This document shows, piece by piece, positions 1-64,000 of a stretch of DNA of 64,000 nt. Under the pieces are notes generated by a model, which saw only the letters and a list, made by a program, of their open reading frames with translations, was not told the DNA's origin and did not search any database. How positions within the stretch are numbered: the first letter of the stretch is position 1; every line of letters begins with the position of its first letter. This DNA comes from an uncultured bacterium (lineage in GTDB: Bacteria; Chloroflexota; UBA5177; JANWHV01). A program made the position numbers and the translations under genes. The DNA lies in the NCBI GenBank assembly GCA_963729625.1, contig CAVSOU010000010.1, positions 1,056,001 through 1,120,000 on the forward strand. Direction: 5' to 3'.

Positions 1-156
1 GTTGACAACTTCAGCCAAGCATCCACTCGTCAGCGAGCACGCCGGCAAACTGGCGGCATGTGCCGGACTGCTCAACGGCGGGACAGCGTCGGGCAGCGCA
101 ACAGACGCGATCGACGCGACGCACGCGATTTGGAGAAGTAAGGACCGTGCCCTCAT
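1..156 (-). CDS. 5' part of a secreted protein, running off the window start
   Basis: Not in the ORF track. ATG at 156 with AAGGGA upstream gives MRARSLLLQIACVASIASVALPDAVPPLSSPAHA|ASLPACSLTSGCLAEVVN, a signal-peptide-like N-terminus with an AHA cleavage motif. The frame is open to position 1. Confidence 0.55.
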   Translation of the reverse strand, partial: MRARSLLLQIACVASIASVALPDAVPPLSSPAHAASLPACSLTSGCLAEVVN

Positions 157-569
157 CTGTGTCCCTTCGACGAAAGATAGCCGTATACCAGGGCTCCACG
201 CATCACAGCGGCCGCCACAACTGTTGCTCGCTCGCGCAGTCAGCTGTGCCTCACGGAGAGTCTAGCACCGCGCGACCGGCTCTGTCGATCAGCCTACCTG
301 GCTACTCATGTCTGCAGACATGAATCTGCATTGCGCGGCCGAAAGTACGGACAGGCCCGTGCAGTTCCATGTTGGCAGTCAGGTATGCCGTGCCCCTCTA
401 CGTCCCGTAATGCCCCCCCTTACTACTATATATTGTGCTAGGCCGCAATGGCTTACTACATCTAGACGTAATACTACAGTTGCCGTATACTTAGCTTGGC
501 AAGGAAGCGCCGGCGTCCACGGCTGCCGTGGGTTCGCGTCGGCGCCACCCGCCAGGCAGGAGAACGGCC

Positions 570-818
570 ATGAGCGTGAACGAACTTATTGCAGTCCTGG
601 ACCAGCACGGCTTCGAGCTCGAGTATGAGCACGAGCCGCTATGGGCGCCACCGTGCCGCTGGTATGTACGGCGAGTGGCACAGGCACAGGCGGTCGCCTG
701 GGGCAAGGACCGTGATGAGGCTAGCATGGTCCGGCACATCCTTCAGTCGCTTCGGATCGCATCCGACCCGATTCAACCGGCACTCCAGACGCCGTACCCT
801 CGCGCCCAGGCCGGCTGA
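570..818 (+). CDS. small hypothetical protein (82 aa)
   Basis: ATG at 570 preceded by AGGAG (558-562); MSVNELIAVLDQHGFELEYEHEPLW... has protein-like composition. Confidence 0.5.
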   Translation: MSVNELIAVLDQHGFELEYEHEPLWAPPCRWYVRRVAQAQAVAWGKDRDEASMVRHILQSLRIASDPIQPALQTPYPRAQAG

Positions 819-1242
819 ACCCTATAGCTCGTTCATCCCCCTGCAGTATTTAGCCGGTCTCTCCGCCGTCGCGGGCGGCACGCCGGAGCTGCTCGTCGAC
901 GGCTACAGTGATCGGTCTATCTATCCTATCCGTGCACGCGTACCGTGACCTTGCGTGCCCCAACCCACTACGCTGGCAGGAGCTTGGGGCCCGGCAGCCG
1001 CGCGACGCGATAGAGCGTGACTCGCGCTGAGCGAAAGCAGTGGATCTATCCGCGACCCGAACTTGCCATTGCTACCTCACGTGCCATTGGTATCGTCTGC
1101 GCACCTTCCCACAGACTGTAGCGGCGGTACCCGCCTGACAGATTGCGTACCGTGAATCCGTTCCGGGCCTGCAAGCGGACGGCCGCCAGGGCACACACAC
1201 ATTCACTTGGACTAATCATGCCGCAGGCCGTATCGTCAACGT

Positions 1243-2373
1243 ATGCGGATTAACAAGGCGCTCAGGCCTATCGCGGCCCCCTTGCAGGCCGGATCGGCAC
1301 ACACCGGCGACACCGTATCGGCCGCGGCTGCACGGCATTCTGCCGGACACGGCGGCCCCACCCGGACCAGACGTGAAGTGTTCGAGCGAATCGCGCCGGG
1401 TCTTGCGCTGTGTGCGGGTCTTGCCGGCATCGCAACCGGCCTTGGACACCTGGCGCCTGTGGTCGGGGCAGCCGTGATCGCCATTCTGCTCGGCATCGTG
1501 CTACGTAACACGCTTGACGTACCGGCACGGTGCGCGCCCGGCGTTCGAGTCTCAAGCAAGCTGGTGTTGCAGGTGGCCATCGCGGTGCTCGGTAGCAGCT
1601 TGAGCTTGCACCAGGTGTGGGCGACCGGCACCGGCTCACTCGCCGTACTGCTTGGCACGTTGATAGTTGGGATCCCCGTGATTTTGCTGCTTGGGCGTCT
1701 CCTCGGCGTCGGCAAGACCCTGACCCGTCTCATCGGGGTCGGTACCGGCATCTGCGGCGCCTCGGCTATTGGAGCGCTGGCGCCGATCCTCGGGGCAGAG
1801 GAAGGAGCTATCGCCTATGCCATCGCCACCATCTTCCTCTTCAACGTGGCCGGAGTACTGCTCTTCCCGCCCCTGGGCCGGCTGTTTGGCTTCTCCGCGC
1901 ACGGGTTCGGCCTTTGGGCCGGTACCGCCATCAATGACACGTCATCGGTTGTGGCCGCGGGCTACAGCTTCAGCACCGGCGCCGGCTCCTATGCAGTCAT
2001 CGTCAAGCTAACGCGCACGCTGATGATTGTGCCCGTGAGCTTAGTCTTTGCCGCGGTGGCAGCGCGGGAGCGGCGATTGCATCCATCGGGCGACAGTTTG
2101 CTGGCCGAACGAGCTCGTATGCCGCGGTTCATCTTCTGGTTTCTGGTGGCAAGCGCACTCAATACAGCGGGCGTGTTTGGCGCCTGGGGACCGCATGTGT
2201 TACCTGCGCTCGGCCAATTTCTCATCGTGGTCGCCCTGGCCGGGGTGGGCCTCTCCGCTGATCTGCGGGCCATGGCCCGGACTGGCTTCCGGCCCATCCT
2301 GCTCGGGTTAGCAGGATGGATGTGCGTGGCCACGCTGAGCCTGATGTTCCAGCACATCGCCGGCGCGGTGTGA
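1243..2373 (+). CDS. YeiH/PSE family putative sulfate/sulfite exporter
   Basis: Multi-TM protein with GTGICGASAI, GLWAGTAINDTSSVVAA and VKLTRTL motifs typical of YeiH. The true start may be GTG 1378. Confidence 0.9.
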   Translation: MRINKALRPIAAPLQAGSAHTGDTVSAAAARHSAGHGGPTRTRREVFERIAPGLALCAGLAGIATGLGHLAPVVGAAVIAILLGIVLRNTLDVPARCAPGVRVSSKLVLQVAIAVLGSSLSLHQVWATGTGSLAVLLGTLIVGIPVILLLGRLLGVGKTLTRLIGVGTGICGASAIGALAPILGAEEGAIAYAIATIFLFNVAGVLLFPPLGRLFGFSAHGFGLWAGTAINDTSSVVAAGYSFSTGAGSYAVIVKLTRTLMIVPVSLVFAAVAARERRLHPSGDSLLAERARMPRFIFWFLVASALNTAGVFGAWGPHVLPALGQFLIVVALAGVGLSADLRAMARTGFRPILLGLAGWMCVATLSLMFQHIAGAV

Positions 2374-2615
2374 CGCATTCATGGGGCCGCCGTTCATGAG
2401 GCAACAAGCTACGCAGCGGAATTGGCAAAGGCCCTGGACACGGCGCTGGGAGCCGGCATTACAGTCAGAGCATCGGCCCACCTTACCATCGGCGGCACGT
2501 CGAAGCAAAGCACTTCGCATCGGCGGGTCGTCGCAGCGCAGCTTCGCCTTGGCAACAGCGCCAGAGCCATGGCCAGCAAATCGCGCACGACGGGGCTATC
2601 CAGCCTTGCGTCTGG

Positions 2616-2840
2616 CTACGTCGACGGCTTCGCCAGCAGTGCAGCGACTTTATCATTCTGGTTTGGGAACAGGTCGACCGGCACCGCTGCCTTGCCGTTG
2701 GCCGTACAGACTATATAGCGCGCACAGCCCATGAAGTTCCCTCTGCAGTACCGATTTCGCAGCATGTCGGACAGGGCGGGCATGTTCGCCATTCTGCCGC
2801 CAAAGAACAGGCAACCAGAGATCTTATCGCAATCAGCCAT
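2616..2840 (-). CDS. small Cys-rich hypothetical protein (74 aa)
   Basis: ATG 2840 with strong GGAGGGAGG RBS; pattern C-x5-C-LFF...YC-x6-CARY...VPVDLFPN. Confidence 0.75.
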   Translation of the reverse strand: MADCDKISGCLFFGGRMANMPALSDMLRNRYCRGNFMGCARYIVCTANGKAAVPVDLFPNQNDKVAALLAKPST

Positions 2841-2942
2841 CGAATCCTCCCTCCTAACGAAGAGATCATAATCTCGACGATATGGTTGCGATAGGACCCG
2901 TTTGGGCCATGGATCCGCGATAGTCACGTTGTAATGTCCGGA

Positions 2943-3209
2943 TTAGAGCTCCGTCAACATGCTGATGCTGTTGCCGATCACTCGCCGCGCTTCCGCCGGA
3001 GGCAACGCCAAGCACTCGTCGAGCCCCGTTGCCACGATGGCTGCAGCCACTTTCTCAAGTGCGGCGCGCGCGGCCATCACCTGCACGAGAATTTGATCGC
3101 ACGGCCGATGATCGCCGACCATCTTGGCGATACCGCGCACCTGTCCCTCGATTCGCGCGAGGCGGTCCTGGACCGCCTGCGCGGCATCCGTGTCCAACTG
3201 TGTATCCAC
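2943..3209 (-). CDS. CsoR/RcnR/CstR family metal- or persulfide-sensing repressor
   Basis: RLARIEGQVRGIAKMV..RPCDQILVQVMAARAAL..LDECL signature; two Cys, but no His at the CsoR Cu-ligand position. Confidence 0.9.
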   Translation of the reverse strand: MDTQLDTDAAQAVQDRLARIEGQVRGIAKMVGDHRPCDQILVQVMAARAALEKVAAAIVATGLDECLALPPAEARRVIGNSISMLTEL

Positions 3210-3243
3210 GGGCGTTCCTCTCGCTCTTTACCAACACTATATC

Positions 3244-3259
3244 CCATACCCCCGTATGG
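3244..3259. promoter_or_regulatory. CsoR/CstR-type operator 1
   Basis: Perfect inverted repeat CCATAC-CCCC-GTATGG with a central C-tract, 35 bp upstream of the repressor start. Confidence 0.75.
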
Positions 3260-3431
3260 TCTCAAGCACCGATCGGCACCTGCATGCAAGGCAATAGGTT
3301 TATCTCTCGCGCTTCAGCATCAGTTGCTTCGGCCCTTCGAGCAGCAAGATCGCTCCGGACAGGCTGGTATGGGGATGACGCGGAACGGGATGGCGGAAGG
3401 GCCGCATGCCCCACATGGTCATGGCATTCGG

Positions 3432-3447
3432 CCCTACCGGGGTATGG
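3432..3447. promoter_or_regulatory. CsoR/CstR-type operator 2
   Basis: CCCTAC-CGGG-GTATGG has the same TAC-N4(G/C)-GTA geometry and lies upstream of tusA. Confidence 0.6.
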
Positions 3448-3534
3448 TAGCCATGCGCGATAATCGGTGCGTCAATCTCGCGCAAGGCCTGTCATTCCGC
3501 TTGCGGTGCAGCACGAAACGAAAGAAGGACGAAG

Positions 3535-3789
3535 ATGGCAACGGACCTCCTGCAAGGCATTCGAGTCGACAAAGTGGTGGACGCCCGCGGCACCTCGTGC
3601 CCTGGCCCGATCTTGGCCGCGAAGAAGGGCATGGCGGACGTGGCGATCGGCGGCGTCATGGAAGTGCTGGCCACCGACCGTGGCACGCAGAAGGATCTGC
3701 CTGCCTGGGCCAAGAAGATGGGCCATGAGTTTCTCGGTGTAGTGGAGGACGCCGGAACCTGGAAGCTCTACGTCAAGAAGCTGAAGTAG
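3535..3789 (+). CDS. tusA: TusA family sulfur carrier protein
   Basis: VDARGTSCPGP (CPxP motif), EVLATD and DLPAW motifs; 84 aa. Confidence 0.92.
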   Translation: MATDLLQGIRVDKVVDARGTSCPGPILAAKKGMADVAIGGVMEVLATDRGTQKDLPAWAKKMGHEFLGVVEDAGTWKLYVKKLK

Positions 3790-4212
3790 ATGGCTGCTCC
3801 GGCAACCGCGGCGACCGCGCCAACGATATTGGTATTCTCCACGAACAACATCTCGGACCCCGGCATCGATCTGGCCGGCAGCGCGCACCTGCACTACTCG
3901 CCGAACGTCATGGTGATCAGCCTGCCGTGCACGAGCGGGATCAAGCCAAGCTGGATCCTGCACGCCATGCAGCAGGGCTGCGACGGCGTATTCATCGCCG
4001 CGGACGGAGACGAATGCGCGTATCTTCCCGACTGCTCGACGCGTGCCTCGCGTATCGTGACCGAGGCTCAGGCGTTGCTCAGGGAGCATGGGTACGAGGC
4101 GCGGCGCGTCCGCATGGGCGCCATCTGCTCGGTCTGCGCCGATCCGTTTGCTGCCTATATGCGCGAGTTCTCAGAGTCATTGGCAGAACTAGTGCCTTCC
4201 GGGAAGGAATAG
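3790..4212 (+). CDS. mvhD: MvhD/FlpD-like iron-sulfur subunit with an atypical Cys pattern
   Basis: PTILVF..IDLAG..HLHYSPNVMVISLPCTSGIKPSWILHAMQQGCDGVFI..EARRVRM; directly precedes the hdrA-like genes. Confidence 0.8.
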   Translation: MAAPATAATAPTILVFSTNNISDPGIDLAGSAHLHYSPNVMVISLPCTSGIKPSWILHAMQQGCDGVFIAADGDECAYLPDCSTRASRIVTEAQALLREHGYEARRVRMGAICSVCADPFAAYMREFSESLAELVPSGKE

Positions 4213-4215
4213 CCC

Positions 4216-6912
4216 ATGGACTATGACGCCCTGGTGGTCGGAGCCGGGATCGGCGGCATGGAATCGGCACTGAAGCTCGGCGACATGGGCTACAGCGTGT
4301 TGCTGATCGAGAAGGAAGCCAGCGTGGGCGGCAAGATGATCCTGCTCAGCAAGGTCTTCCCTACGCTGGACTGCGCCAGCTGCATTTCCACGCCGAAGAT
4401 GGGCGCCGCCATCCATCACCCCAACATAACAGTGCTCACTCACTCCGAAGTGGATCAGATCCGGCGAGATGATAGCGGCCACTTTCGAGCAAAGATCCGC
4501 CGGAAGCCAAGCTTCGTAGATGAGGCTTTGTGCACGGGCTGCCGCGACTGCGAGATGGCCTGCAGCGTATCAGCGCCCGACCAGTTCAACGCCGGTATGG
4601 TGTCGCGCCGCGCAGCCTACATCGCATTCCCGCAGGCGGTACCGAAGAAAGCGGTGATCGAACGAGCAGGCACCTCACCCTGCACCTTTGAATGTCCTGC
4701 CGGCATCAAGGCGCACGGCTACGTCTCCCTGGTGCGCAGCGGCGAATACGAGAAGGCCTTCGCCCTCGTGCTCGAAGCCACTCCCCTGGTCGGAAGCTTG
4801 GGCCGTGCCTGCTACGCGCCCTGCGAGAGCGCCTGCAGCCGGTCAAGACTTGAAGGACCACTCGCTATCCGGCGCTTGAAGCGCTTCATCGCCGACACGC
4901 ATTACTGCGGGCGCGCGGAAACTTTGGTGTCAGCGCCGCCGCCGAATGGCAAGCGGGTAGCGGTCGTCGGCTCCGGCCCCGCTGGCCTGACTGCGGCCTG
5001 GCAATTGGCGCGGCAAGGCCACGGCGTGAAGATCTTTGAAGCCGCGCCGGAGCCCGGCGGCATGTTGCGCCTGGCCATCCCCGACTACCGGTTGCCGAGC
5101 ACGGTCGTCGAGCAGGATATCGCGAATGTGACCGCCATCGGTGTGGAGATCGCCACGAATACGCGCGTGGAGAATCTGGAGGATCTCAAAACCCAGGGTT
5201 ACGACGCCATCCTGCTGGCGACCGGCACACCTCGCGCCGTCGGCTTGCAGGCTCCCGGCGGCGATCTGCCGGGCATCACCAGCGCCCTCGCCTTCCTTCG
5301 TGCCGTCAAGCTCGGCGAACCCATGGATTATCACGGCAAGACCGTGACCGTGATCGGCGGCGGCAACGTAGCTATCGACGCCGCGCGCAGCGCCCGCAGA
5401 CTGGGCGCGGCGGCTGTGCACATGGTCAGCTTGGAATCGCGGCCGGAAATGCCCGCGCACACATTCGAGGTTGAGGAGGCGCTGGCGGAAGGCATCGTCC
5501 TGCACAACTCCTGGGGCGTCCGGCAGTTCCGCGGCGAGAACGCGGTGGAAGGCCTCGAGCTGCGCCGCTGCACGACCGTATTCGACGCCGATCGACGCTT
5601 CAACCCTCAGTATGACGAGAGCACATTCCGGGATCTCCCCAGCGATGTGGTGATCCTGGCTGTAGGCATGAGCGCGGATACGATTGCCTTCGCCTCGTCG
5701 CTTGGGATTAACCGGAACAAGACGCTTCAGGCAGATCCAGGCACCTTGCAGACAACTTTGCCCTACGTCTTTGCGGCCGGCGACGTGGTGTCCGGTCCGT
5801 CGATGATTACCAGTGCGGTCGGCCAAGGCCGGCGTGCTGCCTTTATGATCGACCGCTGGCTGCAGGGCCGAGAGCTGGACGTCAAGGCCTTCGAGACGAT
5901 GCTGCCCGTCGTGGAGCAGATTGACGTGCTGCGGCGGCAAGTCCATTTCGCGCGTCGCGAGCCGCTCCCCGGGGTTGCGGTTGAAGGCGCACCGTCCGAC
6001 ATGGCGGAGCTGGAACCTCCGCTCACCGAGGAGGAAGCGCGCTACAGCGCCGGACGCTGTCTGGACTGCGGCATCTGCTCGGAGTGCCATCAGTGCCTGG
6101 ATGCCTGCCCCGCGGGCGCCATCGACCTGAACATGCCTGAACGCGAGTTCGAGGCCGAGGTGGGCACGGTGGTGCTCGCCACCGGGTTCAGTCTCTTCCC
6201 GGCTGACCTCAAGCCACAGTACGGCTTCGGAAGATTCAAGAACGTGATCACCGGCATGCAGATGGACCGCCTGCTGGCACCCACCCGCCCCTACAACTCC
6301 GTGCTGCGGCCGGGTGACGGCAAGGTGCCCGATCGCATCGGCTTCATCATGTGCACCGGCTCGCGCGACAAGACGGTGGGCAACCCCCTCTGTTCCAAAA
6401 TATGTTGCATGTATTCGATCAAGCAGAATCAGCTGATTATGGGCGCCCTGCCGCTGGCGGACGTCACCGTGCACTACATCGACATGCGCGCGGTGGGGAA
6501 TGGGTACGACGAGTTCTACGAGCAGGCCCGTGCCATGGGCGCCAACTTCATCAAGGGGCGGGTAGCCGGGATCACGGAGAAGGAAGATGGCAACCTGATC
6601 CTGCGCTACGAGGACGTCGACAATGGCGGCGTCCTGGCAGAGGCCGAATACGACCTCGTCGTACTGGCGGTGGGCGTGCAGCCGAATCTGGATATTCGCC
6701 GGCTCTTCCCGGGCTCGGATCTGGCCCCGGACGAGTTCGGGTATGTCGACGAACCCGACGAGGATCTCAATCCCGGCTGGACGGGGACGCCGGGCCTCTA
6801 TGTGGCCGGCGCCGCGTCAGGCGCAAAGGATATCCCGGATTCCATTTTGCATGCGGGGGCGGCCGTAGCGCAAGCGGCGGCGCATCTGGAAAGGGCGAGG
6901 GTGCGCGCATGA
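4216..6912 (+). CDS. HdrL-type heterodisulfide reductase A-like flavoprotein with an inserted GltD-like NAD(P)H-binding module
   Basis: HdrA N-part (LVVGAGIGG, KVFPTLDCASC), ferredoxin motif, GltD-like insert (SPCTFECPAG, GRACYAPCESAC, VVGSGPAG, VIGGGNVA), then HdrA C-part (CTGSR..CSKICCMYSIKQ, KDIPDS). Confidence 0.88.
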   Translation: MDYDALVVGAGIGGMESALKLGDMGYSVLLIEKEASVGGKMILLSKVFPTLDCASCISTPKMGAAIHHPNITVLTHSEVDQIRRDDSGHFRAKIRRKPSFVDEALCTGCRDCEMACSVSAPDQFNAGMVSRRAAYIAFPQAVPKKAVIERAGTSPCTFECPAGIKAHGYVSLVRSGEYEKAFALVLEATPLVGSLGRACYAPCESACSRSRLEGPLAIRRLKRFIADTHYCGRAETLVSAPPPNGKRVAVVGSGPAGLTAAWQLARQGHGVKIFEAAPEPGGMLRLAIPDYRLPSTVVEQDIANVTAIGVEIATNTRVENLEDLKTQGYDAILLATGTPRAVGLQAPGGDLPGITSALAFLRAVKLGEPMDYHGKTVTVIGGGNVAIDAARSARRLGAAAVHMVSLESRPEMPAHTFEVEEALAEGIVLHNSWGVRQFRGENAVEGLELRRCTTVFDADRRFNPQYDESTFRDLPSDVVILAVGMSADTIAFASSLGINRNKTLQADPGTLQTTLPYVFAAGDVVSGPSMITSAVGQGRRAAFMIDRWLQGRELDVKAFETMLPVVEQIDVLRRQVHFARREPLPGVAVEGAPSDMAELEPPLTEEEARYSAGRCLDCGICSECHQCLDACPAGAIDLNMPEREFEAEVGTVVLATGFSLFPADLKPQYGFGRFKNVITGMQMDRLLAPTRPYNSVLRPGDGKVPDRIGFIMCTGSRDKTVGNPLCSKICCMYSIKQNQLIMGALPLADVTVHYIDMRAVGNGYDEFYEQARAMGANFIKGRVAGITEKEDGNLILRYEDVDNGGVLAEAEYDLVVLAVGVQPNLDIRRLFPGSDLAPDEFGYVDEPDEDLNPGWTGTPGLYVAGAASGAKDIPDSILHAGAAVAQAAAHLERARVRA

Positions 6913-8648
6913 GCGGCAAGAGGATAGGCGTCTACGTCTGTCACTGCGGCGGTAACATCTCCGATTACGTGGACACTGATCAGGTAGTGGCCGAAGCCCT
7001 GGCGGAGGAGGACGTGGTGATTGCCAGGTCCGCCATGTTCACGTGCTCGGACGCCACCCAGCAGGAGATTGTCAACGACATCCAGGAGCACCAGCTCGAC
7101 GGCCTGGTCGTGGCTTCCTGCTCGCCCAAGCTGCACACCTTCACCTTTCGCGAAGTCGCCAGACGTGCCGGTCTGAATCCCTTCCAGTACACCCAGGTGA
7201 ATATCCGCGAGCAGTGCTCGTGGGCGCACACGGACGACAAGGATGGGGCTACCTGCAAGGCGGGCTGCCTGGTGCGGGCAGGGATCGGCCGCACGCGGTT
7301 ATCGGAGCCATTGGAGCCGCTCGTGGTGCAAACGGAAGGGAGCGTCCTGGTGGTCGGTGGCGGCGTCGCTGGACTGCGCGCGGCCATTGGTCTGGCCGAG
7401 ATCGGGCTCTCGGTGGTCCTGGTGGAAAAGGAGCCCCGGCTTGGCGGCTGGGTCGGCGCTTTCGGCGACATGTATCCGCATGGCAAGAACGGCAGAGCCC
7501 TGATCGAGCATCTCGTGGCGGAGATTCGCAAGCGGCCGGAGATCACTATCTTCACCAATGCCGAGGTGGTGAATAAGTCGGGCACGCTGGGCAACTACAA
7601 CGCAACCATCGACGTACACGGAGAGTCGCCGGCATCGATTGAGGTGCAGGTGGGCGCGATTGTCGTCGCTACCGGCTTCGACGCCTACACGCCTGAAGCA
7701 GGCGAATACGGCTACGGCATCGATGGCGTGGTCACGCTGCCCGAGTTTAAGAAGCTGACCGACCAGTCGCAAGGCCCATTGATGCGTCACGGCAAGCCGA
7801 TTAAGTCCATCGTCTACATCTACTGCGTCGGTAGCCGGCAGGGCTCGAACGGCAGCCCGGGTAACCCTGGCTGCTCGCGCTACTGCTGCACTGCCGCCGT
7901 GCATGCCTCGCTGACCGTGGCGGCCAAGGACATCAACGCGCGCCAGTACCACCTGTACCGCGATATGCGCACCTACGGCAGGTACGAGACACTCTACAGC
8001 GAGTCGCGCGAGAATGGATCGCTCTATCTTAAGTTTGCCGACGACACGCCGCCGACGGTAAGTCGGGACAGCAGTACCGGCAGGCTCACCGTAACGGTAA
8101 GAGATCTCCTGACCGGTGGTGAAGAGATCGCCATTCCGGCAGAGCTTGTGGTCCTGGTCACCGGCATGATGCCGCGCCCCGTCGAGGAACTCGTCGATGT
8201 GCTCAAGCTTCCGCTGGGCAAAGACGGCTTCTTCCATGAGATTCACCCCAAGCTACGGCCGGTCGAGACCGTGGTTGACGGCGTCTTAATCTGCGGCACC
8301 TGTCAAGGACCCAAGAACGCGGCTGAAAGCGTGGCCTCCGCACTGGCCGCGGTGACCCAAAGCGCGGCAATGCTGAAGAAAGGGTATGCCGAGCTGGATC
8401 CACAGGTCGCGCGCGTCAATGCCGAGGTTTGTATCTGGTGCGGCAAATGTCAGGAGGCCTGCCCGTATGGCGCGGTAGGCCTGCTCCATCTCGACGGCAG
8501 AGATAGTGCCGTGGTCGACGCTGCCGGCTGCAAGGGCTGCGGCGGCTGCGTGCCTGTCTGCCCGAACGATGCCATCGACCTCCTGGGTTACAGCGATGCC
8601 CAGGTCAGGGCCATGATCGATGGACTGCTGAAGGAGCGCGTGTCATGA
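6909..8648 (+). CDS. hdrA: heterodisulfide reductase subunit A-like protein
   Basis: ATG 6909 (ATGA overlap). IGVYVCHCGGNI, VVASCSPKLH, NIREQCSWAH, CVGSR..CSRYCC, HPKLRPVET and C-terminal 2x[4Fe-4S] motifs. Confidence 0.9.
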   Translation: MSGKRIGVYVCHCGGNISDYVDTDQVVAEALAEEDVVIARSAMFTCSDATQQEIVNDIQEHQLDGLVVASCSPKLHTFTFREVARRAGLNPFQYTQVNIREQCSWAHTDDKDGATCKAGCLVRAGIGRTRLSEPLEPLVVQTEGSVLVVGGGVAGLRAAIGLAEIGLSVVLVEKEPRLGGWVGAFGDMYPHGKNGRALIEHLVAEIRKRPEITIFTNAEVVNKSGTLGNYNATIDVHGESPASIEVQVGAIVVATGFDAYTPEAGEYGYGIDGVVTLPEFKKLTDQSQGPLMRHGKPIKSIVYIYCVGSRQGSNGSPGNPGCSRYCCTAAVHASLTVAAKDINARQYHLYRDMRTYGRYETLYSESRENGSLYLKFADDTPPTVSRDSSTGRLTVTVRDLLTGGEEIAIPAELVVLVTGMMPRPVEELVDVLKLPLGKDGFFHEIHPKLRPVETVVDGVLICGTCQGPKNAAESVASALAAVTQSAAMLKKGYAELDPQVARVNAEVCIWCGKCQEACPYGAVGLLHLDGRDSAVVDAAGCKGCGGCVPVCPNDAIDLLGYSDAQVRAMIDGLLKERVS

Positions 8649-8893
8649 GCACGACGAGCCGGGATGTGCGCGAAATCATCCGCGAGGAGCCCCTGATGCG
8701 GGACCGCATCCTGCAGGTGCTGGAAGCGGGGCCGAAGACCGTGCCGGAGATCGCGGCGGCGATCGGCTACCCGGACCACGAGGTCATGTATTGGGTGATG
8801 GGGATGCGCAAGTACGGCCAGGTGACTCCGCTCCCCGACGCCACCGACGAGGGGTTCTACCAATACCAGGCGGTGGAGGGGAACCGGATATGA
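8645..8893 (+). CDS. small winged-helix protein within the hdr-like operon
   Basis: ILQVLEAGPKTVPEIAAAIG..MRKYGQV wHTH pattern; ATGA overlaps at both ends. Confidence 0.75.
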   Translation: MSTTSRDVREIIREEPLMRDRILQVLEAGPKTVPEIAAAIGYPDHEVMYWVMGMRKYGQVTPLPDATDEGFYQYQAVEGNRI

Positions 8894-9195
8894 CCACGCT
8901 GCTGAACCCCGACCTGGCGCGGCAGATCTGGCCGGGCGATGAGCTGAATGCCGATGCCTGCATGAACTGCGGCGTGTGCGGCGCCGTCTGCCCGATGGGC
9001 ATCGCACTGCTGCCCAGAAGGCTGTTCCGGTACGTGCTTCTGGGCATGGAGGACCGCGTGCTGCAGGAGACGGAGAATGTGTTCTCGTGTCTGTTGTGCA
9101 GACTGTGCGAGGTCAATTGCCCGGCGGACGTCCATATCGCGGAGAACATGCGTGCCGTGCGCCACTATATCAACACGCACGCTGTCAGAAGCTAG
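8890..9195 (+). CDS. HdrC-like 2x[4Fe-4S] protein
   Basis: ATG 8890; CMNCGVCGAVCP and CLLCRLCEVNCP motifs. Confidence 0.85.
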   Translation: MTTLLNPDLARQIWPGDELNADACMNCGVCGAVCPMGIALLPRRLFRYVLLGMEDRVLQETENVFSCLLCRLCEVNCPADVHIAENMRAVRHYINTHAVRS

Positions 9196-9205
9196 GAGAG
9201 TGCCA

Positions 9206-10174
9206 ATGCCACTACCGCCGGGCGACATCATAGGCATCCTGTCGGATAACCTGCGTCTGCGTAGGTCGGTGCTGCCGATCTCTACCCGGAGCGTCACGCG
9301 GTGGGCGCGTGGGCTGAACCTGCCACGCGGCGGAGAGACCGTTCTCTATACCGGGCAGATGTACCAGCTTATCCCCTACATCGAGCAGATGGTGCAGATG
9401 CAGGAGCGGGTGGCAGATACATGGCTGGCTGGCTTCACCCGGCTGGGCCGGCGCCTGAATAAAGTGGTCAACATCACGGCGTTCATGGGCCGCCCAGGCG
9501 CGGATGCGCGGGCGGCCAACGACGGCGTCTTGCACAACGTGGTTTCGCTGCTCCGGCAAGCGGGAGTCGCCTTCGGCTATCTCTTCGAGGACGACCTCTA
9601 TTCCGGGGCACTTGCCTACGACCTGGGCACCGACGAAGCTTTTGGCATGCAGGCGCGACGAGTGGCTCGCATGCTCAAGAAGCATGGCGTGCGAAACGTG
9701 ATCACAGTCGACCCGCACACGACCAATATGCTTCGCTCCGTCTATCCGAGGTTCGTCAAAGGATTCGACGTGAGCGTGCGCAGCTACCTGGAAGTGCTGG
9801 CGGACAAGGGCATGCGGCCGCAGACATCGCTCTCCAGCCGGTTGGCGATTCACGATTCCTGTGTCTATGCCCGATACGAGGGTGTGATAGGGCAACCCCG
9901 CGCGCTGCTGGAGCAAGCCGGTGTCACCATCGTCGAGCCGGATAATGCCGGCCGCTTCACCTGGTGTTGCGGTGGCCCATTGGAGTCTCTGTACCCGCGT
10001 AAATCATTGGCCACCGCCCAGAAGCGCGTGGAACAGCTCCGTCAGGCCGCACCGGAGGCGGTGACGATGTGTCCCCTGTGCCTGGTGAATCTGCAAAAGG
10101 CGGCGGGCCACACACTGCGCCTCACAGACATCTCCGAGCACCTGCGACGGGCGTATACAGCTCAAGCCATCTGA
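9206..10174 (+). CDS. HdrB/HdrD-like CCG-domain Fe-S protein
   Basis: RBS AGGAG before ATG 9206; HDSC..WCCGG..TMCPLC C-terminal CCG domain; degenerate N-terminal domain (TVDPHT). Confidence 0.85.
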   Translation: MPLPPGDIIGILSDNLRLRRSVLPISTRSVTRWARGLNLPRGGETVLYTGQMYQLIPYIEQMVQMQERVADTWLAGFTRLGRRLNKVVNITAFMGRPGADARAANDGVLHNVVSLLRQAGVAFGYLFEDDLYSGALAYDLGTDEAFGMQARRVARMLKKHGVRNVITVDPHTTNMLRSVYPRFVKGFDVSVRSYLEVLADKGMRPQTSLSSRLAIHDSCVYARYEGVIGQPRALLEQAGVTIVEPDNAGRFTWCCGGPLESLYPRKSLATAQKRVEQLRQAAPEAVTMCPLCLVNLQKAAGHTLRLTDISEHLRRAYTAQAI

Positions 10175-10191
10175 AGTCGAAGGAGAAGAAG

Positions 10192-10668
10192 GTGCGCACA
10201 GACAAGAAGACATTGATCGTCTTCAGCGGCGACCTCGACCGAGCGCTCGCGGCATTCATGATTGCCAACGGCGCCGCCGCTATGGGTGACGAAGTAACCA
10301 TGTTTTTCACCTTTTGGGGCCTGAATATCCTGCGCAAGGCCAAGAAGGTGAAGGCCAAAAAGACGTTCCTGCAGGCAATGTTCGGCTGGATGATGCCCCG
10401 CGGCCCCAGCCGGCTGGGCCTCTCCAAGATGAACTTCGGCGGCATGGGCGCCATGATGATGAAGAAGGTGATGAAGGGGCAGAACATCATGTCGCTCGAG
10501 GACCTGCTCGCTGCGGCGAAGGACCAGGGCGTCAAGCTGGTGGCCTGCACCATGTCGATGGATGTGATGGGCATCAAGGAAGAGGAGTTGATCGACGGCC
10601 TGGAGTTCGCCGGCGTGGCCAGCTACCTTGGCGAGGCGGACGAGGCCAACGTCAACCTGTTCATCTAG
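10192..10668 (+). CDS. DsrE2/DrsE-like sulfur transferase
   Basis: GTG 10192 after AAGGAG; IVFSGDLDRA, MFFTFWGLNILRK, LSKMNFGGMG and ACTMSMDVMGI motifs. Confidence 0.9.
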   Translation: MRTDKKTLIVFSGDLDRALAAFMIANGAAAMGDEVTMFFTFWGLNILRKAKKVKAKKTFLQAMFGWMMPRGPSRLGLSKMNFGGMGAMMMKKVMKGQNIMSLEDLLAAAKDQGVKLVACTMSMDVMGIKEEELIDGLEFAGVASYLGEADEANVNLFI

Positions 10669-10728
10669 TCGCGCAGCGCAAGCGTCGACGCCAGCATATT
10701 TGCGGCACGAGGGCAGGGAAGCACACAC

Positions 10729-11092
10729 CTACTTCATCGAGGTGTTCTCGTAGAAGCTCGCGCTGGGACAATGGCAGCCAATGGTCGGAAGCACAACCTC
10801 GTCGCCGGGACCTAACGTAGCAACCTGCCAGGTGCCGTCGACGAGTCGCGATCTGACTTCGACAGACACGCGGTCCGTGGCGATCAGCGCGTAGGTGCCC
10901 AGGCTCGTCAGGGCGCGATACATCCCGAACTTATCGCCCTGGTCGTAGTCGACCGTCTTGGGCGAGAGGGCCTCCACGACGACGCGGGGATGGCGGATAA
11001 ACTGGTGGGCTCCGCGAACACACGGCGGGGCGTTCAGCATGAAGAATGGCCTGCTCGACCGCGAGCTGTGGCCTTTGCCAAGGGTAGTGCAT
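10729..11092 (-). pseudogene. Uma2-family endonuclease remnant with an internal deletion and frame break
   Basis: C-half PRVVVEALSPKTVDYDQGDKFGMYRALTSLGTYALI is typical of Uma2. An N-terminal-like piece (MHYPWQRPQLAVEQAILHAE) lies in another frame, and the central part is missing. Confidence 0.65.
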
Positions 11093-11181
11093 GTTCGGTA
11101 GGCTGGATGACGTCAGCCTGAAGGAGGATAGCCGGACTGCTGTGAGCCTGCAGCATGAGCGTGGCGGGAGGAATTGCACAG

Positions 11182-11637
11182 ATGGACGATGCTGAGAAGA
11201 CGTGGCATACCAAGTGTGCCAAAGAACTTTTCAACCACTCTTGGGATCTCCTTGACCAGGCTAGCCGCACCGATCAGGAAGACCACGACCTTCTCCACGC
11301 CGCGTTCGCCTCGCGCTATCATTGGGGCGTCGTCGGCACCGAGGAGAACTGGATCCTTGGCGACGCGCACATCGCCCGTGTCGCCGCCCACCTGGGCCAC
11401 AGCGCGTTGTCCCTGCATTACGCAGCTCGGGCCCTCGACGACACGTACGCGCGTGGCTGGCGAGACTACCGTCTCGCATCGGCCCATGAGACGATGGCGC
11501 GGGCACACAGCGCCGCGGGGAACTCGGTCGAGCGTGACCGCCACCTTGCGCTTGCCCGCGATGCTCTCGATCTCGTCGACGACCCAGAGGATCGAGAGAT
11601 CATCGCCGGGCAGATTGACTCGGTCCCTGTGGGCTGA
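11182..11637 (+). CDS. conserved helical hypothetical protein
   Basis: GGAGG RBS, ATG 11182; AKELFNHSWDLL..HAAFASRYHW motif; coding-like composition. Confidence 0.75.
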   Translation: MDDAEKTWHTKCAKELFNHSWDLLDQASRTDQEDHDLLHAAFASRYHWGVVGTEENWILGDAHIARVAAHLGHSALSLHYAARALDDTYARGWRDYRLASAHETMARAHSAAGNSVERDRHLALARDALDLVDDPEDREIIAGQIDSVPVG

Positions 11638-11739
11638 ACCGCAGCGAGACCTTCCGGGCAATGGACACGCATGCGAGAGCGCCAGCGTGCTTCGGAGGCC
11701 CGAGCGGGCCGCTGCCCGACTACCTCTTCCATCCGCTGT

Positions 11740-12399
11740 TTAGCTGGAGCAGCTTCCGTCGCCACGGCTCCGGCCGCCGCGTCCCGACTTGGCGCCGTCG
11801 AACGCCTCTCGTGCCTCGTGGGCCAACCAGTAGAGCAATGCCAGGGCGGCGACACTATCCGCCCACCACCAACCAAATGCGACATTTGCCACCAGCCCAA
11901 GCAGCAGGGTGCACGCCATATACGCACAGGTGATCGAGCAGGCTGCATCCCCGCGCAAGGCGGCGCTGTCGAGTAGGTCGGCAATCCGTCGCTTGCGCCG
12001 CGCCAAGATGGGCATGCCGATGACCGCGGCGATGGCAACCGCTATCCCGGCGAAAGAGCGACCGGGCTCGGTGTGCGTAACCAGTGCCGCTACTGCGCTG
12101 ATCGCGACGTAAATGCAGAGTAAAGCCAACGCCACTCCCGTGATCCAGGCGGAGCGGTGCTCCGCGCGTTCGACCTCTTGCAAGAGGCCGCCGCGCGCCT
12201 CGGTCCGCAGGCGCCAGAGCAGCACCCCGCCAGATGCCAGTTCGATCACGCTGTCGACGCCAAAGGCGGTGAGCAGCACGCTGCGGGCAAGTAGCCCTGC
12301 GCCGATGGCGACGGCGGCCTCCACCACCATCCAGGCAATGGCGACCTGTTCCACACGTACACCCGAGCGTGCCGCACTCGCACGTCTACGCTCGTCCAA
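11740..12399 (-). CDS. cation efflux (CDF-like) membrane transporter
   Basis: About 6 TM helices; LTAFGVDSVIE, SAALRGDA and GWWWADSVAAL motifs. Start uncertain. Confidence 0.8.
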   Translation of the reverse strand: MDERRRASAARSGVRVEQVAIAWMVVEAAVAIGAGLLARSVLLTAFGVDSVIELASGGVLLWRLRTEARGGLLQEVERAEHRSAWITGVALALLCIYVAISAVAALVTHTEPGRSFAGIAVAIAAVIGMPILARRKRRIADLLDSAALRGDAACSITCAYMACTLLLGLVANVAFGWWWADSVAALALLYWLAHEAREAFDGAKSGRGGRSRGDGSCSS

Positions 12400-12489
12400 A
12401 TCAGGCGGCGTGACAACGTCGGGGGTAGCCGTTGTTGTGATTTCCTCCCCAGTGAGTGCTTGCTCGGCGCGCGCGGCAGCCCAGTGACC

Positions 12490-13467
12490 TCAAGCTGCTT
12501 CAGGCTGGCCGATTCCCACGAGCAGACCGTTATCGGCTATGGCCGGGCTGGTAGTTACAAAGAGCACGACGCCGGCTACCGGGCTCGCAATTGTAGCGAT
12601 CGGCTCTCCCCACAGGTCGACCATGTCGCCAAGTGAATCTCCGGCGCTGAGCCGGTCACCCGCCCGAATAGCCTTGCGGAAGAAGCCGCCTCGCTCGGCG
12701 CGCACCCATGCGAAACCTCGGACGAGCGTCTGCGGCGTGGATAGCTGCTCCGGCTCACCCTCGAGCATGTCCAGCCGCTGCAGCACGCGCCGCAACCCGC
12801 GCAAGTGGAGCGCCACGGCTTCCTGCGTAAGCTGGCCTATACCGCCGGCCTCCGCGATCACGGCCGGTATGCCGACTTCAGCCGCGGCAATGTCGGTGCT
12901 GCCCGATACGGCTCCGCCTGCCGGCGGTTCCACGATGACATAGGGCAGGCCGAACGTGGTGGCCAGATCCAGTGCCTTGTCGTCGACTTCAGGCCGACCG
13001 CATTGATGCATCAAGCTAAACGGCATCAGCTCTTCTACCAGATCGCCGCAGTGCAGGTCGATGAAGTAATCGCCCTGGCGAATGACCGAGTGGAAGAAAT
13101 GATAGGCAAGTACGTCCGAAAAACTGCCGTCTGGATTTCCTGGAAAGGCACGGTTTGGGTTCTTGCCGTCGCGCGGGCAAACGAAAGGTGTGCGTTGCCA
13201 GAAAGCTGGAAGGTTGACAACAGGTACGCCGACGATCCTTCCGCGAACCTTTCCCGGATCGGCCTGGCGACAGAAGCGCATCAGCGCATCAATCGGCGGG
13301 TATTCGGCACCGTGTATTCCGGCGATCACACACAGCGTGGGACCGTCCTGCGCTCCCGCAATCGCGAAGTACGGCCATTCGTAGTCGGCGAGCATCGGGG
13401 CGTCGAAGGCGAGCAGGCGGCGTTCGGTGTGGCCGGGCGCCGGGAAGACGATTGACCTATCCGTCAT
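12490..13467 (-). CDS. succinylglutamate desuccinylase/aspartoacylase family (M14) hydrolase
   Basis: AGIHGAEY, NPNRAFPG, IDLHCG, EAGG and a C-terminal biotinyl-like domain; ATG 13467 overlaps the upstream stop. Confidence 0.88.
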   Translation of the reverse strand: MTDRSIVFPAPGHTERRLLAFDAPMLADYEWPYFAIAGAQDGPTLCVIAGIHGAEYPPIDALMRFCRQADPGKVRGRIVGVPVVNLPAFWQRTPFVCPRDGKNPNRAFPGNPDGSFSDVLAYHFFHSVIRQGDYFIDLHCGDLVEELMPFSLMHQCGRPEVDDKALDLATTFGLPYVIVEPPAGGAVSGSTDIAAAEVGIPAVIAEAGGIGQLTQEAVALHLRGLRRVLQRLDMLEGEPEQLSTPQTLVRGFAWVRAERGGFFRKAIRAGDRLSAGDSLGDMVDLWGEPIATIASPVAGVVLFVTTSPAIADNGLLVGIGQPEAA

Positions 13468-14477
13468 GCTGAGCTCCCATCTTGAGAGTATAGGTGACAG
13501 GCAACTGACCGGCCGTGCGAGACGCGCCGCTGCGCCGGGTACTCTTCCTTGCAAACCGGCATCACATGCGGGCAACGAGGATGAAAATGACAACCGCTCG
13601 GTCGATTGACCGGACTGGGCAGATCACCTTCCAGCGAGGGTGTGGTCGCCTTCTGCCGTGGAACAAGCTTGGGCACTGCTCGGAGCAGCGCCTGTGCGTA
13701 GGGGTGCAGTGGCTCGCGAAACAGCTCGTCCGTCGGCGCCAGCTCCACGATCTTGCCCAGGTACATGACCGCGACACGCTGGCTAATATGGTGCACCACG
13801 CCAAGGTTGTGCGCGATGAACAGATAGGTCAGGCCAAGCTCGTCCTGCAGGCGCATCAGCAGGTTCAGGACCTGCGCCTGGACGGAGACGTCGAGCGCGG
13901 AAACGGCTTCATCGGCAACGATGAAGTCCGGGCCAACCGCGAGTGCCCGCGCTATTCCGACCCGTTGCCGCTGCCCGCCGCTGAACTGGTGCGGCTTGCG
14001 CTCAGCCATCTCGCGCGAGAGTCCGACCATCTCCATCAGGGCGCCCACTCGCTCCGTCCGCTCCGCGGGTGGACAGACCTTATGGACCTTCAGCACTTCC
14101 TCGAGCATCTGGCGAACCTTCATGCTGGGGTTGAGTGACGAGTAGGGATCCTGGAAGACTACCTGGATCTTGGTGCGCAGCTCACGCGTGGCACGAGCAT
14201 CATGGGAAATGATATTGACGCCATTGTGAAAGATCTCCCCCCGCGTGGGCTCATAGAGCCGCAGCAGCAGCCGTCCAAACGTGCTCTTGCCGCAGCCGCT
14301 CTCGCCTACCAGCCCAACGGTCTCGCCGCGGTTGATAGTGAGGGAGACGTCGTCTACGGCCTTTAGCGTCGGGCGCGGCATCCTGCGCAGCCGTCGCACC
14401 AGGCTCTCGGCCAACACGAACTCCTTGGAGACGCCGCGAGCCTCAAGCAGGGGGTTAGTGGCCGCGATGTCAGTCAC
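13464..14477 (-). CDS. oligopeptide/dipeptide ABC transporter ATP-binding protein (OppF/DppF type)
   Basis: GESGCGKS, FSGGQRQR, DEAVSALD, HPY and GCHFHPRCP motifs. Confidence 0.93.
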   Translation of the reverse strand: MTDIAATNPLLEARGVSKEFVLAESLVRRLRRMPRPTLKAVDDVSLTINRGETVGLVGESGCGKSTFGRLLLRLYEPTRGEIFHNGVNIISHDARATRELRTKIQVVFQDPYSSLNPSMKVRQMLEEVLKVHKVCPPAERTERVGALMEMVGLSREMAERKPHQFSGGQRQRVGIARALAVGPDFIVADEAVSALDVSVQAQVLNLLMRLQDELGLTYLFIAHNLGVVHHISQRVAVMYLGKIVELAPTDELFREPLHPYAQALLRAVPKLVPRQKATTPSLEGDLPSPVNRPSGCHFHPRCPHVMPVCKEEYPAQRRVSHGRSVACHLYSQDGSSA

Positions 14478-15499
14478 TCGGTTCCTCCACCTCTTGGTGC
14501 CGGCGGCAGCGTGACACGTGTTGTCCTCCTACACTCAGCAGCTCGGTCTTCCATGTACGGCACGCTTCCTCCTGAAGGGGACAGCGATCGAAGAACCGGC
14601 AACCCGCCGGCGGATCCACCAGGTCCGGCGGCGCGCCCGAGATCGGGGTCAGATACCGCGATCTCGTCTCTCTGATCCGGCAACGAACGGAGCAAGCCGA
14701 CGGTATAGGGATGTTTCGGTCGGGTTAAGAGCGTCACCGTATCGGCCATCTCGACGATTTGCCCGGCGTACATCACCGCCACGCGCGTGCAGGTCCCCGC
14801 GATTACGCCCAGGTCGTGGCTGACGAGGATCATGCTCATGCCGAGCTCGCGTTGAAGCCCGAGCAGCAGGCTAAGGATCTGGTCCTGAATCGTCACATCG
14901 AGCGCAGTGGTAGGCTCGTCCGCCAGCAGAATCCGCGGCTTGGAAGCCAGGGCGATCGCGATGAGCACTCGCTGCCGCATCCCGCCGCTGAACTGATGGG
15001 GGTAGTCGTCGACGCGCTGCTCGGCCATCGGTATGCGAACGTGACCAAGCAGCTCCACGACAGCACGGTGCCGCTCAGGGCGACGCAGGGAAGTATGGGC
15101 TTGCAGCGCTTCCTCGATCTGGGCTCCCACGCTCATCACGGGATTGAGCGAGCTCATGGGATCCTGGAAAATCATGGAGATTTGCGCTCCGCGCACCTTC
15201 TGCATGGCCGACTTGGAGAGCTTAACGAGATTCCGGCCTGCATACTGTACGGTTCCGACCGTAGACGCGGGTGGGATCGGCAGCAAGCCAATCAATGAGC
15301 GACACGTTACGCTCTTCCCGCAGCCACTTTCCCCGACGATACCGAACGTCTCACCAGGATAAAGGTCGAACGTGACGCCGTCGACAGCACGCAAGACCCC
15401 GCGTGGCGTCGCGAAGTAGGTGTACAGATCGCGCACGCTGAGGAGCGGCTCGCCTGCCGAATGCTGCACCTGGATATCCGTATCCACCGCAATCGACAT
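14470..15499 (-). CDS. oligopeptide/dipeptide ABC ATP-binding protein (OppD/DppD type), frameshifted near 14670
   Basis: GESGCGKS, FSGGMRQR, DEPTTALD and HPY are in frame 0. The conserved tail ISGAPPDLVDPPAGCRFFDRCP..C..H..C lies in another frame after an AGAGAGA run. Confidence 0.88.
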
Positions 15500-15518
15500 A
15501 TCTGCGTTCCTTACGTTC

Positions 15519-16403
15519 TCACTGCGCGGGCCGGAGCACGTCCGCAAGGCCGTCACCCAGTAAGCTAAGCGACACTCCGACCGCGACGATGGCGAGGCCG
15601 GGAATTGTCGGCACCCACCACGCCGTCACCATGTAGTTCTGTCCGTCGGCGATCATGGTTCCCCATTCGGGGCTCGGCTCCGGCACGCCTAAACCCAGAT
15701 ACCCAAGAGCGGCACCGAGCAAAATGTTACCCACCGCATCGGCCATGGCGAAGATCAGGGCTGCCGAAAACACGTTCGGCAGGATATGTCTCAGCATGAT
15801 GCGCATGTTGCCGAAGCCGAGCGCGCGAGCCGCCAGCACATACTCCTGTTGCTTTGCGACCAGCGTCTCTCCCCGAATAATCCGCGCGTAGGAGACCCAG
15901 CCGACCGCCCAGATGGCAATGAAGAGATTCAGCAGGCCCGCACCGAGTGCGGCGACGATCGCCAGTACCAGCACAAAGAACGGGAAGGCAAAAAACACGT
16001 CAACGATTCGCATCAGAACTGCATCCAGCTTACCGCCGAAATACCCCGAGATCAGGCCTATGATCGTGCCGACGATAATGGTGACGCCCGTCCCGCCAAA
16101 TCCGATGAGCAGGTCGACGCGGCCGCCGTACAGGAGCCTGCTCAGTATGTCACGCCCGTACGGCGCATCCGTTCCCAGTGGGTGTCCAGGCGAGAACGGC
16201 GCTGCACCCTGATTCAAGATATCCTGAGCGACTGGGTCATACTGCGTGAACAGTGGCGCGCCCAGGCAGGCAATGACGATAAGGACAAGCAGCACGGCAC
16301 CGGCCAACAATGGCCAGTTTCGTATACGGCGCCGTTTGCGTCCTGCTTTCTTTTCGAGGCGCAGGGCGAGCAGTGTGCCGGGATTGGTTGCCTCGACGGC
16401 CAT
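15519..16403 (-). CDS. peptide ABC transporter permease (OppC/DppC type)
   Basis: HPLGTD..GRDILSRLLYGGR, EYVLAARALG and PEWG motifs. Confidence 0.93.
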   Translation of the reverse strand: MAVEATNPGTLLALRLEKKAGRKRRRIRNWPLLAGAVLLVLIVIACLGAPLFTQYDPVAQDILNQGAAPFSPGHPLGTDAPYGRDILSRLLYGGRVDLLIGFGGTGVTIIVGTIIGLISGYFGGKLDAVLMRIVDVFFAFPFFVLVLAIVAALGAGLLNLFIAIWAVGWVSYARIIRGETLVAKQQEYVLAARALGFGNMRIMLRHILPNVFSAALIFAMADAVGNILLGAALGYLGLGVPEPSPEWGTMIADGQNYMVTAWWVPTIPGLAIVAVGVSLSLLGDGLADVLRPAQ

Positions 16404-16417
16404 ACGCTCCTCCTGCC

Positions 16418-17359
16418 TCAGGCCAGGCTCACGCGCGGATCCAGCAACGCATACGCTACGTCAGTCAGCAGGTTTATCACGACGACAAAGATGGCGATGA
16501 GCAAGACGATCCCTTGAACTACCGCATAGTCACGTTGCAGAATGGCCGAGATCAGCAGGTTCCCGACACCTCCGACGGCGAATATGTCCTCAATGATCAC
16601 GGTACTGCCCATGAGAAACGCGATGTTGATGCCAAAGATGGTAACGGTCGGGAGCAACGCATTGCGCAAGATGTGACGGGTCATGATGCGCCAGCCGGCC
16701 AGCCCTTTCGCACGGGCGGTGTCGACGTAGTCCGCAGTCATGACCGACAGGATGCTGTTCCGCAGCGAGCGAATCAGCACGGCGGAGAAGCCAAGGGCGA
16801 TCGTCAGCGCCGGCAGAAACAGGTGGTAGACACGGTCTGTAAAATTGTCGCCAAACCCGCTGACTGGAAACAGCCGAAAGTGCACGCTCAGGATGAGCTG
16901 AAGAATGATGCCGACCCAGAACGATGGCATCGCCAGCGTCACGATAAAACTACTGCGAATGGCCTGATCGACGATCCCGTCGCGGTACACTGCCGACGCA
17001 ACGGCGAGCGGCAAAGAGATGAGCAACGCCAGCAAGGACGCGTAGATCACCAGCCAGACGGTAGGAGGGAGCCGGTCGAGTATGACGCTTGTCACGGATT
17101 GCTGGTAGTAGATCGAGTCGCCAAGGTTGCCGTGCGCCAGGTTGCCCATGAAAATGAGGTACTGCTGCCAGATCGGCTGGTCAAGGCCGAGCGCGCTGCG
17201 CAGCTGTTTCGCTAGCTGAGGCGTATAGTGGTTTCCCAGTATCGCGACAACCGGATCTCCTGGGATGAGTCGGATCAGGAAGAAGGCGATAATCGTGATG
17301 CCGAGCACGACAGGGATCATTTGAAGCAGGCGACGGCCCACGAAGCTGAACCTGCTCAT
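16418..17359 (-). CDS. peptide ABC transporter permease (OppB/DppB type)
   Basis: PGDPV, LGLDQP, DYVDTARAKGL and RDYAVVQG motifs. Confidence 0.93.
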   Translation of the reverse strand: MSRFSFVGRRLLQMIPVVLGITIIAFFLIRLIPGDPVVAILGNHYTPQLAKQLRSALGLDQPIWQQYLIFMGNLAHGNLGDSIYYQQSVTSVILDRLPPTVWLVIYASLLALLISLPLAVASAVYRDGIVDQAIRSSFIVTLAMPSFWVGIILQLILSVHFRLFPVSGFGDNFTDRVYHLFLPALTIALGFSAVLIRSLRNSILSVMTADYVDTARAKGLAGWRIMTRHILRNALLPTVTIFGINIAFLMGSTVIIEDIFAVGGVGNLLISAILQRDYAVVQGIVLLIAIFVVVINLLTDVAYALLDPRVSLA

Positions 17360-18462
17360 AGAGGCTCCCTACCGCTTCGCCCGGCAGTGCGTTTTGCGGC
17401 TGACTGTCGTGCTTCCCCTGGTTGCTCAGCCCATTGGGCTCCTTCCACGTCGGCCCTGCCGGCTTCCTCGTTTGCGGAAGTAGAAAGTCGTTCAAGCAAT
17501 GGCCGCAAAGCAGCCACGCTCGCCGGTTCCGGCGCATGGAGATATTCGATCGCCGGCACATCCGGCGAGACATGAAGCACGATCGTTTCGCTGCCACTGG
17601 CATAGATGATCGCTTCGGCCGTGCTGAGTACGGCGTTCACACGTTCAACGTCGGAAAGAACAGCGCAGAGCGGAGGTTGTTCAGGAGCTGCATGAGCGAT
17701 CACCCCCTGGAGCATCGTGGGCATGAATTCGCTGAACGTGCTGATCAGTCCCAGACGGCGGCCCCGAGGCAGATCTTGCATTCGCTTCACCGTGCCCTGA
17801 TGCACGACAAAAGTGAGTCCCAGTACAGGCGGGTGCTGTCGGGGCAGCACGAGTTGTACCTCCTTGACCCGATTTGCCAGGGTCAGGATGACGTCGGCCG
17901 TGCAAACGCACTCCCGCTCGCCTGCAACGCCGGACCGCAGGCGCTCAATCGTATACGGCATGATCTCGGGAGCCAGATCACCTAGCATCGTCCGAAGCTC
18001 GTGCGCGTATACCTCGGTAGCATGGCCGAAGACACCAATGAGCGCGATGACCGGACATCGCCGATGTCTTGAGGCAAGTCGAGCCGTGACCATTTGGCTG
18101 ATCTCTGTCGGCGTAAATGATCGCTTCAGCGCCTGCCCGACCATGCCATCTACGAGGCGCCGTAACTCTTGAATGCTCGCACCGGCACGCAGGTCCGCGC
18201 TGTTATTCCCGACGTAGGTGCCCATGCCAGGGCGCACTGATATCAGTCCCTTGCTCTTCAGAGCCCGGTACACATGACTGACGGTGACGTGGGCGACGCC
18301 TTCCGCCGCGGCAAGCTCACGCACGGATGGTAACTGCTCTCCCGGTTTGAGAGCGCCGGAGGCGATTCCATACTCGATCTGCCCTGCGAGTTGAGCGCTG
18401 ACAGAAACAGGCAAATCGCGATCGAGAGAGATCTGCAACGCCAAGGCGCACGACCTTCGCAT
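17356..18462 (-). CDS. GntR family transcriptional regulator with a long C-terminal domain
   Basis: IASGALKPGEQLPSVRELA..VSHVYRALKSKGLISVRPGMGTYV wHTH. Confidence 0.88.
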   Translation of the reverse strand: MRRSCALALQISLDRDLPVSVSAQLAGQIEYGIASGALKPGEQLPSVRELAAAEGVAHVTVSHVYRALKSKGLISVRPGMGTYVGNNSADLRAGASIQELRRLVDGMVGQALKRSFTPTEISQMVTARLASRHRRCPVIALIGVFGHATEVYAHELRTMLGDLAPEIMPYTIERLRSGVAGERECVCTADVILTLANRVKEVQLVLPRQHPPVLGLTFVVHQGTVKRMQDLPRGRRLGLISTFSEFMPTMLQGVIAHAAPEQPPLCAVLSDVERVNAVLSTAEAIIYASGSETIVLHVSPDVPAIEYLHAPEPASVAALRPLLERLSTSANEEAGRADVEGAQWAEQPGEARQSAAKRTAGRSGREPL

Positions 18463-18572
18463 ACATGTCTAGGTTCGTGGCGCCTTCGACGCTGCAGGCA
18501 TGCCGGCACAGCCACGACGAAGGCGCCACACAGGGCCGCTGCCTCCGACCGACCTGTCAGAGGCAATCACGG

Positions 18573-20150
18573 CTACGACTTGGTCACTCCCTGAAGGTTG
18601 AAGTACCCGAGCGGATTCTCGCTGAAACCGTGAACTTTCTTGTTTACCGCATTCACGAATGGGTTGTAGTAGAGGGCAAAGAACGGCTGATCCTGAGCCC
18701 AGAGCTCCTGGATCTTGTAGTAGAGGTTCTGGCGCGTCGCGCTGTCGTTGGTCTGCTCCGCCTGCCGTGAAAGGCTGGCCATCTGCGGATTGTTGTACCA
18801 GGTATAGAAGGAGTGGCCGCCAATCGCGGGATCTACGGCGAAAGACACAATCTCATCCGGATCCGGAATGTCGTTGGTCCAGAGGCTTTGAATGGCGTGG
18901 TGCTTGCCGGCATTCCGCAGTCCGTTTAGCGTGTTCGGATCCACCTGCACCAGGTTCACCTTGACTCCCAGCGGCGCGACCTCGCTCTGGAAAATCTGTG
19001 CCTCCTCGTTGTAGATGGTGTTGCCGCTGTAGACCTCCATGGTCATCGTGAAGCCATGCGGCACGGATGACTGCGATAGGAGCTTCTTGGCAAGCGTCAG
19101 GTCATATGTGGGCGTCGGGATGCTGGCATCGTAGTCGATCGCCCCTGCAGGCAGGAACGAGTTGGCGACCGTTCCATGCCCGTACAGTATCGCTTTTACC
19201 ATCGCCGCGCGGTCGATGGCGTGGCTCAGAGCCTGGCGCACCTTCAAGTCGTCGAACGGCTTGATCGAGTCATTTAGCACGAAGTAATTCGTCTCCGTGG
19301 ACGGATTGATCTGAACGTCCACCGCCGTATTGGACTGACCTTGCGCGATCAGGTTGTACGGCAGCACGTTGTCGACGTCCAATGCGCCGGTCTCCACCTG
19401 GAGGAACCGCGTGTTATCGTTGGGGATAGTCAGGTACTTGATGTACTGCATGGGATACTTGGCGGCGTCAAAGTAGTTCGGGTTCTTCTTGAAAAGCACA
19501 TACTGCCCGCGCTTCCACTCCTGGAGCATGTACGGACCGGTGCCGATCGGGTGCGATGCCATAACGTTGGCACCGACCTTCTTGAAGTACGCTTCCGGGT
19601 AGATTCCGGTGTCGAAGAGTGCCAGATCGGAGAGCAGCGGCGCCCACGGATGGGTCAACGACACGACCACGGTGGACGGATCGGGCGTGGTAATGCCCTT
19701 GATCGCGCTCAGGGTCCAGCTCCAATCTTGTTTGGGGTCCCGAGCCCGGTCAAGGCTGAACTTCACATCCGCGGCGGTTAGCGTGGTGCCGTCGTGGAAC
19801 AATACGTTGGGCCGCAGGTGGAATGTATAGACCTTTCCGTTCTTGCTGACATCCCAGCTCGTGGCCAGGTCCGGCCGTATGGTCTTTCCATCGGGCGCGA
19901 TGCTTAACAGTTGATCGAAGAAGTTGACGAGCGTCCAGATCTCCGAATTATTCGTGTAACCGGCGGGATCGACGGTCTTCGCTTCAAAGGCCCAGCCGAT
20001 ATTCAGGGTGTTGCTCGCGGTTGGGCCTGCATCCGCGGCGTGCACCCGCATCTCCTTAGGGGCCATCCCGCCCAGCGCAAGTGTAGCCAACAGAATGCCC
20101 GCGCCCAGCCAACGCACGTAAGGAATACGGCGATTCAGATCCATCAGCAC
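18573..20150 (-). CDS. peptide ABC transporter substrate-binding protein (family 5), copy 1
   Basis: Signal peptide, PDLATSWDVS..YTFHLRPNVLFHDG, PIGTGPY and VRQALSHAIDR motifs. Confidence 0.92.
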   Translation of the reverse strand: MLMDLNRRIPYVRWLGAGILLATLALGGMAPKEMRVHAADAGPTASNTLNIGWAFEAKTVDPAGYTNNSEIWTLVNFFDQLLSIAPDGKTIRPDLATSWDVSKNGKVYTFHLRPNVLFHDGTTLTAADVKFSLDRARDPKQDWSWTLSAIKGITTPDPSTVVVSLTHPWAPLLSDLALFDTGIYPEAYFKKVGANVMASHPIGTGPYMLQEWKRGQYVLFKKNPNYFDAAKYPMQYIKYLTIPNDNTRFLQVETGALDVDNVLPYNLIAQGQSNTAVDVQINPSTETNYFVLNDSIKPFDDLKVRQALSHAIDRAAMVKAILYGHGTVANSFLPAGAIDYDASIPTPTYDLTLAKKLLSQSSVPHGFTMTMEVYSGNTIYNEEAQIFQSEVAPLGVKVNLVQVDPNTLNGLRNAGKHHAIQSLWTNDIPDPDEIVSFAVDPAIGGHSFYTWYNNPQMASLSRQAEQTNDSATRQNLYYKIQELWAQDQPFFALYYNPFVNAVNKKVHGFSENPLGYFNLQGVTKS

Positions 20151-20323
20151 ACCTCTCTGTTGTGAGCACTAGTCACGACACGTACGCGCCGCGCCAAGAC
20201 GCCGCGCCTGCTCCTCCGACTGGTTGACTTGCCTCGCGACTTGACATGGCCTCCTTTCCGAGGTTTGCGTGGCCGGGCCGAGCGATATCGAAGCGTCTCA
20301 GGGCCACAGCGGGTTCACAGGTA

Positions 20324-21892
20324 TCACGACTTGGTCACGCCCTGAAGGTTGAAGTAGCCGAGCGGATTCTCGCTGAAGCCGTGCACCTTCTTGCCTACCG
20401 CGTTTACCCACGGGTTGTAGAAGAGCGCGAGCATCGGCTGATTGGCCGCCCAGATCTCCTGGATCTGGTAGTACAGCTTCTGGCGTGTGGCGCTGTCGTT
20501 CGATTGCTCGGCCTGATGGGAGAGCGCCGCCAGATGCGGGTTGTTGTACCACGTATAGAACGAGTAGCCGCCGCTGGAGTAATCCACCGCGTACGAGACG
20601 ATCTCGTCGGGATCCGGAATGTCGTTGGTCCAGACGTCGATGTCGGAGTGGAATTTGCCGGTGTTCCGCAGCTGATCGAGAGCGTTCTGCTCCACCTGCG
20701 TGACGTGCGCGGTAATGCCGAGAGGCGCCAGCTCGCTCTGGATGATCTGGGCTACCTCGTTGTAGACGGAATTCCCGCTCGGCACTTCGATGGTCATGCT
20801 GAAGCCGTGCGGGACGGAAGATGCTGCCAGCAGCTTCCTGGCCAGTGTCAGGTCGTGTGAGGGTACGGGAATGGACGGATCCCAATCGATAGCGCCGGCA
20901 GGCATGAAGGAATTGGCCGCCTTGCCGTGACCATAGAGCACTGCCTTGACGATGGCGGCCCGGTCGATGGCGTGGCTGATGGCCAGGCGTACATTCGCCT
21001 CGTTAAGCGGCTTCACCTGTGTGTTTATGGTCAGGTAGGTGATCTCGGTGCCGGGATTGATCTGCACTTGCACCGCGGCGTTGGTCTGAACCTGGGCGAT
21101 CAGGTTGTAGGGCAGCACGGTATCCACGTCCAAGGCGCCCGTTTGCACCTCGAGAAGCCGCGTGTTGTCATTCGATATCAGCTCGTATTTCACGTAAGGC
21201 ATGGGATACGCGGCAGCATTGAAGTAGTCGGGATTCTTCTTGAAGAGCACGTACTGGCCGCGCTTCCACTGGTCGAGCATGTAGGGCCCGGTACCGATCG
21301 GATGCGTGGCCAGGCCCTTCGCGCCAACCTGCTTGAAGTAGGCTTCGGGGTAGATGCCGGTGTCGAACAGCGAAAGGTCCGAGAGCAGGGGCGCCCACGG
21401 ATGGATGAGCGTGATCACTACGGTCGAGGGGTCGGGGGCCGCGACATTCTTGATTGCGGCAAGTGTCCAACCCCACTGTGCCTTGGGGTCTCTGGCGCGG
21501 TCCAGGTCGAACTTGACATCTTGGGCCGTCAGCTTGGCGCCGTTCTGGAACACCACGTTTGGTCTCAGATGGAACGTATAGACCAGGCCACCCGTGCCTA
21601 CGCTCCAGCTCGTGGCAAGGTCGGGCACCAGAGTGTTGCCGTCAGGTGCGACCCGGAGCAGCTGATCGTAGATGTTGACCAGGGTCCAGATCTCCGGATT
21701 GTTGTCGTAGCCCACCGGATCCAGACCGGTGGCCTCAAATGACCAACCAATACTGAGCGTGTTGCTCTGCGTCGGACCCGAATCCGCGGCATGAACACGG
21801 GCACTGCCGGTGTGGCCGCCGAATCCAACCACACAAAGGAGCGTTGCGGCAACGAGTCTGCCCGCCAGACGAATGCGACGACCTCTAGTCAT
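20324..21892 (-). CDS. peptide ABC transporter substrate-binding protein (family 5), copy 2
   Basis: ATG 21892; paralog of the adjacent SBP with an identical C-terminus (GFSENPLGYFNLQGVTKS). Confidence 0.92.
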   Translation of the reverse strand: MTRGRRIRLAGRLVAATLLCVVGFGGHTGSARVHAADSGPTQSNTLSIGWSFEATGLDPVGYDNNPEIWTLVNIYDQLLRVAPDGNTLVPDLATSWSVGTGGLVYTFHLRPNVVFQNGAKLTAQDVKFDLDRARDPKAQWGWTLAAIKNVAAPDPSTVVITLIHPWAPLLSDLSLFDTGIYPEAYFKQVGAKGLATHPIGTGPYMLDQWKRGQYVLFKKNPDYFNAAAYPMPYVKYELISNDNTRLLEVQTGALDVDTVLPYNLIAQVQTNAAVQVQINPGTEITYLTINTQVKPLNEANVRLAISHAIDRAAIVKAVLYGHGKAANSFMPAGAIDWDPSIPVPSHDLTLARKLLAASSVPHGFSMTIEVPSGNSVYNEVAQIIQSELAPLGITAHVTQVEQNALDQLRNTGKFHSDIDVWTNDIPDPDEIVSYAVDYSSGGYSFYTWYNNPHLAALSHQAEQSNDSATRQKLYYQIQEIWAANQPMLALFYNPWVNAVGKKVHGFSENPLGYFNLQGVTKS

Positions 21893-22224
21893 AATTCCGC
21901 CTTTCTGAGTTGCATGTGTGTTGGCAATCTCGCTCTCACATTGGAGCCGGAAAGCCACGACGAGCCGGTAGCCGACACTCAGGTTTCTCGCGCGCACCTC
22001 TCTTTCACGCATAGGTCGATACTGCCCATAAGTCGATCGAGGAATGGAGCCTGCCTGCGCTGGACGGCCCCGATACACACCTGTACTCGTTTAGCGGGAT
22101 CGCGTGCGGCTCTGCTAGCGCGATCAGTTTCGCAGGTTCAGCCGCGCACCATGGGACGTATATGTGGCCCGCTTCGCCGGGTGCGGACTCGAAGCCGGTG
22201 CGCCGTGCACGACAATGTTATGGC

Positions 22225-22256
22225 GTTATATAACAGTAGTTGAGCTGCGGCGTCAA
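22225..22256 (-). promoter_or_regulatory. probable promoter and GntR-type operator for the ABC genes
   Basis: TTGACG (22256-22251) lies 17 bp from the palindrome GTTATATAAC (22225-22234), which overlaps the -10 region and fits the GT-N-TA-N-AC GntR pattern. Confidence 0.5.
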
Positions 22257-22266
22257 GAGCACGCGC

Positions 22267-23691
22267 TCAAAGTGATGATGCGGCTCTGACCTGCAGCGGG
22301 GGTTTCATCGCGTGCCAGGTATGGTTACGCTCGTACGCGTAGGCGAGGCGAAACAGGGTGTTCTCGGCAAATGGGCGTCCCGTAAGCTGAAAGCCGATTG
22401 GCAACCCTGACGTCGAAAAGCCACAGGGTACGGTGAGTGCCGGCAAACCGGTCACGTTTGCAGGAACCATATATTTCACCGCCGCGGTCATTGGATCTTC
22501 GCCGCCCTCGCCGGGGACAAGTGCGATGTCGACGGGATAGGTAGTGCTGGGCAACGTCGGCGAGATCAGCGCGTCAAGCCCGTGCGACTCGAAGAGACGC
22601 CGCGTGGCGTCCTTGAGCACGCTTCGGGCGCGCTGTGCAGTGATGTACTGTGTCGCGGGAAGCAGCTCGCCCAGCTCAAACATCATCCGCGTGTTGGCGT
22701 CCAGATCGGCCGCGTGCGCCCGGAGGACGTGTCGCGCGTTTGCGCTTGCCTCGGCAAACAGAATTGTGGTGCCCACCGTCTCCATCAGGTCCAGCTCGGG
22801 TTGGACAACCTCCACTATGTGCACGCCGTGCCGGGACAACTCTTCGATGACAGCCTCCACTGCCTGCCGGACCTCCAGCCGTACTTGCTCGCGGAAGAAG
22901 TAACGGCGCTCCACGCCAACGGTCAGTCCGGCAACGCTACCTTCCAGGCTCGCGGCATAATCTTCACGCGGCACGTGAATACTGCCTGAATCGTCGGGAT
23001 CGTACCCTGCCAGCACCTGCAGCAGGATGGCACAGTCTTTGACCGTGCGCGTTATCGGACCCGCGTGATCCATAGAATCGCTCACCGGCACGATTCCGGA
23101 CCGGCCGACAAGGCCAAACGTGGGCTTCATGCCGACCAGGCCGTTGAGCGAAGCGGGCTCGCGAATTGACCCTCCGGTGTCCGTGCCCAGCGCTCCAAAC
23201 GCCGAACGCGCGGCGACAGCAGCACCCGACCCGGCGCTGGACCCGCCTGGATAGCCATCTTCCAGCCAGGGAGTGCGAGTGGGCGGTTCATTGACGCCGT
23301 AGGCAAACTCGTGCGTGACGGTTTTGCCGATTACAATCATCCCGGCCTCATGCAGTCGCTGGACGGCCATCGCGTCAAATGCCGGTATGAAGCCCGCGAG
23401 TGCTCGCGATCCTGCTTCTGTTGGGATGCCTCGCGTGTAGTACAGATCCTTCACGCCGATTGGGATTCCGTGCAGCGGACCCTCTGCGCGACCTGCCGCA
23501 CGTTCCCTATCGGCCTCTGCCGCAACCTCTCGAGCCTGGTCCGCAAGCACCAGCGCATAGGCATGTATGATCGGTTCGGTCTCCGCAATTCTGTCCAGGG
23601 TATCCTCTACTAGCTCGACCGCGGATACGGACCGCTGTTCGAGCAGCGCGCTCGCCTCGTCGATCGTGAGATCGACAATTCTCGACTTCAT
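22267..23691 (-). CDS. amidase signature family protein
   Basis: GPLHGIPIGVKD, GGSSAGS and GTDTGGSIREPA (Lys-cisSer-Ser triad motifs). Confidence 0.93.
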   Translation of the reverse strand: MKSRIVDLTIDEASALLEQRSVSAVELVEDTLDRIAETEPIIHAYALVLADQAREVAAEADRERAAGRAEGPLHGIPIGVKDLYYTRGIPTEAGSRALAGFIPAFDAMAVQRLHEAGMIVIGKTVTHEFAYGVNEPPTRTPWLEDGYPGGSSAGSGAAVAARSAFGALGTDTGGSIREPASLNGLVGMKPTFGLVGRSGIVPVSDSMDHAGPITRTVKDCAILLQVLAGYDPDDSGSIHVPREDYAASLEGSVAGLTVGVERRYFFREQVRLEVRQAVEAVIEELSRHGVHIVEVVQPELDLMETVGTTILFAEASANARHVLRAHAADLDANTRMMFELGELLPATQYITAQRARSVLKDATRRLFESHGLDALISPTLPSTTYPVDIALVPGEGGEDPMTAAVKYMVPANVTGLPALTVPCGFSTSGLPIGFQLTGRPFAENTLFRLAYAYERNHTWHAMKPPLQVRAASSL

Positions 23692-23957
23692 CGAACCGGC
23701 TCGCGGCCGGCCTCCTTTGCTTGCTGCGTCTGTGTCGAGTGCCGATCGGCCGGCCAGCGGGGATCGAACTGCAGTGCAGGCTGAACGTGCGCGAGATCGA
23801 GCTGATCCAGCATGTCCATGCAGGCAAACTGGCTCGTCAGCGATTTCGCCAGCGACTCAAGATCCTCGGGCGGAAGGCTCAAGCCGGCAGCTTCGGCCAG
23901 GGCATTGATCGCCTCGGAGCTCAATTGCTCTGTATCAGACGGTCGGGTGTAGGGCAT
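23688..23957 (-). CDS. small GatC/AtzG-like amidase accessory protein
   Basis: 89 aa, INALAEAAGLSLPPEDLESLA..LDLAHVQPALQF; translationally coupled to the amidase. Confidence 0.6.
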   Translation of the reverse strand: MPYTRPSDTEQLSSEAINALAEAAGLSLPPEDLESLAKSLTSQFACMDMLDQLDLAHVQPALQFDPRWPADRHSTQTQQAKEAGREPVR

Positions 23958-24972
23958 GGCTCGCCTCCCGCAACGCATCCAGCCTGTCGAGGTTGCTCCA
24001 CGACATGGCAATATTGCCAACTTCCAGTTGATGAACCATCCGCACAAGCTCGCGGGTCAAGGGCATGGGCAGGCCATATGAAGCTCCAATGTCTGCGGCC
24101 AGGCCGATTTGTTCGTCTACCTCGGTCTTCCGATGACGGACCGCAAGATCGCGCCAGATACCGCTCTTGGCCTTCAAATCCCGACGGCGCCGGGCCACCA
24201 GCGCATCCAGAGAGCGATCGATCGCCGCCGCATCGCGGTGCTCCGGCGGGTAGTAGAGCGACGGCTCGACATTGTCGAACGGCTCCACGCGCACACCCTC
24301 GCGCGCGGCCACCGAGTAGATCTCGCTCGCCAGCTCGACCATCAAGAGGCGATAGCGGTCGATGACGTCTGCCATCGTTTCATCCGCCAGTGCCGTGGCA
24401 AACAGCATGTTGGCGTAGCCCATCTTTCCCCACAGGTAGCCCCAGATGTTATCGGTGACTGTCGCCGTTCCCCAGGCGGACAACATGGCTTGCAGCGATT
24501 GAACGCGCGGTGATATCAAGCCGCTCAACTCGCCCAGGTACAGGCTTCCGACCCCGCCATATGCGATCACGCCGGGCTCGAGATAGTCGGCCGAGAAGTT
24601 CACGAAACTGCCGATGGTGCGCTCCGGCCCGATACTTCCGGCGATGATCCGCTCGCACAGGCCGTTCTGGAGAGAAACGACCATGGCATCTGGAGCCAGC
24701 AAATGGGCGAATGCGTTCAATGCCGCCTTCGTATGCTGTGATTTGACCGCCAGCAACACGATATCCAGGCTGCCGGACAAGTCCTCCGGCAGACATGCAT
24801 CCGCGGGCACGGTAAAGGTCTCGGCAAAGCCGCGTATCGTAAGGCCGTGCTGGCCCATCGCCGCCACGTGATCCCGGTCCTGGTCGACGAGCTTCACCGC
24901 GTTGCCGCCGCGTGTAAGATAGGCGCCAATCGTGCCGCCGATGGCGCCCGCGCCCACCACTGTTACAGTCAT
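23935..24972 (-). CDS. ketopantoate reductase (PanE/ApbA) family protein
   Basis: VVGAGAIGG, LLAVKSQHT, SLQNG, LWGK and SGIWRDLAVRHRKTEVD motifs. Confidence 0.88.
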   Translation of the reverse strand: MTVTVVGAGAIGGTIGAYLTRGGNAVKLVDQDRDHVAAMGQHGLTIRGFAETFTVPADACLPEDLSGSLDIVLLAVKSQHTKAALNAFAHLLAPDAMVVSLQNGLCERIIAGSIGPERTIGSFVNFSADYLEPGVIAYGGVGSLYLGELSGLISPRVQSLQAMLSAWGTATVTDNIWGYLWGKMGYANMLFATALADETMADVIDRYRLLMVELASEIYSVAAREGVRVEPFDNVEPSLYYPPEHRDAAAIDRSLDALVARRRRDLKAKSGIWRDLAVRHRKTEVDEQIGLAADIGASYGLPMPLTRELVRMVHQLEVGNIAMSWSNLDRLDALREASHALHPTV

Positions 24973-26345
24973 GCAATCTCTCCTGCAGTGCGCCAGAAAT
25001 CGGCCCATACCGCGAGGCCGTCCCATAGCCGTGACAGCCGAAAGAATTCGTTGGGCGCGTGGAAGTCCTCATCCGCGGTTGAGAACGAGAAGAATACCGT
25101 GTCCATGCTCAGCTCGCGCCGGAACGTGTCGCTCACCGGTATGGTGCCGCCGCTCAGGACGGTTACCGGCTCCTGGCCATAGCGTCGCCGAAGGGCCATG
25201 CGAGCGATCCGCAGTGCCGGATGCCCTGGATCGATTCGGTAGGCCGGTGCGGCGCCCGGGTGCGGGACAATCGACAGGGTCACGCCCGGCGGTGTCTGTG
25301 CACGCAGGTGTGCGGTCAATCGGTGCAGGATTTGCTCGGGATCCTGACCTGGCACAAGCCGGCAGGACAACTTCGCGTGCGCGGTGGCGGGAATGACCGT
25401 CTTCGAGCCCGGGCCCTGGTATCCGCCATAGAGGCCGTTTGCCTCCACGGTAGGTCGAAGCCATTGACGCTCAAGCGTGCCGAAGCCCTCCTCGCCGTAC
25501 AGCGCCGGAGCTCCAATCGCCTGGCGGTACGCTTCGTCCTCGTAACCCAATGCCGCGATCTGCTCGCGTTCGGCCCGGCTTGGCTCCATAACGCCGTCGT
25601 AGAAGCCCTCGACAGCGACAGAGCCGTCGGCACGATGCAGGCCGGCGATAAGTGAGGCGACCGCATGCAACGGATTCTGCACCGCACCACCGTGCCTGCC
25701 TGAATGCAGATCGGATCGCGTCCCGCGTACTTCGACGTCGAGCGTGACGATGCCGCGGCTGCCCACGGTGACCGACGGCTCGGTGATACGCCACATGGCG
25801 CCATCGGCACTGAGCGCGTAATCCGCCGCGAGGCGGCCCGCCTCCTGCCGGACCAGATCGTCCAGGTGCGCGCTGCCGATCTCCTCCTCTCCTTCGATGA
25901 GCAGCTTCACGTTGATCGGCAGCCGCCCATGCGTGGCGAAGAACGCCTCAGCAACCTTGATCGGGATGAACACCGATCCTTTGTCGTCGCTGGCGCCCCG
26001 CGCGTAGATTCGCTCGTTTCTGATTTCTGGCTCGAACGGCGGTGAAAGCCATTGGTCGACCGGGTCAGGCGGCTGAACGTCGTAGTGACCATAGACGAGC
26101 ACCGTGGGACGCCCTGGCGCGCCCAGCCACTCGGCATAGACGGCGGGGTGTCCGCCGGTGGCAAGCTGCTCCACGTTGAATGGACCTGCCTCCTTCAAGC
26201 GATCGCCGATCCAGTCCGCACCGGCCTGGACGTCCGCGAGACGCGCAGGATCGGTGCTGACGCTCGGGATGCGCAGGAAGTCCAGCAACTGATCCAGGAT
26301 TTGATTTCGATGCTTTTCCAGATATGCTTCTGCGGTCTCTTGCAT
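24969..26345 (-). CDS. M20 family dipeptidase
   Basis: YGHYDVQP, ARGASDDKG, EGEEEIGS, DLHSG and HAPNE motifs. Confidence 0.93.
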   Translation of the reverse strand: MQETAEAYLEKHRNQILDQLLDFLRIPSVSTDPARLADVQAGADWIGDRLKEAGPFNVEQLATGGHPAVYAEWLGAPGRPTVLVYGHYDVQPPDPVDQWLSPPFEPEIRNERIYARGASDDKGSVFIPIKVAEAFFATHGRLPINVKLLIEGEEEIGSAHLDDLVRQEAGRLAADYALSADGAMWRITEPSVTVGSRGIVTLDVEVRGTRSDLHSGRHGGAVQNPLHAVASLIAGLHRADGSVAVEGFYDGVMEPSRAEREQIAALGYEDEAYRQAIGAPALYGEEGFGTLERQWLRPTVEANGLYGGYQGPGSKTVIPATAHAKLSCRLVPGQDPEQILHRLTAHLRAQTPPGVTLSIVPHPGAAPAYRIDPGHPALRIARMALRRRYGQEPVTVLSGGTIPVSDTFRRELSMDTVFFSFSTADEDFHAPNEFFRLSRLWDGLAVWADFWRTAGEIA

Positions 26346-26408
26346 GTTCCCCCAATCAGCCAGAAACCGGCGCCGCTTCCATAACCGGTCCGGCAGGCCA
26401 ACGCAACG

Positions 26409-27185
26409 CTAGAACATCGAGCTCCCGCCGTCGATACTCAACACCTGTCCGGTGCACCAGGCCGCGTAGTCGGACGCAAAGAACAGCACACCGTAGGCTA
26501 TGTCGTCTGCCGTGCCCAGCCGTTTCAGTGCAAGGCTCTCGACAAGTTGCCGCTGCCCGTCGGGGCCATACGACTCCCATTGCTTTTCCGTAGTCGGATT
26601 GCTTCGCACGAATCCCGGCGCGATGTTGTTGGCCGTGATGCCCCATGGTCCCAACTCCTGCGCGAGCTGGCGAGTCAAGCCAATTTGACCTGCCTTGGCG
26701 CTTGCGTACGCCTGGATGCCGGTGAGGCTGACGCTGCGACCTGCACCGGACGAGATGTTGACGATGCGGCCGTAGCGCCTGCTCTTCATCGACGGCGCGA
26801 CGGCGCGCGCCATGTAGAATGCGGCGTCCAGATTGACGCGAAAGATCGCGTGCCAGTCGTCGGCGCCCACGGTCTCGAGTGGACGGCCAGTTTGTCCCAG
26901 CACGCCGCCGGCATTGTTGACCAGGATATCCACACGCCCCGCGGTGGCCAGCACTTCGTCTACGAAGCCGCGCACTTCGCCCTCGACCGTGACATCGACC
27001 TTGCGAACCGCACACAGGCCGCCCGCGGCGGTGCAGGCCTGCGACGTCTCGGCAAGCTCGTCGTCGCGTACATCGCAGGCCCACACCGACGCGCCGTGCT
27101 TCGCAAGCTGTACGCTTATCGCCCGGCCGAATCCATGCGCGGCGCCGGTGACGATCGCCGCCCTGCCGCCAAAGCTAAAGTCCAT
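26409..27185 (-). CDS. SDR family oxidoreductase
   Basis: TGAAHGFG, NNAGG and YASAK motifs; ATG 27185. Confidence 0.92.
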   Translation of the reverse strand: MDFSFGGRAAIVTGAAHGFGRAISVQLAKHGASVWACDVRDDELAETSQACTAAGGLCAVRKVDVTVEGEVRGFVDEVLATAGRVDILVNNAGGVLGQTGRPLETVGADDWHAIFRVNLDAAFYMARAVAPSMKSRRYGRIVNISSGAGRSVSLTGIQAYASAKAGQIGLTRQLAQELGPWGITANNIAPGFVRSNPTTEKQWESYGPDGQRQLVESLALKRLGTADDIAYGVLFFASDYAAWCTGQVLSIDGGSSMF

Positions 27186-27864
27186 TGATGACCTCGCGGG
27201 TTTCTTCGACGCCGATCTGCCAGAGTGCCAGCATCTTGTCGTCGGGCTTCTCGTAGGCGCCGCCGTAGTTTCCATCGCCGATCACATCTCGAACGCCCGC
27301 TGGCGGCAACCGGCGCAACCGCTCCAGGTCCGCCATCTGCTTCCGGCCGGCAGGGACTGGCGCCACGCGGGTCCAGGGAAAATTCTCCATCCAGGAACCA
27401 TGCGAAGCGGCTGGATCGATCTCCTGTACGGCTTTCCACGTCCGCGGCGCGTTCCACCAGTTGTGCAACACCACTGTCATTTCAGGATGATCAGCCACCC
27501 ATTCGCCTGCCAGCGACCCAGCTGGAATGTTGCCGCCATGCCCGTTTACCAGCACGATACGTCGGAATCCGTGGCCGGCCAGCGAGTCCAGTATGTCGCG
27601 CACGACCGCGAGATACGTTGAAACACGAAGGCTCACCGAGCCGGGGAACGACAGAAAATAGGGCGTGATGCCGTATGGTATAGCCGGGAACACCGGAACT
27701 CCAAGCGGCTCTGCTGCATCTACTGCGACGCGCTCGGCGAGAATAGCATCGGTTCCCAGACTGAGGTAGCCGTGCTGCTCCACACTGCCCAATGGGACCA
27801 CCCCCCGGTTGTCTCCACCCAAATAGCGCTCCAGCTGCATCCAGTTCAGTTCCGTGACTCTCAC
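27175..27864 (-). CDS. creatininase family amidohydrolase
   Basis: PLGSVEQHG, D, NGHGGN and HGSWME motifs; GTG 27864 after AGGAGG. Confidence 0.9.
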   Translation of the reverse strand: MRVTELNWMQLERYLGGDNRGVVPLGSVEQHGYLSLGTDAILAERVAVDAAEPLGVPVFPAIPYGITPYFLSFPGSVSLRVSTYLAVVRDILDSLAGHGFRRIVLVNGHGGNIPAGSLAGEWVADHPEMTVVLHNWWNAPRTWKAVQEIDPAASHGSWMENFPWTRVAPVPAGRKQMADLERLRRLPPAGVRDVIGDGNYGGAYEKPDDKMLALWQIGVEETREVINGL

Positions 27865-28117
27865 TGTTTCCTCCTGATCTACTGCCCCAGGGTGGGGCGC
27901 GAGCAGCCCGGCCCGCACTTGCACGCCATTGCCTCGACCATGACAAGCATATCAGCCACGCCAAGCGACGTTGATCTCAGCTCCCGTCAGGTCTTCGAGC
28001 ACGCCCATGTCAAGCTGTATCATGCATGCGATTACATGCGCCCAGGATTGGAACTTCGCGGCGACGCGACGATCAGGTCCCTAGCGTGTTTCATCACCTG
28101 CGAGAAAGTGAGGGTTC

Positions 28118-29932
28118 ATGTCACGCCGACTGAGCCGAAGTGAGGTGCCGGTCGAGGAGACCTGGGACCTGTCTGATATCTACGAAACTCCCGACTTGTG
28201 GGTAGAAGACGCGGCGCATATTCGCGCGGATATCGATGCCCTTCTAGCCTATCGCGGGCGCCTCTCCGAAGGAGGCACGATCCTTCTACGCTGCCTTGAG
28301 GCCCAGGATGAACTGGCTGGGCGTCTGGACAGAGTGCGCATGTACCCCTACTTCGCGCTGAGTGCTGACGGCGAATGCCCTGAGAACCAGGCGATGGCCG
28401 CTCAGGCTGACACGCTTTCAGCACAGGCGAACGCGGCGCGGTCCTTCGTGATGAGCGAGCTACTTGCGCTGCCGGCAGGCACGATCGGGCGCTACCGGCG
28501 AGAGGTGCCGGGCCTGGCGCGCTACGATGCTTTGCTGGAGGAAATACTGGCCCGGCGACCGCATATCTTGCTGCCTGAAACTGAGAGGGTGTTGGCCGCA
28601 CTCGGCCAGACGTTGAAAGCGCCAGAGACGATCTGGAATGCGGCCACAGCCGTGGATATGGATTGCCCCGCGGCCCGTGATGCAGCCGGTGAGGAGTATC
28701 CAGTCTCGATCTCCGGCTTCGTGTTTGGGCACGCCTATTCCTCGGACCGTACACTGCGCGGTACGGCGTATGACGCACTGTCCGCTGGACTTGGCGGGGT
28801 GAAAGCCACGCTCGCAAACACCCTGGCAACGCACATCCAGCAGAATGTGGCCATGGCACGGCTACGCGGCTATGCTTCCGCGAGCGAAATGATCCTCGCC
28901 AGGCAGCAGGTGCCCGTGGACGTCTACAGCGCAGTACTCGACGTTGTGCACGACGCCATGGCCCCGCATGTGCGTCGGTTGGCTCGCCTCCGCGCTCGTC
29001 TCATCGGAGTGGAGCGGCTTGAGCGATACGATCTCGAAGCCCCGCTCGACACAAGCTATACGCCGGAGACGACGTTCGAAGAAGGCAAGCGTATTGTGCA
29101 GGACGCGCTGCGCATCCTCGGCGACGAGTACGGATCGCTGATCACCACGGCATTCCGTGATCGGTGGATCGACCGCGCCGACAACATCGGCAAGGGCAGC
29201 GGCGCCTACTGCTGGCCCGTCTATGGCGTTCATCCCTACGTCTTCACTACTTGGCGCAACACGCTGCGCAACGCGTTTACGCTCGCGCACGAGCTTGGCC
29301 ACGGCGGCCACTACACGGCAATTCTTCGGCACCAACCGATCAGCACGTTCAGACTCGAGCCACTCAGCCTTCTGCTGGAGGCGCCATCCACCGCGAATGA
29401 GCTGCTGCTTGCCGAGCACTTGTTGCGCGCCACCTCCGAACCGCAACTCCGTCGCTGGATCATTCTCCAGTCTCTGGGCACGTTCACGCACAACATGGTC
29501 ACACATTTGCTCGAAGGGCACTTTGAGCGGCGACTCTACGCGTTGGCCGAGGCGGGCATGCCCCTGACGCTGGCCACGATCATGGAGGTACAGGGTGATG
29601 TGTTTGAGCGCTTCTACGCCGGTACGGTCGCTATCGATGACAGGGCGCGGCTCTACTGGGCGCAGCAGCCGCATTTCTACATGAATCACTATTCGTACAC
29701 CTATGCCGCGGGCGTCGCCAGTGGCTATGCCGCCGTTCGCGCCATGTACTCCGAAGGCCAACCTGCCGTGGACCGCTGGCTCAACATGCTCACCGCCGGC
29801 AATTCGCTGCCTCCGATCGAGGCGTTACGCCGCGCCGGAATAGATATCACGAATCCAGACGTCCTGACGGAGGCGGCCAGCCGCTTTGGCACACTGATCG
29901 ACGAGCTCGCGCAGGGCTTTTCCCGCGACTAA
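28118..29932 (+). CDS. pepF: oligoendopeptidase F (M3B)
   Basis: RSEVPVEETWDLSDIY N-terminus, GKGSGAY, TLAHELGH (HExxH) and PHFY..YSYTYA motifs. Confidence 0.92.
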   Translation: MSRRLSRSEVPVEETWDLSDIYETPDLWVEDAAHIRADIDALLAYRGRLSEGGTILLRCLEAQDELAGRLDRVRMYPYFALSADGECPENQAMAAQADTLSAQANAARSFVMSELLALPAGTIGRYRREVPGLARYDALLEEILARRPHILLPETERVLAALGQTLKAPETIWNAATAVDMDCPAARDAAGEEYPVSISGFVFGHAYSSDRTLRGTAYDALSAGLGGVKATLANTLATHIQQNVAMARLRGYASASEMILARQQVPVDVYSAVLDVVHDAMAPHVRRLARLRARLIGVERLERYDLEAPLDTSYTPETTFEEGKRIVQDALRILGDEYGSLITTAFRDRWIDRADNIGKGSGAYCWPVYGVHPYVFTTWRNTLRNAFTLAHELGHGGHYTAILRHQPISTFRLEPLSLLLEAPSTANELLLAEHLLRATSEPQLRRWIILQSLGTFTHNMVTHLLEGHFERRLYALAEAGMPLTLATIMEVQGDVFERFYAGTVAIDDRARLYWAQQPHFYMNHYSYTYAAGVASGYAAVRAMYSEGQPAVDRWLNMLTAGNSLPPIEALRRAGIDITNPDVLTEAASRFGTLIDELAQGFSRD

Positions 29933-30015
29933 CGTGGTACCACCCCGGAACCCGCAGGGTGGTCACCAATCGGCGATGGAGTGGATGGCCGGTGTCACCT
30001 TGATCCGTATTTGGC

Positions 30016-33000
30016 TCACGGATTGTCCACGGCCGCCTCGTTGGAGCCCACGGGCGACGGCACCACGGCCACTACCCGATGGTCTGCCGTGCGGATGATG
30101 GTCACGGCGTTGCCGCCGATGCTGGCCACGTACACGTATTTTCCGTCCGCCGTCACGTCGGGGCCGTGCGGCTGCGCCGCCACCGGCAGCGTTGCGATGA
30201 CGTTGCGGCGCGCGGCATCGATCACGCTGACCTGGTTGCCCAGCTGATCGGCCACATACACGGTGCGCCCGTCCGGCGTCACCACCAGCAAGGCCGGGCC
30301 CTTCCCTACCGGGACGGTCGCCACCACCCGCAGCGTGCGCTCGTCGATGACCGAGACATCGTTGGCGGTCTGATTAGCGACCCAGACCTCGTGGCGCGGC
30401 CCATCCACGGCCACGCCGTAGGCGCCCGGCGCGGTGATCACGGTCCGGACCGGTGTGAGTGTCGTGGTGTCCACGGTGTAGATCCAGGCGCCGCCGGCGC
30501 AGGCCACGAACACGGTCTTGCCGTCTTCCGCGATGTCGATGCCATGGGGCTCGAAGCAGGTACCGTCGGGGAATTCGATCTGTTTGCTCTTGCCTGTCGT
30601 CAAATCGAGCACGGAGAGATCGTTGGAGCGGAAGTTCGTCACGAAGGCCCGCCGTTGATCGGGTGTGAAGACCACGTGGGCGGGTCCCAGGCCTACCGCA
30701 AAGGTGCGTACCACGCGCATGTCGCGCAGATCGATCTGGGACACCGTGCCGGGGTCGGCCCCGAAGTTGGTCACGAAGGCATAGGGTGTGCCGTCCAGTA
30801 CATCGACGCCGTGGGCCTGCACACCGGTATGCAGGACCGGCCCGCCCAGCTTGCGTACGCCGTTCGAGCCCATCTCCGTCACCAGCACCGTGTAGGGCAG
30901 GGCGCGGGAGAGCGCTAGGTTGTACGCCTGGCCGAGGTTGGTTGAACGTGCCGGCAGGCCCGCTGGATTGGTCCCGGTCCGCGGCGTGAGTAAACGCATG
31001 GATCCGCTCAGCGGCACGTAGTACGTGACCTGGTTGAGTGTGACCCAGGCACCGGCACGCTCTGCCTGGATGGTGAGACCCCAGCGGCCGTTCATGGGTG
31101 CGAAGGCGTTGTGCACGGCCCAGCGCCCGCCGCCCTGCGGCGTGGCCGGCAAGGTCAGGACGCCCATGTCCATGTCCAGCGATTGCGAGAGCAGGCGTAC
31201 CGCGGCGGCTTGCCCAATGCCGGTGAGCGTGAAGCTGTTTGGTGCGCTGATCAGGCCGGGCGACACTGTGGTGTTCACGGTGGACTGGCCAGACTGGTCC
31301 AGGAAGGAGGCGCCCGGCCCCACCAGGAACGCCAACGATAGGTCGCGGAACTCGCTCGGGTCGTCACGCGTGCGCACGAGCACGTCGGCGCGCCACTGTC
31401 CATTCTGGGCCAGGTCGCCCGTGCCGTCATAGCCTCCGGCAGTGGGCGTGGTCTCCACGAAGGTGTAGCCCAGGGACGGTTGTGCCGGCACGCTCAGTCT
31501 GATGCGCACCTGCCCGTCGGTCACTGCGCGGCCTCGCTTCTCCACGATCACGCGGAACTTCGTGCTGCCCAGGGCCGGCGGTGTGATCGTCAGTGTCGCC
31601 CGCAGCACGCCTACTGTGGTACTCCCGCCTATCGCACCAGGCGTCGCCACAGTGGGAGCAGACGTCGCCGACGCAGTTGGCGTGCCAGCAGTTGGCGTCG
31701 GCGTGCTAAAGACCGCGACGGCGGGCGCTGTCTGCCCCATCAACGCCACGCAGAGCAGGACTCCGGTGCCGAGCAGTGGCTCGATGCGCAGGCGGGCGGC
31801 CAGCGATGTGTACCCGCGTGCTGCAGCCGGAGCATCAGATGGTAGCGTTCGCAGCCTGGGGCGTGTCAGGAACACATGCGAGGCGCTGAGCAGCATGATC
31901 GCGCCGATCAGCGCCAGCTTCGCCAACAAGAACCGTCCATAGAGGGTCCCGGTGAGGCGGTCCAGACTGTCCAGATGGACCTGCGCGTTGAACATGCCCG
32001 TGAACGCAGCCGTGGCGACCGCGATGTAGGCGGCGGGCGAAAAGCGGTCCAGCAGCTGCAAGTAGGCGCGCCGGATCGCAGGTGCGCCCACCCGGCTGTC
32101 CGCCGTCAACGCGTGGAGCGCCGGGAGCAGCGCCAGGGCGATGGCCGCCATGCCACCGACCCAGAGGGCCATGGCGAGCAAGTGTAGCCAGTCGAGCAGT
32201 ATCGACGTCACCACCAGTTGTGGCACCGCCGCCGCGTGCCCGGAGCAAGCGATGGCCAGCAAGTAGGCTAGTCCCAGCGTGGTGACGGTCCAACTCACGA
32301 TAGCGCCGGGCGCATCGGTCGTCGTCTCGTCGAGCACGCGTCCGCCCGGCAGATGGCGTCGCGAACCCGCGCCTGCACCGGAGACGGGCCGGCGTGCCCC
32401 GGTTGCCTGGCGCAGGGGCCGGCCGGCCAGCGCGCCGCCCAGCGTTAACACCGCCAGGAAGGACAGCAGCATGCGTGCTAGCCAGTAGGTGCCGTACCGG
32501 GCGCTCAGGATGGCGTCCAGCGTAGTGGACGACGCCACGCCGCTCCAGCCGCTGGCGCCGTAGGCCTGCGTTTCCAGCTCCAGCAACGACGTCACCAGCG
32601 AGGCCAGCAGACCCAGCCGGGCCAGCAGCAGGCAGCGGCGACCGGCGGCCCGTGCGAGGGCGACGAGCGCGCCATGACTCGTGGCAGCGCGTGCGGGGAG
32701 CAGCACCAACACCAGCAGCAGCAGGGCACCGGTCCAGAGCGCCGAGGCCGCCAGCGCCAGCCAGTGTGCCAGCGCCGCCGCTACCGCTGTGCCGTCCAGC
32801 GTGGGGTTTTGCGGCGCGGCGATGGCGCCGACGGCGGCGCTTGGCGTCGTGGCGCCGGGCCCGCCGGCAGTGAAGGTGTAGAAGCCATGCAAGACATGGC
32901 CATCTTGCGCCGAATCGCTGGTCCAGAAGACCGAGCAGATCCCATCGGGTAGGGCCGGCAGCGTGACGTCCATCTGCTCGTTGTTCGCCGGGTCGACCCG

Positions 33001-33237
33001 GCCGGTATCCTGGTTGATCTGCCGGCCCTCTGCGTCGCGGATCTCGATGCGGGAGAGGGCCGGATTGAGTGCCTCATCGAACCAGAAGTGGTAGGTGGCG
33101 GCCTTCACCACGAGATGGCTATCCGGTGCCAACTCGGCGCGCACCAGATGGGCGTGGGCGGCCGCCTGTCCGGGAATGGCGAAGAGTGCGAGCACCACGG
33201 CGCACGCACTGAGACTCACGCGGCGGCATAGTGTCAT
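30016..33237 (-). CDS. copper uptake/resistance fusion: CopC + CopD + two YtkA/FixH-like domains + YVTN-type beta-propeller
   Basis: A|HAHLV..DGHVLHG (CopC); SGHAAA and DWLHLLAMALWVGG (CopD); LDMDMG; seven propeller repeats (e.g. YVADQLGNQVSVID). Confidence 0.85.
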   Translation of the reverse strand: MTLCRRVSLSACAVVLALFAIPGQAAAHAHLVRAELAPDSHLVVKAATYHFWFDEALNPALSRIEIRDAEGRQINQDTGRVDPANNEQMDVTLPALPDGICSVFWTSDSAQDGHVLHGFYTFTAGGPGATTPSAAVGAIAAPQNPTLDGTAVAAALAHWLALAASALWTGALLLLVLVLLPARAATSHGALVALARAAGRRCLLLARLGLLASLVTSLLELETQAYGASGWSGVASSTTLDAILSARYGTYWLARMLLSFLAVLTLGGALAGRPLRQATGARRPVSGAGAGSRRHLPGGRVLDETTTDAPGAIVSWTVTTLGLAYLLAIACSGHAAAVPQLVVTSILLDWLHLLAMALWVGGMAAIALALLPALHALTADSRVGAPAIRRAYLQLLDRFSPAAYIAVATAAFTGMFNAQVHLDSLDRLTGTLYGRFLLAKLALIGAIMLLSASHVFLTRPRLRTLPSDAPAAARGYTSLAARLRIEPLLGTGVLLCVALMGQTAPAVAVFSTPTPTAGTPTASATSAPTVATPGAIGGSTTVGVLRATLTITPPALGSTKFRVIVEKRGRAVTDGQVRIRLSVPAQPSLGYTFVETTPTAGGYDGTGDLAQNGQWRADVLVRTRDDPSEFRDLSLAFLVGPGASFLDQSGQSTVNTTVSPGLISAPNSFTLTGIGQAAAVRLLSQSLDMDMGVLTLPATPQGGGRWAVHNAFAPMNGRWGLTIQAERAGAWVTLNQVTYYVPLSGSMRLLTPRTGTNPAGLPARSTNLGQAYNLALSRALPYTVLVTEMGSNGVRKLGGPVLHTGVQAHGVDVLDGTPYAFVTNFGADPGTVSQIDLRDMRVVRTFAVGLGPAHVVFTPDQRRAFVTNFRSNDLSVLDLTTGKSKQIEFPDGTCFEPHGIDIAEDGKTVFVACAGGAWIYTVDTTTLTPVRTVITAPGAYGVAVDGPRHEVWVANQTANDVSVIDERTLRVVATVPVGKGPALLVVTPDGRTVYVADQLGNQVSVIDAARRNVIATLPVAAQPHGPDVTADGKYVYVASIGGNAVTIIRTADHRVVAVVPSPVGSNEAAVDNP

Positions 33238-33339
33238 ACAGGCTCTTCCTTCATGCGAGAGACGCGTGCTTGGGCCCTATCTGGAGGACCGCGGCAGCAG
33301 GCGGATACCCGCCTGCCGCCACATCACGGCGCCGGCCGG

Positions 33340-33726
33340 TCAGATGAGCGAGAAGGTGAACCAGCCTCCGGCGTGGTGACCGTCGTCGGCCGAGATGGTG
33401 TACCAGATCAGGGCATAGGAGCCCTTGGCCAGCTTGGGGACGGTCATGGTCATCTCATGCGCGTTCGAGAAGGAAACCTGGCTGTTCTCGTTATCGTCCT
33501 GACCATGATCGCCCGTGGTCTCGAAGATGCCGATGAAGCTCCCCTTGGGGTTGACCCCCTCGGCGAAAAAGCACTGCACCGCCTTGGGCATGACCTTGAG
33601 CTTGGCGCCGGGTGCGATGTTGCACTTCTGCAGGCTGGCGTGGGCCAGCGCCACGCGCGGCGCCAGGGCGCTCACGCCCAGGACCAAGGCCAGCGCGGCA
33701 AGCCAGCGAGTGAAATGGATGCGCAT
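33340..33726 (-). CDS. copC: CopC family copper-binding protein
   Basis: ATG 33726 after AGGAGG; signal peptide ALA|HASL and C-terminal WYTISADDGHHAGG. Confidence 0.88.
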   Translation of the reverse strand: MRIHFTRWLAALALVLGVSALAPRVALAHASLQKCNIAPGAKLKVMPKAVQCFFAEGVNPKGSFIGIFETTGDHGQDDNENSQVSFSNAHEMTMTVPKLAKGSYALIWYTISADDGHHAGGWFTFSLI

Positions 33727-33957
33727 GTGACTTCCTCCTGATCGAGATGCCCTTGAAGGGCTCATGTGAGGCAAGAGACGAGGTAGCCGTTATCGAGCAG
33801 CGCGCTGCCCGTTTGTCAGCCCGAGGTCATCGCGCTGCAGACCCGCAGCGACGCGGTGCAGTCAACCACCGGCCCACGCGATACCGTGCTGAGGCCAGGC
33901 AAATCCTGACCGGCTGCATGTGGCTTGTGTCGGCGGCGAGGGGTGGTGTGGCGACGC

Positions 33958-34737
33958 TCAGACCGGCGGCGGTCGCGAAAGCGCACCGGGGCCGCACAAG
34001 CGACTGAGCTGGGCTTGAAGCGGCACCACGGGGAAGTGAACGCGGCGCGGCGCCTGTAGGGCCCGTCTGAGCAGTCGGCGCAGTGCGCTGATCACTGCCT
34101 GCAGCGCCACCAAACGGTATTCGAGCCGCCAGACTAGCAGCGCAAGCAGGAGTGCCACCACGAGGTGCACGGGCAGGACAGGAAGCGTGCTCTGCACCGC
34201 CATGTCCATGGGCACGCTATGCATGCGCATGGCAACGGTCATCGGCAGGCAGCGCTCGGCGAGCGCGTACAGGGCGACCTGGCTTGCCAGGAGTGTCACG
34301 AACAGCGCAACCAGGCGTCCGCGGTGCAGCGGGGTTCGAGGTAGCGCCGGTGAGAGCACTGGCAGGTTCCGCGCGATCAGGGTGAGGCTGCGCTGCTGGT
34401 GACGCAGCGCGCGCAGTTCGCACCACACGGCGAGCAACGTCAGCAGAGCGGCGACGAACACCACCAGGAGTCCGCCCCGCACCGGGCAATGCGCCAGCAT
34501 GAATGCCAGCGACGCCTGCCGCCCGTCGACAGTACCCAACCCCACGTGGTATTCGACGACGTGGACGAGCGCCGCGCCCAGACCGGCAGAGCACAGCAGC
34601 GCGCCTGTCCCTGCGGTGAGCACAACCGTGCCGGCACCGGCGCGCATGCGCGGCAGCGGGAACCAGACGGCCTGTGCGAAACGGGTGCTTGAAGAAGCCG
34701 GCTCGGAGCGGGAAGGATCCATACTCATAGTATGCAT
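33958..34737 (-). CDS. membrane protein with a C-terminal RPPP motif (candidate arrest-peptide leader)
   Basis: About 4 hydrophobic segments, His/Cys/Met patches, ends ...LSRPPPV-stop, upstream of copC. Start uncertain (34737/34728/34722). Confidence 0.7.
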   Translation of the reverse strand: MHTMSMDPSRSEPASSSTRFAQAVWFPLPRMRAGAGTVVLTAGTGALLCSAGLGAALVHVVEYHVGLGTVDGRQASLAFMLAHCPVRGGLLVVFVAALLTLLAVWCELRALRHQQRSLTLIARNLPVLSPALPRTPLHRGRLVALFVTLLASQVALYALAERCLPMTVAMRMHSVPMDMAVQSTLPVLPVHLVVALLLALLVWRLEYRLVALQAVISALRRLLRRALQAPRRVHFPVVPLQAQLSRLCGPGALSRPPPV

Positions 34738-35186
34738 GGTTATCCGTTGTCACTTCGGGCACGCACCCGTGTAGCCTGCGCGAACGGCATCTTCACGGTT
34801 TGCTTGAGACCGCACACCCCCGCCGCGCCGCCGGCTATGCGGCCACATATCGCCCAAGCTTTGGGGCCAGAAAGCGATCAAGGTGACAGGCCGGCGCGTC
34901 CACGGCAGACGAAGACGTCCGCGCCCCCAGAATCGTGCCGTTCGATGGAGATCCCGTCGAGTCTTCACTCTGCCCCCCATGGCAGCGCCCGCGGGCGCTG
35001 CCGCCTCCGCACATGAAAACGCCGCTCGTCCGGCCGCAGCCGGCGAGCCCCCACCGCTGTGAGGATCGACTGCCATCCGCAGCTGGAGGCTATTTTTCAG
35101 CCTCGGCGCCATAGGCCTCCTTGGCAGCGGGTGTGACAGTGCGATAACCTCACCGTGCGCGTTAGAATTCGATTCCAGGGGGTATT

Positions 35187-36221
35187 GTGGCAATTCCACT
35201 GCTCAGCACGACACGAAACGAGGTCGTTGAGCGCCTGGAGCGCGGTCATTGCGTCATTGCCGATGCTTCGGGATCGGTCATCTGGTCCGTGGGCAACCCC
35301 GACCACGTCACGTACCTCCGATCTTCAGCCAAGCCCTTGCAGGCAGCCGCACTTGTGCTGAGCGGCGCCATCGAGCGTTTCGGTCTGGCCGACGCAAATG
35401 TCGCCGTAGCCTGCGGCTCGCACCGCGGTGAGCCGGGCCACGTGCGCGCTGTGCTGGACACGCTCAGCCGGGCCGGTGTAAGCCCCGACGCGCTCGGCTG
35501 CGGGACTCACCCGCTGAATCACGCCGAGGGTTTCCGGCTGGCGGCTGACGGGCAGACTCCCACGCCGCTGCACAACAACTGCTCAGGCAAACACGCGGGC
35601 ATGTTGGCGGCGGCCACCGCGCTTGGCGCTCCTATCGACACCTATCTGGATCCCGCTCATCCTGTCCAGCGGCAGATACTGGACACGGTGGCGACATGCG
35701 CCGGCGTGCCTGCCGCGTCCATACACGTGGGCATCGACGGCTGCAGCGCGCCCAACTTCGCACTGCCGATGCGCACGATAGCCCGCTGTTTCGCAAACAT
35801 CGCCAGGGCGAACGATTTGCCGGCGGACCTTTGCGGGGCGCTTGCGTGTGTGCGATCCGCCATGCAGGCCCAGCCATGGTTCGTCTCGGGCACCGGACAG
35901 TTCGACACGCTGGTCATGGACGCGATGCCGGGTGCAGTCATAGCGAAGGGCGGCGCTGAGGCACTGCATTGCGTCGCCCTGCCGAGCCTCGGCCTGGGTG
36001 TCGCGGTGAAGTTTGAGAGCGGCAGGCCCGACGGCATCGCGTCCATTGTGCTGGCAATCCTGCGTGCCGCAGGCGTCTTCGGGTCCAGTTTGCCCAGCAG
36101 CCTGCAACCCTTCTACCGGCCCGTGGTACTCAACCACCGAGAGATAGTCGTGGGAAGGACGCAGGTGCTCATCGATGAGGCACTGTCGAAACTTCGTGAG
36201 CTAAATCTCGCGCGGGCCTGA
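35187..36221 (+). CDS. L-asparaginase, Rhizobium etli-type (Asparaginase_II family)
   Basis: RSSAKPLQA, SHRGE, HNNCSGKHAG, DGCSAP and KGGAE motifs. Confidence 0.9.
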   Translation: MAIPLLSTTRNEVVERLERGHCVIADASGSVIWSVGNPDHVTYLRSSAKPLQAAALVLSGAIERFGLADANVAVACGSHRGEPGHVRAVLDTLSRAGVSPDALGCGTHPLNHAEGFRLAADGQTPTPLHNNCSGKHAGMLAAATALGAPIDTYLDPAHPVQRQILDTVATCAGVPAASIHVGIDGCSAPNFALPMRTIARCFANIARANDLPADLCGALACVRSAMQAQPWFVSGTGQFDTLVMDAMPGAVIAKGGAEALHCVALPSLGLGVAVKFESGRPDGIASIVLAILRAAGVFGSSLPSSLQPFYRPVVLNHREIVVGRTQVLIDEALSKLRELNLARA

Positions 36222-36359
36222 GTGGGTTCTCTTCGGCAGAATGTTAGGGGCAACCGGTACCAACATGGCGGGGCCATTAGGCTCTAGTGGCTCGCATCCG
36301 GAGTGATACGATTGCCACAGCTATGAGTTCGGCGCTCGAAGCACTGAGGAGGCAGCACA

Positions 36360-37565
36360 ATGTCGCCTGTCTTGTCGCACTCACCGGACGGAGACATTCC
36401 GGCAGTTGTGGAGCGCGGCGAGTTGCCGGCGCTCTTTGAGGCGCTGGTCACGCGTGGGTACGCCCTGATAGGGCCGACCGTGCGCGACAACGCCATTACA
36501 TACGGCGATCTGGCCACGGTCGATGACCTGCCAGTTGGCTGGACTGACGAGCAAAATGCAGGCACGTACCGGCTCGCGCACCGTGACGACGGCGCGCTGT
36601 TTGGCTATACCGTAGGACCCCACAGCTGGAAACAGCTGCTCTGGCCTCCGCGCGTGCAGCTGATGCGTGCCCGCCGTGAGAACGGCGTGCTGTCCTTCTA
36701 TCAGGATGACCCAGCGCCCGCAAAGATGGCCTTTATCGGTGTGCGCGCGTGCGAATTGCACGCGATGTCCATCCAGGACAAAGTGTTCTTGCAGGGGCAG
36801 TACCAGGATCCAATCTATGCGGCGCGGCGCGGCGGCGCGTTTATCGTCGCCGTGAACTGCGGCCTGGCGGGGGGGACCTGCTTTTGTGCCTCGATGCACA
36901 CCGGACCTCGCGCGGACGCCGGTTTTGACCTGGCGTTGACCGAGGTTCTGGAAGCCGGTCGGCACTACTTTGTGGTGGAGACGGGGTCAGACGCGGGACG
37001 CGAGGTGCTTCAGAATATCCCGAACCGCGGCGCGAGTCAGGCCGAGCAAGAGGCGGCCTCAGGTATCGTCGCCCGTACCGCTGAGTCGATGGGCCGCACG
37101 CTCGATATGGACGGCCTCCAGGAATTCCTGTACGCGAACCACGACAACCCGCGTTGGGACGCCGTGGCGGATCGCTGCCTGAGTTGCGCGAGCTGCACGA
37201 TGGTATGCCCGACCTGCTTCTGTATGTCGGTGGAGGATGTGACAGATCTGAAGGGCGGTATGGCCGAGCGTTATCGCGTGTGGGCGTCGTGCTTCAGCAT
37301 TTATTACTCATACATTCATGGCGGCAGCGTGCGACGGTCAGTGAAAGCCCGCTATCGCCAGTGGCTGACACACAAGCTCGCCACGTGGGCTGAACAATTT
37401 GGCGTTCCGGGCTGCGTGGGATGCGGCCGATGCATCACCTGGTGTCCGGTGAGCATCGACATTACCGAAGAGGTGCGAGCTATGCGGCCGAGCTCCGCTG
37501 AGCCGAACCTCGCAGGCCGGCACGGAGGGGCTGCCGCGCGGACTGGAAGGGGGAACGTTCAGTGA
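36360..37565 (+). CDS. hydB: group 3b [NiFe]-hydrogenase (sulfhydrogenase) beta subunit, 4Fe-4S
   Basis: [29 protein letters not shown] and [13 protein letters not shown] motifs. Confidence 0.88.
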
Positions 37566-38431
37566 GCACGACCGTGCTGGAAGCTCGACCGGCTGACGCG
37601 GTGCAACCCATGCTGCCCAGACCGTATGTCGTTGCGCGCGTGCACAAGGACACGGCGGACACGTTTACGCTCGAAATCCACTCGCTCGACGGCCAGGGTC
37701 TCGTCTACGCCCCCGGCCAGTTCACGATGCTCTACGCGTTCGGCGTCGGCGAGGTGCCGATATCGATCAGCGGCGACCCCGCCAAGACCGATCCATTGGT
37801 GCAGACGATTCGCGCCGTGGGTCCCGTGTCGAAGGCGCTTACCGATGTAAAGCGCGACGAGATGATCGGCGTGCGTGGCCCGTTTGGCAGTCACTGGCCG
37901 GTCGAGGAGGCCGTGGATCATGATGTGCTGCTCATGGCCGGCGGCATCGGCTTGGCGCCACTTCGCCCTGCCCTCTACTACTTGCTCGCGCACCGCGACC
38001 GCTTCCGGCGTATCACGCTCCTCTACGGGAGCCGCACGCCCGCTGATCTCCTCTACCGTCAGGAGCTGGAGCGCTGGCGCGGACGACTCGATCTGGACGT
38101 GTCTGTGACGGTCGACAACGCCACCACGACCTGGCCGGTGTGGCGCGGCGGTGTCGGCGTGGTCACCACGCTCATCCCAAGGGCGCACTTCGATCCGGAT
38201 TCCACGATCGCCATGATTTGCGGGCCAGACATCATGATGCGCTACAGCGCCAGGGATTTGCAACAGCTCGGCGTGAGCGCTCAGAAGATTTTTCTGTCCA
38301 TCGAGCTCAACATGCAGTGCGGTATCGGCCTGTGCGGTCACTGCCAGTTCGGACCGACGTTTGTTTGCAAGAATGGACCGGTCTACCGCCTCGACAAGGT
38401 GGCCCACCTGCTGGCGAAACGGGAGATTTGA
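37562..38431 (+). CDS. hydG: group 3b hydrogenase gamma subunit (FAD/NAD(P)-binding, 2Fe-2S)
   Basis: [30 protein letters not shown] and [12 protein letters not shown] motifs. Confidence 0.88.
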
Positions 38432-38432
38432 G

Positions 38433-39212
38433 ATGGCACAACAACGCCTGCCCAAACTAGCAGTGTGGAAGTTCGCATCGTGCGACGGGTGCCAGCTCAG
38501 CCTTCTCGACTGCGAGGACGCGCTGCTCGCGGTGGCCGGACAGGTCCACATCGCCAACTTCCCCGAGGCGTCGCGCGCGGTCGCGCGCGGCCCATACGAT
38601 TTGTCCCTCGTGGAAGGGTCGGTGACGACGCCGCACGACGTGGTGCGTGTCAAGGAGGTTCGCCAGTCTTCGCGCTTCCTGGTGGCGATTGGTGCGTGCG
38701 CAAATTCCGGAGGTATCCAGGCGCTGCGCAACTTCAAGAACGTAAAGGAGTTCATCTCTACCGTCTACGCCAATCCCGAGTACATAGACACGTTAAGCAC
38801 GTCCACGGCGATCGCCGACCACGTTCCCGTCGACTTCGAGCTGCGAGGTTGTCCGATTAACAAACTCCAGCTCATCGAAGTGATTAACGCCTTCTTGAAC
38901 GGCCGCAGGCCAATCATCCCTGCGTACAGTGTCTGCGTCGAATGCAAGCTGCGTGGCACCCCGTGCGTGATGGTCTCGCAAGGTACGCCGTGTCTGGGGC
39001 CTGTCACGCAGGCCGGTTGCGGCAGTTTGTGCCCGTCATACAATCGCGGGTGTTTTGGCTGCTATGGGCCACAGGAGACGGCAAACACGACATCTCTGGC
39101 TCACTGCTGGGGCCAGCTGGGCGTAAGTGACAGCGGTATCATGCGCGTATTCCGCACGTTCAACGCCAATGCCGCGCCGTTCAGAGAAGAGAGTAGGGCG
39201 CATGAGCACTAG
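38433..39212 (+). CDS. hydD: group 3b hydrogenase small (delta) subunit
   Basis: [22 protein letters not shown] and [16 protein letters not shown] motifs. Confidence 0.9.
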
Positions 39213-40491
39213 AACCATTCTGGTCGATCAACTGGCGAGGGTGGAGGGTGAGGGCGCTCTCACAATCCAGATCAAGGGCAACGTACTGCAGGACGTGAAG
39301 CTCCGCTTTTTCGAGCCGCCGCGTTTCTTCGAGGCGATGCTGCGTGGACGGTACTTTACCGAGGCGCCCGACATCACCGCACGCATCTGCGGGATCTGCC
39401 CGGTTGCGTATCAGATGTGCGCCGTGCAGGCCATGGAGGCTGCCTGCGGCGTCGAGGTGACTGGACCGTTGCGCGCGCTGAGGAGATTGCTCTACTGTGG
39501 CGAGTGGATCGAGAGCCACGCCCTGCATGTCTACCTCTTGCACGCGCCCGACTTTCTTGGCTATCAGGATGCCATCTCCATGGCCAAGGACCACGGCGAT
39601 GCGGTCAAGCGCGGCCTCCAGCTCAAGAAGGCCGGAAATGAAATTGTCAACGTCGTCGGTGGGCGCGAGATCCATCCAATCAACGTGCGCGTTGGTGGCT
39701 TCTACAAGGTGCCAACGCGAAAGGACCTGGCGCCCGTGCTCGAGCACCTCAAGTGGGCTCTCGATGCCGCGTTGGAAACTGTGAAATTGACCGCGGGCCT
39801 CACGTTCCCGGACCTGGAGTTCGATTACGAATTCGTGGGCCTCAGTCACCCGAATGAGTACGCGATCACCGACGGCCGCCTGGTGTCAAATCGCGGACTC
39901 GACATAGGCGTGCACGACTACGAGCTCCACTTCATCGAGGAACATGTCCGTCACTCAACTGCCATGCACTCGCGCATCCGCGAGCGCGGAGCGTATCATG
40001 TTGGCCCGCTCGCTCGCTACAATCTCAACTTCGATCGACTTTCCCCTCTGGCGCAGGACGCTGCGAAGAGCGCGGGGCTTGGACCCAAGTGCATCAATCC
40101 ATTCCAGAGCATCGTGGTCCGGGCTGTCGAGCTCGTGTATGCGTGCGAGGAAGCGATTCGGCTCATTGAGGACTACGACATGCCGGAGGCGCCGGCGATC
40201 AAGGTCGAGCCGCGCGCGGGCACTGGTTGTGCATGCACGGAGGCGCCGCGAGGCACGCTTTACCACCGGTACACCATCGACGAGCAGGGGATCATCCTGG
40301 ACGCCACGATCGTGCCGCCAACAGCCCAGAACCAGAAGACGATCGAGGGCGACCTGAGCCGCTTCCTCGCCACCCGCTTGGGCATGCCCGAGGATCAGCT
40401 TGTCTGGCAGTGTGAGCAGGCCGTACGCAACTACGATCCCTGCATCTCGTGTTCAACGCACTTCCTGCGACTCGAGATCGAGCGCGTGTGA
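39202..40491 (+). CDS. hydA: group 3b [NiFe]-hydrogenase large (alpha) subunit
   Basis: ARVEGEG, L1 RICGICP, EAPRG and L2 DPCISCSTH followed by a 9-aa C-terminal extension. Confidence 0.93.
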
Positions 40492-40985
40492 CGGAGACCG
40501 GAGCCCCGCTTGGGCCTGGTCTGGAGGGGGCGAGGCGGTTAGCCGCTCATCGCAAGACGGCTCGGCGTGTCTCGTCCTGCTCGTGACTGACTCGCAGTTG
40601 GGCTGAACGGCCCGCGCAGCGACCGCCGCCATCGATTGGAGCAACACGGCCTGCGGTGCACGCGCTGCGTGAGTGCGAACGATCTCACCTGCCTTACGGT
40701 AGCCTGCTTTCTGGGATCGCTGCGCACTCGGTCGCGAAGCACCCGGCCGCGGGTGTCGTGTCCGCTCCCGTCCGGCACACGGACAGGGCCCCGGCGCAGC
40801 CGTCTGCCCGGCAGCCCGCGCTCGCGGCGAACCGCGCCCGCGTGAGTCACGCGGACGCGAAGCCCACGCCACGAGATGCGCCCACGTCGTCGATCACCTT
40901 TCAAGTTAGCCCAGTGGGCGCCGGTCCGTGTGCGCCAACGAGCTCATCGCGCTACGGAGCACGGTGAGCGCGGAAGATGGCGTCG

Positions 40986-41447
40986 CTAGGAGTGCTTTCC
41001 GAAAACGTCCAGGAGCTGGAACTGCGTCGCACGCAGCTGTTCCGCCATAATGGAGGCGAACCGTTGGTGAAACGCGTAGCCAAGGTTGTGGTCCTCCTCG
41101 CATTTGGCCCGCAAGCACTCGCCGTCGAGCGCTAGAGCGCGGGTGAGCTCAACCGCGCGAGCGTCCAGATTCCAGCGATAGGGTGGCACCAGCCAGGACC
41201 ATCCGAAGACATCGCCCTCACCAAACGTCTGAACGACGATCGGTTCCTGCTCCCGCGCAAAGACCTCAAGGCGCACGCTGCCCGCGCGGATAAGGAAGAA
41301 TCGATTTGCGTGTTCGCCCTCTCGAAGTATGTAGTCGCCGGCGTTGAACCGCACATTTGACGCGCAGCCCGCGAGGAGCTGCAGGTAACGTTCTTCGAAG
41401 CCGGCGAAGAAGGGGTGCCGCTCGAGGATCGGTTCCAGGGATTGCAT
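40986..41447 (-). CDS. cyclic nucleotide-binding domain protein (Crp-like, no HTH)
   Basis: HPFFAG, ILREGEHANRFFLI..G and GDVFGWSWLVPPYRW motifs. Confidence 0.85.
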   Translation of the reverse strand: MQSLEPILERHPFFAGFEERYLQLLAGCASNVRFNAGDYILREGEHANRFFLIRAGSVRLEVFAREQEPIVVQTFGEGDVFGWSWLVPPYRWNLDARAVELTRALALDGECLRAKCEEDHNLGYAFHQRFASIMAEQLRATQFQLLDVFGKHS

Positions 41448-41605
41448 CAACTTCCTCCAATAGCAACGTGAAGCCGGGCTCCGCATGCCGCGATGCTTGT
41501 GTCGATGCCGACCACGCGGTTTCCGCCGAGACTTGAGTTCACACCGGCCATCCCGGACGCGCGGACGACGACACGCATAATGCAGTATAACCGGCCGGAC
41601 AGGGC

Positions 41606-43348
41606 TTACCTGCGCACGATGACCGGGAGGATAAGGCGCGACGGATGCAGCCGATCGTGCCAGACGCGGTTGATTGCTTGCTGCACGTCGCTCTGTCGAT
41701 CCTCGGCTATCGCCCCGCCGCTATTCGTGTTGCGGTCGAACCGAGGAAAATTGCTGCTGGAGACCTCCAGCCGGATGCGATGCCCCGCCGCGAATAGGTT
41801 GGCGGTGGCGCCCACATTGATCGGCATCTCGTATACGGTTCCCGGGTCCATGAGTATCGGAGTCTGGAAGGACTCGCGGTAGCGGGCGCGCAGGATTCCA
41901 TCGGTAAGGATGGTGGCCGTCCCATCGGGCGAAACGTCGACCAGCTTCGCCGTGAAGTCGGTGTCGCGCGCCGTAGATGAACAGAACACGTGCAGCGTGA
42001 CCGGACCGATGACCTCAAGGGCGTGAGTGAGTGGAGGGGATGTGTAGCAGAGCACATCGGCGCGGAGCTCGACCGCACGTTGGTCGCGCGGACCTGAATT
42101 GGCCCCGACCCACAGTCCGGGCAGCAGGGTAGCTCCCCCGCAAGTCGGCACCGGTCGAAGGGGATCATACAGGTACACGTCGGGGTCTTCATCTGCCGGC
42201 ACATCGGTAGTGAGAGCCCCATCTCCGGCCAGGGAATTGGCGTTCCCGCCGCTGTGGAGGTAGTACGAGCGATACGTCGTATCCGGGAGCGGCCAGTCGC
42301 GTTCCTCACGCCAGGTATTGGCGCCCATAACGAATATGCGGACCGGTGCTTCGTGGCTGATCCCGTCGTCTATATCCTTAAGGATGTAATCAAACCACCG
42401 CAACTGAGCGCCGACAAGATCGACATTGACTGCTCGCGTGCCGGCTCGTGGCCCGAAGCTTTGCCAGGGGAACGTGTCCCCATCGACACCATGGGCCCAC
42501 GGTCCCATGATCAGCCGTTGACGGTTGCGGGCGTGAGCGCTTCCGCCCCGCGCCTTCATGCCGATATAGTTGGCCAGGGTGCCGTTCGCAAAGATGTCGT
42601 ACCACCCACCCATGTTGAGCGCTGGAACGGCGATCTGCTCATAATGCCTGCTAGGAGAGATCCGCTGCCAGAAGGCATCGTCTTCGGGATGCTGCAGCCA
42701 GGCGGCATAGTATGGGCTGAGTGATGCCAGCAACGGCATACCGCTGAGGGGAAATTGCTTGTACAGCGAATCAATGGCCCCGGTAGCATCCAGGACGCGC
42801 TCGCGGTCGTCCGGCGTCGCAGTGCCGCGATCGATTCTCCTGAGAGTCTCAGTCAGCGCGAATCCGAGCACCCATTGGAGCGTGAAGCCAAGCTCGAAGG
42901 CCCCGCCCTGGTAGGTCCAGCCTTCATAGTAGTCCGACGCGGTGACCAACGGCGCCATTCCGCACAGGGCGTGGTGTGCGCGGGTGGCGGCCAGCCACTG
43001 CGTGGCGCCGACGTACGAGGCGCCGAAAGTACCGATTCTGCCGCTCGACCATGGCTGCGTTTCCGCCCAGTCCATTGCTGCCGATCCGTCCTCCGCCTCG
43101 CGCACAAAGGGTGTGAATTCTCCCTCGGAGGCAAAGCGGCCGCGTGTGTCCTGGACGACCACGCAGTACCCCGCGCGGGCCATCCGCACGATGTCAGGTA
43201 TCGTCGAGTAGTCTTTATCATATGGCGTGCGCTGCAGCAGCACGGGCAGCGCTGCTTCGGTGCTTGGACGATAGATATCGGTTGCGAGGGCTACGCCGTC
43301 CGCCATCGGCACCATAACATTCTTCTGGATGAGGATACTTTCGGGCAC
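41606..43348 (-). CDS. CocE/NonD family hydrolase
   Basis: RTPY, QDTRGRFASEG, GASYVG nucleophile, GGWYD, GPWAH and SSSNFPRFDRN motifs. Confidence 0.93.
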   Translation of the reverse strand: MPESILIQKNVMVPMADGVALATDIYRPSTEAALPVLLQRTPYDKDYSTIPDIVRMARAGYCVVVQDTRGRFASEGEFTPFVREAEDGSAAMDWAETQPWSSGRIGTFGASYVGATQWLAATRAHHALCGMAPLVTASDYYEGWTYQGGAFELGFTLQWVLGFALTETLRRIDRGTATPDDRERVLDATGAIDSLYKQFPLSGMPLLASLSPYYAAWLQHPEDDAFWQRISPSRHYEQIAVPALNMGGWYDIFANGTLANYIGMKARGGSAHARNRQRLIMGPWAHGVDGDTFPWQSFGPRAGTRAVNVDLVGAQLRWFDYILKDIDDGISHEAPVRIFVMGANTWREERDWPLPDTTYRSYYLHSGGNANSLAGDGALTTDVPADEDPDVYLYDPLRPVPTCGGATLLPGLWVGANSGPRDQRAVELRADVLCYTSPPLTHALEVIGPVTLHVFCSSTARDTDFTAKLVDVSPDGTATILTDGILRARYRESFQTPILMDPGTVYEMPINVGATANLFAAGHRIRLEVSSSNFPRFDRNTNSGGAIAEDRQSDVQQAINRVWHDRLHPSRLILPVIVRR

Positions 43349-43412
43349 CTGCCTTATCCCTCCCTTGACCGTGACCAGCCAGGCTCAGGCACATCACAAG
43401 CTGGATCTAGCA

Positions 43413-43426
43413 TACTGTTGACAGTA
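43413..43426. promoter_or_regulatory. palindromic operator TACTGT-TG-ACAGTA
   Basis: Near-perfect 14-bp palindrome upstream of the CocE gene; related copies at 47484, 52715 and 61646. Confidence 0.6.
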
Positions 43427-43662
43427 ATCATCAGTAAACACGCCCACATGGGCCGGGCGTGTTCTGAAAGAGTGACCGACGGCGCGCAGCCATCTTCCGG
43501 GTCGCGGACATCGTGTCCGCCCCGTTTTCGGGCGCGCGCGATGCGTGGGGCAGGGGTGCACCGCAGGCGCCGTGCGTACTTGGGAGGGCGCCTCGGCTGT
43601 CGAGATGGCACCGGAACCCTGCCTGCAAGGACCCGGTGCGGACGCCGGCGATGCTTCCTTGA

Positions 43663-44535
43663 TCAGCCCTTCACGGCGCCCGCTGTGAGGCCCGAGATCA
43701 TATAACGCTGGATCACGATATAGAAGACCACAGGCGGCAGCGAGAACACCAGGCCTGCGGCAAGCAGCAGTTGGATGGGCGTATCGTAGAGGCCCATCAT
43801 GGTCGTGAGACCGACCGATCCCGGCAGCAGACCGGAATCAGGTGTAACAAGCGTTGAGGCAAACAGGTACTCATTCCAGCTGAAGAAGAACCCAACCACG
43901 CATACGGCCACCAGGCCCGGAATCGACAGCGGTACGAGGATTCGCCCCAGCACGCCCATCTCACCACAGCCCTCAGTCAAAGCTGCTTCCATGACCTCGA
44001 TGGGCACCGAGTCAAACACATTCTTGAGGATCCAGATGCAGATCGGCAGGGCGAAAGCGGCCTGGACGAATGCCAGTGCCGGCAGGCTGTTGACCAGGTT
44101 CAGACTCCGGTAGAGTCTCAACACCGGGACGATGATGATGGCGCCCGGCATCATCTGGGTGAGCAGAATGAAGAAGCCAAAGGCCGGTTTGGCTCTCCAC
44201 CGCAGCTTCGAGAGCGCGTAAGCGCCGAGCAAGCTCAGGCTCAAGCAAACCGCGGTAACCATAAGCGCCAGCTGGGTGGAGTCCCACAACCACAGTCCCA
44301 TGTCATAGTTGAGAAACACGGTGTGGAACGGCGAAAGGTCCAGGCCCCGTATAAACAGGCTCGGAGTGTAGACGAGCGAGTATTTATACGGCTGTATCGT
44401 GCTCAGCACCATCCAGTAGATTGGAAACATGATCACCGCGCAGACAACCACCAAAACAGCGATCTGCACGGCTTTGCCGCCCTTGAACCGCAACCGCGGC
44501 GGCGTCAGCATCAAGTCGAATGGCTGGCTCGACAT
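43663..44535 (-). CDS. carbohydrate ABC transporter permease (MalG type)
   Basis: EAALTEG (EAA loop), FFFSWNEYLFA and GLTAGAVKG motifs. Confidence 0.92.
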   Translation of the reverse strand: MSSQPFDLMLTPPRLRFKGGKAVQIAVLVVVCAVIMFPIYWMVLSTIQPYKYSLVYTPSLFIRGLDLSPFHTVFLNYDMGLWLWDSTQLALMVTAVCLSLSLLGAYALSKLRWRAKPAFGFFILLTQMMPGAIIIVPVLRLYRSLNLVNSLPALAFVQAAFALPICIWILKNVFDSVPIEVMEAALTEGCGEMGVLGRILVPLSIPGLVAVCVVGFFFSWNEYLFASTLVTPDSGLLPGSVGLTTMMGLYDTPIQLLLAAGLVFSLPPVVFYIVIQRYMISGLTAGAVKG

Positions 44536-45500
44536 TATCGTTCCTCCGCCGCTCTTGCCTGCCGCTCCAGGAAAACGAACAGCAAGGCCGCGACAATCGC
44601 CTGTGCGAAACCAGCAACGCCAATCGTAGCTGCATAGGCAGTGTCGTAGAATTGAAAAGCCTCGTTGTAGATCAGTATGGCGAGGGTCTGCGTAGTTTCC
44701 AGAGGACCTGGGCCGGTTGTCTCCCAGATCAGCGTGTACTGTTGGTAGGAGAAAATAAAGGCCAGCAGCGCGAGCAGCATGAGGGTGGGTTTGATTGCCG
44801 GCAGGGTAACATACCGGAATCGTGTCGGCGCGTTGGCGCCGTCCACGATCGCCGCTTCGTACAGCTCATTGGGAACGCCCTGCAAGGCGGCCAGAATCAC
44901 AAGAGAGTAGAAGGGAAATCCCTTCCACACGGAGATCAGCACGACGGTTGCCAGGGCAAGCTTCGGGTCCAGCAGCCATCTCGGGTTATTGTGAACCCAC
45001 GGTAGCCAGCGCGCCATCTCGCCGAACACCCCGTATATAGGGCTCGCCATCCACACAAAGATGATCGCACTGGGTATGTCCGGGAAGGCCCAGGGCGTCG
45101 TCAAAATGGCCCGGAAGATGCCTCTGCCCCTGAAGGATCGATTCATCAGCAGCGCCGTGCCGAGCGCGACCGAGAGCGCGACCACGATCACTGCCGCCGA
45201 GTACTCGAGAGTGACCTTTACAGACTGCCAGAATACGCTGTCGGTCAACATTCGCTGGTAGTTGGCCAGGCCAACCCAGCTCGACGCCGAGGATCCCGCC
45301 TCGATATTGCTCAGGCTGTACTGAACCCCGACCGCCATTGGATAGAGGATAAAGATGCCTTCATAGATCAGGATGGGCAGGGCGAGTAAATAGGGAAGTC
45401 GATGGCGGGACAAACGGGCGAGGATATGCACCCACCCCGAGGGCATTTCAGGTCGCGGTCCAGGCTCTTGACGCGTTGCCACCTTCACCTGCCTTGACAT
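44535..45500 (-). CDS. carbohydrate ABC transporter permease (MalF type)
   Basis: VGLANY, ELYEAAIVDGA and TGPGP motifs. Confidence 0.92.
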   Translation of the reverse strand: MSRQVKVATRQEPGPRPEMPSGWVHILARLSRHRLPYLLALPILIYEGIFILYPMAVGVQYSLSNIEAGSSASSWVGLANYQRMLTDSVFWQSVKVTLEYSAAVIVVALSVALGTALLMNRSFRGRGIFRAILTTPWAFPDIPSAIIFVWMASPIYGVFGEMARWLPWVHNNPRWLLDPKLALATVVLISVWKGFPFYSLVILAALQGVPNELYEAAIVDGANAPTRFRYVTLPAIKPTLMLLALLAFIFSYQQYTLIWETTGPGPLETTQTLAILIYNEAFQFYDTAYAATIGVAGFAQAIVAALLFVFLERQARAAEER

Positions 45501-45704
45501 ATTTATCAAATACAATGAATCGCGACTGGCCAAGGGGACGAAGCCGCGTCACGCCTAGCTGCGCCGCTATACCACTCCAGGACCACAGCGGTGTGACCGA
45601 ACCCCCTACGTCCACGGCGGTCGGCAGGTCAGCAGCGAACAAGAGGGCCAATCGCTGGCGGTGGTACTACCCACGTAAACTCGACAGTGCCTAAAGCGCA
45701 CGGC

Positions 45705-45730
45705 TGCCGGACCGCGTGGGCGGTCCGGCA
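45705..45730 (-). terminator. GC-rich stem-loop between the SBP and permease genes
   Basis: TGCCGGACCGC-GTGG-GCGGTCCGGCA, an 11-bp perfect stem with no U-tract; likely an mRNA stabiliser or partial terminator. Confidence 0.55.
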
Positions 45731-45760
45731 CCCGAACGCTTCGACGTGGGTCAGCGAAGT

Positions 45761-47107
45761 CTATTTGAACCAGCGATTTGAAGCATCCTCGACCTGCTGC
45801 TGCGCGTTGTCCATAGCGGCCTTCACCGACAAGTTGCCGAACAGGGCCTGCTCGAAGTTCTGCGTGACGATATTGCCGAACTCCGTGTCGTGAGCAATGA
45901 AGTCACCCTCGCAGGTCGGGAAGGGCACGTGCACGATCTCCTGATAGCCGGTGGCCCAGGTCTGGTTCGCCAGCCATTGCTTAACACCCGGTACCGCCAG
46001 GATCTCCGGGTAGGATGGTATAACGTCCAGGCACAGCATCATGAGCTTGGCATTGTTCGCCGGTGTATACATGAACTCTGCGAATGCCTTCGCGCCATCC
46101 ATCTTCGACGTGCTGGCCACGATCGAAAGGGGGTGCAAGCGCGAGAGAGACTTCTTGGTCGGCCACGGCGGCGGCACACTGCGGATGTAGGGGAAGAGCT
46201 TCGGCGCCGTCACCTTGTACTGATTCACAGCCGCCGAAACATTGAGCGTCTCGGCGATCTGGCCATTGTCGAAGAGTTTTGTCGCCACAGCATCGGTGGC
46301 GCCGACGGCCATGGTGTTCTGGTATTGCTCAAGCCAGACCTCGAGCGCGGCAACAATCTTGGCACTGTTGACCTGCGCCGTTTTGCCAACGGCCCACAGC
46401 GTGTCGTACATCAGGCAGTAATTCTGCAGCTGGAACCACCAGCCAAAGACCTCAGAGGGCGAGTTGGGCTGCCAGATGCCGAACTGATTGGGCTTATGTG
46501 TCAGGGCGTGCAGCTGGGTCTTCCACTCCGTTGGAGTCGTGGCCAGCTTCGTGATTCCGGCCTTGTCGGTCAACTGCTTGTTGTAGACGACCGCGAACGG
46601 CACCTCGACCGTGTTGATGCCGTACAGGTGGCCACCCTTGCGCAGGAAATCATGCGCCGGGGATGGGTGAATGCCGAGTTTGGCGACGATGTCGTCGATG
46701 GGCGAGAGAACGCCCGCCTGCACCAGGCGATAGGCGAGATCGGGGATCAGTGTCATTACGTCGGCGCTGATACCGCCCGATTGCTGCTGAACCAGAACGT
46801 GCGAGGTATATTGCTCGCCAGGCCAGCCGGTCCACTTGATACGGTAGTCATTTTGGGAGGCGTGGAAGTCCTTGATCAACTGGAACCAGGCAGCGTTCCT
46901 CCCAGGTTCGAACTGAAACCACGACATCAGGGTGATGGTCTGTGGGGCGCGAGTTACGATTGCTGGTGCGGCGGCCTCGGCTGTACTCGTCTTGCCGAGC
47001 GTGGCAGCGGCAGCTAGCCCGGCGGCGCCTACAGCACCCGCCTTGAGCGCATCGCGGCGCGAAATCTTCGCGGAACCGGACTCGGCGTCTTTTACTTCGG
47101 ATGCCAC
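45761..47107 (-). CDS. carbohydrate ABC substrate-binding protein, Tat-exported
   Basis: GTG 47107 after GAGGAG; SRRDALK twin-arginine signal; family-1 SBP features. Confidence 0.87.
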   Translation of the reverse strand: MASEVKDAESGSAKISRRDALKAGAVGAAGLAAAATLGKTSTAEAAAPAIVTRAPQTITLMSWFQFEPGRNAAWFQLIKDFHASQNDYRIKWTGWPGEQYTSHVLVQQQSGGISADVMTLIPDLAYRLVQAGVLSPIDDIVAKLGIHPSPAHDFLRKGGHLYGINTVEVPFAVVYNKQLTDKAGITKLATTPTEWKTQLHALTHKPNQFGIWQPNSPSEVFGWWFQLQNYCLMYDTLWAVGKTAQVNSAKIVAALEVWLEQYQNTMAVGATDAVATKLFDNGQIAETLNVSAAVNQYKVTAPKLFPYIRSVPPPWPTKKSLSRLHPLSIVASTSKMDGAKAFAEFMYTPANNAKLMMLCLDVIPSYPEILAVPGVKQWLANQTWATGYQEIVHVPFPTCEGDFIAHDTEFGNIVTQNFEQALFGNLSVKAAMDNAQQQVEDASNRWFK

Positions 47108-47483
47108 GAACGTACTCCTCTTTGCACGAAGACCTGAATGCAAATACCTGGGATCGACCAACCGATCGTCCTTTGCTCTCTGTACGCTCCACCTCCCAAC
47201 GTGAACCGGCTGCGCTGGCGGAACACTCGGAGCGCCCGCGTCCACTCCAACAACGCGGGTCTCTCATAGCGCTGAGGTTCGTGGCGATGGAAAGACACGC
47301 CTTATGTTGTGGGCAATACCCGCATCAGACACTTTCCCCGCGAATTCCTCCCCTGATCCCGTAATACCACCGGCATAGTTAAGGTGCAAACACCAGAGTT
47401 TGGTTCCGAAAAGCCACCGACAGTGCCGGTATGCCTCGCTCCCATGGTTATAAGAAGCTATTTACTGTTAGAACATGTCGTAT

Positions 47484-47495
47484 ACTGTTAACAGT
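47484..47495. promoter_or_regulatory. palindromic operator ACTGTTAACAGT
   Basis: Perfect 12-bp palindrome in the AT-rich divergent promoter region. Confidence 0.6.
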
Positions 47496-47603
47496 TATGA
47501 TGCGCTTTGCGAACGCTATCTACGACTGATCTGGCGCACGTTTCTATCGAGCGGAGCGCTATGATCCCATTGGACAGACGTGACAACCTAAGGAGGACGC
47601 TCG

Positions 47604-48599
47604 GTGGCGGTCGGGGAGCCTGATGCATGGCAGTTGCTATACACCGATGCCCGCGAATTTCCCCTGCCCGATCGCTATGTGGAGCAGGCGAACCGGGCCG
47701 GGATCCGCATCGCGATGGTCGGTGGGCACGACCCCGAGGAGATCGCCTCCTACGGCGAGCGCTGCCACGGTTTGTTCCTGTTTCGCGCGCGCGTTGACGA
47801 CGCATTGCTCTCGGCGCTGCCACGCTGTCGTATCCTGGCGCGCATTGGCGTGGGCTACGATCTGATCGACGTCGAGGCCGCGCGCCGCAGGCAAGTGCTG
47901 GTGACCTACGTGCCCGATTTCTGCACCGAGGAGCTGGCCGAGCACACGATGGCCTTCATCCTGGGATTCGCCCGCCGGTTCCCCCAGATCCTGTACTACG
48001 CGCGCGATCACCGGTGGCTGGGCGCCCACGAAGTACCGCCGATGCACAGGCTCGTTGGGCGGAGCCTTGGTATCCTGGGCTTCGGCCGCTCCGGACAGCG
48101 TACGGCCGAGCTTGCAGGCGCATTCGGCATAGAGGTGCGCGTCTGGACACGGACGCCGAGACCAGAGGCGGTGGCGCGGGTGGGCGCGCGAGCCGCATCC
48201 TTCGAGGAAGCCGTCGGTTGCGACTTCGTGTCACTCCATCTGCCGCTGACCGAGGCCACGCGCGGCCTGATCGATCGCGCGGCCCTGGCACTGTTCAAGC
48301 CCCACGCCGTGCTCATCAATATCGCGCGAGGCGCCATCGTGGACACCGACGCGCTTGTGGACGCCCTGCGCGAGGGGCGCCTGGCAGGCGCCGGGCTTGA
48401 CGTGGTAAGCCCCTCGCCGTTGCCCCCCGAGCACCCGCTTTGGTCATTTCCCACGGTGTGGGTCACCTCGCACTCGGGCGCATTTTCCCTCGAAGGCAAG
48501 GATGAAGCCCTCTCGACTGCTTTCGAGGACGTCCTGCGCGTGCATGGCGGTCGCCCTCCGCTGCACCTGGTACCAGAGATGCGGGATGCCGGATTCTAG
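47604..48599 (+). CDS. D-2-hydroxyacid dehydrogenase (CtBP-like)
   Basis: GVGYDLID, GILGFGRSG, SLHLPLT, INIARG and TSHSG motifs. Confidence 0.9.
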   Translation: MAVGEPDAWQLLYTDAREFPLPDRYVEQANRAGIRIAMVGGHDPEEIASYGERCHGLFLFRARVDDALLSALPRCRILARIGVGYDLIDVEAARRRQVLVTYVPDFCTEELAEHTMAFILGFARRFPQILYYARDHRWLGAHEVPPMHRLVGRSLGILGFGRSGQRTAELAGAFGIEVRVWTRTPRPEAVARVGARAASFEEAVGCDFVSLHLPLTEATRGLIDRAALALFKPHAVLINIARGAIVDTDALVDALREGRLAGAGLDVVSPSPLPPEHPLWSFPTVWVTSHSGAFSLEGKDEALSTAFEDVLRVHGGRPPLHLVPEMRDAGF

Positions 48600-48619
48600 A
48601 CGAGCGGAAGGGTCGGGAT

Positions 48620-49861
48620 ATGGCGGGAATGCCGATCGAACTCGAGGGAACCGTGTCAGATGTGTACCAGACGTACTGCGAAGGGCGACTTGACGATCCG
48701 TACGCCCTGTTCACGTGGTTGCTGGAGACTCACCCCGTTCACTGGAGTGAGCCTCTTGATAGCTGGTTCGTTGTTCGGCACGCCGATGTGGTGAGCGCAC
48801 TGCAGGACCCTCGGCTCTCATCGGAAAGGGCCGACGTGAACATGCGGAAGCTGCCGCCGGATATGCAGACCAGGCTGCACGCGCTCGGCGAGCACGTAGC
48901 CAACTGGCTCGGTTTCATGGATCCGCCGCGCCATACGGAGATTCGCCGTTTGCTGGCTCGAGTCATCACCCCGAAATTGGCGCAGTCCCTGGAAGGTAGG
49001 GTGCGACTGCTTGCGAACGGATTGGTGGACGAGTTGCCGACCCCTCGGGCCGACCTCGTGGCAGGCCTGGCACACCCGCTGCCGCTGACCGTGATTTGCG
49101 ACATTCTGGGCATCCCGGTGGAGGATCGCGACCGGTTCAGGCAAGCGGTGATCAACATCTCGGACTACGTAGCCGAGGCCGGTCCAAGTGCCGTGGCCGC
49201 TGCCGAGCGCGCACACGATGGCGTTCTTGAGCTCACGACATACTTCGGAGCGCTCGTTGAACGCCGCCAGCGCGAGCCCAAGGACGACGTGGTCAGCCAG
49301 CTCGCAACCACCATGCGCGAAGCGGTTGGCATGACTCTGGAAGAAATCCTCGGCATTTGCGTATTTCTGTTCTCCGCCGGCCACGACACGACGACCAGCC
49401 TGATCAGTTCTTCAGCCCTGTTGCTTCTCCAACATCCCGAAGAGCTTGCTCGGCTGCGGGCGGATCCGGCGCTCCTGCCGGCGGCAGTGGAGGAGTTCCT
49501 TCGCTTTGAAACGCCGATTCCCCTTATCTCGCGCGTCGCGCGCGAGAACATGGAGCTTGGCGGACAGCGAATTCGGGCCCGCGACACGGTCGTCCTGTGC
49601 GCGGCGGCGGCAAATCGCGATCCTGCTGTTTTCGCTGACCCAGATCGAATGCACGTTGATCGGGCGCCCGGCAAGCACGTAGCGTTTGGATGGGGCGCGC
49701 ATTTCTGCCTTGGGGCGCCGCTTGCACGCGCGGAGGCACGCTATGCCCTTGCGGCGCTGCTCGACCGACTTTCAGCCAGCCGCCTGGAGAATCCGGTGCC
49801 CGCCTGGCATAACCGAAGCGGCCTTCGGGCGCTCCGCGATCTGTGGACCGTCTGTGCGTGA
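48620..49861 (+). CDS. cytochrome P450
   Basis: AGHDTT (I helix), EEFLR (ExxR) and FGWGAHFCLG heme motif. Confidence 0.95.
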   Translation: MAGMPIELEGTVSDVYQTYCEGRLDDPYALFTWLLETHPVHWSEPLDSWFVVRHADVVSALQDPRLSSERADVNMRKLPPDMQTRLHALGEHVANWLGFMDPPRHTEIRRLLARVITPKLAQSLEGRVRLLANGLVDELPTPRADLVAGLAHPLPLTVICDILGIPVEDRDRFRQAVINISDYVAEAGPSAVAAAERAHDGVLELTTYFGALVERRQREPKDDVVSQLATTMREAVGMTLEEILGICVFLFSAGHDTTTSLISSSALLLLQHPEELARLRADPALLPAAVEEFLRFETPIPLISRVARENMELGGQRIRARDTVVLCAAAANRDPAVFADPDRMHVDRAPGKHVAFGWGAHFCLGAPLARAEARYALAALLDRLSASRLENPVPAWHNRSGLRALRDLWTVCA

Positions 49862-50073
49862 CAGCTCTCCTGCCGTGCCTGCTGTCGAGGCGTTGGTTGG
49901 CGTGCAGTGCGCAAAAGCCCCGGAGCCCCCGCTTGAACGCGTATGGCAGGGTGGTAGCCGGATAAGTCCGGTTACGGTAGAAAGCGCGGCGCCCGGGTCA
50001 ACCGGCCTGCAGTAGCTTCTATCCGTCTTCCATACGAAGCCTGTTTTGAACCGCGTGCAGGAAGCGCTGGTTG

Positions 50074-51048
50074 TCACCGGCGCTCCAACGGCACCACCGC
50101 GAGCCGACCAAATCGCCCAGGCCGTCCTTCCAGGTAGTCGAGCATCCCATCGACCGTCGTCGTCCGCACGCGGCGCTCTGCCTCCGTTGAACACCACGCC
50201 AGGTGCGGCGAAAGCACCACGTTCGGCGCCCGCAGGATGGGAGCGTCCGGGGGCGGCGGCTCAGCCTGCAATACATCCAGCCCTGCGGCGCCAACCTGGC
50301 CGTCAATCAGCGCTTCGGCAAGCGCCGCTTCGTCGATCAGTGCGCCTCGGGCTACATTGATGATCGTCACACCGCGTCTCATCAGGGCCAATTCACGCCG
50401 GCCGATCATCGCCCGCGTCTCCTCGGTCAGTGGAGGATGGAGCGTCACGATGTCACTTTCGGCCAGAAGCTCCTCCAGCGTGGCGACCATGCGTACTCCT
50501 TCAGGGGGCGTGGTCACGTAGGGGTCAAAGCCCAAGATAGACTGTGTGAGCGGTCTCAAGCGCTCGATCATGGCGCGGCCGATCCTGCCACAGCCGGCGA
50601 CACCGGCCGTCTGGGTGTACAGCGGCCGCAGAGGAGTCAGAGCACGCCACCCGGACCAGGCATTTCGGGCGAGATGATCACCCTGCACGATCTGCCGGTT
50701 GACCGCCAGGAGCAGGGCTATCGCATGCGTGGCGACCTCGTTCGTGGCGTAGTCGGGGCAGTGCAGTACGGCGACACCCCGTTCCTCTGCTGCCCGAAGG
50801 TCGATAGCATCCAGGCCGATGCCGGCGCGCCCAATGATCCGCATGCGCGGCCCAAACGAGGCAATCGTTTGGGCCGTGAGTGGATGCGTAGTCACGACAA
50901 TGCCGTCGGCATCTGCCGTGGCTTGCCGGATCGCATCCGGCGTGGCCAGCGAGTCCGGCCGCACGCTTACCTGCCGCCCGGCCAGGTGCGCTCGTTCTAT
51001 GTCTACATCTCCGAATCCCGCGATTACGAACGTGTAGCTACCAGCCAT
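50074..51048 (-). CDS. D-2-hydroxyacid dehydrogenase (CtBP-like)
   Basis: GIGLDAID, GCGRIG, LHPPLT, INVARG and SPHLAW motifs; ATG 51048. Confidence 0.9.
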   Translation of the reverse strand: MAGSYTFVIAGFGDVDIERAHLAGRQVSVRPDSLATPDAIRQATADADGIVVTTHPLTAQTIASFGPRMRIIGRAGIGLDAIDLRAAEERGVAVLHCPDYATNEVATHAIALLLAVNRQIVQGDHLARNAWSGWRALTPLRPLYTQTAGVAGCGRIGRAMIERLRPLTQSILGFDPYVTTPPEGVRMVATLEELLAESDIVTLHPPLTEETRAMIGRRELALMRRGVTIINVARGALIDEAALAEALIDGQVGAAGLDVLQAEPPPPDAPILRAPNVVLSPHLAWCSTEAERRVRTTTVDGMLDYLEGRPGRFGRLAVVPLERR

Positions 51049-51252
51049 TATCCCCTCCGTTTGTGCTTGTCCCACTCTGATGCGATCGCTCGCTTGGAAT
51101 GAAGTCGTCACTTGTTTCGCGCGGTCCTCGGTTCAGGCTCGGCAGAAGCATCTTGACGGCCACATGGCAAATGCGCTTTCGATACGGCGATAGTCGGTCC
51201 GGGGAAACGCCGGTCTCCGTCAGTCGGTGATCGTCTACGGCCATGTTGCCCG

Positions 51253-52308
51253 TCACCCGTACAGGCATTCTTCTCGAGCAGTCTCATACATGGCCAGGAT
51301 GTTGTCCAGCGGAACGTCTGGCAGCAGCGAATGGCTGCAGTTACAGACGTAGCCACCACCGGCGCCCAGATCCAGGAACCGCGCTCGCACTTCAGCCCGC
51401 ACATCTTCCGTGGTGCCAAATGGCAGGGTAGCCTGCACGTCGATTGCGCCGTGAAAAGCCAGCTGGTGACCGAAGCCGCGTTTCAGACCCGCCGGCTCCA
51501 TCCCCGTGGCGCCGACCTGAATTGGATTCAGCAGCTGCAGTCCCATATCGACTAGGTCAGGAATTATGGCACGGATCGCGCCATCGCTGTGAAGCATGAC
51601 GGTCACCCCATGTGACCTCGCGCATGCAAAGAGTCGCTCAAAGTGAGGGCGGACGAGCCTGCGCCACATTGCCGGATTGATCAACAGGCTCTGTTGCGTG
51701 CCGAAGTCGGAAACCATCATCACGATGTCCAGTTCCCCAGGCGCATAGGCGAAGAGACGATCCATGATCGTCTCATTGTAGGTGGTGACTCTGTCCATGA
51801 TCAGGTTCACCAGCTCGGGCGCGTCGTAAAGCCACGTGAAGAATTTCTCGAAGCCCACCATCTCGATTGCGTCGAAAAAGACGCGGCAATCAGGGCCGCC
51901 GAGCCGCGCGTGATCTCCTGCCTGCCGGCAGAGGTCCCGCCACGCCTCGACGTCGACTGCGTCGGGATCGGGCCAAGCGTGCGCCTCGACATCGGCCCTG
52001 GTGGCCGCGTGGGCGAGCGGGTGGTGGGACGTGTATCCACCGTAGGATCCGGAACGGCGAATGCCCCAGATATCTTCGGTCTCGCCTGATCGTAAGATCT
52101 TCGCCTTGCGGCCTCGATCGTGGTAGGGCACAGGGATACGACGCACATCCACGCCAAGCGCCTCGAGGACTGCCTCTTCGTCGACGACGTTCAGCCGGCG
52201 CTGCAATGCGACTGTAACTTCCGACTCGGCGAGGTAGTCCAGAGGCAGACGATCTGGGAGTTCATGTCCGACCGCCGCCATGACACGTTCGCGCGAATTC
52301 ATCGTCAT
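51253..52308 (-). CDS. uroporphyrinogen decarboxylase/MtaA-like family protein
   Basis: MNSRERV..PDRLP, DIWG, SDFGTQ, LHSDG, LNPIQ and GGGYVCNCSH motifs. Confidence 0.87.
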   Translation of the reverse strand: MTMNSRERVMAAVGHELPDRLPLDYLAESEVTVALQRRLNVVDEEAVLEALGVDVRRIPVPYHDRGRKAKILRSGETEDIWGIRRSGSYGGYTSHHPLAHAATRADVEAHAWPDPDAVDVEAWRDLCRQAGDHARLGGPDCRVFFDAIEMVGFEKFFTWLYDAPELVNLIMDRVTTYNETIMDRLFAYAPGELDIVMMVSDFGTQQSLLINPAMWRRLVRPHFERLFACARSHGVTVMLHSDGAIRAIIPDLVDMGLQLLNPIQVGATGMEPAGLKRGFGHQLAFHGAIDVQATLPFGTTEDVRAEVRARFLDLGAGGGYVCNCSHSLLPDVPLDNILAMYETAREECLYG

Positions 52309-52714
52309 TCCTCAACCTGGTGGCGTTCCTCGACCGAGCCCGGCATAACTGCACCATCTGCATCTGGAGACTGTGGTCAGTCTTCAACCCGCTGGCGCGG
52401 CTCGGCCGAGCGGCAACTAGCCGTCAAATAACGGGCACGCCGTGCGGCGCTACCCCCAGTCGGCCTCGGTTCATCTCGCGCCCAGCCAAGCCGGCGATCC
52501 CGACCCTCTGTCCATGCGTATCCGGAAGGCGTCGCACCCTGTTCGCCGCCGCTCCTGAGGCGATCAACCACTCGATCGCCGATGATGCCGATTGTATATT
52601 GCTGACTCTCAGGTGTCCAGCCACGGTCTGCGCACGGGTGTCCGTCAGATTTCCGGAGACCTTGTGCCGACCGCGCGACAATTCGCGCGGCGTGTGATGC
52701 CCCGGGATTATATC

Positions 52715-52753
52715 CCGTTGACAGTTGACAGTCGCCTGGCTCGGCACTACCAT
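52715..52753 (+). promoter_or_regulatory. sigma70-type promoter with tandem GTTGACA repeats
   Basis: TTGACA (52725-52730), 17 bp spacer, TACCAT (52748-52753); tandem GTTGACA-GTTGACA-GT overlaps the -35. Confidence 0.6.
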
Positions 52754-52935
52754 AGGCGGGAATGCGTCGGTCGGCAGGGATGAAGCGCGCAGAGAGGGGT
52801 ACTTCGCTGGCCGCTCGCCAGCGATGGCGGGCACCACGCGGTGGTTCGCGTCGTCATGCACGAACCGCCAGTCCCAGGATCTGGCGCGGTATGCTCGTAT
52901 GAGAGCGTGTTGCAGCCGAGGAAGGTGATCACACA

Positions 52936-54111
52936 ATGAAGATCGCGCGCGTAGAGACCTACACCGTCGGTGTCGATTGGAAGAACTGGCTATTCGTGAA
53001 AGTGATCGCCGATGACGGCTTGCACGGCATCGGTGAGGCGACAATGAACGGCTTTGTCAAAACGACTGAGGCCGCGGTCCACGAGCTCGAGCATTTCGTG
53101 CTGGGAAAGGACCCCAGACAGATTGCCTCGCTGACGGGCACGCTGTTGGAGACCATGCAAGACGGCGGGCACATCCATCGGCTCGCCACTGCCGGCATTG
53201 AAGTGGCCTGCTGGGACATCCTCGGCAAGTCGCTTGGCGTGCCGATATACCAGCTGCTCGGTGGAAAGGTGCGCGACGACGTACCGGCCTACGCGAACGG
53301 CTGGTATCGCGGCGAGCGATCGCCTGAGACATTTCTTGCCCTCGCCGAGAAGGCGGTAGAAAAAGGGTTCCGAGCCCTGAAGCTCGATCCGTTCGGTCTC
53401 GCCCGCGCGACCATCGACGAGCAGAGCCTGCAGCTGGCCTACGACATTCTGCGAGCAATCCGCGACCGGTTCGGTCCGTCACTCAAGATCCTGATCGACG
53501 TGCATACCCGATTCCTGCCCAGCGAGGCGCTGCGCGTCGCGCGTCGCCTGGCGCCGCTCGATCTGTTCTGGTGGGAGGAACCGACCACGGCAGAGCGAGA
53601 GGAGCTGACCAACGAGATCGCTTCACAATGCCCTATACCGGTGGCGACAGGCGAACAGTTCGCCCGCGTCGGCAACTTCATGACGCTTGCCAGAGGCGGT
53701 CACGTCGGCATCTATCAGCCCGAGCCGATGTGTCTCGGCGGCATCTTGAACAGCCTGGCGGTTGCCAATATCGCCCGCGCCAGCGGCGCCACTATCGCTC
53801 CACACCAGAGCGGCGGGCCGGTCGCCACGGCGATATGTCTGCAATTGGCGGCATGCGTGCCGAACTTTTTGATCCAGGAGCACTTCGACCCCTTTAACGC
53901 GCCATGGACTCAAGACCTGGTTACCTGGCATCCGACGCTCAACAGGGATAACGGCCGTCTGTCGCTGCCGGAGGCGCCTGGCCTGGGCCTGGATCTGAAC
54001 CTGGATGTCGCGAGCGCCCACCCCTACGACGCGCGGTCGTTCTTCGACGCCACCAAAGAGGGATGGGAGAAGCGTTTGGGCACCCAGGCTGGTGCCGACC
54101 GGGTGGGATGA
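52936..54111 (+). CDS. mandelate racemase/enolase superfamily acid-sugar dehydratase (galactonate dehydratase-like)
   Basis: WLFVKV..GIGEAT, WDILGKSLGVPIYQLLGG, YANGW, KLDPF, EEP, ATGE and APH motifs. Confidence 0.9.
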   Translation: MKIARVETYTVGVDWKNWLFVKVIADDGLHGIGEATMNGFVKTTEAAVHELEHFVLGKDPRQIASLTGTLLETMQDGGHIHRLATAGIEVACWDILGKSLGVPIYQLLGGKVRDDVPAYANGWYRGERSPETFLALAEKAVEKGFRALKLDPFGLARATIDEQSLQLAYDILRAIRDRFGPSLKILIDVHTRFLPSEALRVARRLAPLDLFWWEEPTTAEREELTNEIASQCPIPVATGEQFARVGNFMTLARGGHVGIYQPEPMCLGGILNSLAVANIARASGATIAPHQSGGPVATAICLQLAACVPNFLIQEHFDPFNAPWTQDLVTWHPTLNRDNGRLSLPEAPGLGLDLNLDVASAHPYDARSFFDATKEGWEKRLGTQAGADRVG

Positions 54112-54266
54112 TCGTTCGCCCAGTACGCGTCGAACCCCAGGTCTTCGGCCCTCAGCACAAAATCCAGTGTCTCCTGCCACTCCTTCAGGAAGATGCCGAC
54201 GACGGCGAAGCGTCTCCTGTTCTTGCCCTCGGCGACCCACGGATGTGCGGGGCGATCGGTGTCCAT
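54024..54266 (-). pseudogene. truncated LLM (luciferase-like) flavin oxidoreductase N-terminus
   Basis: HPWVAEG..RF..EWQETLDFVLRAEDLGFDAYWANDHP is typical of an LLM N-terminus; similarity stops at about 54100, inside the convergent dehydratase 3' end. Confidence 0.65.
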
Positions 54267-54278
54267 GTGCCGTGCTCC

Positions 54279-55118
54279 CTAGCCATCCTGCTTTGGAGCG
54301 GGCCAGGCCACATTGCCCGCCGCGTTCAGGGCCATGTTGCCGCCGTCCACATACAGCAGGTGGCCCGTGACGAATGCCGAGGCGTCGGACGCAAGGAACA
54401 GCGCGGGACCCACCAGATCCTCATCGTGGCCCATCCGACCGAGGGGAATGCCATTGAGAATGTGCTGCTCGAAGGCGACATAGTCCCAGGGCAAGCTCGT
54501 CATGCCCTTGATCCAGTTCTGATTCGCGATCTGGGCGGGCTGGATCGCGTTCACCCGAATGTGGTGCGGTCCCCATTCGACCGCCAGATCGCGGGTCATT
54601 TGATTGACTCCCGCCTTGGCCACGCCGTGCGGCAGATTGCCGCGTCCCATGCCGGAAAGACCGCAGGTCGAGCCGATATTGATGATGCTTCCGCCGGCGG
54701 CTCGCGCGATCATACGCTTCCCGGCCTCGATAGAACACAGGAAGGTGCTCGTCAGCGAGATGTCGAGGACGCGCTGCCACTCAGATAGCGGCAGCTCTTC
54801 CGGCCGGTAGCGCGCGCCCGCACCTACGTTGTTAATCAGAATGTCGATGCAGCCGAACTCGCGATCGAGGACGGCAAAGAGCGCCATGATATCCTCACGC
54901 CGGGCGTTATTGCAGGTGACGCCGACGCCGCGGCGCCCTAACGCTCGGATCTCCCGGCTTGTCTGCTCAGCGCCGGCCGCATCAACGTCGCTGACCAGCA
55001 CGTCCGCGCCGGCCTCCGCCAACCCAATCGCCATAGCGTGCCCTAGCCCGCCGTTCGCGCCGCCGCCGGTCACCAGCGCGACTTTCCCAGTGAGGTCGAA
55101 CCTCTCAGTACTCTTCAT
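54279..55118 (-). CDS. SDR family oxidoreductase
   Basis: FDLTGKVALVTGGGANGGLG and NNVG motifs; the catalytic motif reads HGVAK instead of YxxxK. Confidence 0.9.
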   Translation of the reverse strand: MKSTERFDLTGKVALVTGGGANGGLGHAMAIGLAEAGADVLVSDVDAAGAEQTSREIRALGRRGVGVTCNNARREDIMALFAVLDREFGCIDILINNVGAGARYRPEELPLSEWQRVLDISLTSTFLCSIEAGKRMIARAAGGSIINIGSTCGLSGMGRGNLPHGVAKAGVNQMTRDLAVEWGPHHIRVNAIQPAQIANQNWIKGMTSLPWDYVAFEQHILNGIPLGRMGHDEDLVGPALFLASDASAFVTGHLLYVDGGNMALNAAGNVAWPAPKQDG

Positions 55119-55136
55119 TTCCGCGCCTCCAAGCAC

Positions 55137-56792
55137 CTACGGCTTGACAACCTTCAGCGGATCACGCTTGTGGATCAGCACGTCGCTGATCAGGACCATG
55201 GCCGCCCCGCTTACAGCCACCTCAAGCGCCTTCTGAAGCACCGCCACCGGATCCGTTATGCCGGCCTGCCACATCTCGACCACCTGGCCGGCGTTAGCGT
55301 CGAAGCCATGCCAGGGCCCGGCGGCACGAACCTGGGCAATAATCGCGTGCCGATCAAATCCAGCGTTGGCGGCCATGACCCCAATCGGTTCCTCCAGCGC
55401 GGCCTCCAGCGCTTGAAATGCGACGAGCTCATCGGCGGACCTCGCCACATCCTGGAGGGCGTGCTGGCAGCCGAGGTAGGCCGCGCCGCCACCAGGGACG
55501 ACCCCCGAGGCCAGGGCCAGTCTGAGTGCCGTGACGGTTCGCTGGGCCAATGCCTTGCGCGGCTTCTGTTCGCGCTCGCTATCGCCGCCAACGTACAGGA
55601 TGGCAACGCCCCCCATGAGCTTGCCCAGGCGCTCCCGTACCTGCTCTCGCTCCTCCGGTTTGTCCGTTTCGGCCAGCTCGGCTTTCACCCCCGCGATTCG
55701 CCGGCGCAGTGCCATGGGGTCGGCATCGCCGCCATGCACGCCGAAATTGGCGGAGTTCGCCCACACGTGGTTGGCGCGACCGAGGTCGTCAAGGCTGAAG
55801 CTCGCCGCGCGCTCCCCGCTCGCCTCGCTCAACACCCGGCCACCCGACAGCACTGCCAGGTCCTCGAGAATTCGCGCTCGATTGTCACCCTGCGCCGGCG
55901 CGCGGACGGCCACGCAGTGCAGCGTCCCCTGGCGATGATTCGCAACCAGGAGACTCAGTGCGCTGCCACTCACTTCATCCGCGATCACGAGCAGACCTGG
56001 ACAATGTGCGGCCACGAGACGATCCAGAAGCGGTACAAGCTGGTCGGCATCGGTGAAGTGCAGGTCACTGATCAGGATCATGGGGCCGTCAAGCCGCACT
56101 TCCTGCTTGTCCTCATCGGTAATGAAATACGGAGAAAGATACCCTTCGTTCCAGTGGACGCCCTCCACATAGTGCCGGACCAGCCCGGGAGCGTAACCAT
56201 TCTCCACAAGCAAGCACCCGTCGGCGCCAATGATGTCGAGAATTTCGCCCAGCATCTTCGCCAGCGCAGCATCGTGGCACACGGTCTCCGCGGCGCCGGC
56301 AATCTCGACAGGCCCGTGTAGTGGCCTGCTCTGTTTGCCCAGGGCATTCGCGACCAAGCAGAGCCCTCGCTCTAGGCTCCGTCGCACGACAAGCGGATCG
56401 CCGCCCGCCGCGATGTATGGCTCTGCGTGACTGACTATCGCTTGCAGCAACACAGCGGTGGTCGCACCGCCGTCGCCTACCGTGTCGTATGTCTTCCACA
56501 CTGCGTGGCGGAGCATCATTGCTCCCATGTTCACGTAGGGATCGGGCAGCTCAATCACTCGCCTCAGAATCGTAGCGGCATCGTCGAGCACCTCGATCGG
56601 CCGCCCAGAATTGACATCCTCCACGGCAACCGTACGCGGAAGCGGCCCCAAGGTTGGCCGGACCGCAGCCACCATGGCCGCGATGCCGCGGCGCATGGCG
56701 CCCCGCGCTGCTGGCCCGTGGAGAATTCCGGGGCCGATTCCTGAATCCGGTACGGGCCTCGCTACTCTCTGCGCCAGTAACCGTCGAGACAT
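55137..56792 (-). CDS. groEL: divergent chaperonin GroEL (Cpn60) paralog
   Basis: PTLGP, VGDG, GYLSPYFITD, APAQGDNR..LEDLAVLSGG, ERLGKLMGGVA, GVVPGGG and GITDP motifs. No GGM tail and no adjacent groES. Confidence 0.88.
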   Translation of the reverse strand: MSRRLLAQRVARPVPDSGIGPGILHGPAARGAMRRGIAAMVAAVRPTLGPLPRTVAVEDVNSGRPIEVLDDAATILRRVIELPDPYVNMGAMMLRHAVWKTYDTVGDGGATTAVLLQAIVSHAEPYIAAGGDPLVVRRSLERGLCLVANALGKQSRPLHGPVEIAGAAETVCHDAALAKMLGEILDIIGADGCLLVENGYAPGLVRHYVEGVHWNEGYLSPYFITDEDKQEVRLDGPMILISDLHFTDADQLVPLLDRLVAAHCPGLLVIADEVSGSALSLLVANHRQGTLHCVAVRAPAQGDNRARILEDLAVLSGGRVLSEASGERAASFSLDDLGRANHVWANSANFGVHGGDADPMALRRRIAGVKAELAETDKPEEREQVRERLGKLMGGVAILYVGGDSEREQKPRKALAQRTVTALRLALASGVVPGGGAAYLGCQHALQDVARSADELVAFQALEAALEEPIGVMAANAGFDRHAIIAQVRAAGPWHGFDANAGQVVEMWQAGITDPVAVLQKALEVAVSGAAMVLISDVLIHKRDPLKVVKP

Positions 56793-56875
56793 GTGGCCAA
56801 CTCGCACTTTCCAACTGTCGGGGCCGCACGCGCCGCTACCCGACCATCAAATCCTGGCTACGTACGTAGCCGTCA

Positions 56876-56914
56876 CACAAAGAAATAAGTAGGGCCGGCG
56901 GGTGCCGACCCTAC
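56876..56914 (-). terminator. intrinsic terminator
   Basis: On the minus strand, the GTAGGGTCGGC-ACCC-GCCGGCCCTAC hairpin is followed by TTATTTCTTTGTG. Confidence 0.7.
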
Positions 56915-57047
56915 CTACTCGGTGCAGACCTGGAGCCAAATGACCCTGCCGCTCCGCGCGCAGCCTGCCTACTAGGTTGGCATGATGCGACAGGGCTCCT
57001 TGGCTCACTCGCGGACCTGGCACCCGCGCTCTTCGCCGGCGAGAATT

Positions 57048-57809
57048 CTAGCCTTCGCCGATGAACGTTCCGAAATCACCAACGGCCGGGCCGGCGAAGG
57101 TGCCCGTGTATTTGGTAATGCCTACCGCATGCTTGCTCGACGCGACCAGCATCAGAGCGCCAGACTTGGACCAGAAGATGGTAGACGTGACATTACCGTT
57201 TACAACACGACCCTCGGCCGGAAGCACCGTGTCATTGCTCAGGAAGGCGAAGGTACCGTCACCCCATCCATCGGCAGTCAGCTGAAGCGTCAACTGCCCG
57301 GCCAGGGCCAGCGTATCCGCGCTACCCATGCCGCTCTTCCCGCCAATGCTGAAGGTCACTTCCTGGGTCTCAGGTGTTAGCGCCCACGAACCGGCGCTGG
57401 TGTTCGCGCCCAGCGCAACCATACCGCCCCAAACGCCGGACATCTTGTTCAGCAGCTTGCCGGTCAAGCTCATGGTGCCGGCCTTGCCTTTCACCGCGAG
57501 CTGTGCAGTGTCAGCGGCCGTGCCACTGACTGTCGACGTTGCACCGCTGGCCAGAGTTAGCGTTGCGGTGAGGAGGCCTGTGCTGTTGATCGTGCCGGCG
57601 ACCTGGCCCGCGACCATCGCGCCGGCGCTCGGACCCGCCAGGAGTTGCGCCGCCAGATGGAAGGCTACCGGGCTTTCCGTCACCGCCGCTTGGCTGCTGG
57701 AAGCAAATGTGCGGGGAGCGATGCTACCACCAAGAATGGTGGCGCAGACAAGGACGAAGCCTAGTATGGTCTTTCGCATCACTGACGAGGGTAATCGTAC
57801 ACTGATCAT
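57048..57809 (-). CDS. secreted Gly/Thr/Ala-rich hypothetical protein
   Basis: AAGGAG RBS, signal peptide (..APRTFA), beta-rich composition with an apparent internal duplication. Confidence 0.75.
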   Translation of the reverse strand: MISVRLPSSVMRKTILGFVLVCATILGGSIAPRTFASSSQAAVTESPVAFHLAAQLLAGPSAGAMVAGQVAGTINSTGLLTATLTLASGATSTVSGTAADTAQLAVKGKAGTMSLTGKLLNKMSGVWGGMVALGANTSAGSWALTPETQEVTFSIGGKSGMGSADTLALAGQLTLQLTADGWGDGTFAFLSNDTVLPAEGRVVNGNVTSTIFWSKSGALMLVASSKHAVGITKYTGTFAGPAVGDFGTFIGEG

Positions 57810-58067
57810 GAACTGTCACTCCTTAGCATCGCTGATTGAGAGAAACCTTCGTTGGTGATTGAGAGCTGTCGTCACTGCTAGCACCCCAATAGGGAGCAGA
57901 GCAGCCGTTTCTCGGACCAGGCCCCCATGACCTATGTGACTCGATCCGGCGGTCACTTGTGGCTGACGATGCTTCCGTACTCCCTTCTGCAAGCGGTCTT
58001 GCGTCCGTCAGGATCTGCCGAGATGTAACCACAACTCCATCGTCGCCAGCCGACAAACGCGGCCACA

Positions 58068-58985
58068 TTAAAACTTCATCCCGGTCATGGCGACGCCACG
58101 GATCATGTACTTCGATCCGAAGAGATAGGCCACCATCAGGGGAATTGACGACAACACGCCCGCCGCGATCAGATAGTCGTACCGCGTGATAAACAATCCC
58201 TGCAGACCGCTAAGGAACAACGGCAGCGTTTGGTTACTCGGGCTGGTCAGCACCACGAAGGGCCAGAGGTAGTCGTTCCAGACCCCGAGAAAGATGAAGA
58301 TACCCAGCGCCGCCGCGGGCGAGGCGGAGAGAGGGACCACGAGCTGAGCAAAGATACGCCACTCCGAGGCGCCGTCGATGCGGGCGGCCTCGATCAGCTC
58401 CGTCGGAATGCTTAGCATGAACTGGCGCATCATGAAGATGCCAAAGGTGGAGAAGAAACCGGTCACGATCACCCCGGCCAGGCTGTCTGAAAGCCCCCAG
58501 TCGCTAATCCTGATGTAAAGAGGCACCAGGATGACGACGAAGGGCACCATCAGCGTGGCGAGCAGCAGCACAAAGAGCAGATCCTTGCCGGGAAAGTGAT
58601 ACTTTGCGAATACGTACCCGGCCATGGTCGAGGTGAGAACCGAAACGCTCGTGACGCTCGCCGTCACGATGACCGTATTTCGGAAGCCCGTCCACACGCC
58701 TGAAAGGCCTGTCACGTACTGGTACGCGTCCAGCGTCCAGTGCTTTGGAAACAAAGCACGGGACTCCATGAGCTCCTTGAATGCTTTGAACGAGCCGAAC
58801 ACTGCCCAGATCAGGGGAGCCAACGCTATCAGTACACCAACTGTCAGCACCAGGTAGATCGCGACCTGCCCCGTGCGGAGATGCACATGCCGCCTCCCTG
58901 CCGGCATGGGTGCCGGCATTGGGACGTCATGAGCGCCCGGCAATCGGTCAGAAGGGCGAGCTACGAGCATTGGCTCTCGTTCCAT
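58068..58985 (-). CDS. carbohydrate ABC transporter permease (MalG type)
   Basis: ELIEAARIDGASE and WNDYLWP motifs. Confidence 0.92.
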   Translation of the reverse strand: MEREPMLVARPSDRLPGAHDVPMPAPMPAGRRHVHLRTGQVAIYLVLTVGVLIALAPLIWAVFGSFKAFKELMESRALFPKHWTLDAYQYVTGLSGVWTGFRNTVIVTASVTSVSVLTSTMAGYVFAKYHFPGKDLLFVLLLATLMVPFVVILVPLYIRISDWGLSDSLAGVIVTGFFSTFGIFMMRQFMLSIPTELIEAARIDGASEWRIFAQLVVPLSASPAAALGIFIFLGVWNDYLWPFVVLTSPSNQTLPLFLSGLQGLFITRYDYLIAAGVLSSIPLMVAYLFGSKYMIRGVAMTGMKF

Positions 58986-58991
58986 CCAGTC

Positions 58992-59927
58992 CTAATACGA
59001 CCACTGCATCCGTGTCAAGCGCAGGGTCATCAGCGTGAGCACCAGGGTGATAGCAAACTCGATCAGCGCGGCGCTGGAGGCCACGCTGAACTGGAAGTTC
59101 TGGAATGCCAGATCATAGATGTAAAGGTTTAGGGTCAGCGTCGCGTTGGCTGGCCCGCCACCGGTCAAGACCTGCGGGATCGTGAACTCCTGCAACGCCC
59201 CAATCACACCAAGGATCACCACGAGATTGATGGTCGGCTGCACGAGGGGCAGAGTGATGTGACGCAAGCGCGCCCAATCGCCCGCCCCGTCGATCCGTGC
59301 CGCATCGATCAACTCGCTCGGAATGTTGAGAAGCCCCGCTGTCAGGATGACAATCGTGACCCCCAGGCCCTTCCACGTGCCAAAAAGCGCGGAACTGGGA
59401 AGGGCAGCGTTGCCATCGGTCAGGAACCCAGACGTGGGCAAGTGCAAGAAGCTCAAGAAGCCGTCGATCGGTCCGACCACTGGATCCATCAGGTACTTGG
59501 CAATCAGAATGGTGGACAGGAGGGGCACGACGACAGGCACGAACACCAGACCCTGGAGCAGGTTGCGCCCGTGCGCGACGTTTGCCAGGCAGAGCGCTAT
59601 CGCCAGCGCCAGCGGGATACCGACCAGAACGGTGATCGCTCCCCATTCGACGCTGTTCTTCAGCGCAGTACCAAAGAGCGGATCGTCAAACAGCTCCCGG
59701 AAATTGTCCAGTCCGACGTATCGGCCTGGTCCGAGCAGGCGGTAATGAATCAGGGCGATGCGGAACGCCTGGATCACCGACCAGAACGACACCACGGAGT
59801 ACCAAGCGAGCAAAGGGACAAGTATGGCAAAACCAAACCAGAATTGGGGCCTTTGCAGCACTCTGCCGATCTGGTAGACGAGTCCCCTCCTTCGGAACGC
59901 TATCACCCCCGCACCGTTTCGGTCCAT
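58992..59927 (-). CDS. carbohydrate ABC transporter permease (MalF type)
   Basis: YVGLDNF, ELIDAARIDGA and LTGGGPANAT motifs. Confidence 0.92.
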   Translation of the reverse strand: MDRNGAGVIAFRRRGLVYQIGRVLQRPQFWFGFAILVPLLAWYSVVSFWSVIQAFRIALIHYRLLGPGRYVGLDNFRELFDDPLFGTALKNSVEWGAITVLVGIPLALAIALCLANVAHGRNLLQGLVFVPVVVPLLSTILIAKYLMDPVVGPIDGFLSFLHLPTSGFLTDGNAALPSSALFGTWKGLGVTIVILTAGLLNIPSELIDAARIDGAGDWARLRHITLPLVQPTINLVVILGVIGALQEFTIPQVLTGGGPANATLTLNLYIYDLAFQNFQFSVASSAALIEFAITLVLTLMTLRLTRMQWSY

Positions 59928-60036
59928 GCCAACCCTCTCGGATGATACTTGTCCACACTGGCCGCCTGCTCGACGGCACGGAGCTCCCTGGCACGCCATG
60001 GTGGCTCCGTGCGCCAGCGGTCGCCCTCAGCATCTG

Positions 60037-61464
60037 CTAGAGGTTTGCGAGATCATTCTGATACTGTTTGTACTGCGCCTCGGCCAGGGTCTGGATGGCC
60101 TGCGCGCCCTGCGCAGCGGTCATCTTGCCCAGCCGAACCGACTGGGACGAGCTGACGATGGCATCGATGATCTTGTTGTAGTAGCCAACCTCGCCGATAT
60201 GCTTGCAAGTCTCGTACATGGTCCTGACTTGCGGAATGCCGTCCACCTGATACGTCGCGTTCGTGGAGTACGGCTTGGCGAAGCGAGATATGTCGTGGTC
60301 GAGAATCGGCTTCCAGGCGACAATGGCCACACCACCATAGATCCGGTCATAGATTATCTGGCCGGCATACGAGCATACCAGTCGCAGGAAGGCATCCGCC
60401 GCGTTCGGGCTATGGGCCTTGGAGGACTCAACCAGGCCCCACCCCTGTCCGGAACCCACCGCGACCGGCACGTTACCGTTCACCTTCGGGCTGCCGGAGA
60501 TCTGGAAGTCGTAACCCAGCGCGGGACCAAAGATCGAGGCTGACCCGTTGGTCAGGCTGATCGCGCATTCGCCCTTCAGCGCCACGTTCTCCACGGCAAT
60601 GTTGTCACCCCATTCGCGCTCGATCCCCATCTTGACAGGGGTCTCTACGTGGAGCTTCATCGCCTCGACGCCGGCCGGAGAATTATAGTTGAACTTCTTG
60701 GTTGCAGGATCGAATACAGGCGTACCCTGGGTCTCGATGAGCATGTTGATGGCCGCATCGTCCCAGCCCTCGCCGCACAGGCCGTAACGGGTGACTTTGC
60801 CGCCGGACGACGCTTGCAGCGCCTTGGCTAGCTTGAACAGCTGGTCATAGCTGTCGAACCAGAACGACCCGTTCGTGGGCGGATACTGGCTGGCCAGGCC
60901 CGCTGCCTTGACCAGGTCGACCCGCACGTTGCAGAACGAGCCCAGACCGCCATCGCATTCCAGCGGCACACCATAGATTTTGCCGCGCCATGAGAACTCG
61001 TCAACCCCATCGCCGACAATATCGCGAGATATGACGATATGGTTGGCGTCGTATACGTTGCTCTTGATATCCTTCAAGGCGCCTTGGGCGGCGAGCAGCG
61101 TGAGGTTCTGGCCGGTGTTCGCACAGATGTCGGGCTGCGTACCCGCGGCGGTTGCGGCAATGAACTTGGTAGCGACAATCGCCGAGTTCAGGGCCGCCGC
61201 TGCTTGCGGTCTGAGGGAGATAGTCGTCCCCGTCTGCTTCTTGAATAGAGCAATTTGCTCGTTGAAGGCATTGATGTGGGGCTGCCACAGCATACACCAC
61301 ATTGTCGCTGTGGATTCGAGGCTTGCCGCACGTACCGCCGCCGGGGCCGCCTCGGCTACCGATTTGACGCCTGCCTCGAGACCGGTGGCCACGGCCATGC
61401 CGGCGCCAACCGTTCCTGCCGCAGCCTTAAGAAAATCACGCCTACTCGTTGGCCTTGCACTCAT
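60037..61464 (-). CDS. carbohydrate ABC substrate-binding protein, Tat-exported
   Basis: SRRDFLK twin-arginine signal, AAGTQPD and GKIYGVP motifs. Confidence 0.87.
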   Translation of the reverse strand: MSARPTSRRDFLKAAAGTVGAGMAVATGLEAGVKSVAEAAPAAVRAASLESTATMWCMLWQPHINAFNEQIALFKKQTGTTISLRPQAAAALNSAIVATKFIAATAAGTQPDICANTGQNLTLLAAQGALKDIKSNVYDANHIVISRDIVGDGVDEFSWRGKIYGVPLECDGGLGSFCNVRVDLVKAAGLASQYPPTNGSFWFDSYDQLFKLAKALQASSGGKVTRYGLCGEGWDDAAINMLIETQGTPVFDPATKKFNYNSPAGVEAMKLHVETPVKMGIEREWGDNIAVENVALKGECAISLTNGSASIFGPALGYDFQISGSPKVNGNVPVAVGSGQGWGLVESSKAHSPNAADAFLRLVCSYAGQIIYDRIYGGVAIVAWKPILDHDISRFAKPYSTNATYQVDGIPQVRTMYETCKHIGEVGYYNKIIDAIVSSSQSVRLGKMTAAQGAQAIQTLAEAQYKQYQNDLANL

Positions 61465-61645
61465 AGCATTCAACTCCTCTGTGAGGTTCCAGTGTGATGA
61501 CTAAGTGCTAACGATTCCCGTAGGCAGCCGGCTCCTCTCTCTTCACCTCCTACCACTCAGCCCGACCGTCGCAAATGGGCAGCCGAGGCGCCTTCCAACT
61601 CTGACGAGACTGGAACGCATTTCACTCTAGCTCATAATCGCTGCT

Positions 61646-61664
61646 AGTGTCAACAGTCAGCAAT
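61646..61664. promoter_or_regulatory. operator/-35 element upstream of the SBP gene
   Basis: On the minus strand, TTGCTGACTGTTGACACT contains ACTGTTGACACT; TTGACA is followed 18 bp later by TAGAGT. Confidence 0.5.
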
Positions 61665-61965
61665 AGGGCAGGTACGGTCTGCAGATAGTCAAGGAACCCG
61701 CTTGGACTCGGACGAATAGGCTCTCGACTGGCCGATCCGAATGCTGCAGGCGGCCACCACAAGCAGATCAATCCGGCCGCGCGTCTCTTCTAGCCGACTT
61801 CGTCGAAGGCTCCTTGGCCTACGTGCACTCGCCTATCGAGCGTTTCCCTCGCAGAGCCTTCAGTCCGCCCGGCAGATCGTGCGGTGGCATGGGTCCTGAA
61901 AGCACATACTCCCAGCTGACCTCAAGCATATACTCCCTTCTGATCATCGGACCTCAGCGGATTCG

Positions 61966-63441
61966 CTACCCGTACGACCGGATATACACGGCCTTGTGGT
62001 CCGAAAAGAACTGAGCCCCAGCTCTCCCGGCCTCCGGCAGGCCGCGAGCGGAATCCTTCACGCCACCGAACTCGAGCTGCGGCTCCTTCCAGGAAGTCGG
62101 CATGTTGACGTGGCACAGGCCTGCTTCAACTTCTTCGACAAAACGATGCGCCCTTGCCAGATCATTGGTATAGATCGAGGCCGCGAGTCCATAGGTACTG
62201 TCGTTGGCCAGATCGATCGCGTCGTCGAAATCCGCCGCACGCATCACGGAAAGCACCGGGCCAAAGATTTCCTCCTGGGCGATCCTCATGCCCGGAGTGA
62301 CTTCGGCGAAAACCGTGGGCGCTACGAAGTACCCACTCGCACGCGTGCCATCCGTGAGAGCGATGCCGCCGCGGCACAGCCGGGCGCCCTCCCGCGTTCC
62401 AATCTCCAGGTATTCCAGGATCGTCTGATACTGTTTCGCGCCGGCCACTGGCCCCATGCGCGTGCTTTCGTCGAGGCCGCTCCCCACGACGATTTGATCC
62501 ACGCCTGCAGCCAGCCTCTCGAGGAAGGCGTCGTAGATTGGCGCTTCGACGATCGCTCTGCTCGTCGACGTACACCATTGGCCGCTGCAGGAATAGGCGC
62601 CAAGCAGTGTCGCCCCCACCGCCGCGTCGAGGTCGGCGTCGGCGAGCACGACCAGCGGGTTCTTGCCGCCCATTTCCAGCTGCACCCTGGTGCGGCGATG
62701 CGCGACCTTCGCGGCTATGCTCAGACCGACTTCGGTCGAGCCGGTGAACGAGATCGCCCGTACCTCCGGATGCGTCACCAGGCTGTCGCCGATCACCGAT
62801 CCACGGCCCGTCACGAGGTTGATAACGCCTGGAGGGAACCCCACCTGATTGACGATCTCGACCAGGAGCGCCGCCGTCATTGGGGTGAACTCCGCCGGCT
62901 TGAGCACGCAACAATTCCCCGCGATCACGGCTGGGAAGAGCTTGCGGCATGCCACGTTCAGTGGAAAGTTCCAGGGCGTGATCAGACTGACGACCCCCAG
63001 CGGCTGCCGCGTGAGGTAACACAGCACCCCGGGTTTCTCGGAGGGCACGAGGTCGCCTCCCAGTCGGCGCCCTTCCCCAATCTGGAACTCGGCCTCCTTC
63101 ACGGCCGATTCGAATTCCGCACGCGCTTCCCGCAGGGTCTTGCCATTTTCGAGCGTGATGGCGCGCGTAAAGTCGTCCTGGCGCTGCCTGAGCACTCGCA
63201 CTACCTCTTGCAGCAAGGCGGCCCGCGCCGGCACGGGCGTGCGGCGCCAGCCAGGAAAGGCCGCGGCGGCAGCCTCCATGGCATCGCCAACGTCCTCCGG
63301 TGACGAGGCCTGAACTTCGCAGAGGACTTCGTCACGGTCGGCAGGATTGATATCAGGGACCGTTGCGCCTGACCTGCAGCGCATCCAATGGCCGCCGACA
63401 TAGTTCTCAAAGGTTCGCACGCCAATCTGCCCGGCTACCAT
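61966..63441 (-). CDS. aldehyde dehydrogenase (alpha-ketoglutaric semialdehyde dehydrogenase-like)
   Basis: ITPWNFP, SFTGS, LEMGGKN, SGQWCTS and EEIFGPV motifs. Confidence 0.93.
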   Translation of the reverse strand: MVAGQIGVRTFENYVGGHWMRCRSGATVPDINPADRDEVLCEVQASSPEDVGDAMEAAAAAFPGWRRTPVPARAALLQEVVRVLRQRQDDFTRAITLENGKTLREARAEFESAVKEAEFQIGEGRRLGGDLVPSEKPGVLCYLTRQPLGVVSLITPWNFPLNVACRKLFPAVIAGNCCVLKPAEFTPMTAALLVEIVNQVGFPPGVINLVTGRGSVIGDSLVTHPEVRAISFTGSTEVGLSIAAKVAHRRTRVQLEMGGKNPLVVLADADLDAAVGATLLGAYSCSGQWCTSTSRAIVEAPIYDAFLERLAAGVDQIVVGSGLDESTRMGPVAGAKQYQTILEYLEIGTREGARLCRGGIALTDGTRASGYFVAPTVFAEVTPGMRIAQEEIFGPVLSVMRAADFDDAIDLANDSTYGLAASIYTNDLARAHRFVEEVEAGLCHVNMPTSWKEPQLEFGGVKDSARGLPEAGRAGAQFFSDHKAVYIRSYG

Positions 63442-64000
63442 ATGGTGAACCCTCCGTCGATATAAAGGACAGAGCCGGTCATGAAGGAGGATGCGCTAGA
63501 TGCCAGGAACACAATCGCCCCTTTGAGCTCGTCGAGCTCCCCGTAACGCTTCATCGGCGTTCCGGCAATAATGCGCTCCCTGATCGCTGCGCTGCTGGCG
63601 CTGACGGCGGTTTGAGGCGTCAGAATATACCCTGGGGCGAGGGCATTCACGCGGATGCCATACCCTGCCCACTCCGCGGCCATTCCTCGCGTCAACTGGG
63701 CGATCCCCGCCTTTGCCACGCAGTAGGTCACGTTATGCCGCGGCAGGATGTTGCTGATCACGGTCGCATTGATCGACGCGATGTTGATGATCACGCCACC
63801 GCGACCCCGGCCGATCATGCGCTGCGCGACTCGCTTACCCACGTAGAACGCGCTGGAGAGATTGACGTCGACGATGTCCCTCCAGAGCTCATCGTCAACA
63901 GTCTCCAGCGCAACACCCTCCGACGGGTGTGCCGCGTTATTGACCAAAATGTCAACAGGCCCCAGCGCATCCTCGACGTCAAGCAGAAACCTGTCGATCT
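63435..64000 (-). CDS. SDR family oxidoreductase (5' end beyond the window)
   Basis: DILVNNA, YCVAK, RVNALAPG and IDGG motifs; frame open to the window end. Confidence 0.88.
   Translation of the reverse strand, partial: IDRFLLDVEDALGPVDILVNNAAHPSEGVALETVDDELWRDIVDVNLSSAFYVGKRVAQRMIGRGRGGVIINIASINATVISNILPRHNVTYCVAKAGIAQLTRGMAAEWAGYGIRVNALAPGYILTPQTAVSASSAAIRERIIAGTPMKRYGELDELKGAIVFLASSASSFMTGSVLYIDGGFTIW

Follow-up and report, generated by a model that had tools for sequence, protein, structure and literature searches.

The operon and its products

The window analysed here, a 64,000-nt stretch of DNA from an uncultured bacterium (GCA_963729625.1), carries on its plus strand eight genes in the order tusA-mvhD-hdrL-hdrA-wHTH-hdrC-hdrB-dsrE2, which occupy positions 3535 to 10668. 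Pfam and NCBIfam searches confirmed all eight with the expected domain content, every match to an NCBIfam equivalog model being below the cut-off of that model. The junctions consist of three ATGA overlaps (hdrL/hdrA, hdrA/wHTH and wHTH/hdrC) and of gaps of 0 to 17 nt elsewhere, namely 0 nt for tusA/mvhD, 3 nt for mvhD/hdrL, 10 nt for hdrC/hdrB and 17 nt for hdrB/dsrE. Reading of the sequence placed the start codons of hdrC and hdrB at ATG 8890 and ATG 9206, respectively, and that of dsrE at GTG 10192, with a GAAGGAG ribosome-binding site in front of it. The domain matches and the junctions bear out the tightly coupled eight-gene operon with ATGA overlaps that had been proposed in the initial annotation.

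The first and last genes encode sulfur-carrier proteins. In the product of tusA (3535..3789; PF01206, 82 bits), the active-site Cys22 lies within a Cys-Pro-Gly-Pro motif and was kept in all 69 homologues; its closest structure is Thermoplasma Ta1170 (1pav), the selenium-linked YedF models gave a weak match of 28 bits, and a second TusA-family gene is found elsewhere in the same genome. The 158-aa DsrE2-like protein (10192..10668; PF13686, 226 bits) has a Cys119 that was kept in 52 of 52 homologues, its closest structure is 3pnx (121 bits), and its score against the NCBIfam DsrE2 model was 96 bits, below the cut-off of 210.

The genes between them encode Hdr-type electron-transfer subunits and one small additional protein. 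The MvhD/FlpD-like [2Fe-2S] subunit (3790..4212; PF02662, 105 bits) has five conserved cysteines, of which Cys47, 76 and 82 were kept in 72/72 homologues, and Cys113 and 116 in 71/72. HdrL (4216..6912; 898 aa) is an HdrA-type flavoprotein with 21 conserved Cys columns. Its two HdrA halves are separated, at about residues 150-650, by a module for FAD and NAD(P)H of the GltD/NfnB type, which has its own Fe-S motifs and is complete according to the Pfam, NCBIfam and PDB matches. Residues 154-627 match the NfnB/GltD-like chains 9bov, 9n5u and 4ylf, and residues 616-895 match the HdrA of 8rvu with 350 bits. HdrL is the likely entry point for NAD(P)H.

HdrA (6909..8648) consists of an N-terminal 4-Cys domain, a FAD domain and a C-terminal two-cluster ferredoxin domain, with conserved cysteines. 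The comparison with sHdrA called for earlier showed it to be of the methanogen type, since it scored 400 bits against the methanogen chain 5odc_A and 110 bits against the sHdrA chain 6tjr_A. A stretch corresponding to the ferredoxin domain inserted in methanogen HdrA is missing from it, the NCBIfam match skipping model positions ~231-321, and in HdrL the NAD(P)H module sits where methanogen HdrA has this domain. In the HdrA of 5ODC, the inserted domain is the ferredoxin-side exit, and the lack of a matching stretch in the window's HdrA advises caution on electron bifurcation.

The HdrC-like ferredoxin (8890..9195) is short, with 101 aa in comparison to NCBIfam HdrC model lengths of 144-198, and scored 46 bits against TIGR03290, below the cut-off of 160; all eight cysteines of its two 4-Cys motifs were kept in all 81 sources, i.e., 80 related loci and the window. 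The HdrB-like catalytic subunit (9206..10174; 322 aa) gave a single PF02754 match, that is, one CCG domain. Only the C-terminal CCG motif is kept (Cys219, 254, 255, 289 and 292), and these five residues were found in 81/81 sources, while the first 200 residues were Cys-free in 67/81. Its predicted model (pLDDT 86.6) has the two-lobed HdrB fold, with Foldseek matches to EtfD (9ojn), LutA (9a6l) and HdrB (5odc_B). The wHTH gene (8645..8893), whose start overlaps hdrA and whose stop overlaps hdrC, encodes a small acidic winged-helix protein of 82 aa without Cys, for which the predicted model (pLDDT 89) shows a generic wHTH fold. It was found in 61 of 65 loci, 39 of 54 homologues have a net negative charge, and the role proposed for it is structural, as a subunit of the enzyme, rather than regulatory.

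Conservation, regulators and neighbouring genes

The results showed that the core order tusA-mvhD-hdrL-hdrA-hdrC-hdrB was kept in 63 of the 65 loci which, among the 80 related ones, belong to other species and have enough upstream DNA. Such recurrence is far beyond chance, and, with tusA leading the hdr genes in these 63 loci, the possibility that tusA is not conserved next to them did not hold. The proposed bracketing by two sulfur carriers stood in part: dsrE adjoins the operon in 46 of 56 loci, but lies upstream in half of these 46 and is absent from the other 10. The hosts include Bacillota, Actinomycetota, Chloroflexota, Thermoplasmata, Zixibacteria, Ignavibacteria and others, covering many bacterial phyla and some archaea. 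Many of the carriers are anaerobes depending on ferredoxin, and many come from sediments or other anoxic sites; Desulfoscipio geothermicus and Desulfotruncus alcoholivorax are two carriers in culture. Among 41 genomes around the window, its own included, full-length matches were found in three, and of 81 genomes from a single family, one had the wHTH marker at E < 1e-30.

Divergent from the operon lies a gene for a CsoR-family protein (2943..3209, minus strand; PF02583, 73 bits). Alignment to InrS (5fmn), CsoR (4m1p) and an 85-aa CsoR-family chain (7mq1) showed that it keeps Cys37 and Cys66 and has Gly where CsoR and InrS have the metal-ligand His, and its scores against all NCBIfam metal-sensor models were far below the cut-offs. 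The divergent CstR-like repressor assumed previously is supported by the family match, the two cysteines and the replaced His. Sequence analysis identified a perfect CsoR-type operator-like palindrome, CCATAC-CCCC-GTATGG (3244..3259), which overlaps the sole sigma-70-like promoter match, on the minus strand (csoR). It is the only perfect candidate operator in the window, and its place at the promoter of csoR puts it 289 nt away from tusA. An imperfect palindrome, TACC-GG-GGTA (3435..3444), was read from the sequence 91 nt upstream of the tusA start and is possibly, as a weak candidate, an operator at the tusA promoter; in related loci the full motif lies ~54-70 nt upstream of tusA. CsoR-type motifs were strongly enriched in the 14 csoR-tusA spacers (4,148 bp), which contained 23 of them, distributed over 12 of the 14, in comparison to 7 in the remaining 289,948 bp of the same sources. 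In 500 shuffles, the number of motifs averaged 0.11 and never exceeded 2.

At other loci, the place of CsoR is occupied by sigma-54 or ArsR-type regulators. By a greedy ORF call, ArsR-type regulators were found in 16 of the 81 sources and sigma-54/PAS activators in 12, and in most loci having such a gene it adjoins the operon. Both candidate sensor cysteines were present in 8 of the 16 ArsR-type proteins, and the C-terminal one in 13. Sulfane-sulfur sensing is known for other members of the CsoR, ArsR and sigma-54 families.

Two further genes lie on the csoR side. The yeiH-family membrane protein (UPF0324; 1243..2373, plus strand) matched PF03601 with 235 bits and TIGR00698 with 124 bits, below the cut-off of 232.6. 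The initial annotation had begun the system at 1243 and noted a YeiH exporter nearby; the gene is indeed present there, but a relative occurs near the operon in only 1 of 80 loci (L036), which places it outside the conserved unit. Downstream of the CsoR-like gene, a small Cys-rich ORF of 74 aa (2616..2840, minus strand), with its ATG behind a AGGAGGGAGG site, had no Pfam match at E values up to 1, and a conserved counterpart downstream of csoR was found in 0 of 11 Bacillota-type loci.

Relation to known Hdr systems

The nearest relatives in print are the uncharacterised HdrABC/HdrL loci of sulfate reducers, Sfum_0819-0824 (Syntrophobacter fumaroxidans), Dred_1325-30 (Desulfotomaculum reducens) and Desulfobacterium autotrophicum locus VIII. 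Like the present operon, these group HdrL (an HdrA-NAD(P)H/GltD-like fusion), a second HdrA, MvhD, HdrC and HdrB into a soluble system, for which NADH-linked bifurcation or confurcation towards the DsrC thiol/disulfide has been proposed (PMC5947623, PMC4759654, PMC2702500). By their printed descriptions, however, they contain an FdhB/formate-dehydrogenase-like Fe-S gene and are without tusA, dsrE and the small wHTH gene; their detection was chiefly during sulfate reduction, and they are tied to DsrC, whereas the genome of the window gave no DsrA and no DsrC match. The same genome has a haem-copper oxidase, and from these three results the enzyme does not serve Dsr-type respiration here. The description of the system as undescribed therefore needs narrowing: our search of the open literature found no description of this operon, but sulfate reducers have an HdrL-HdrA-MvhD-HdrCB core, lacking TusA and DsrE, that has been published (PMC2702500, PMC5947623, PMC4759654).

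In the sulfur-oxidising sHdr system, too, the genes for an Hdr-like Fe-S flavoprotein complex are accompanied by those for TusA and carriers of the DsrE family, and a small gene lies between hdrA and the next hdrC/B genes; the system occurs with LbpA as type I (shdrC1B1AHC2B2) or type II (shdrC1B1AHB3-etfAB-emo), and sHdrB3 of type II binds only one noncubane cluster (PMC11094781), which compares with the single CCG set of the HdrB-like subunit. ArsR-type sulfane-sulfur-responsive repressors are described for it (PMC11094781; 10.1101/2025.02.17.638619). In contrast, the operon has neither a second C/B pair nor etfAB, adds HdrL and MvhD, and encodes a long methanogen-type HdrA and a DsrE2-like, not DsrE3, carrier. 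A gene for LbpA was not found in the window, and the only GcvH-family matches of its genome are on other contigs; among other carrier genomes, G041 and G042 have one strong GcvH match each and G043 none.

With MvhAGD-HdrABC of hydrogenotrophic methanogens (5ODC, 8RVU), the operon shares MvhD, the fold and cofactor motifs of HdrA, the ferredoxin motifs of HdrC and, in its HdrB, the type of fold and a site for a CCG cluster. It differs in that its HdrB has one CCG set instead of two and its HdrC is about half as long, and in that there is no CoM/CoB context and the NAD(P)H module replaces the hydrogenase. The Hdr complex FlxABCD-HdrABC of Desulfovibrio vulgaris is also linked to NADH and has, in FlxD, a subunit resembling MvhD, and a protein disulfide is proposed as its substrate for reduction (PMC4759654); in the operon, the fused HdrL would do the job of FlxA, FlxB and FlxC, and TusA/DsrE2 replace DsrC. 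Neither Flx nor MvhAG genes were found beside the operon, nor was QmoC. One CCG set, a methanogen-type HdrA and the lack of LbpA, Flx, MvhAG, QmoC, DsrA and DsrC indicate that the operon is not an sHdr, Flx-Hdr, Qmo or Mvh-Hdr system, in agreement with the original view that it fits none of sHdr, Flx-Hdr and Mvh-Hdr.

A possible function in sulfane sulfur reduction

The reading we prefer, to which we give an even chance, is that the operon encodes an NAD(P)H-driven reductase of sulfane sulfur carried on TusA and DsrE2. Its product would be a soluble multi-subunit iron-sulfur flavoenzyme, in which electrons from NAD(P)H enter HdrL through the GltD/NfnB-like module, with the methanogen-type HdrA and the [2Fe-2S] protein MvhD as its partners. 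By way of the short HdrC, with its two cubane clusters, they would reach the HdrB-like subunit and its one CCG (noncubane-type) cluster site. The sulfur reduced at this site would be brought in by the carriers, either as a TusA Cys22 persulfide or as a mixed di- or trisulfide linking TusA to Cys119 of DsrE2, giving H2S and the free carriers, and the acidic winged-helix protein may be a further subunit. Speaking for this reading are the domain content and tight coupling of the genes, the conserved carriers with their invariant Cys, the one CCG set of HdrB, the complete NAD(P)H module of HdrL, the operator motifs, the types of regulator and the lack of DsrA and DsrC matches in the host. Counting against it, the potential of the S0/H2S couple is close to that of NAD(P)H, leaving a small driving force. 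The ten operons without an adjoining dsrE also speak against it, as does the presence of only an imperfect operator copy near the window's tusA.

With seven subunits, among them MvhD and two flavoproteins of the HdrA type, the enzyme seems over-built for plain NAD(P)H-to-persulfide transfer, which favours an energy-conserving flavoenzyme that bifurcates or confurcates electrons. Here NAD(P)H electrons would be split between ferredoxin and a recyclable high-potential TusA-DsrE2 disulfide or trisulfide, with TusA/DsrE2 in the role proposed for DsrC in Flx-Hdr and the sulfate-reducer HdrABC/HdrL, and the point would be redox balance or reduced ferredoxin and not sulfur removal. The two flavoproteins and MvhD are the set-up of the bifurcating methanogen enzyme, many carriers depend on ferredoxin, and the related Dred_1325-30 and Sfum_0819-0824 are proposed to bifurcate or confurcate towards DsrC (PMC4759654, PMC5947623). 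We still regard this alternative as unlikely: the ferredoxin-domain match is missing from the window's HdrA while the NAD(P)H module takes that place in HdrL, the respiratory gene content of the host speaks against it, and the thiol-based repressors beside the operon suggest a response to sulfur instead of redox state.

Lower again in probability is a non-sulfane chemistry, with the HdrB-like site reducing a small-molecule disulfide or other oxidant, such as the disulfide of a low-molecular-weight thiol or a selenium compound, and TusA/DsrE acting only as redox or delivery helpers. The weak YedF match of TusA and the action of the HdrB-fold proteins EtfD and LutA on non-sulfur substrates are consistent with it, but the single Cys of each carrier is invariant, persulfide-type regulators adjoin the operon, and HdrB is 46-67% identical to the window's copy across phyla with different low-molecular-weight thiols. 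Quite improbable is an sHdr-like oxidative enzyme passing electrons from carrier-delivered sulfane sulfur to NAD(P)+: sulfur-oxidising sHdr systems likewise come with TusA and DsrE-type carriers and include a one-cluster HdrB variant, sHdrB3 (PMC11094781), but the absence of LbpA from the window, the GcvH matches described above, the single C/B pair without etfAB and the HdrA type argue against it, and NAD(P)+ reduction by sulfane sulfur would be uphill without a second driving reaction. The least probable is biosynthetic mobilisation, in which sulfide would be loaded onto TusA as persulfide for thiolated cofactors or tRNA without a cysteine desulfurase in sulfide-rich anoxic habitats, as the biosynthetic role of E. 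coli TusA (the family name) and the anoxic origin of many carriers might suggest, since the sporadic occurrence among close relatives is odd for a housekeeping route, and stress-sensor-family regulators beside the operon and the second TusA-family gene also oppose it.

Under the reductase reading, build-up of sulfane sulfur would turn on expression of the operon. The CstR-like repressor would be the sensor in the window, and other lineages would use regulators of the ArsR or sigma-54 type. The cst operon under CstR in Staphylococcus aureus and the BigR/SqrR and FisR regulons are sulfane-sulfur-responsive detoxification units with a like arrangement, in which genes for handling sulfane sulfur, TusA- or DsrE-like carriers among them, are accompanied by a thiol-based regulator of the CsoR family, the ArsR family or the sigma-54 type. 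Those units are oxidative and O2-requiring, through sulfide:quinone reductase, persulfide dioxygenase and rhodanese, whereas the effector of the present operon would be a reductive Fe-S flavoenzyme.

Organization of the operon and its genomic context

The ORF listing and family scans showed that the eight-gene operon described in the initial annotation is present on the + strand of the window. It begins with tusA (3535-3789; TusA family) and mvhD/FlpD (3790-4212; assigned by family scan), followed by hdrL (4216-6912; 898 aa), whose product consists of HdrA-type halves around a GltD/NfnB-like NAD(P)-binding insert, hdrA (6909-8648; 579 aa; family scan), the gene for a small winged-helix protein (wHTH; 8645-8893; 82 aa), the genes for an HdrC-like ferredoxin (8890-9195; 101 aa) and an HdrB-like protein (9206-10174; 322 aa), and finally the gene for a DsrE2-like protein (10192-10668; 158 aa). 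Reading the junctions from the sequence gave three ATGA overlaps (hdrL/hdrA, hdrA/wHTH and wHTH/hdrC), and the gaps at the remaining junctions are 0, 3, 10 and 17 nt. A CsoR-family gene (2943-3209) is divergent from tusA, and yeiH (1243-2373) lies upstream of the operon. The CsoR-like gene is followed directly by a small Cys-rich ORF of 74 aa (2616-2840, - strand), which is preceded by a strong ribosome-binding site, matched nothing in Pfam up to E = 1 and has no conserved counterpart in the Bacillota-type loci, in which no conserved partner gene downstream of csoR was found. Directly after dsrE, a 103-aa ORF (10729-11040, - strand) covers only positions 89-160 of the 172-position profile of Uma2, a putative restriction endonuclease, and is probably a truncated Uma2 remnant marking the end of the operon block.

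The host genome (5.4 Mb, 63% G+C) gave no match to DsrA or DsrC at a completeness of 87%, so that the enzyme would not serve the Dsr pathway here. It encodes one haem-copper oxidase, a second TusA-family gene elsewhere, and three further CCG proteins besides the HdrB-like gene of the operon, all of them elsewhere. Two GcvH-family matches were found in the host, on contigs C6 and C11 and not on C10; the two (C6:12761-13111 and C11:146669-147019 of G000, the window's own genome) have identical scores, E-values and frame lengths, which looks as if one sequence had been assembled twice in this genome, whose contamination is rated at 5%. Elsewhere in the window are genes for peptidases, peptide transporters and copper resistance, as well as a hydrogenase operon resembling those of group 3b sulfhydrogenases. 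The latter (36360-40491, + strand) comprises the only [NiFe] hydrogenase genes found in the window, four in number, whose best-scoring models are those of the beta, gamma, delta and alpha subunits of the group 3b NAD(P)-dependent hydrogenase/sulfhydrogenase (132-292 bits, all below the equivalog cut-offs), and places a second type of NAD(P)H-linked enzyme 26 kb from the Hdr-like operon; sulfur-reducing activity of group 3b sulfhydrogenases has been reported in archaea. Among the copper-resistance genes, a protein of 1,073 aa (30016-33774, - strand) combines CopC, CopD and a YNCE-like beta-propeller and is predicted to be an unusually large copper-resistance fusion; a separate CopC protein adjoins it. 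Public sequencing data comprised three DNA runs, all of a single study, of which the best contains 0.34 of the words, and no RNA sequencing runs were listed for the window.

Conservation of the gene order and its distribution

Relatives of the HdrB-like protein formed 1,971 clusters at E <= 1e-10 among 7,772 candidates, and among the 120 matches listed they are 60-100% identical and 268-339 aa long. To define a set of loci, one genome per species was scanned, which gave 203 pattern matches, 171 of which encode a relative, and the best 80 of these 171 were used as the loci (designated by L numbers). Genes were detected with profiles built from tblastn-derived alignments and run against the six frames of the 80 loci, and the order was counted in the 65 loci with at least 6.3 kb upstream of hdrB. 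The results showed that the order tusA-mvhD-hdrL-hdrA-hdrC-hdrB on one strand is kept in 63 of these 65 loci, in agreement with the proposal that tusA belongs next to the hdr genes, and a wHTH gene between hdrA and hdrC was detectable in 61 of 65. The profile search detected no wHTH gene in loci L057 and L068, and in L056, which is related to them, the position is taken by a divergent ORF of 81 aa. The two exceptions in order are L043 and L064, the latter with a different order and without tusA. In L064, from a Nitrospirales MAG (8785-13293), the single-CCG type of HdrB is encoded within the arrangement hdrL-hdrC-hdrB-hdrA-mvhD, neither tusA nor wHTH being detected, and this locus could connect the operon with the HdrABC/HdrL loci known from sulfate reducers.

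The role of dsrE as an operon partner held only in part. Both flanks were of sufficient length in 56 loci; in 46 of these dsrE adjoins the operon, on the upstream side alone in 23, on the downstream side alone in 20 and on both in 3, and in 10 it is not adjacent. The association with yeiH, which the initial annotation had included in its range, was rejected after the survey of the loci, in which yeiH is not part of the conserved unit. Additional arrangements were also observed: a Limnocylindrales MAG contig (L035) has two convergent copies of the operon (2498-9089, + strand, and 13438-19065, - strand), a Thermoplasmata locus (L070) has a second partial copy with tusA, hdrL and wHTH downstream of the first, and a Chloroflexia locus (L042, 109-3156) has three genes upstream of the operon, encoding a fused ferredoxin and two-CCG HdrD/GlpC-like protein, a C_GCAxxG_C_C redox protein and a DUF134/NifX-like protein.

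Carriers were found in Bacillota, Actinomycetota, Chloroflexota, Zixibacteria, Ignavibacteriota, Bacteroidota, Nitrospirota, Verrucomicrobiota, Planctomycetota and Pseudomonadota, as well as in Thermoplasmata archaea. Cultured, non-pathogenic carriers among Bacillota include Desulfotruncus alcoholivorax, D. arcticus, Desulfoscipio geothermicus, Desulfofundulus thermobenzoicus and Desulfotomaculum copahuensis, and Desulfallas is another cultured carrier. In a quick maximum-likelihood tree of HdrB, the window falls within a clade of eight rows (SH-aLRT 99) together with a Bacillota MAG, Actinomycetota and a Limnocylindrales MAG, and the Thermoplasmata rows nest among Chloroflexota rows. Occurrence among close kin is sporadic: full-length HdrB matches were obtained in 3 of the 41 genomes around the window, the window's own genome counted, and in Thiobacillaceae, the family of one carrier, the wHTH profile reached E < 1e-30 in 1 of 81 genomes, the matches being the operon's own copy and one weak match at E = 0.002, and nothing else. 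These tree placements and the sporadic occurrence fit an operon that moves between lineages as a module.

Subunit features in comparison to known Hdr systems

The two sulfur carriers of the operon have one invariant Cys each, namely Cys22 of TusA (kept in 69/69) and Cys119 of DsrE (52/52). The TusA protein scored 82 bits to the Pfam domain (cut-off 28.6) and 48.7 to the E. coli TusA equivalog model, below the cut-off of 78, and the DsrE2-like protein scored 226 bits to PF13686, above the cut-off, and 96 bits to the NCBIfam DsrE2 model, below the cut-off of 210; NCBIfam equivalog models are below their cut-offs for all operon proteins. In MvhD, five Cys are kept in 71-72 of 72 sequences, and in HdrC the eight Cys of two 4-Cys motifs are kept in 81/81. 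The HdrB-like protein has one Pfam CCG match, with a five-Cys set (Cys219, 254, 255, 289 and 292) kept in 81/81, while its N-terminal half has no conserved Cys and the first 200 residues contain zero Cys in 67/81, suggesting that the catalytic subunit has one site for a noncubane-type cluster in comparison to two in methanogen HdrB. The model of this protein (pLDDT 86.6) retains the two-lobed HdrB fold, and the best Foldseek matches were EtfD of M. smegmatis (9ojn, TM 0.67), LutA (9a6l, TM 0.71 on target) and methanogen HdrB (5odc_B, TM 0.53/0.58). The HdrA, with 400 bits to methanogen 5odc_A in comparison to 110 bits to sHdrA 6tjr_A, can clearly be assigned to the methanogen type; its NCBIfam match leaves out approximately model positions 231-321, which correspond to the inserted ferredoxin domain. 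In low-GC Bacteroidales-type loci (L056, 3419-5389), HdrA is longer (656 aa) and has an extra Cys-rich stretch at the position of this domain, which the window HdrA lacks. The ends of HdrL match HdrA, and its residues 154-627 match NfnB/GltD-like chains.

The wHTH protein has no conserved Cys, and its model (pLDDT 89) gave only generic Foldseek likeness to SmtB, MarR and Z-alpha. Pfam likewise returned only generic HTH families among the 25 listed, DsrD not being one of them, and the ESM Atlas clusters are unnamed or labeled 'regulator'. DsrD is a small winged-helix activator of DsrAB, and the likeness of wHTH to it is only an analogy. The family is net negative in 39/54 (median pI 5.4), whereas most ArsR- and CsoR-type regulators in these loci are basic; in addition, the best-conserved stretch, EVMxWVMGMRRYG, is hydrophobic and lies in the would-be recognition helix, and the gene overlaps both neighbors with its start and stop. 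From this combination, wHTH may be a structural subunit rather than a regulator. A complex prediction with alignments per chain (HdrA residues 136-579, HdrC and HdrB, with wHTH as partner) scored 0.00 against a mark of 0.32, which speaks neither for nor against binding, and no credible fusion of wHTH with a neighbor gene was found among longer proteins, the two matches obtained looking frameshifted or chimeric.

Gene content and HdrA type bear out the earlier statement that the locus fits none of the sHdr, Mvh-Hdr and Flx-Hdr systems. The sHdr system is defined in the passages available from PMC11094781 by a syntenic shdrC1B1AHC2B2, or by shdrC1B1AHB3 with etfAB. Both sHdr and the present operon have TusA and DsrE-type sulfur transferases (DsrE2-like here), but only one hdrC and one hdrB are present here, with neither a second C/B pair nor sHdrB3, and the HdrA is not of the short sHdrA type. 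No etfAB was found among the 41 further window ORFs scanned with Pfam, and LbpA (GCV_H), which is associated with sHdr clusters, had no match in the window. The tusA/dsrE/hdrABC cluster of T. roseum is a type II sHdr with etfAB and lbpA. In comparison to the methanogen MvhAGD-HdrABC complex, no MvhA or MvhG adjoins the operon, and HdrB has one CCG set rather than two CCG motifs with their noncubane clusters; the two HdrA proteins share the FAD domain and the N- and C-terminal Fe-S domains, but the window HdrA is without the inserted ferredoxin stretch. In comparison to FlxABCD-HdrABC, no flxA, flxB or flxC ORFs occur in 1-14,500, only the MvhD/FlxD-like gene. In comparison to QmoABC, the HdrC-like protein of 101 aa scored 30 bits to the model of the membrane subunit gene qmoC against a cut-off of 300, and no Apr gene was found among the window ORFs scanned.

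By description, the published loci that come closest are those of the HdrABC/HdrL type in sulfate reducers (Sfum_0819-0824 and Dred_1325-30), which also bring HdrL, HdrA, MvhD, HdrC and HdrB together. The present operon differs in having no FdhB/formate-dehydrogenase-like Fe-S gene and, in its host, no Dsr (DsrC) context, and the available passages of the printed descriptions, on which the comparison is based, name no TusA, DsrE or wHTH in those loci. According to these passages, Sfum_0819-0824 are abundant only with sulfate (PMC5947623), Dred_1325-30 show an induction of over 20-fold with sulfate (PMC4759654), and D. autotrophicum has a further HdrABC/HdrL locus, termed locus VIII (PMC2702500). 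For such loci, a transfer of electrons from NADH to DsrC, coupled to bifurcation or confurcation, has been proposed (PMC5947623, PMC4759654, PMC2702500). No description of the operon was found in full-text searches of the open literature, although a review of HdrA(BC) modules and a 2011 comparative genomics study of sulfate reducers could mention such clusters; the available passages in which HdrA, MvhD and TusA are mentioned together concern other loci. As judged from sequence comparison, the operon is a strongly conserved and horizontally spread variant within the Hdr-like complexes.

Regulators, proposed reaction and implications

The regulators were surveyed by a greedy ORF call and clustering over 81 sources (the 80 loci and the first 21 kb of the window), in which small genes are missed and the counts are thus lower bounds. 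A divergent CsoR-family regulator was found in at least 12 loci in addition to the window's own copy, an ArsR-family regulator in at least 16 loci, mostly just upstream of tusA, and a sigma-54 activator with a PAS domain in at least 12 loci, and regulators of all three kinds adjoin the operon in most cases. The description of the window's regulator as CstR-like is supported by its Cys37 and Cys66, which align with Cys of InrS, CsoR and the 7mq1 chain, and by Gly62 at the His position of InrS and CsoR; the Cys/His pattern of the Bacillota-type CsoR relatives differs from that of the window. Both candidate sensor Cys are present in 8/16 of the ArsR-type proteins, and the C-terminal one in 13/16. 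CsoR-type palindromes (ATACCC-N4-5-GGGTAT) occur 23 times in the 4,148 bp of the csoR-tusA spacers, in 12 of 14 spacers, in comparison to 7 times in the remaining 289,948 bp of the same sources and to a mean of 0.11 (maximum 2) in 500 shuffles. Several Bacillota loci have one palindrome 54-70 nt before the tusA start; in the window, a perfect palindrome is located at the csoR promoter (3244-3259), and only an imperfect TACC-GG-GGTA (3435-3444) near tusA. CstR, BigR/SqrR/sHdrR and FisR are sulfane-sulfur sensors from these three regulator families, and sulfane sulfur may induce the operon. A report on sHdrR and SoxR (10.1101/2025.02.17.638619) also deals with sulfane-sulfur sensing.

Besides the two carriers, the gene products provide a module that binds NAD(P)H, MvhD, a pair of HdrA-type flavoproteins, a ferredoxin with two clusters and a CCG site for one cluster. 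We suggest that electrons would pass from NAD(P)H to the CCG site, which would reduce the TusA persulfide, or a di- or trisulfide between TusA and DsrE2; the one-cluster CCG site of DsrK has been proposed to act on a protein trisulfide. Ferredoxin may be a second partner through electron bifurcation, for which the enzyme architecture speaks, although caution is needed in that HdrA has no inserted ferredoxin domain and the NAD(P)H module occupies that position in HdrL. An oxidative enzyme, a biosynthetic enzyme or one with non-sulfur chemistry appears less likely than this NAD(P)H-driven reduction of carrier-bound sulfane sulfur. The most far-reaching form of the proposal, which we consider rather unlikely, is a widespread and so far unrecognised cytoplasmic sulfur reductase, in which a protein-held persulfide or a TusA-DsrE2 polysulfide bridge is the acceptor for NAD(P)H, with bifurcation to ferredoxin.

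Hdr-type complexes are central to anaerobic energy metabolism, and to our knowledge substrates are known only for the methanogen enzyme and partly for sHdr and Flx-Hdr. The present operon itself encodes the likely carriers of the substrate, and the chemistry is therefore directly testable. Conservation of the operon is rigid across sulfate-reducing Bacillota, soil Actinomycetota and archaea of the Thermoplasmata; the enzyme would in addition reveal how an HdrB site works with a single noncubane-type cluster. If carrier-bound sulfane sulfur is reduced with NAD(P)H, the system would be the anaerobic equivalent of those persulfide detoxification units that depend on oxygen, and would connect sulfur cycling with the pyridine-nucleotide pool in a new way. 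A bifurcating sulfur reductase, if real, would provide fermenters, soil Actinomycetota and Chloroflexota, and Thermoplasmata archaea with Dsr-independent electron disposal on zero-valent sulfur combined with energy conservation, and would represent a missing enzyme of the cryptic sulfur cycle and a case of gene transfer between domains.

Follow-up and report, generated by a model that had tools for sequence, protein, structure and literature searches.

An RPPP-terminated four-helix membrane protein ahead of copC in a Chloroflexota copper operon: a probable RAPP-like ribosome-arrest regulator

The first gene of a copper operon in the window (the whole stretch of 64,000 nucleotides of DNA from an uncultured Chloroflexota bacterium that was analysed) encodes a membrane protein, here called the leader, whose C-terminal R-x-P-P motif (RxPP) is under selection at the level of the peptide, and which is linked to copC and a copC-copD fusion gene (copCD). 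The leader is a real, conserved protein. We consider it probable (roughly 0.6) that it is a polytopic RAPP-like ribosome-arrest regulator with an RPPP motif, which is cotranscribed with copC and copC-copD and tunes their expression. Arrest switches upstream of copper genes are of a kind described only in 2022-2025, and the RPPP leader is most likely a variant of it. We infer, for the leader, that it stalls ribosomes, that it senses copper, in which direction expression responds to it, and that Rho is involved. The operon comprises the following features:

34737 to 33958, minus strand: leader (sensor) gene of 259 codons, encoding a 259-aa four-helix membrane protein that ends in LSRPPPV before a TGA stop codon
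33993 to 33976, minus strand: codons for G249-P-G-A-L-S254, the conserved stretch ahead of the motif (consensus G-x-x-[LI]-[FLW]-[SA]-RPPP)
33975 to 33964, minus strand: codons CGA CCG CCG CCG for R255-P256-P257-P258, the putative arrest motif, one codon before the stop
33957 to 33727, minus strand: untranslated spacer from the leader stop to copC, 231 nt, 65% G+C
33726 to 33340, minus strand: copC, encoding a periplasmic copper-binding protein of 128 aa (PF04234, E 2.6e-12)
33237 to 30016, minus strand: gene for a CopC-CopD-YtkA-YncE-like beta-propeller fusion of 1073 aa (PF04234, PF05425, PF13115, PF21783, TIGR02276)

An earlier reading of this DNA, made from its letters (the sequence-only reading), had described a multi-TM protein with HVVEYH (residues 59-64), AHCP (82-85), MTVAMRMHSVPMDM (166-179) and PVHL (189-192) patches and the end LSRPPPV-stop, located before copC, and all of these elements are present, with the TGA stop codon at 33960-33958. 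No copper regulator gene adjoins the operon, as that reading had stated; the flanks are a divergent L-asparaginase II gene upstream and a convergent M3 oligopeptidase gene downstream. The position upstream of copC is shared by the relatives: the order leader, copC, copC-copD is kept in 7/7 close genomes, and CopC is encoded by one of the first two downstream ORFs at 15 of the 20 metagenome loci scanned. In a distant leader subfamily, CopC-CopD fusions or a copper P-type ATPase are found downstream (25 of 74 listed ORFs scanned), and some leader paralogues precede operons without an obvious copper role, encoding thioredoxin-like/MauE proteins, or a BNR-repeat protein together with a binding protein. 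Of the 21 genomes of the class, genome G145 included, 20 encode CopD (19/20 when G145 is left out) and 10 encode the leader; the genome studied here has four CopD matches and a single leader. The leader is thus not an obligate partner of CopD.

The protein belongs to an unnamed family, whose hosts are Chloroflexota and Dormibacterota MAGs and a few Actinomycetota; most members come from uncultured soil Chloroflexota/Dormibacterota. The leader has no match in Pfam or NCBIfam at E<=1, and its structural model retrieved nothing from the PDB with Foldseek at E<=0.001 (best E 1.3). The ESM Atlas holds only unnamed look-alike clusters (score 0.94), with Vulcanimicrobiota and Actinomycetota as the commonest phyla, which serve as leads only, and all names returned by a cluster look-up for the family were 'hypothetical protein'. 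Ten homologues were found in the first search and 94 representative clusters (50% identity) in a wider one; a word-limited protein search with the 51-sequence leader alignment gained little, and query P0045 had no relatives in the genome contigs searched. Homologues at 30-65% identity retain the reading frame, and the G+C content by codon position (0.75/0.50/0.79) is similar to that of the neighbouring genes. No RNA run was among the sequencing runs listed for the locus, and the DNA shares were small.

The leader is predicted to have four hydrophobic segments with an N-in/C-in topology, according to the positive-inside pattern: the N-tail, loop 2 and the C-tail contain 4, 6 and 9 Lys and Arg residues, and loops 1 and 3 contain 2 and 1. 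It follows from this pattern that the His, Cys and Met patches are predicted to face outward, where two candidate metal sites are located:

34563 to 34485, minus strand: outward loop 1, HVVEYH ... AHC (residues 59-84), candidate metal-binding patch
34245 to 34200, minus strand: outward loop 3, PMTVAMRMHSVPMDM (residues 165-179), Met-rich beta-hairpin, candidate Cu(I) patch

The AF2 model shows four long helices (mean pLDDT 69.9) and places strands in loop 3 at residues 167-172 and 175-180. Conservation of the His and Met residues, which the sequence-only reading had proposed to check, was borne out in 34 sequences from the copC-linked leader subfamilies: H59, H64, P165, M166 and M170 are invariant, and conservation reaches at least 90% at C84, P85, M172 and M179. 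Other conserved residues are E62 and Q153. The protein contains neither CXXC nor CxxxC, and its one conserved Cys lies in HCP. A protein of this size, in which so many membrane residues are conserved, may serve a function in its own right, which counts against the regulator reading.

The terminal R-x-P-P, whose conservation was likewise to be checked, turned out to be the best-conserved feature of the family. In an alignment of 51 divergent members with a mean column identity of 27%, the invariant columns are limited to H59, P257 and P258, with conservation of 90% or more at R255 and P256. Ahead of the motif, G249 is kept in 44/51 sequences, F, L or W stands at position 253 in 46/51, and S or A at position 254 in 38/51. 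RPPP is invariant in 13/13 close relatives of the leader, and this invariance, together with the existence of homologues, makes the feature more than chance. The x of R-x-P-P is P and rarely A or S in the family: RxPP is present in 77 of 91 new representative matches (73 RPPP, 3 RAPP, 1 RSPP), and the other 14 are 11 fragments, one sequence cut within the motif, one that is divergent there, and an unrelated protein of 4291 aa. At locus L038 the motif is RAPP, whereas L031, a sibling nearly identical to it, has RPPP. The codons for the motif's R and P differ synonymously in all 7 genomes, which places the selection at the level of the peptide. After the motif, 1 to 15 residues of variable sequence follow; such a variable tail resembles those of known arrest peptides. 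The length of the linker between helix 4 and the motif has a coefficient of variation of about 4%, no tighter than that of the rest of the protein.

The genome encodes EF-P and Rho, the factors that the proposed mechanism would require. EF-P normally relieves PPP stalls, however, and the motif by itself is no guarantee of arrest; both points count against the stalling reading. There are 35 RPPP occurrences in the genome according to a crude count on a noisy ORF set, without a clear depletion. The other ORFs with a C-terminal RxPP listed in the genome look like spurious frames. RPPP has the three prolines and the strong -1 residue of a polyproline pause site, and in E. coli lacking EF-P it was the strongest XPPP staller, as given in the available part of that report (PMC4176338). 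For RAPP, the accessible text of a second study states that replacing Ala by Pro or Ser partly keeps the arrest and that Arg is irreplaceable (PMC12992588). At the level of sequence, the variation in the leader family, in which x is P, A or S and R, P and P are fixed, mirrors this published tolerance.

Two features of the region from the motif to copC were considered:

34047 to 33898, minus strand: C-rich, G-poor stretch over the motif and the early spacer, a possible Rho loading site judged by its composition
33785 to 33734, minus strand: CU-rich tract, hairpin and Shine-Dalgarno region, from the sequence

The gap of about 230 nt described by the sequence-only reading is indeed 231 nt long and GC-rich, and the CU-rich tract TACCTCGTCTCTTGCCTC (33785-33768), the small GCCC/GGGC hairpin (33761-33749) and the AGGAGG Shine-Dalgarno sequence (33739-33734) are present before the copC ATG at 33726. 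As special elements, the tract and the hairpin did not stand up, being neither statistically unusual nor conserved. The suggested RNA folding was also negative, since the spacer as a whole (z = +0.23) and the local fold around the copC Shine-Dalgarno sequence (z = +0.33) are no better than shuffled sequences. Rfam gave no match at E<=1 for 33600-35300, and a scan of the spacer revealed no sigma-70-like promoter and no intrinsic terminator. The spacers of relatives are 57-336 nt long and have no shared sequence; only those of close siblings align.

The copC Shine-Dalgarno sequence is mostly paired in the predicted ensemble (P unpaired 0.12), and placing a ribosome on RPPP changes this value to 0.16, so that no release is predicted in the window; across long-spacer loci, the effect of a stall on unmasking is inconsistent. 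Long-range pairing of the GPGAL codons with the copC start codon is also predicted in the window, the start codon going from 0.28 to 0.56 unpaired when the ribosome is on RPPP. This helix has no counterpart in loci L008, L011 and L003, and we therefore treat it as chance. With regard to Rho, 60-nt windows of the C-rich stretch have C contents of 0.43-0.47 and G contents of 0.23-0.28, and in the 80 nt that follow the leader stop the C content exceeds the G content by 0.17, a value reached by 2.1% of 2384 long ORFs of the genome. The maximum-over-windows C-over-G statistic is reached by 17% of random stretches, and three relatives of the same genus lack the bias in their first 80 nt. The C-over-G bias of the spacer is modest.

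Relatives with a short spacer behave differently in folding predictions. There, base-pairing is predicted between the mRNA of the motif region and the translation start of the next gene, both its Shine-Dalgarno sequence and its start codon. When a ribosome is placed on RPPP, the predicted accessibility of this Shine-Dalgarno sequence goes up in 18/25 loci and down in none, and in 13/25 loci the native stall-site stretch outdoes at least 95% of shuffles with the same composition in masking it. The anti-SD helix is CUCCUC:GAGGAG. RNAalifold recovered it from 10 close loci, without covariation, and did not recover it from 14 mixed loci, of which the distant four misalign; compensatory changes in the helix were seen in 0/24 pairs, and the loci are related to one another.

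The literature that the sequence-only reading had drawn on for CruR, ApdA and ApdP is real, in so far as the available parts of the papers go, and the novelty of its idea is less than supposed: the accessible text of an EMBO J paper from the Chiba group, published in December 2025, describes arrest proteins with a RAPP or RGPP motif, four helices and a predicted copper site of His and Met residues, encoded ahead of copper genes (PMC12992588). According to this text, Streptomyces lividans SLIV_18480 is a four-helix protein in which three His and one Met are predicted to form a copper site; it arrests in vitro, and the R273A change raises reporter expression about tenfold. In the source data, the enrichment of RAPP ORFs ahead of CopC genes is 7- to 33-fold (PMC12992588). 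As far as that description reaches, the leader resembles this class: it has fewer than 300 aa, four predicted helices and conserved His and Met residues in a predicted copper site, its R-x-P-P lies shortly before the stop, and the gene behind it is copper-related and runs in the same direction. The leader family also includes a few RAPP members. The leader differs, by comparison of the descriptions, in its RPPP motif and in its hosts (Chloroflexota/Dormibacterota instead of Actinomycetota); and arrest has been demonstrated for SLIV_18480, whereas for the leader it is presumed. The available text indicates that the study searched only for RAPP and RGPP, and the RPPP leader family therefore lies outside its net (PMC12992588).

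The leader also has traits in common with DUF2946 proteins, a domain for which it has no Pfam match at E<=1. Like CruR of Bordetella pertussis (Bp2923, DUF2946), in the part of its description available, it is the first gene of a copper operon, has a conserved C-proximal RxPP, a C-over-G stretch near the leader end and a long spacer (162 nt for CruR, 231 nt for the leader), and precedes copper-acquisition genes (PMC9426467). In the model given there, the stalled ribosome blocks Rho, and Rho dependence was demonstrated (PMC9426467). CruR, however, is a 145-aa DUF2946 protein with CXXC that acts independently of its signal peptide, as far as this source goes, while the leader has four helices and no CXXC. 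CutF of Rhodobacter capsulatus (DUF2946) is described, in the accessible parts of two reports, as a co-translationally exported copper sensor with a C-terminal PPP motif, the stalling of which opens a stem-loop that hides the ribosome-binding site of the next gene (PMC9973294; 10.1101/2025.02.05.636593). In prediction, the short-spacer relatives share this design. As portrayed in the same sections, the signal peptide of CutF is cleavable, its Cys motif is CxxxC, and the product under its control is a multicopper oxidase, whereas the leader of the window has a long spacer and no predicted Shine-Dalgarno unmasking. Proteins of the ApdA/ApdP/SecM type, in the available sections, carry an N-terminal targeting segment and, close to the C-terminus, the core R-A-P-P or R-A-G-P, and a pulling force releases their arrest (PMC7897499, PMC10951233, PMC10987492). 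The genes downstream of them encode Sec/YidC components, and what they sense is export activity, not a metal. The leader is followed by copC and copC-copD, and not by a Sec or YidC gene, which a Sec/YidC monitoring substrate such as SecM, MifM, VemP, ApdA or ApdP would have downstream. With RAPP-like regulators, the leader shares an R-x-P-P core a few residues before the stop, a conserved motif with a variable tail, predicted transmembrane segments, and co-directional, functionally linked downstream genes.

On the reading as an arrest regulator, a ribosome at R255-P-P-P, one codon before the stop, would stall during peptide-bond formation between prolines. About 49 residues would then lie between the stalled position and the point where helix 4 ends on the cytoplasmic side, a distance that would put this helix just leaving the ribosome and entering the membrane, with both outward loops (HxxEYH...HC and the Met-rich hairpin) already outside. 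Copper binding by the loops, or closure of the helix bundle, could alter the pull on the nascent chain and hence the duration of the stall, and the dwell time of the ribosome would set the level of copC and copC-copD expression. With the long C-rich spacer in the window, the likeliest link would be that the stalled ribosome keeps Rho off the RNA in a CruR-like manner; that Rho-dependent attenuation links the stall to copC here is a guess by analogy. In short-spacer relatives, the stall would expose the ribosome-binding site of the next gene, as in CutF or SecM. A bolder and rather doubtful extension is that the family consists of plug-in extracytoplasmic four-helix sensors, in which copper-dependent closure of the His/Cys loop and the Met hairpin during insertion of helix 4 would set the pull on the RPPP-stalled chain, the outputs being a masking hairpin (short spacers, Dormibacterota) or Rho attenuation (the window), and RPPP being a polyproline/RAPP hybrid sensitive to both EF-P and force.

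The leader may instead be an ordinary, stable membrane component of copper uptake, for example a partner in copper handover to CopC/CopD, with RPPP as a docking or turnover signal and no regulatory stalling. A protein of 259 residues and four helices, with extensive conservation in both membrane and loops, is more than a simple leader needs, and the outward His/Met/Cys patches resembling a copper site and the tight copC-copCD linkage would suit such a role. Size alone is not decisive, however, because a sensor is expected to have a sensing domain. This explanation also sits uneasily with a motif that is conserved above every helix and loop residue except H59, with tails behind it that vary in length and sequence, and with variation limited to P, A and S at the second motif position, which is the tolerance of an arrest motif. 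Moreover, CopD is commonly found without a leader, including the three other CopD matches in this genome, paralogues precede unrelated operons, and the motif mRNA of short-spacer relatives is predicted to pair with the next ribosome-binding site. We regard a stable uptake component as unlikely.

Still less probable, in our view, is that RPPP acts as a constitutive EF-P-dependent brake, which sets how much CopC is made relative to the leader, or couples the output to EF-P activity, without sensing copper. EF-P is encoded in the genome and, in the available parts of the reports, PPP, and RPPP most strongly, stalls ribosomes lacking EF-P (PMC4176338), and the PPP of CutF makes copper regulation EF-P-dependent (10.1101/2025.02.05.636593). 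A brake, however, would not need the strict retention of Arg, RAPP and RSPP replacements would be unexpected, and the conserved outward His/Met/Cys loops that travel with copper operons would be left unexplained. That the leader ORF is a chance frame in GC-rich DNA, with the motif being a DNA or RNA element, is highly improbable. Long spurious frames are common in a genome of 63% G+C, and a small GACCG/CGGUC hairpin can arise from the RPPPV codons; this explanation is nevertheless refuted by the homologues that keep the frame at 30-65% identity, the 94 representative clusters, the 13/13 RPPP and the synonymous differences between motif codons in every genome, together with the codon-position G+C content that is like that of the neighbours. 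Overall, the interpretation offered by the sequence-only reading is partly supported.

In summary, a large unnamed family would, if the arrest-regulator reading is true, be a translational copper switch that current RAPP/RGPP motif searches skip, and this would account for the regulation of copC-copCD in genomes without a nearby copper regulator. Within the family, P, A and S occur naturally as alternatives for x at homologous R-x-P-P sites, and there are two apparently different routes from the stall to the next gene. The polytopic geometry of the leader, in which helix 4 lies about 49 residues ahead of the motif, suits force-profile experiments. For annotation, it means that such leaders should not be dismissed as hypothetical proteins, and that the gap behind them should not be taken for an operon boundary.

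The copper genes on the minus strand of the window are flanked by unrelated genes, a divergent L-asparaginase II gene upstream and a convergent M3 oligopeptidase gene downstream, so that the unit comprises the leader, copC and a gene for a CopC-CopD fusion, without the adjoining copper regulator whose absence the sequence-only reading had also reported.

Features of the leader-copC-copCD unit
34737-33958, minus strand: leader ORF, 259 codons, four hydrophobic segments
33975-33964, minus strand: RPPP codons (leader C-terminus GPGALSRPPPV)
33960-33958, minus strand: leader stop codon TGA
33726-33340, minus strand: copC (PF04234, E 2.6e-12)
33237-30016, minus strand: CopC-CopD-YtkA-beta-propeller fusion, 1073 aa (family matches)

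That reading had described the leader as a multi-TM protein with His/Met/Cys patches, lacking CXXC and ending LSRPPPV upstream of copC, and each of these details, including the absence of CXXC, was found in the sequence. An N-in/C-in topology with four helices fits the distribution of basic residues (four in the N-terminal tail, six in loop 2 and nine in the C-terminal tail, versus two and one in loops 1 and 3), and the predicted outward loops hold HVVEYH...AHCP and PMTVAMRMHSVPMDM. An AlphaFold2 model from 13 relatives (mean pLDDT 69.9) has four long helices, with residues 167-180 forming a beta-hairpin; Foldseek found no PDB fold match for it (best E 1.3). A perfect 22-bp palindrome (GGCAGCGCCCG/CGGGCGCTGCC) lies at 34981-35002, in the 449-nt region between the leader start and the asparaginase gene, and its exact matches are confined to this genome's own loci, with none in the relatives compared. 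The single protein encoded by the fusion gene (30016-33237) unites CopC and CopD with a YtkA-like domain and a beta-propeller of the YVTN/YncE type. Beside the asparaginase gene, 36360-38431 (plus strand) encodes a 4Fe-4S dicluster protein (Fer4_22) followed by an NAD-binding/Fe-S oxidoreductase subunit, with no relation to the leader.

Neither Pfam nor NCBIfam gave a match to the leader at E<=1, and all source names retrieved for its homologues are 'hypothetical protein'. A word-indexed search gave 10 homologues (49-72% identity), and a profile search with 13 relatives as input against 1.84 billion representatives matched 94 proteins at E<=1e-3, of which 63 reach E<=1e-10 and 42 reach E<=1e-30. 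Genome searches found a close form in 7 of the 401 sampled genomes of the phylum, and a wider profile placed the leader in 10 of the 21 genomes of the class, G145 (unpublished) being counted among those without a match. The 39 loci found for a distant subfamily (HxxEY...QENLE...RPPP) come from records titled Candidatus Dormibacterota/Dormibacteraeota, Chloroflexota or, in a few cases, Actinomycetota (e.g. Acidimicrobiales, Microthrixaceae).

The conservation that had been expected of the terminal R-x-P-P is borne out. In a set of 11 sequences, the C-terminus is reached by 8, all ending ...[LF][SP]RPPPx (LSRPPPx in seven, FPRPPPL in one), and the other three are truncated or out of frame. RPPP is invariant in 13/13 close relatives. 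Among 51 members with a mean column identity of only 27%, the invariant columns are H59, P257 and P258, and G54, P85, Q153, A195, R255 and P256 are conserved in at least 90%. The 91 new representative matches carry RPPP (73), RAPP (3) or RSPP (1), with RPPP within the last 25 residues in 71 of the 73 and longer tails in two; of the 14 without RxPP, 11 are fragments ending before the tail, one is cut within the motif, one diverges exactly at 'FARP' and one is an unrelated 4291-aa protein. RPPP likewise occurs in 38/39 genome loci of the distant subfamily and in 23 of 27 metagenome loci, where the tail is absent in three and the sole RAPP locus (L038) has a near-identical sibling with RPPP (L031); one genus of the window's class has paralogues ending LRSPP. 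The motif is preceded by a consensus G-x-x-[LI]-[FLW]-[SA] and followed by 1-15 residues of variable sequence. Its codons vary synonymously across all seven close genomes, and selection therefore acts on the peptide, not the DNA. Judged by these alignments, RPPP is the signature of the leader family, in which the second residue may be P, A or S and the other three (R, P, P) stay constant. The same latitude has been reported for RAPP in arrest, where Ala to Gly is permissive, Ser, Asp and Pro partly retain arrest, and Arg is irreplaceable (PMC12992588). In E. coli assayed without EF-P, no other XPPP motif stalled as strongly as RPPP, which is also under-represented in that species (PMC4176338).

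The order leader, CopC, CopC-CopD fusion is kept in 7/7 close genomes. For the 'LFARPPP' metagenome group, the scan covered 36 downstream ORFs at 20 loci, out of 21 having any (L046 was left out, its coordinates being equal to those of L045): CopC is encoded by the first downstream ORF in 13 and the second in two, a YncE-like propeller comes first in three, FecCD is next in one, and one has no match. The propeller is a separate gene directly after the leader, followed by a periplasmic binding protein in two of its three loci (L037, L055) and alone in L051. For the distant subfamily, 25 of 74 listed ORFs were scanned. A 220-250-aa protein without Pfam match, then a CopC-CopD(-YtkA) fusion, follows the leader at L058, L059, L075, L089 and L091 (e.g. 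L058:4263-4988, L089:1609-2280, L091:4192-4860); this arrangement occurs in many Dormibacterota and Actinomycetota loci, and the protein may be an uncharacterised copper-handling protein. Other distant loci are followed by CopC-containing proteins (L084, L095), a copper-type P-type ATPase with an HMA domain (L077) or an esterase (L079, L081). Genome G091 holds three distant paralogues ending LRSPP (L025, L026, L027; listed with L028, L029), located upstream of copC-copCD-SCO1, of a thioredoxin-like AhpC/TSA protein with MauE/DoxX, and of a BNR/Ycf48-like protein with a periplasmic binding protein, so the four-helix RxPP module looks portable between operons for extracytoplasmic proteins. The only metal regulator observed beside any leader is at L010, a locus of the window's class (genome G003), where a Fur-family gene lies directly upstream on the same strand, beside a divergent ZnuA gene (6481-7053 (-) and 7008-7973 (+)); it probably serves zinc uptake.

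How arrest might act on the next gene was approached by RNA folding. For the Dormibacterota group (spacers of 52-138 nt), folding of the free mRNA predicts that the next Shine-Dalgarno sequence is largely base-paired (mean P unpaired 0.16). Blocking the stretch under a ribosome on RPPP is predicted to open it, with a mean rise of 0.26 over 25 loci, exceeding 0.1 in 18, and a fall of more than 0.1 in none. When this 24-nt stretch was shuffled with its composition kept, accessibility rose in 20/25 loci, and the native stretch beat at least 95% of shuffles in 13/25. The consensus helix predicted for 10 close loci joins CUCCUC, directly behind the Pro codons, to the GAGGAG Shine-Dalgarno and CCAC, inside those codons, to the GUG start; compensatory changes were found in 0/24 pairs among these kindred loci. 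Across L058-L073, Dormibacterota loci in which the next start codon comes about 105 nt after the RPPP codons, a hairpin is kept, with an inner GUGAGC-UUCG-GCUCAC stem-loop between the CUCCUC:GAGGAG and CCAC:GUG partners, and no covariation was observed. At L010, the RPPP codons (CCU CCU CCC) are predicted to pair directly with the Shine-Dalgarno sequence.

In the window, in contrast, no such stall-dependent unmasking is predicted. Within the 231-nt spacer between the leader stop and copC, the copC Shine-Dalgarno is predicted to pair with the local CU-rich tract and to stay paired (P unpaired 0.12, and 0.16 with a stalled ribosome). Shuffled sequences fold as well as the spacer (z = +0.23 and +0.33), and the tract and hairpin pointed out in the sequence-only reading are unsupported as RNA details. 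Searches of the spacer gave no match in Rfam and neither a sigma-70-like promoter nor an intrinsic terminator, and the spacers of relatives (57-336 nt) share no common sequence. The RNA around and after RPPP is C-rich and G-poor (C 0.42, G 0.25 in the first 80 nt), a difference reached by 2.1% of 2384 long ORFs in the genome; in the fairer maximum-over-windows test, the value is reached by 17% of random stretches, a weak bias, and the first-80-nt bias is absent in three same-genus relatives. C exceeds G in 12/12 spacers of the metagenome group. Rho and EF-P genes are both present in the genome. Of its two Rho-like matches, one scores 636 bits, more than the family cut-off, and the second, at 444 bits, lies within an 884-aa open frame (G000:C8:431607-432842 and G000:C8:868263-869357). 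Given the lack of unmasking, the C-rich RNA and the rho gene, we tentatively favour, by analogy, a CruR-like Rho link for long-spacer loci including the window.

In that precedent, CruR, a DUF2946 protein with CXXC and RAPP, an arrested ribosome keeps Rho from terminating transcription in a spacer of 162 nt, and the arrest is lifted by copper (PMC9426467). CutF stalls at a PPP motif upon copper binding, melting a stem-loop that covers the next ribosome-binding site (PMC9973294; preprint 10.1101/2025.02.05.636593). The leader falls outside DUF2946, having neither a Pfam match nor CXXC. It agrees on all features that sequence could test with the RAPP/RGPP proteins of fewer than 300 aa, often with transmembrane segments, that are enriched upstream of copper genes (EMBO J 2025, PMC12992588), the source data giving 7.2-fold and 32.7-fold enrichment of RAPP over AAPP for CopC products. 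The motif search in that study was limited to RAPP and RGPP. SLIV_18480 of S. lividans, studied there, is a four-helix protein with three His and one Met in a predicted site, and it arrests in vitro; R273A lifts a reporter from about 1.8 to 19 units.

Three other explanations have to be weighed. That the leader is a spurious ORF is highly improbable; it is a real gene of a sizeable unnamed family. It might be a plain membrane partner whose motif acts at the protein level, which we consider unlikely. CopD is found in 20/21 genomes of the class (19/20 without G145), and the window's genome has four CopD matches and one leader, so the leader is not an obligatory CopD subunit. One of the other CopD matches lies in a 1056-aa ORF paralogous to the fusion (G000:C8:677466-680636), without a leader of this family. 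Somewhat less likely still is that RPPP is a constitutive EF-P-dependent brake. As for geometry under the arrest reading, 46-53 residues (mean 48.8, sd 2.0, 51 sequences) separate a conserved Glu, where helix 4 ends on the inner side, from the motif Arg, so that helix 4 would be entering the membrane as the ribosome reaches RPPP, a timing that would suit force-dependent release; the relative spread of this distance is no smaller than in the rest of the protein, and the geometry is thus permissive, not probative.

We consider it probable (about 0.6), from sequence comparison, that the leader arrests ribosomes through a RAPP-like (RPPP) motif and senses copper for copC-copCD. The original interpretation as a copper-sensing arrest leader is supported on every point that sequence could address and lacks support in its RNA details. 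The RPPP leader belongs, on this interpretation, to the kind of regulator described in 2022-2025, and the RPPP form would be a new variation of it.

Follow-up and report, generated by a model that had tools for sequence, protein, structure and literature searches.

The window, as we call the whole 64,000-nt stretch of DNA that was analysed, carries on its minus strand a GroEL-like (Cpn60) gene situated between an SDR gene and the gene for a secreted protein (orf253), beyond which lies a sugar ABC transporter (Table 1). The minus-strand ORF 55137..56807 (556 aa) translates to a full-length Cpn60, as the original prediction had proposed, and the protein matches PF00118 over its full length (E = 1.5e-41, 143.1 bits against a gathering threshold of 34.3). 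Solved GroELs align to residues 33-546 of the 556-aa ORF with E-values of 1e-100 to 1e-81. Against more specific profiles the protein scores over the cut-off of NF009487 (424.7 vs 352 bits) and under that of the GroEL equivalog TIGR02348 (399.3 vs 582.1 bits), a profile on which the four canonical GroEL copies of the same genome reach 761-835 bits.

Table 1. Features at and around the GroEL-like gene, in window coordinates.
Feature	Position	Strand	Remarks
Dehydratase gene	52936-54111	+	convergent
SDR gene, KduD / gluconate 5-dehydrogenase-like	54279..55118	-	18 nt after the GroEL-like stop
GroEL-like (Cpn60) gene, 551 aa (P0002)	55137..56792	-	start ATG 56792 fixed by ortholog conservation
Conserved leader TTGGAAAGTGCGAGTTGGCC, Shine-Dalgarno-like GGAAAG just before the ATG	56795..56814	-	four orthologous upstream regions aligned
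Perfect 16-bp palindrome GGCTACGTACGTAGCC	56856..56871	.	unique in the 5.4-Mb genome
Terminator-like hairpin and T-run after the upstream gene	56920..56883	-	precedes the GroEL-like gene
orf253, conserved upstream gene, secreted, N-terminal signal peptide	57048..57809	-	rare family
CUT1-type sugar ABC transporter	58068..61473	-	syntenic with the GroEL-like gene within the genus
Two permeases of the CUT1 transporter	58068-58985, 58992-59999	-	
Binding protein of the CUT1 transporter, with Tat signal	60037-61473	-	

The nucleotide site departs from that of canonical GroEL at two places, Asp398 and the GDGTTT loop (E. coli numbering). The loop reads GDGGAT (codons 106-111, window 56477-56460), with Gly109/Ala110 for Thr89/Thr90, and the position of the catalytic Asp398 is held by Arg418 (codon CGA, 55541-55539), a correspondence drawn from the HMMER alignment to a solved chaperonin and from MAFFT alignments. 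The C-terminus (...VLIHKRDPLKVVKP; ...HKRDPLKVVKP) is without GGM; GGM(P/G)DY ends the three groES-linked canonical copies of the genome, and a fourth, orphan copy is also without the GGM tail. The genome holds six Cpn60 and three groES genes, none of the latter beside the GroEL-like gene and all three at other loci, and CIRCE-like sites (≤3 mismatches), which are present upstream of all three groES-groEL operons, were absent near it. The altered loop, the Arg at the catalytic position and the missing tail, groES and CIRCE had all been anticipated from the window and are all found.

The hairpin upstream of the GroEL-like gene is retained at the orthologous loci L010 and L011, where its arms have changed yet still pair, and it divides the GroEL-like gene from the ABC-transporter unit as a separate transcription-unit boundary. 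On the other side, the SDR gene does follow at the predicted distance, and the 18-nt gap from the TAG stop (55139-55137) to the SDR ATG (55118) contains GGAGG; the two genes are probably co-transcribed. This adjacency is specific to the genome at hand, being absent from the orthologous loci L010, L011 and L043. The proposal that the gene heads a metabolic operon holds in a narrow sense, with a hairpin before it and the SDR gene after it, but the SDR gene is the only one between it and the convergent dehydratase gene. The palindrome exists where it was predicted, but a regulatory role for it is not supported: the window has 4 perfect 16-bp palindromes and the genome 236 (2.8 per 64 kb), and GGCTACGTACGTAGCC was not found upstream of the orthologs at L010, L011 and L043. 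Common as such palindromes are, and unconserved in these three upstream regions, it is no more than chance expectation; we rejected it as an operator, and it is probably not a conserved one. A scan of 54000-58300 for sigma-70-like promoters returned 0 sites and is uninformative for the phylum Chloroflexota. One soil metatranscriptome run (0.07 share of words) contributes two short near-identical contigs, at the 5' end of the GroEL-like gene and at orf253; a soil metatranscriptome contig of 213 nt spans 56625-56837 with 1 mismatch. These contigs leave the rest of the GroEL-like gene uncovered and say nothing on expression level or habitat, and they give a weak hint that the gene is transcribed.

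Orthologs of orf253, 58-65% identical, occupy the equivalent position in L010 and L011, and the family comprises 31 representative clusters among 1.84 billion proteins. Its model (pLDDT 82.9) predicts two tandem beta-barrels, with weak avidin, TbpB-lobe or lectin-like fold matches (whole-chain TM 0.2-0.3) and nothing usable in the ESM Atlas, where the best score of 0.77 is under the useful range. A relationship to the B3/4-domain protein upstream at L043 was rejected as spurious (23% identity), and the signal peptide and the position before the terminator rule out orf253 as a cytoplasmic client.

The original prediction regarded the gene as an isolated, degenerate paralog, a description that its relatives overturn. 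It belongs to a large Chloroflexota family of GroEL-derived proteins with at least 112 aligned relatives carrying the same hallmarks (112 matches of ≥480 aa form the alignment set). All 112 are 31-46% identical to the canonical GroEL of the genome and have in common TLGPxPR, LDD, GDG[TG]AT and a short C-terminal tail whose last residue is Pro or Ala and which has no GGM run. At the Asp398 position 91 of them have R and 11 have D, while the other 10 differ from both; across the family the catalytic Asp is replaced variously by R, E, A, G, S or F. T90 is changed to A in 104 of the 112 and D87 remains D in 107; within the GGG motif G414 and G416 are present in every member and G415 in 109, and D495 is D in 111. 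The nucleotide pocket is largely retained, as are the residues of the apical hydrophobic groove, of which the equivalents of Y199, Y203, F204, L234 and L237 (E. coli GroEL numbering) are conserved. Basal members still have GDGTTT and Asp398 and are linked to GroES (L079). Genes of this family should not be annotated 'chaperonin GroEL' nor counted as heat-shock chaperonins.

In a tree built by a 'quick' search, with some long branches (L089, L086, L082) and without MmoG or MimG sequences, the family is monophyletic with respect to canonical GroELs (SH-aLRT 100) and branches among those of Chloroflexota. The window gene falls inside the clade characterised by TLGPxPR, LDD, GDGxAT, a residue other than Asp at 398 and a Pro-terminated tail. 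None of the relatives seen has a broken reading frame. Between the window gene and three orthologs dN/dS is 0.11-0.19; the neighbouring permease has the same range, 0.11-0.19, and canonical groEL a lower value of 0.045. These ratios are rough because dS is saturated (1.3-1.7). The gene is under purifying selection, and the relaxed selection named beforehand as the sign of decay is not what these ratios indicate.

The family has one recurrent neighbour. A gene for a cytoplasmic BNR/Asp-box beta-propeller protein lies downstream on the same strand in 16 of 25 family loci (at ≤217 nt in 15), and the remaining 9 have no propeller within the stretch covered; these counts are not independent since the loci are partly kin (e.g. 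L071/L074, L077/L084, L070/L088). Outside the genus the contexts of the GroEL-like gene vary and the propeller is the only neighbour to recur. Near canonical GroEL it appeared in 0 of 23 loci, for which 1.5-kb flanks were covered. Several metagenome contigs of equal length carry both a GroEL-like and a propeller match, and among five related genomes of the genus both genes occur in four (G000, G001, G003 and G004) and neither in G002, which is only 92% complete. In the tree, clades linked to a propeller enclose the window gene, and next to it stand L010 (propeller-linked) and L011 (not linked). The closest ortholog of the window gene by identity is that of L010 (75%), with a propeller 13 nt downstream. 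No propeller match was obtained within the 64,000 nt of the window; the ortholog in the same genome (G000:C10:1126972-1127973(-)), a single propeller of 333 aa that is 58% identical to that of L010, lies outside it, 14.2 kb upstream of the GroEL-like gene and on the same strand. In the window copy the adjacency is gone, the pair having been pulled apart in this genome. The NCBIfam name of the propeller, an F510_1955-like 'glycosylhydrolase', points to a putative activity. A second GroEL-like/propeller pair, with its genes adjacent, is also present in the genome. We found no description of such a family or pair among open-access papers and preprints.

A model of the complex between the GroEL-like protein and the propeller scored 0.67, against 0.00 for the best of 3 controls; among solved complexes 116 of 157 come up to this mark, and among mismatched pairs 2 of 215, counts that hold only roughly here because our own alignments were used. 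Runs agree in at least 92% of contacts, with a partner pLDDT of at least 85. The model uses unpaired alignments, docks a folded propeller on a monomer and is silent on rings, affinity and folding. In it the propeller sits on the outer face of the apical and intermediate domains, near E. coli residues 141-190, 321-346 and 373-377 (by an offset of 20 inferred from conserved motifs), and not at the helix H/I groove. Conservation at the predicted interface is 0.72 against an average of 0.62 on the GroEL-like side (random-set p 0.011) and 0.83 against 0.61 on the propeller side (p < 1e-4). Family-specific invariants located there are E183 and R363 of the GroEL-like protein, and F149-G150-L151-L152-D153, N184 and W189 of the propeller. 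The model supports binding of the propeller by the GroEL-like protein.

Since the family is conserved, has lost the catalytic Asp and usually adjoins a propeller gene, it looks like a dedicated propeller partner and not like a decaying or general chaperonin. The explanation we prefer, to which we give slightly better than an even chance, is a Chloroflexota-specific, GroEL-derived partner dedicated to a cytoplasmic BNR/Asp-box propeller, able to bind nucleotide and poor at hydrolysing it. The ancestral and usually adjoining partner would be the cytoplasmic BNR/Asp-box beta-propeller protein of sugar-utilisation loci, and the 333-aa propeller would be bound, as modelled, via the family-specific conserved patch on the apical and intermediate domains. 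The nucleotide pocket appears to be retained (conserved are Asp107, GGG 434-436 and Asp515, the counterpart of E. coli D495), and ATP turnover would be slow or nil, as in E. coli D398A, for which PMC3326522 gives normal ATP binding and 3% ATPase, with encapsulation and folding still occurring. With its pocket kept and little or no ATP turnover, the protein would be dedicated to the propeller, by holding it, by helping to assemble it or as a permanent part of it, instead of cycling as a foldase for proteins in general. In this genome the two genes have come apart, and the GroEL-like one is now probably transcribed with the SDR gene. The original prediction, a GroEL homolog specific to a client, lacking a GroES of its own and with an ATPase that is probably crippled, fits this evidence, with the substitutions belonging to the whole family and not to decay.

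A decaying, non-functional paralog could account for the lost canonical catalytic residues and for a rate about 3x that of canonical groEL, but it is contradicted by the intact frames of all relatives seen, the dN/dS range given above and the family-wide conservation of the substitutions, and we leave it almost no probability. The clients first proposed were enzymes of the island, such as the SDR, or Tat-exported binding proteins. Probable co-transcription across the 18-nt gap, the Tat signal of the transporter's binding protein and the synteny of transporter, orf253 and GroEL-like gene kept in L010 and L011 would all suit a chaperonin dedicated to them. We nevertheless consider it very unlikely: the SDR adjacency is missing at three orthologous loci, between the gene and the transporter unit stands a conserved terminator, and the neighbourhood comparison outside the genus singles out the propeller. 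Retention of the groove and the nucleotide pocket would suit an ordinary chaperonin as well, one that relies on GroES from elsewhere in the cell, and a general alternative chaperonin with many clients, using one of the three GroES under non-heat-shock conditions, could draw in addition on the six Cpn60 and three groES genes of the genome and on the GroES-linked basal members (L079) with GDGTTT and Asp398. A single recurrent partner gene, a catalytic Asp missing from 101 of the 112 members, the absence of CIRCE and a family-specific conserved patch at the predicted interface make this quite unlikely.

The GroEL fold might also have been exapted for a lasting subunit that is no chaperone and goes through no folding cycle, and that would serve a folded propeller carbohydrate enzyme as a structural partner or as a regulator that senses nucleotide. 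The variety of residues that stand in for the catalytic Asp (R, E, A, G, S, F), gene adjacency as tight as is typical of complex subunits, and the modelled docking of a folded propeller on the outer surface instead of the helix H/I groove all lean in this direction, but a full-length equatorial domain, a nucleotide pocket and conserved groove residues are unexpected for a docking surface alone, and the model is blind to the difference between transient and lasting complexes; we think it unlikely. A bolder form of the preferred reading, possible but doubtful, is that the family abandoned ATP-driven cycling and now serves cytoplasmic Asp-box propeller carbohydrate enzymes, either as a machine with a single client or as a permanent subunit that senses nucleotide, the folded propeller docking on a new apical/intermediate surface.

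To our knowledge, GroEL homologs dedicated to a client have been described in few cases, among them MmoG/MimG, and in no case with a defined mechanism. The present family offers a natural series, from Asp398-retaining members to Arg, Glu, Ala and Phe variants, together with a single identifiable partner and a predicted interface open to mutation. The family could reveal how folding machinery of general use specialises or how its fold gets reused, and could explain how Chloroflexota make the widespread, uncharacterised Asp-box propeller proteins of their sugar-utilisation loci. If the partnership is real, the window copy would show that the pairing outlasts the physical separation of the genes, and the family would be either a bacterial parallel to the relationship of CCT with propellers or a chaperonin fold in a non-folding role.

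Compared with canonical GroEL/GroES (E. coli, TIGR02348), the window protein shares by sequence the full-length Cpn60 fold, TLGP, the Asp of GDG, GGG, the DP motif and the hydrophobic apical groove residues; it differs in its score (399 vs 582 bits), in Arg at Asp398 and Gly/Ala at Thr89/Thr90, in lacking the GGM tail, an adjacent groES and CIRCE, and in being only 35% identical to the GroELs of its own genome. MmoG and MimG are GroEL homologs of soluble diiron monooxygenase operons, without their own GroES and thought to serve one client (PMC9324122). The likeness is one of principle, in that the window protein too lacks a GroES of its own and may have a single specific client, whereas the proposed partner here is a BNR beta-propeller and not a diiron hydroxylase. 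As predicted, no diiron monooxygenase is annotated among the window ORFs, where no diiron hydroxylase gene occurs; PF02332 (SDIMO hydroxylase) was not found in the genome either, a weak negative given that the control also matched nowhere and that the genome is 87% complete, and the suggested tie to MmoG/MimG reduces to analogy. Chlamydial GroEL2 and GroEL3 are likewise divergent paralogs without their own GroES, functionally apart from GroEL1 (PMC1892554), but they belong to another phylum and have no propeller partner, and the window protein scores 160 and 143 bits on their NCBIfam exception models against a cut-off of 600. Eukaryotic CCT/TRiC is tied to the beta-propeller clients G-beta and mLST8 (PMC10187262 and PMC6599039), and the likeness to the window family, as a chaperonin linked to beta-propeller proteins, is by analogy only. 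CCT belongs to group II, is a hetero-oligomer, has an active ATPase and serves many clients, whereas the window family is a group I derivative in which the catalytic Asp is replaced and which is paired with one gene.

Translation of the open reading frame at 55137..56807 (–) yields a full-length Cpn60 that matches Pfam PF00118 at 1.5e-41 and whose residues 33-546 align to solved GroELs with E = 1e-100 to 1e-81. Its score for the GroEL equivalog TIGR02348 is 399 bits, under the cut-off of 582, and for the subfamily NF009487 it is 424.7, over the cut-off of 352. Upstream alignment of four orthologous loci places the start at ATG 56792, preceded by a conserved leader (TTGGAAAGTGCGAGTTGGCC), giving a protein of 551 aa (P0002). 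All sequence features named in the original prediction were found: codons 106-111 read GDGGAT in place of GDGTTT, Arg418 aligns to the catalytic aspartate of E. coli GroEL (Asp398), the C-terminal end (...KRDPLKVVKP) lacks GGM repeats, and an SDR gene, with GGAGG ahead of it, starts 18 nt past the stop codon. The palindrome at 56856-56871, also pointed out there, exists and its sequence is unique in the genome, but perfect 16-bp palindromes are frequent (4 in the window, 236 in the genome) and this one is not kept in the aligned upstream regions of the orthologs, so we give it no weight. In one soil metatranscriptome run, two short contigs match the window, one at 56625-56837 (1 mismatch), stopping 19 nt before the palindrome, and one at 57088-57309 (3 mismatches); such contigs are unable to define a transcript start.

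Far from being a lone degenerate copy, the gene has at least 112 aligned relatives with the same hallmarks. A search of 5.8 billion proteins gave 1669 matches at E ≤ 0.001 among 8000 scored candidates, and among the best 120 of these the relatives are Chloroflexota wherever a source is named. The 112 listed matches of at least 480 aa were aligned together with the five remaining Cpn60 copies of the genome. Identity to canonical GroEL is only 31-46% throughout, and all 112 have in common TLGPxPR (for TLGPKGRN), LDD (for TxDG), GDG[TG]AT and a short tail ending in Pro or Ala without the GGM run. At position 398 (E. coli numbering throughout) they carry R in 91, D in 11, A in 4, G in 3, E in 2 and T in 1; Thr90 is A in 104, Thr89 is T in 68 and G in 34, and the residues Asp87 (107), Asp52 (90), Gly414, 415 and 416 (112, 109 and 112) and Asp495 (111) are kept. 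This indicates a retained nucleotide pocket and a lost catalytic carboxylate, the substitution of which is itself conserved. Within the 21 genomes of the class, orthologs at least 65% identical occur in only three same-genus genomes (loci L010, 75%; L011, 73%; L043, 65%), and none was found in the fourth, G002 (92% complete). Matches at E ≤ 1e-110 are present in 43 of 401 sampled Chloroflexota genomes, eleven of which fall in one genus whose representative locus, L079, is GroES-linked and retains GDGTTT and Asp398.

The genome itself (5.4 Mb, 21 contigs, 87% complete) contains six Cpn60 genes, four canonical and two divergent. Three of the canonical genes sit behind a groES, and CIRCE-like inverted repeats (≤3 mismatches) precede all three of these operons; no such site at the same threshold lies near the GroEL-like gene. 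The fourth canonical-type gene is an orphan without groES or a CIRCE-like site, has an acidic tail (...KPKADEDQK) for GGM, and is kept in the same-genus genomes G001 and G004. The second divergent gene, at C10:713103-714635, is still more divergent than the window gene, and its stop codon is overlapped by its own 596-aa BNR double propeller. It scores 258 bits against TIGR02348, reads PGAGA for PGGGA and has Arg at position 398; sugar ABC transporter genes precede the pair and a DUF2961 gene follows it.

Propeller genes recur across the family. In the 7-kb flanks of 20 further loci, scanned for up to three genes per side, the gene directly downstream is in most cases a 600-715-aa Sortilin-Vps10/BNR (Asp-box) double propeller and in some a single propeller of 319-330 aa. 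Over 25 family loci (the window, L010-L013, L043, L070-L078 and L080-L089; L079 was omitted as GroES-linked), tblastn and distance measurement place a same-strand propeller downstream in 16, overlapping or within 217 nt in 15 and at 1.3 kb in L075, although the loci are not independent owing to close kin (L071/L074, L077/L084, L070/L088). The fetched stretches of the other nine (the window, L011, L043, L070, L073, L080, L083, L086 and L088) have none downstream, and no propeller match was found in the 1.5-kb flanks of 23 canonical GroEL loci (100 kb in total). Twelve of the 16 propeller N-termini were inspected by eye and show no obvious signal peptide. Many family loci also contain CUT1 sugar ABC transporter genes.

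The window genome does encode a partner, as a 333-aa ortholog of the L010 propeller (58% identical, tblastn) lies at C10:1126972-1127973 (–), beyond the window end by 7 kb and upstream of the GroEL-like gene by 14.2 kb, among MR_MLE dehydratase, FAA hydrolase, 2-hydroxyacid dehydrogenase and URO-D-like genes. Both genes are present in this genome (G000), G001, G003 and G004 and neither in G002; the G004 copies likewise share a strand, at a distance of ∼14.3 kb. Six GroEL-like/propeller pairs among the metagenome matches come from contigs of equal length (e.g. P0011/P0123 and P0022/P0124), consistent with their lying on the same contigs.

Within the genus, L010 and, up to the contig end, L011 keep the gene series binding protein, two permeases, orf253 (a secreted-protein gene) and GroEL-like gene. 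Downstream there follow an SDR gene in the window, a 330-aa BNR/Sortilin propeller and then S15 peptidase and SDR genes in L010, and DHDPS, Ldh_2 and two SDR genes in L011; L043 has a convergent M20 peptidase gene downstream and a B3/4-domain gene upstream. Because a terminator-like hairpin (56920..56883), retained in L010 and L011 with altered arms and preserved pairing, separates orf253 from the GroEL-like gene, the latter opens its own unit, here the GroEL-like and SDR genes alone up to a convergent dehydratase gene (52936-54111). The S15 peptidase gene directly follows the GroEL-like/propeller pair in L010, which suggests that the block was reshuffled in the window genome. The orf253 protein belongs to a rare family (31 representative clusters in 1.84 billion proteins), and its orthologs have RR in the signal peptide. 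Across the genus its gene (dN/dS 0.24-0.31) is always found behind CUT1 transporter genes; two tandem eight-stranded beta-barrels are predicted (pLDDT 82.9), with weak avidin, TbpB-lobe and lectin-like fold matches.

Coordinates of neighbouring and related features in the window and elsewhere in the genome
Feature	Location	Strand	Remarks
orf253, secreted 253-aa protein	window 57048-57809	–	
S15 (CocE/NonD-type) peptidase	window 41606-43348	–	behind second CUT1 transporter, 43663-47245
CopC + CopD + YNCE/lactonase-like beta-propeller fusion, 1073 aa	window 30016-33237	–	
Separate CopC gene	window 33340-33774	–	adjoins the fusion
Heterodisulfide-reductase/Mvh-like, 4Fe-4S dicluster, NiFe-hydrogenase large-subunit-like genes	window 3790-10174, 36360-37565, 39127-40491	+	FlpD; large pyridine-nucleotide-disulphide oxidoreductase with 4Fe-4S domain; CCG domain
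Second divergent GroEL-like gene + propeller	G000:C10:713103-716461 (locus L089:6854-10362)		outside window
Fourth canonical-type groEL (orphan)	G000:C10:512624-514204 (L004/L041)		outside window
Sugar-acid island continuation	G000:C10:1119001-1135000 (L090)		outside window; 333-aa propeller, MR_MLE dehydratase, FAA hydrolase, UxaE-like epimerase, two 2-hydroxyacid dehydrogenases, SDRs, three more URO-D/MtaA-like genes (similar gene in window 51253-52308, sugar-acid context)

In a maximum-likelihood tree of 61 sequences (quick search, SH-aLRT support) the family forms a clade apart from 13 canonical GroELs (support 100), with L086 and the GroES-linked L079 at its base. Propeller-linked members are scattered along the backbone, and the window gene is nested deep, adjoining L010 (propeller-linked) and L011 (unlinked). 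Mapping the motifs on the tree shows Asp398 in basal members, E, A, G, S or F in derived clades, and Arg in the window clade as well as L075, L085, L087 and L089. As the basal members that retain Asp398 include the propeller-linked L072, L071 and L074, the propeller link seems to be older than the loss of the catalytic aspartate, an order that is provisional given the long branches of L089, L086 and L082.

We modelled one P0002 subunit (alignment A3, 86 rows) with the folded own-genome propeller (alignment A4, 78 rows) and obtained a complex score of 0.67, against 0.00 for the best of three controls. Among solved complexes 116 of 157 attain this mark, and among mismatched pairs 2 of 215; these counts apply only roughly here because we used our own alignments. 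Contact agreement between runs was at least 92% and partner pLDDT at least 85, and the model supports a predicted binding of P0002 to the propeller. The modelled GroEL-like contacts (161, 183, 186-188, 206-210, 235-236, 341-342, 354-366 and 393-397) correspond to about 141-190, 215-216, 321-346 and 373-377 in E. coli (offset of 20 inferred from conserved motifs), a surface of the intermediate and apical domains distant from the helix H/I groove; those of the propeller centre on 146-155 and 175-190. Interface positions are more conserved than average in both families, at 0.72 vs 0.62 for the GroEL-like proteins (p 0.011 from random sets) and 0.83 vs 0.61 for the propellers (p < 1e-4). They include family-specific invariants: on the GroEL-like side E183 and R363, which occur in 86/86 rows where canonical copies show D/Q and K/E, and on the propeller side F149-G150-L151-L152-D153, N184 and W189. 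No solved complex of GroEL with a propeller is known to us.

In E. coli, the D398A variant shows normal ATP binding, keeps 3% of ATPase activity and still encapsulates and folds substrate (PMC3326522). By analogy, a conserved pocket with Arg at this site would permit nucleotide binding and conformational change with very slow cycling, behaviour that would suit a factor that holds or assembles a single client, or else a permanent subunit. Dedication to the propeller, in either capacity, is on balance the probable role, with the recurrent gene pairing and the modelled interface pointing to it. A purely non-chaperone subunit would also bind the propeller and is rather unlikely; the hydrophobic groove residues (Y199, Y203, F204, L234 and L237) are largely retained in the family, so that polypeptide or GroES binding is possible. 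The same groove would serve a general alternative chaperonin, a role we find distinctly unlikely beside the propeller linkage.

That the clients are the SDR or Tat-exported proteins, as originally proposed, has the shared unit with the SDR gene on its side and is improbable, the usual neighbour in the family being a cytoplasmic propeller. Decay is scarcely credible: dN/dS is 0.11-0.19 against the three orthologs (dS saturated, 1.3-1.7), contrary to the relaxed selection it would entail. The neighbouring permease spans 0.11-0.19 as well, canonical groEL has 0.045 and the orphan groEL 0.04-0.09. The original observation is confirmed and its interpretation holds in part: the gene belongs, conserved and under selection, to a GroEL-derived family tied to Asp-box propellers, in a copy separated from its partner.

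The family is apparently undescribed, as the GroEL-like/BNR-propeller pair is not described in the open-access papers and preprints searched. Its members are Cpn60s, but the window protein is without the canonical GroEL marks of equivalog score, Asp398, GDGTTT, groES linkage, CIRCE and GGM tail. Models of chlamydial GroEL2/3 (PMC1892554) match it far under the cut-off. Likeness to MmoG/MimG (PMC9324122) goes no further than that a GroEL homolog lacking its own GroES is encoded alongside a specific client; in contrast to these, no diiron monooxygenase was found among the window ORFs or in the 87%-complete genome, where the search control also had no match. The relationship between CCT and propellers is an analogy to the GroEL-like/propeller pair.
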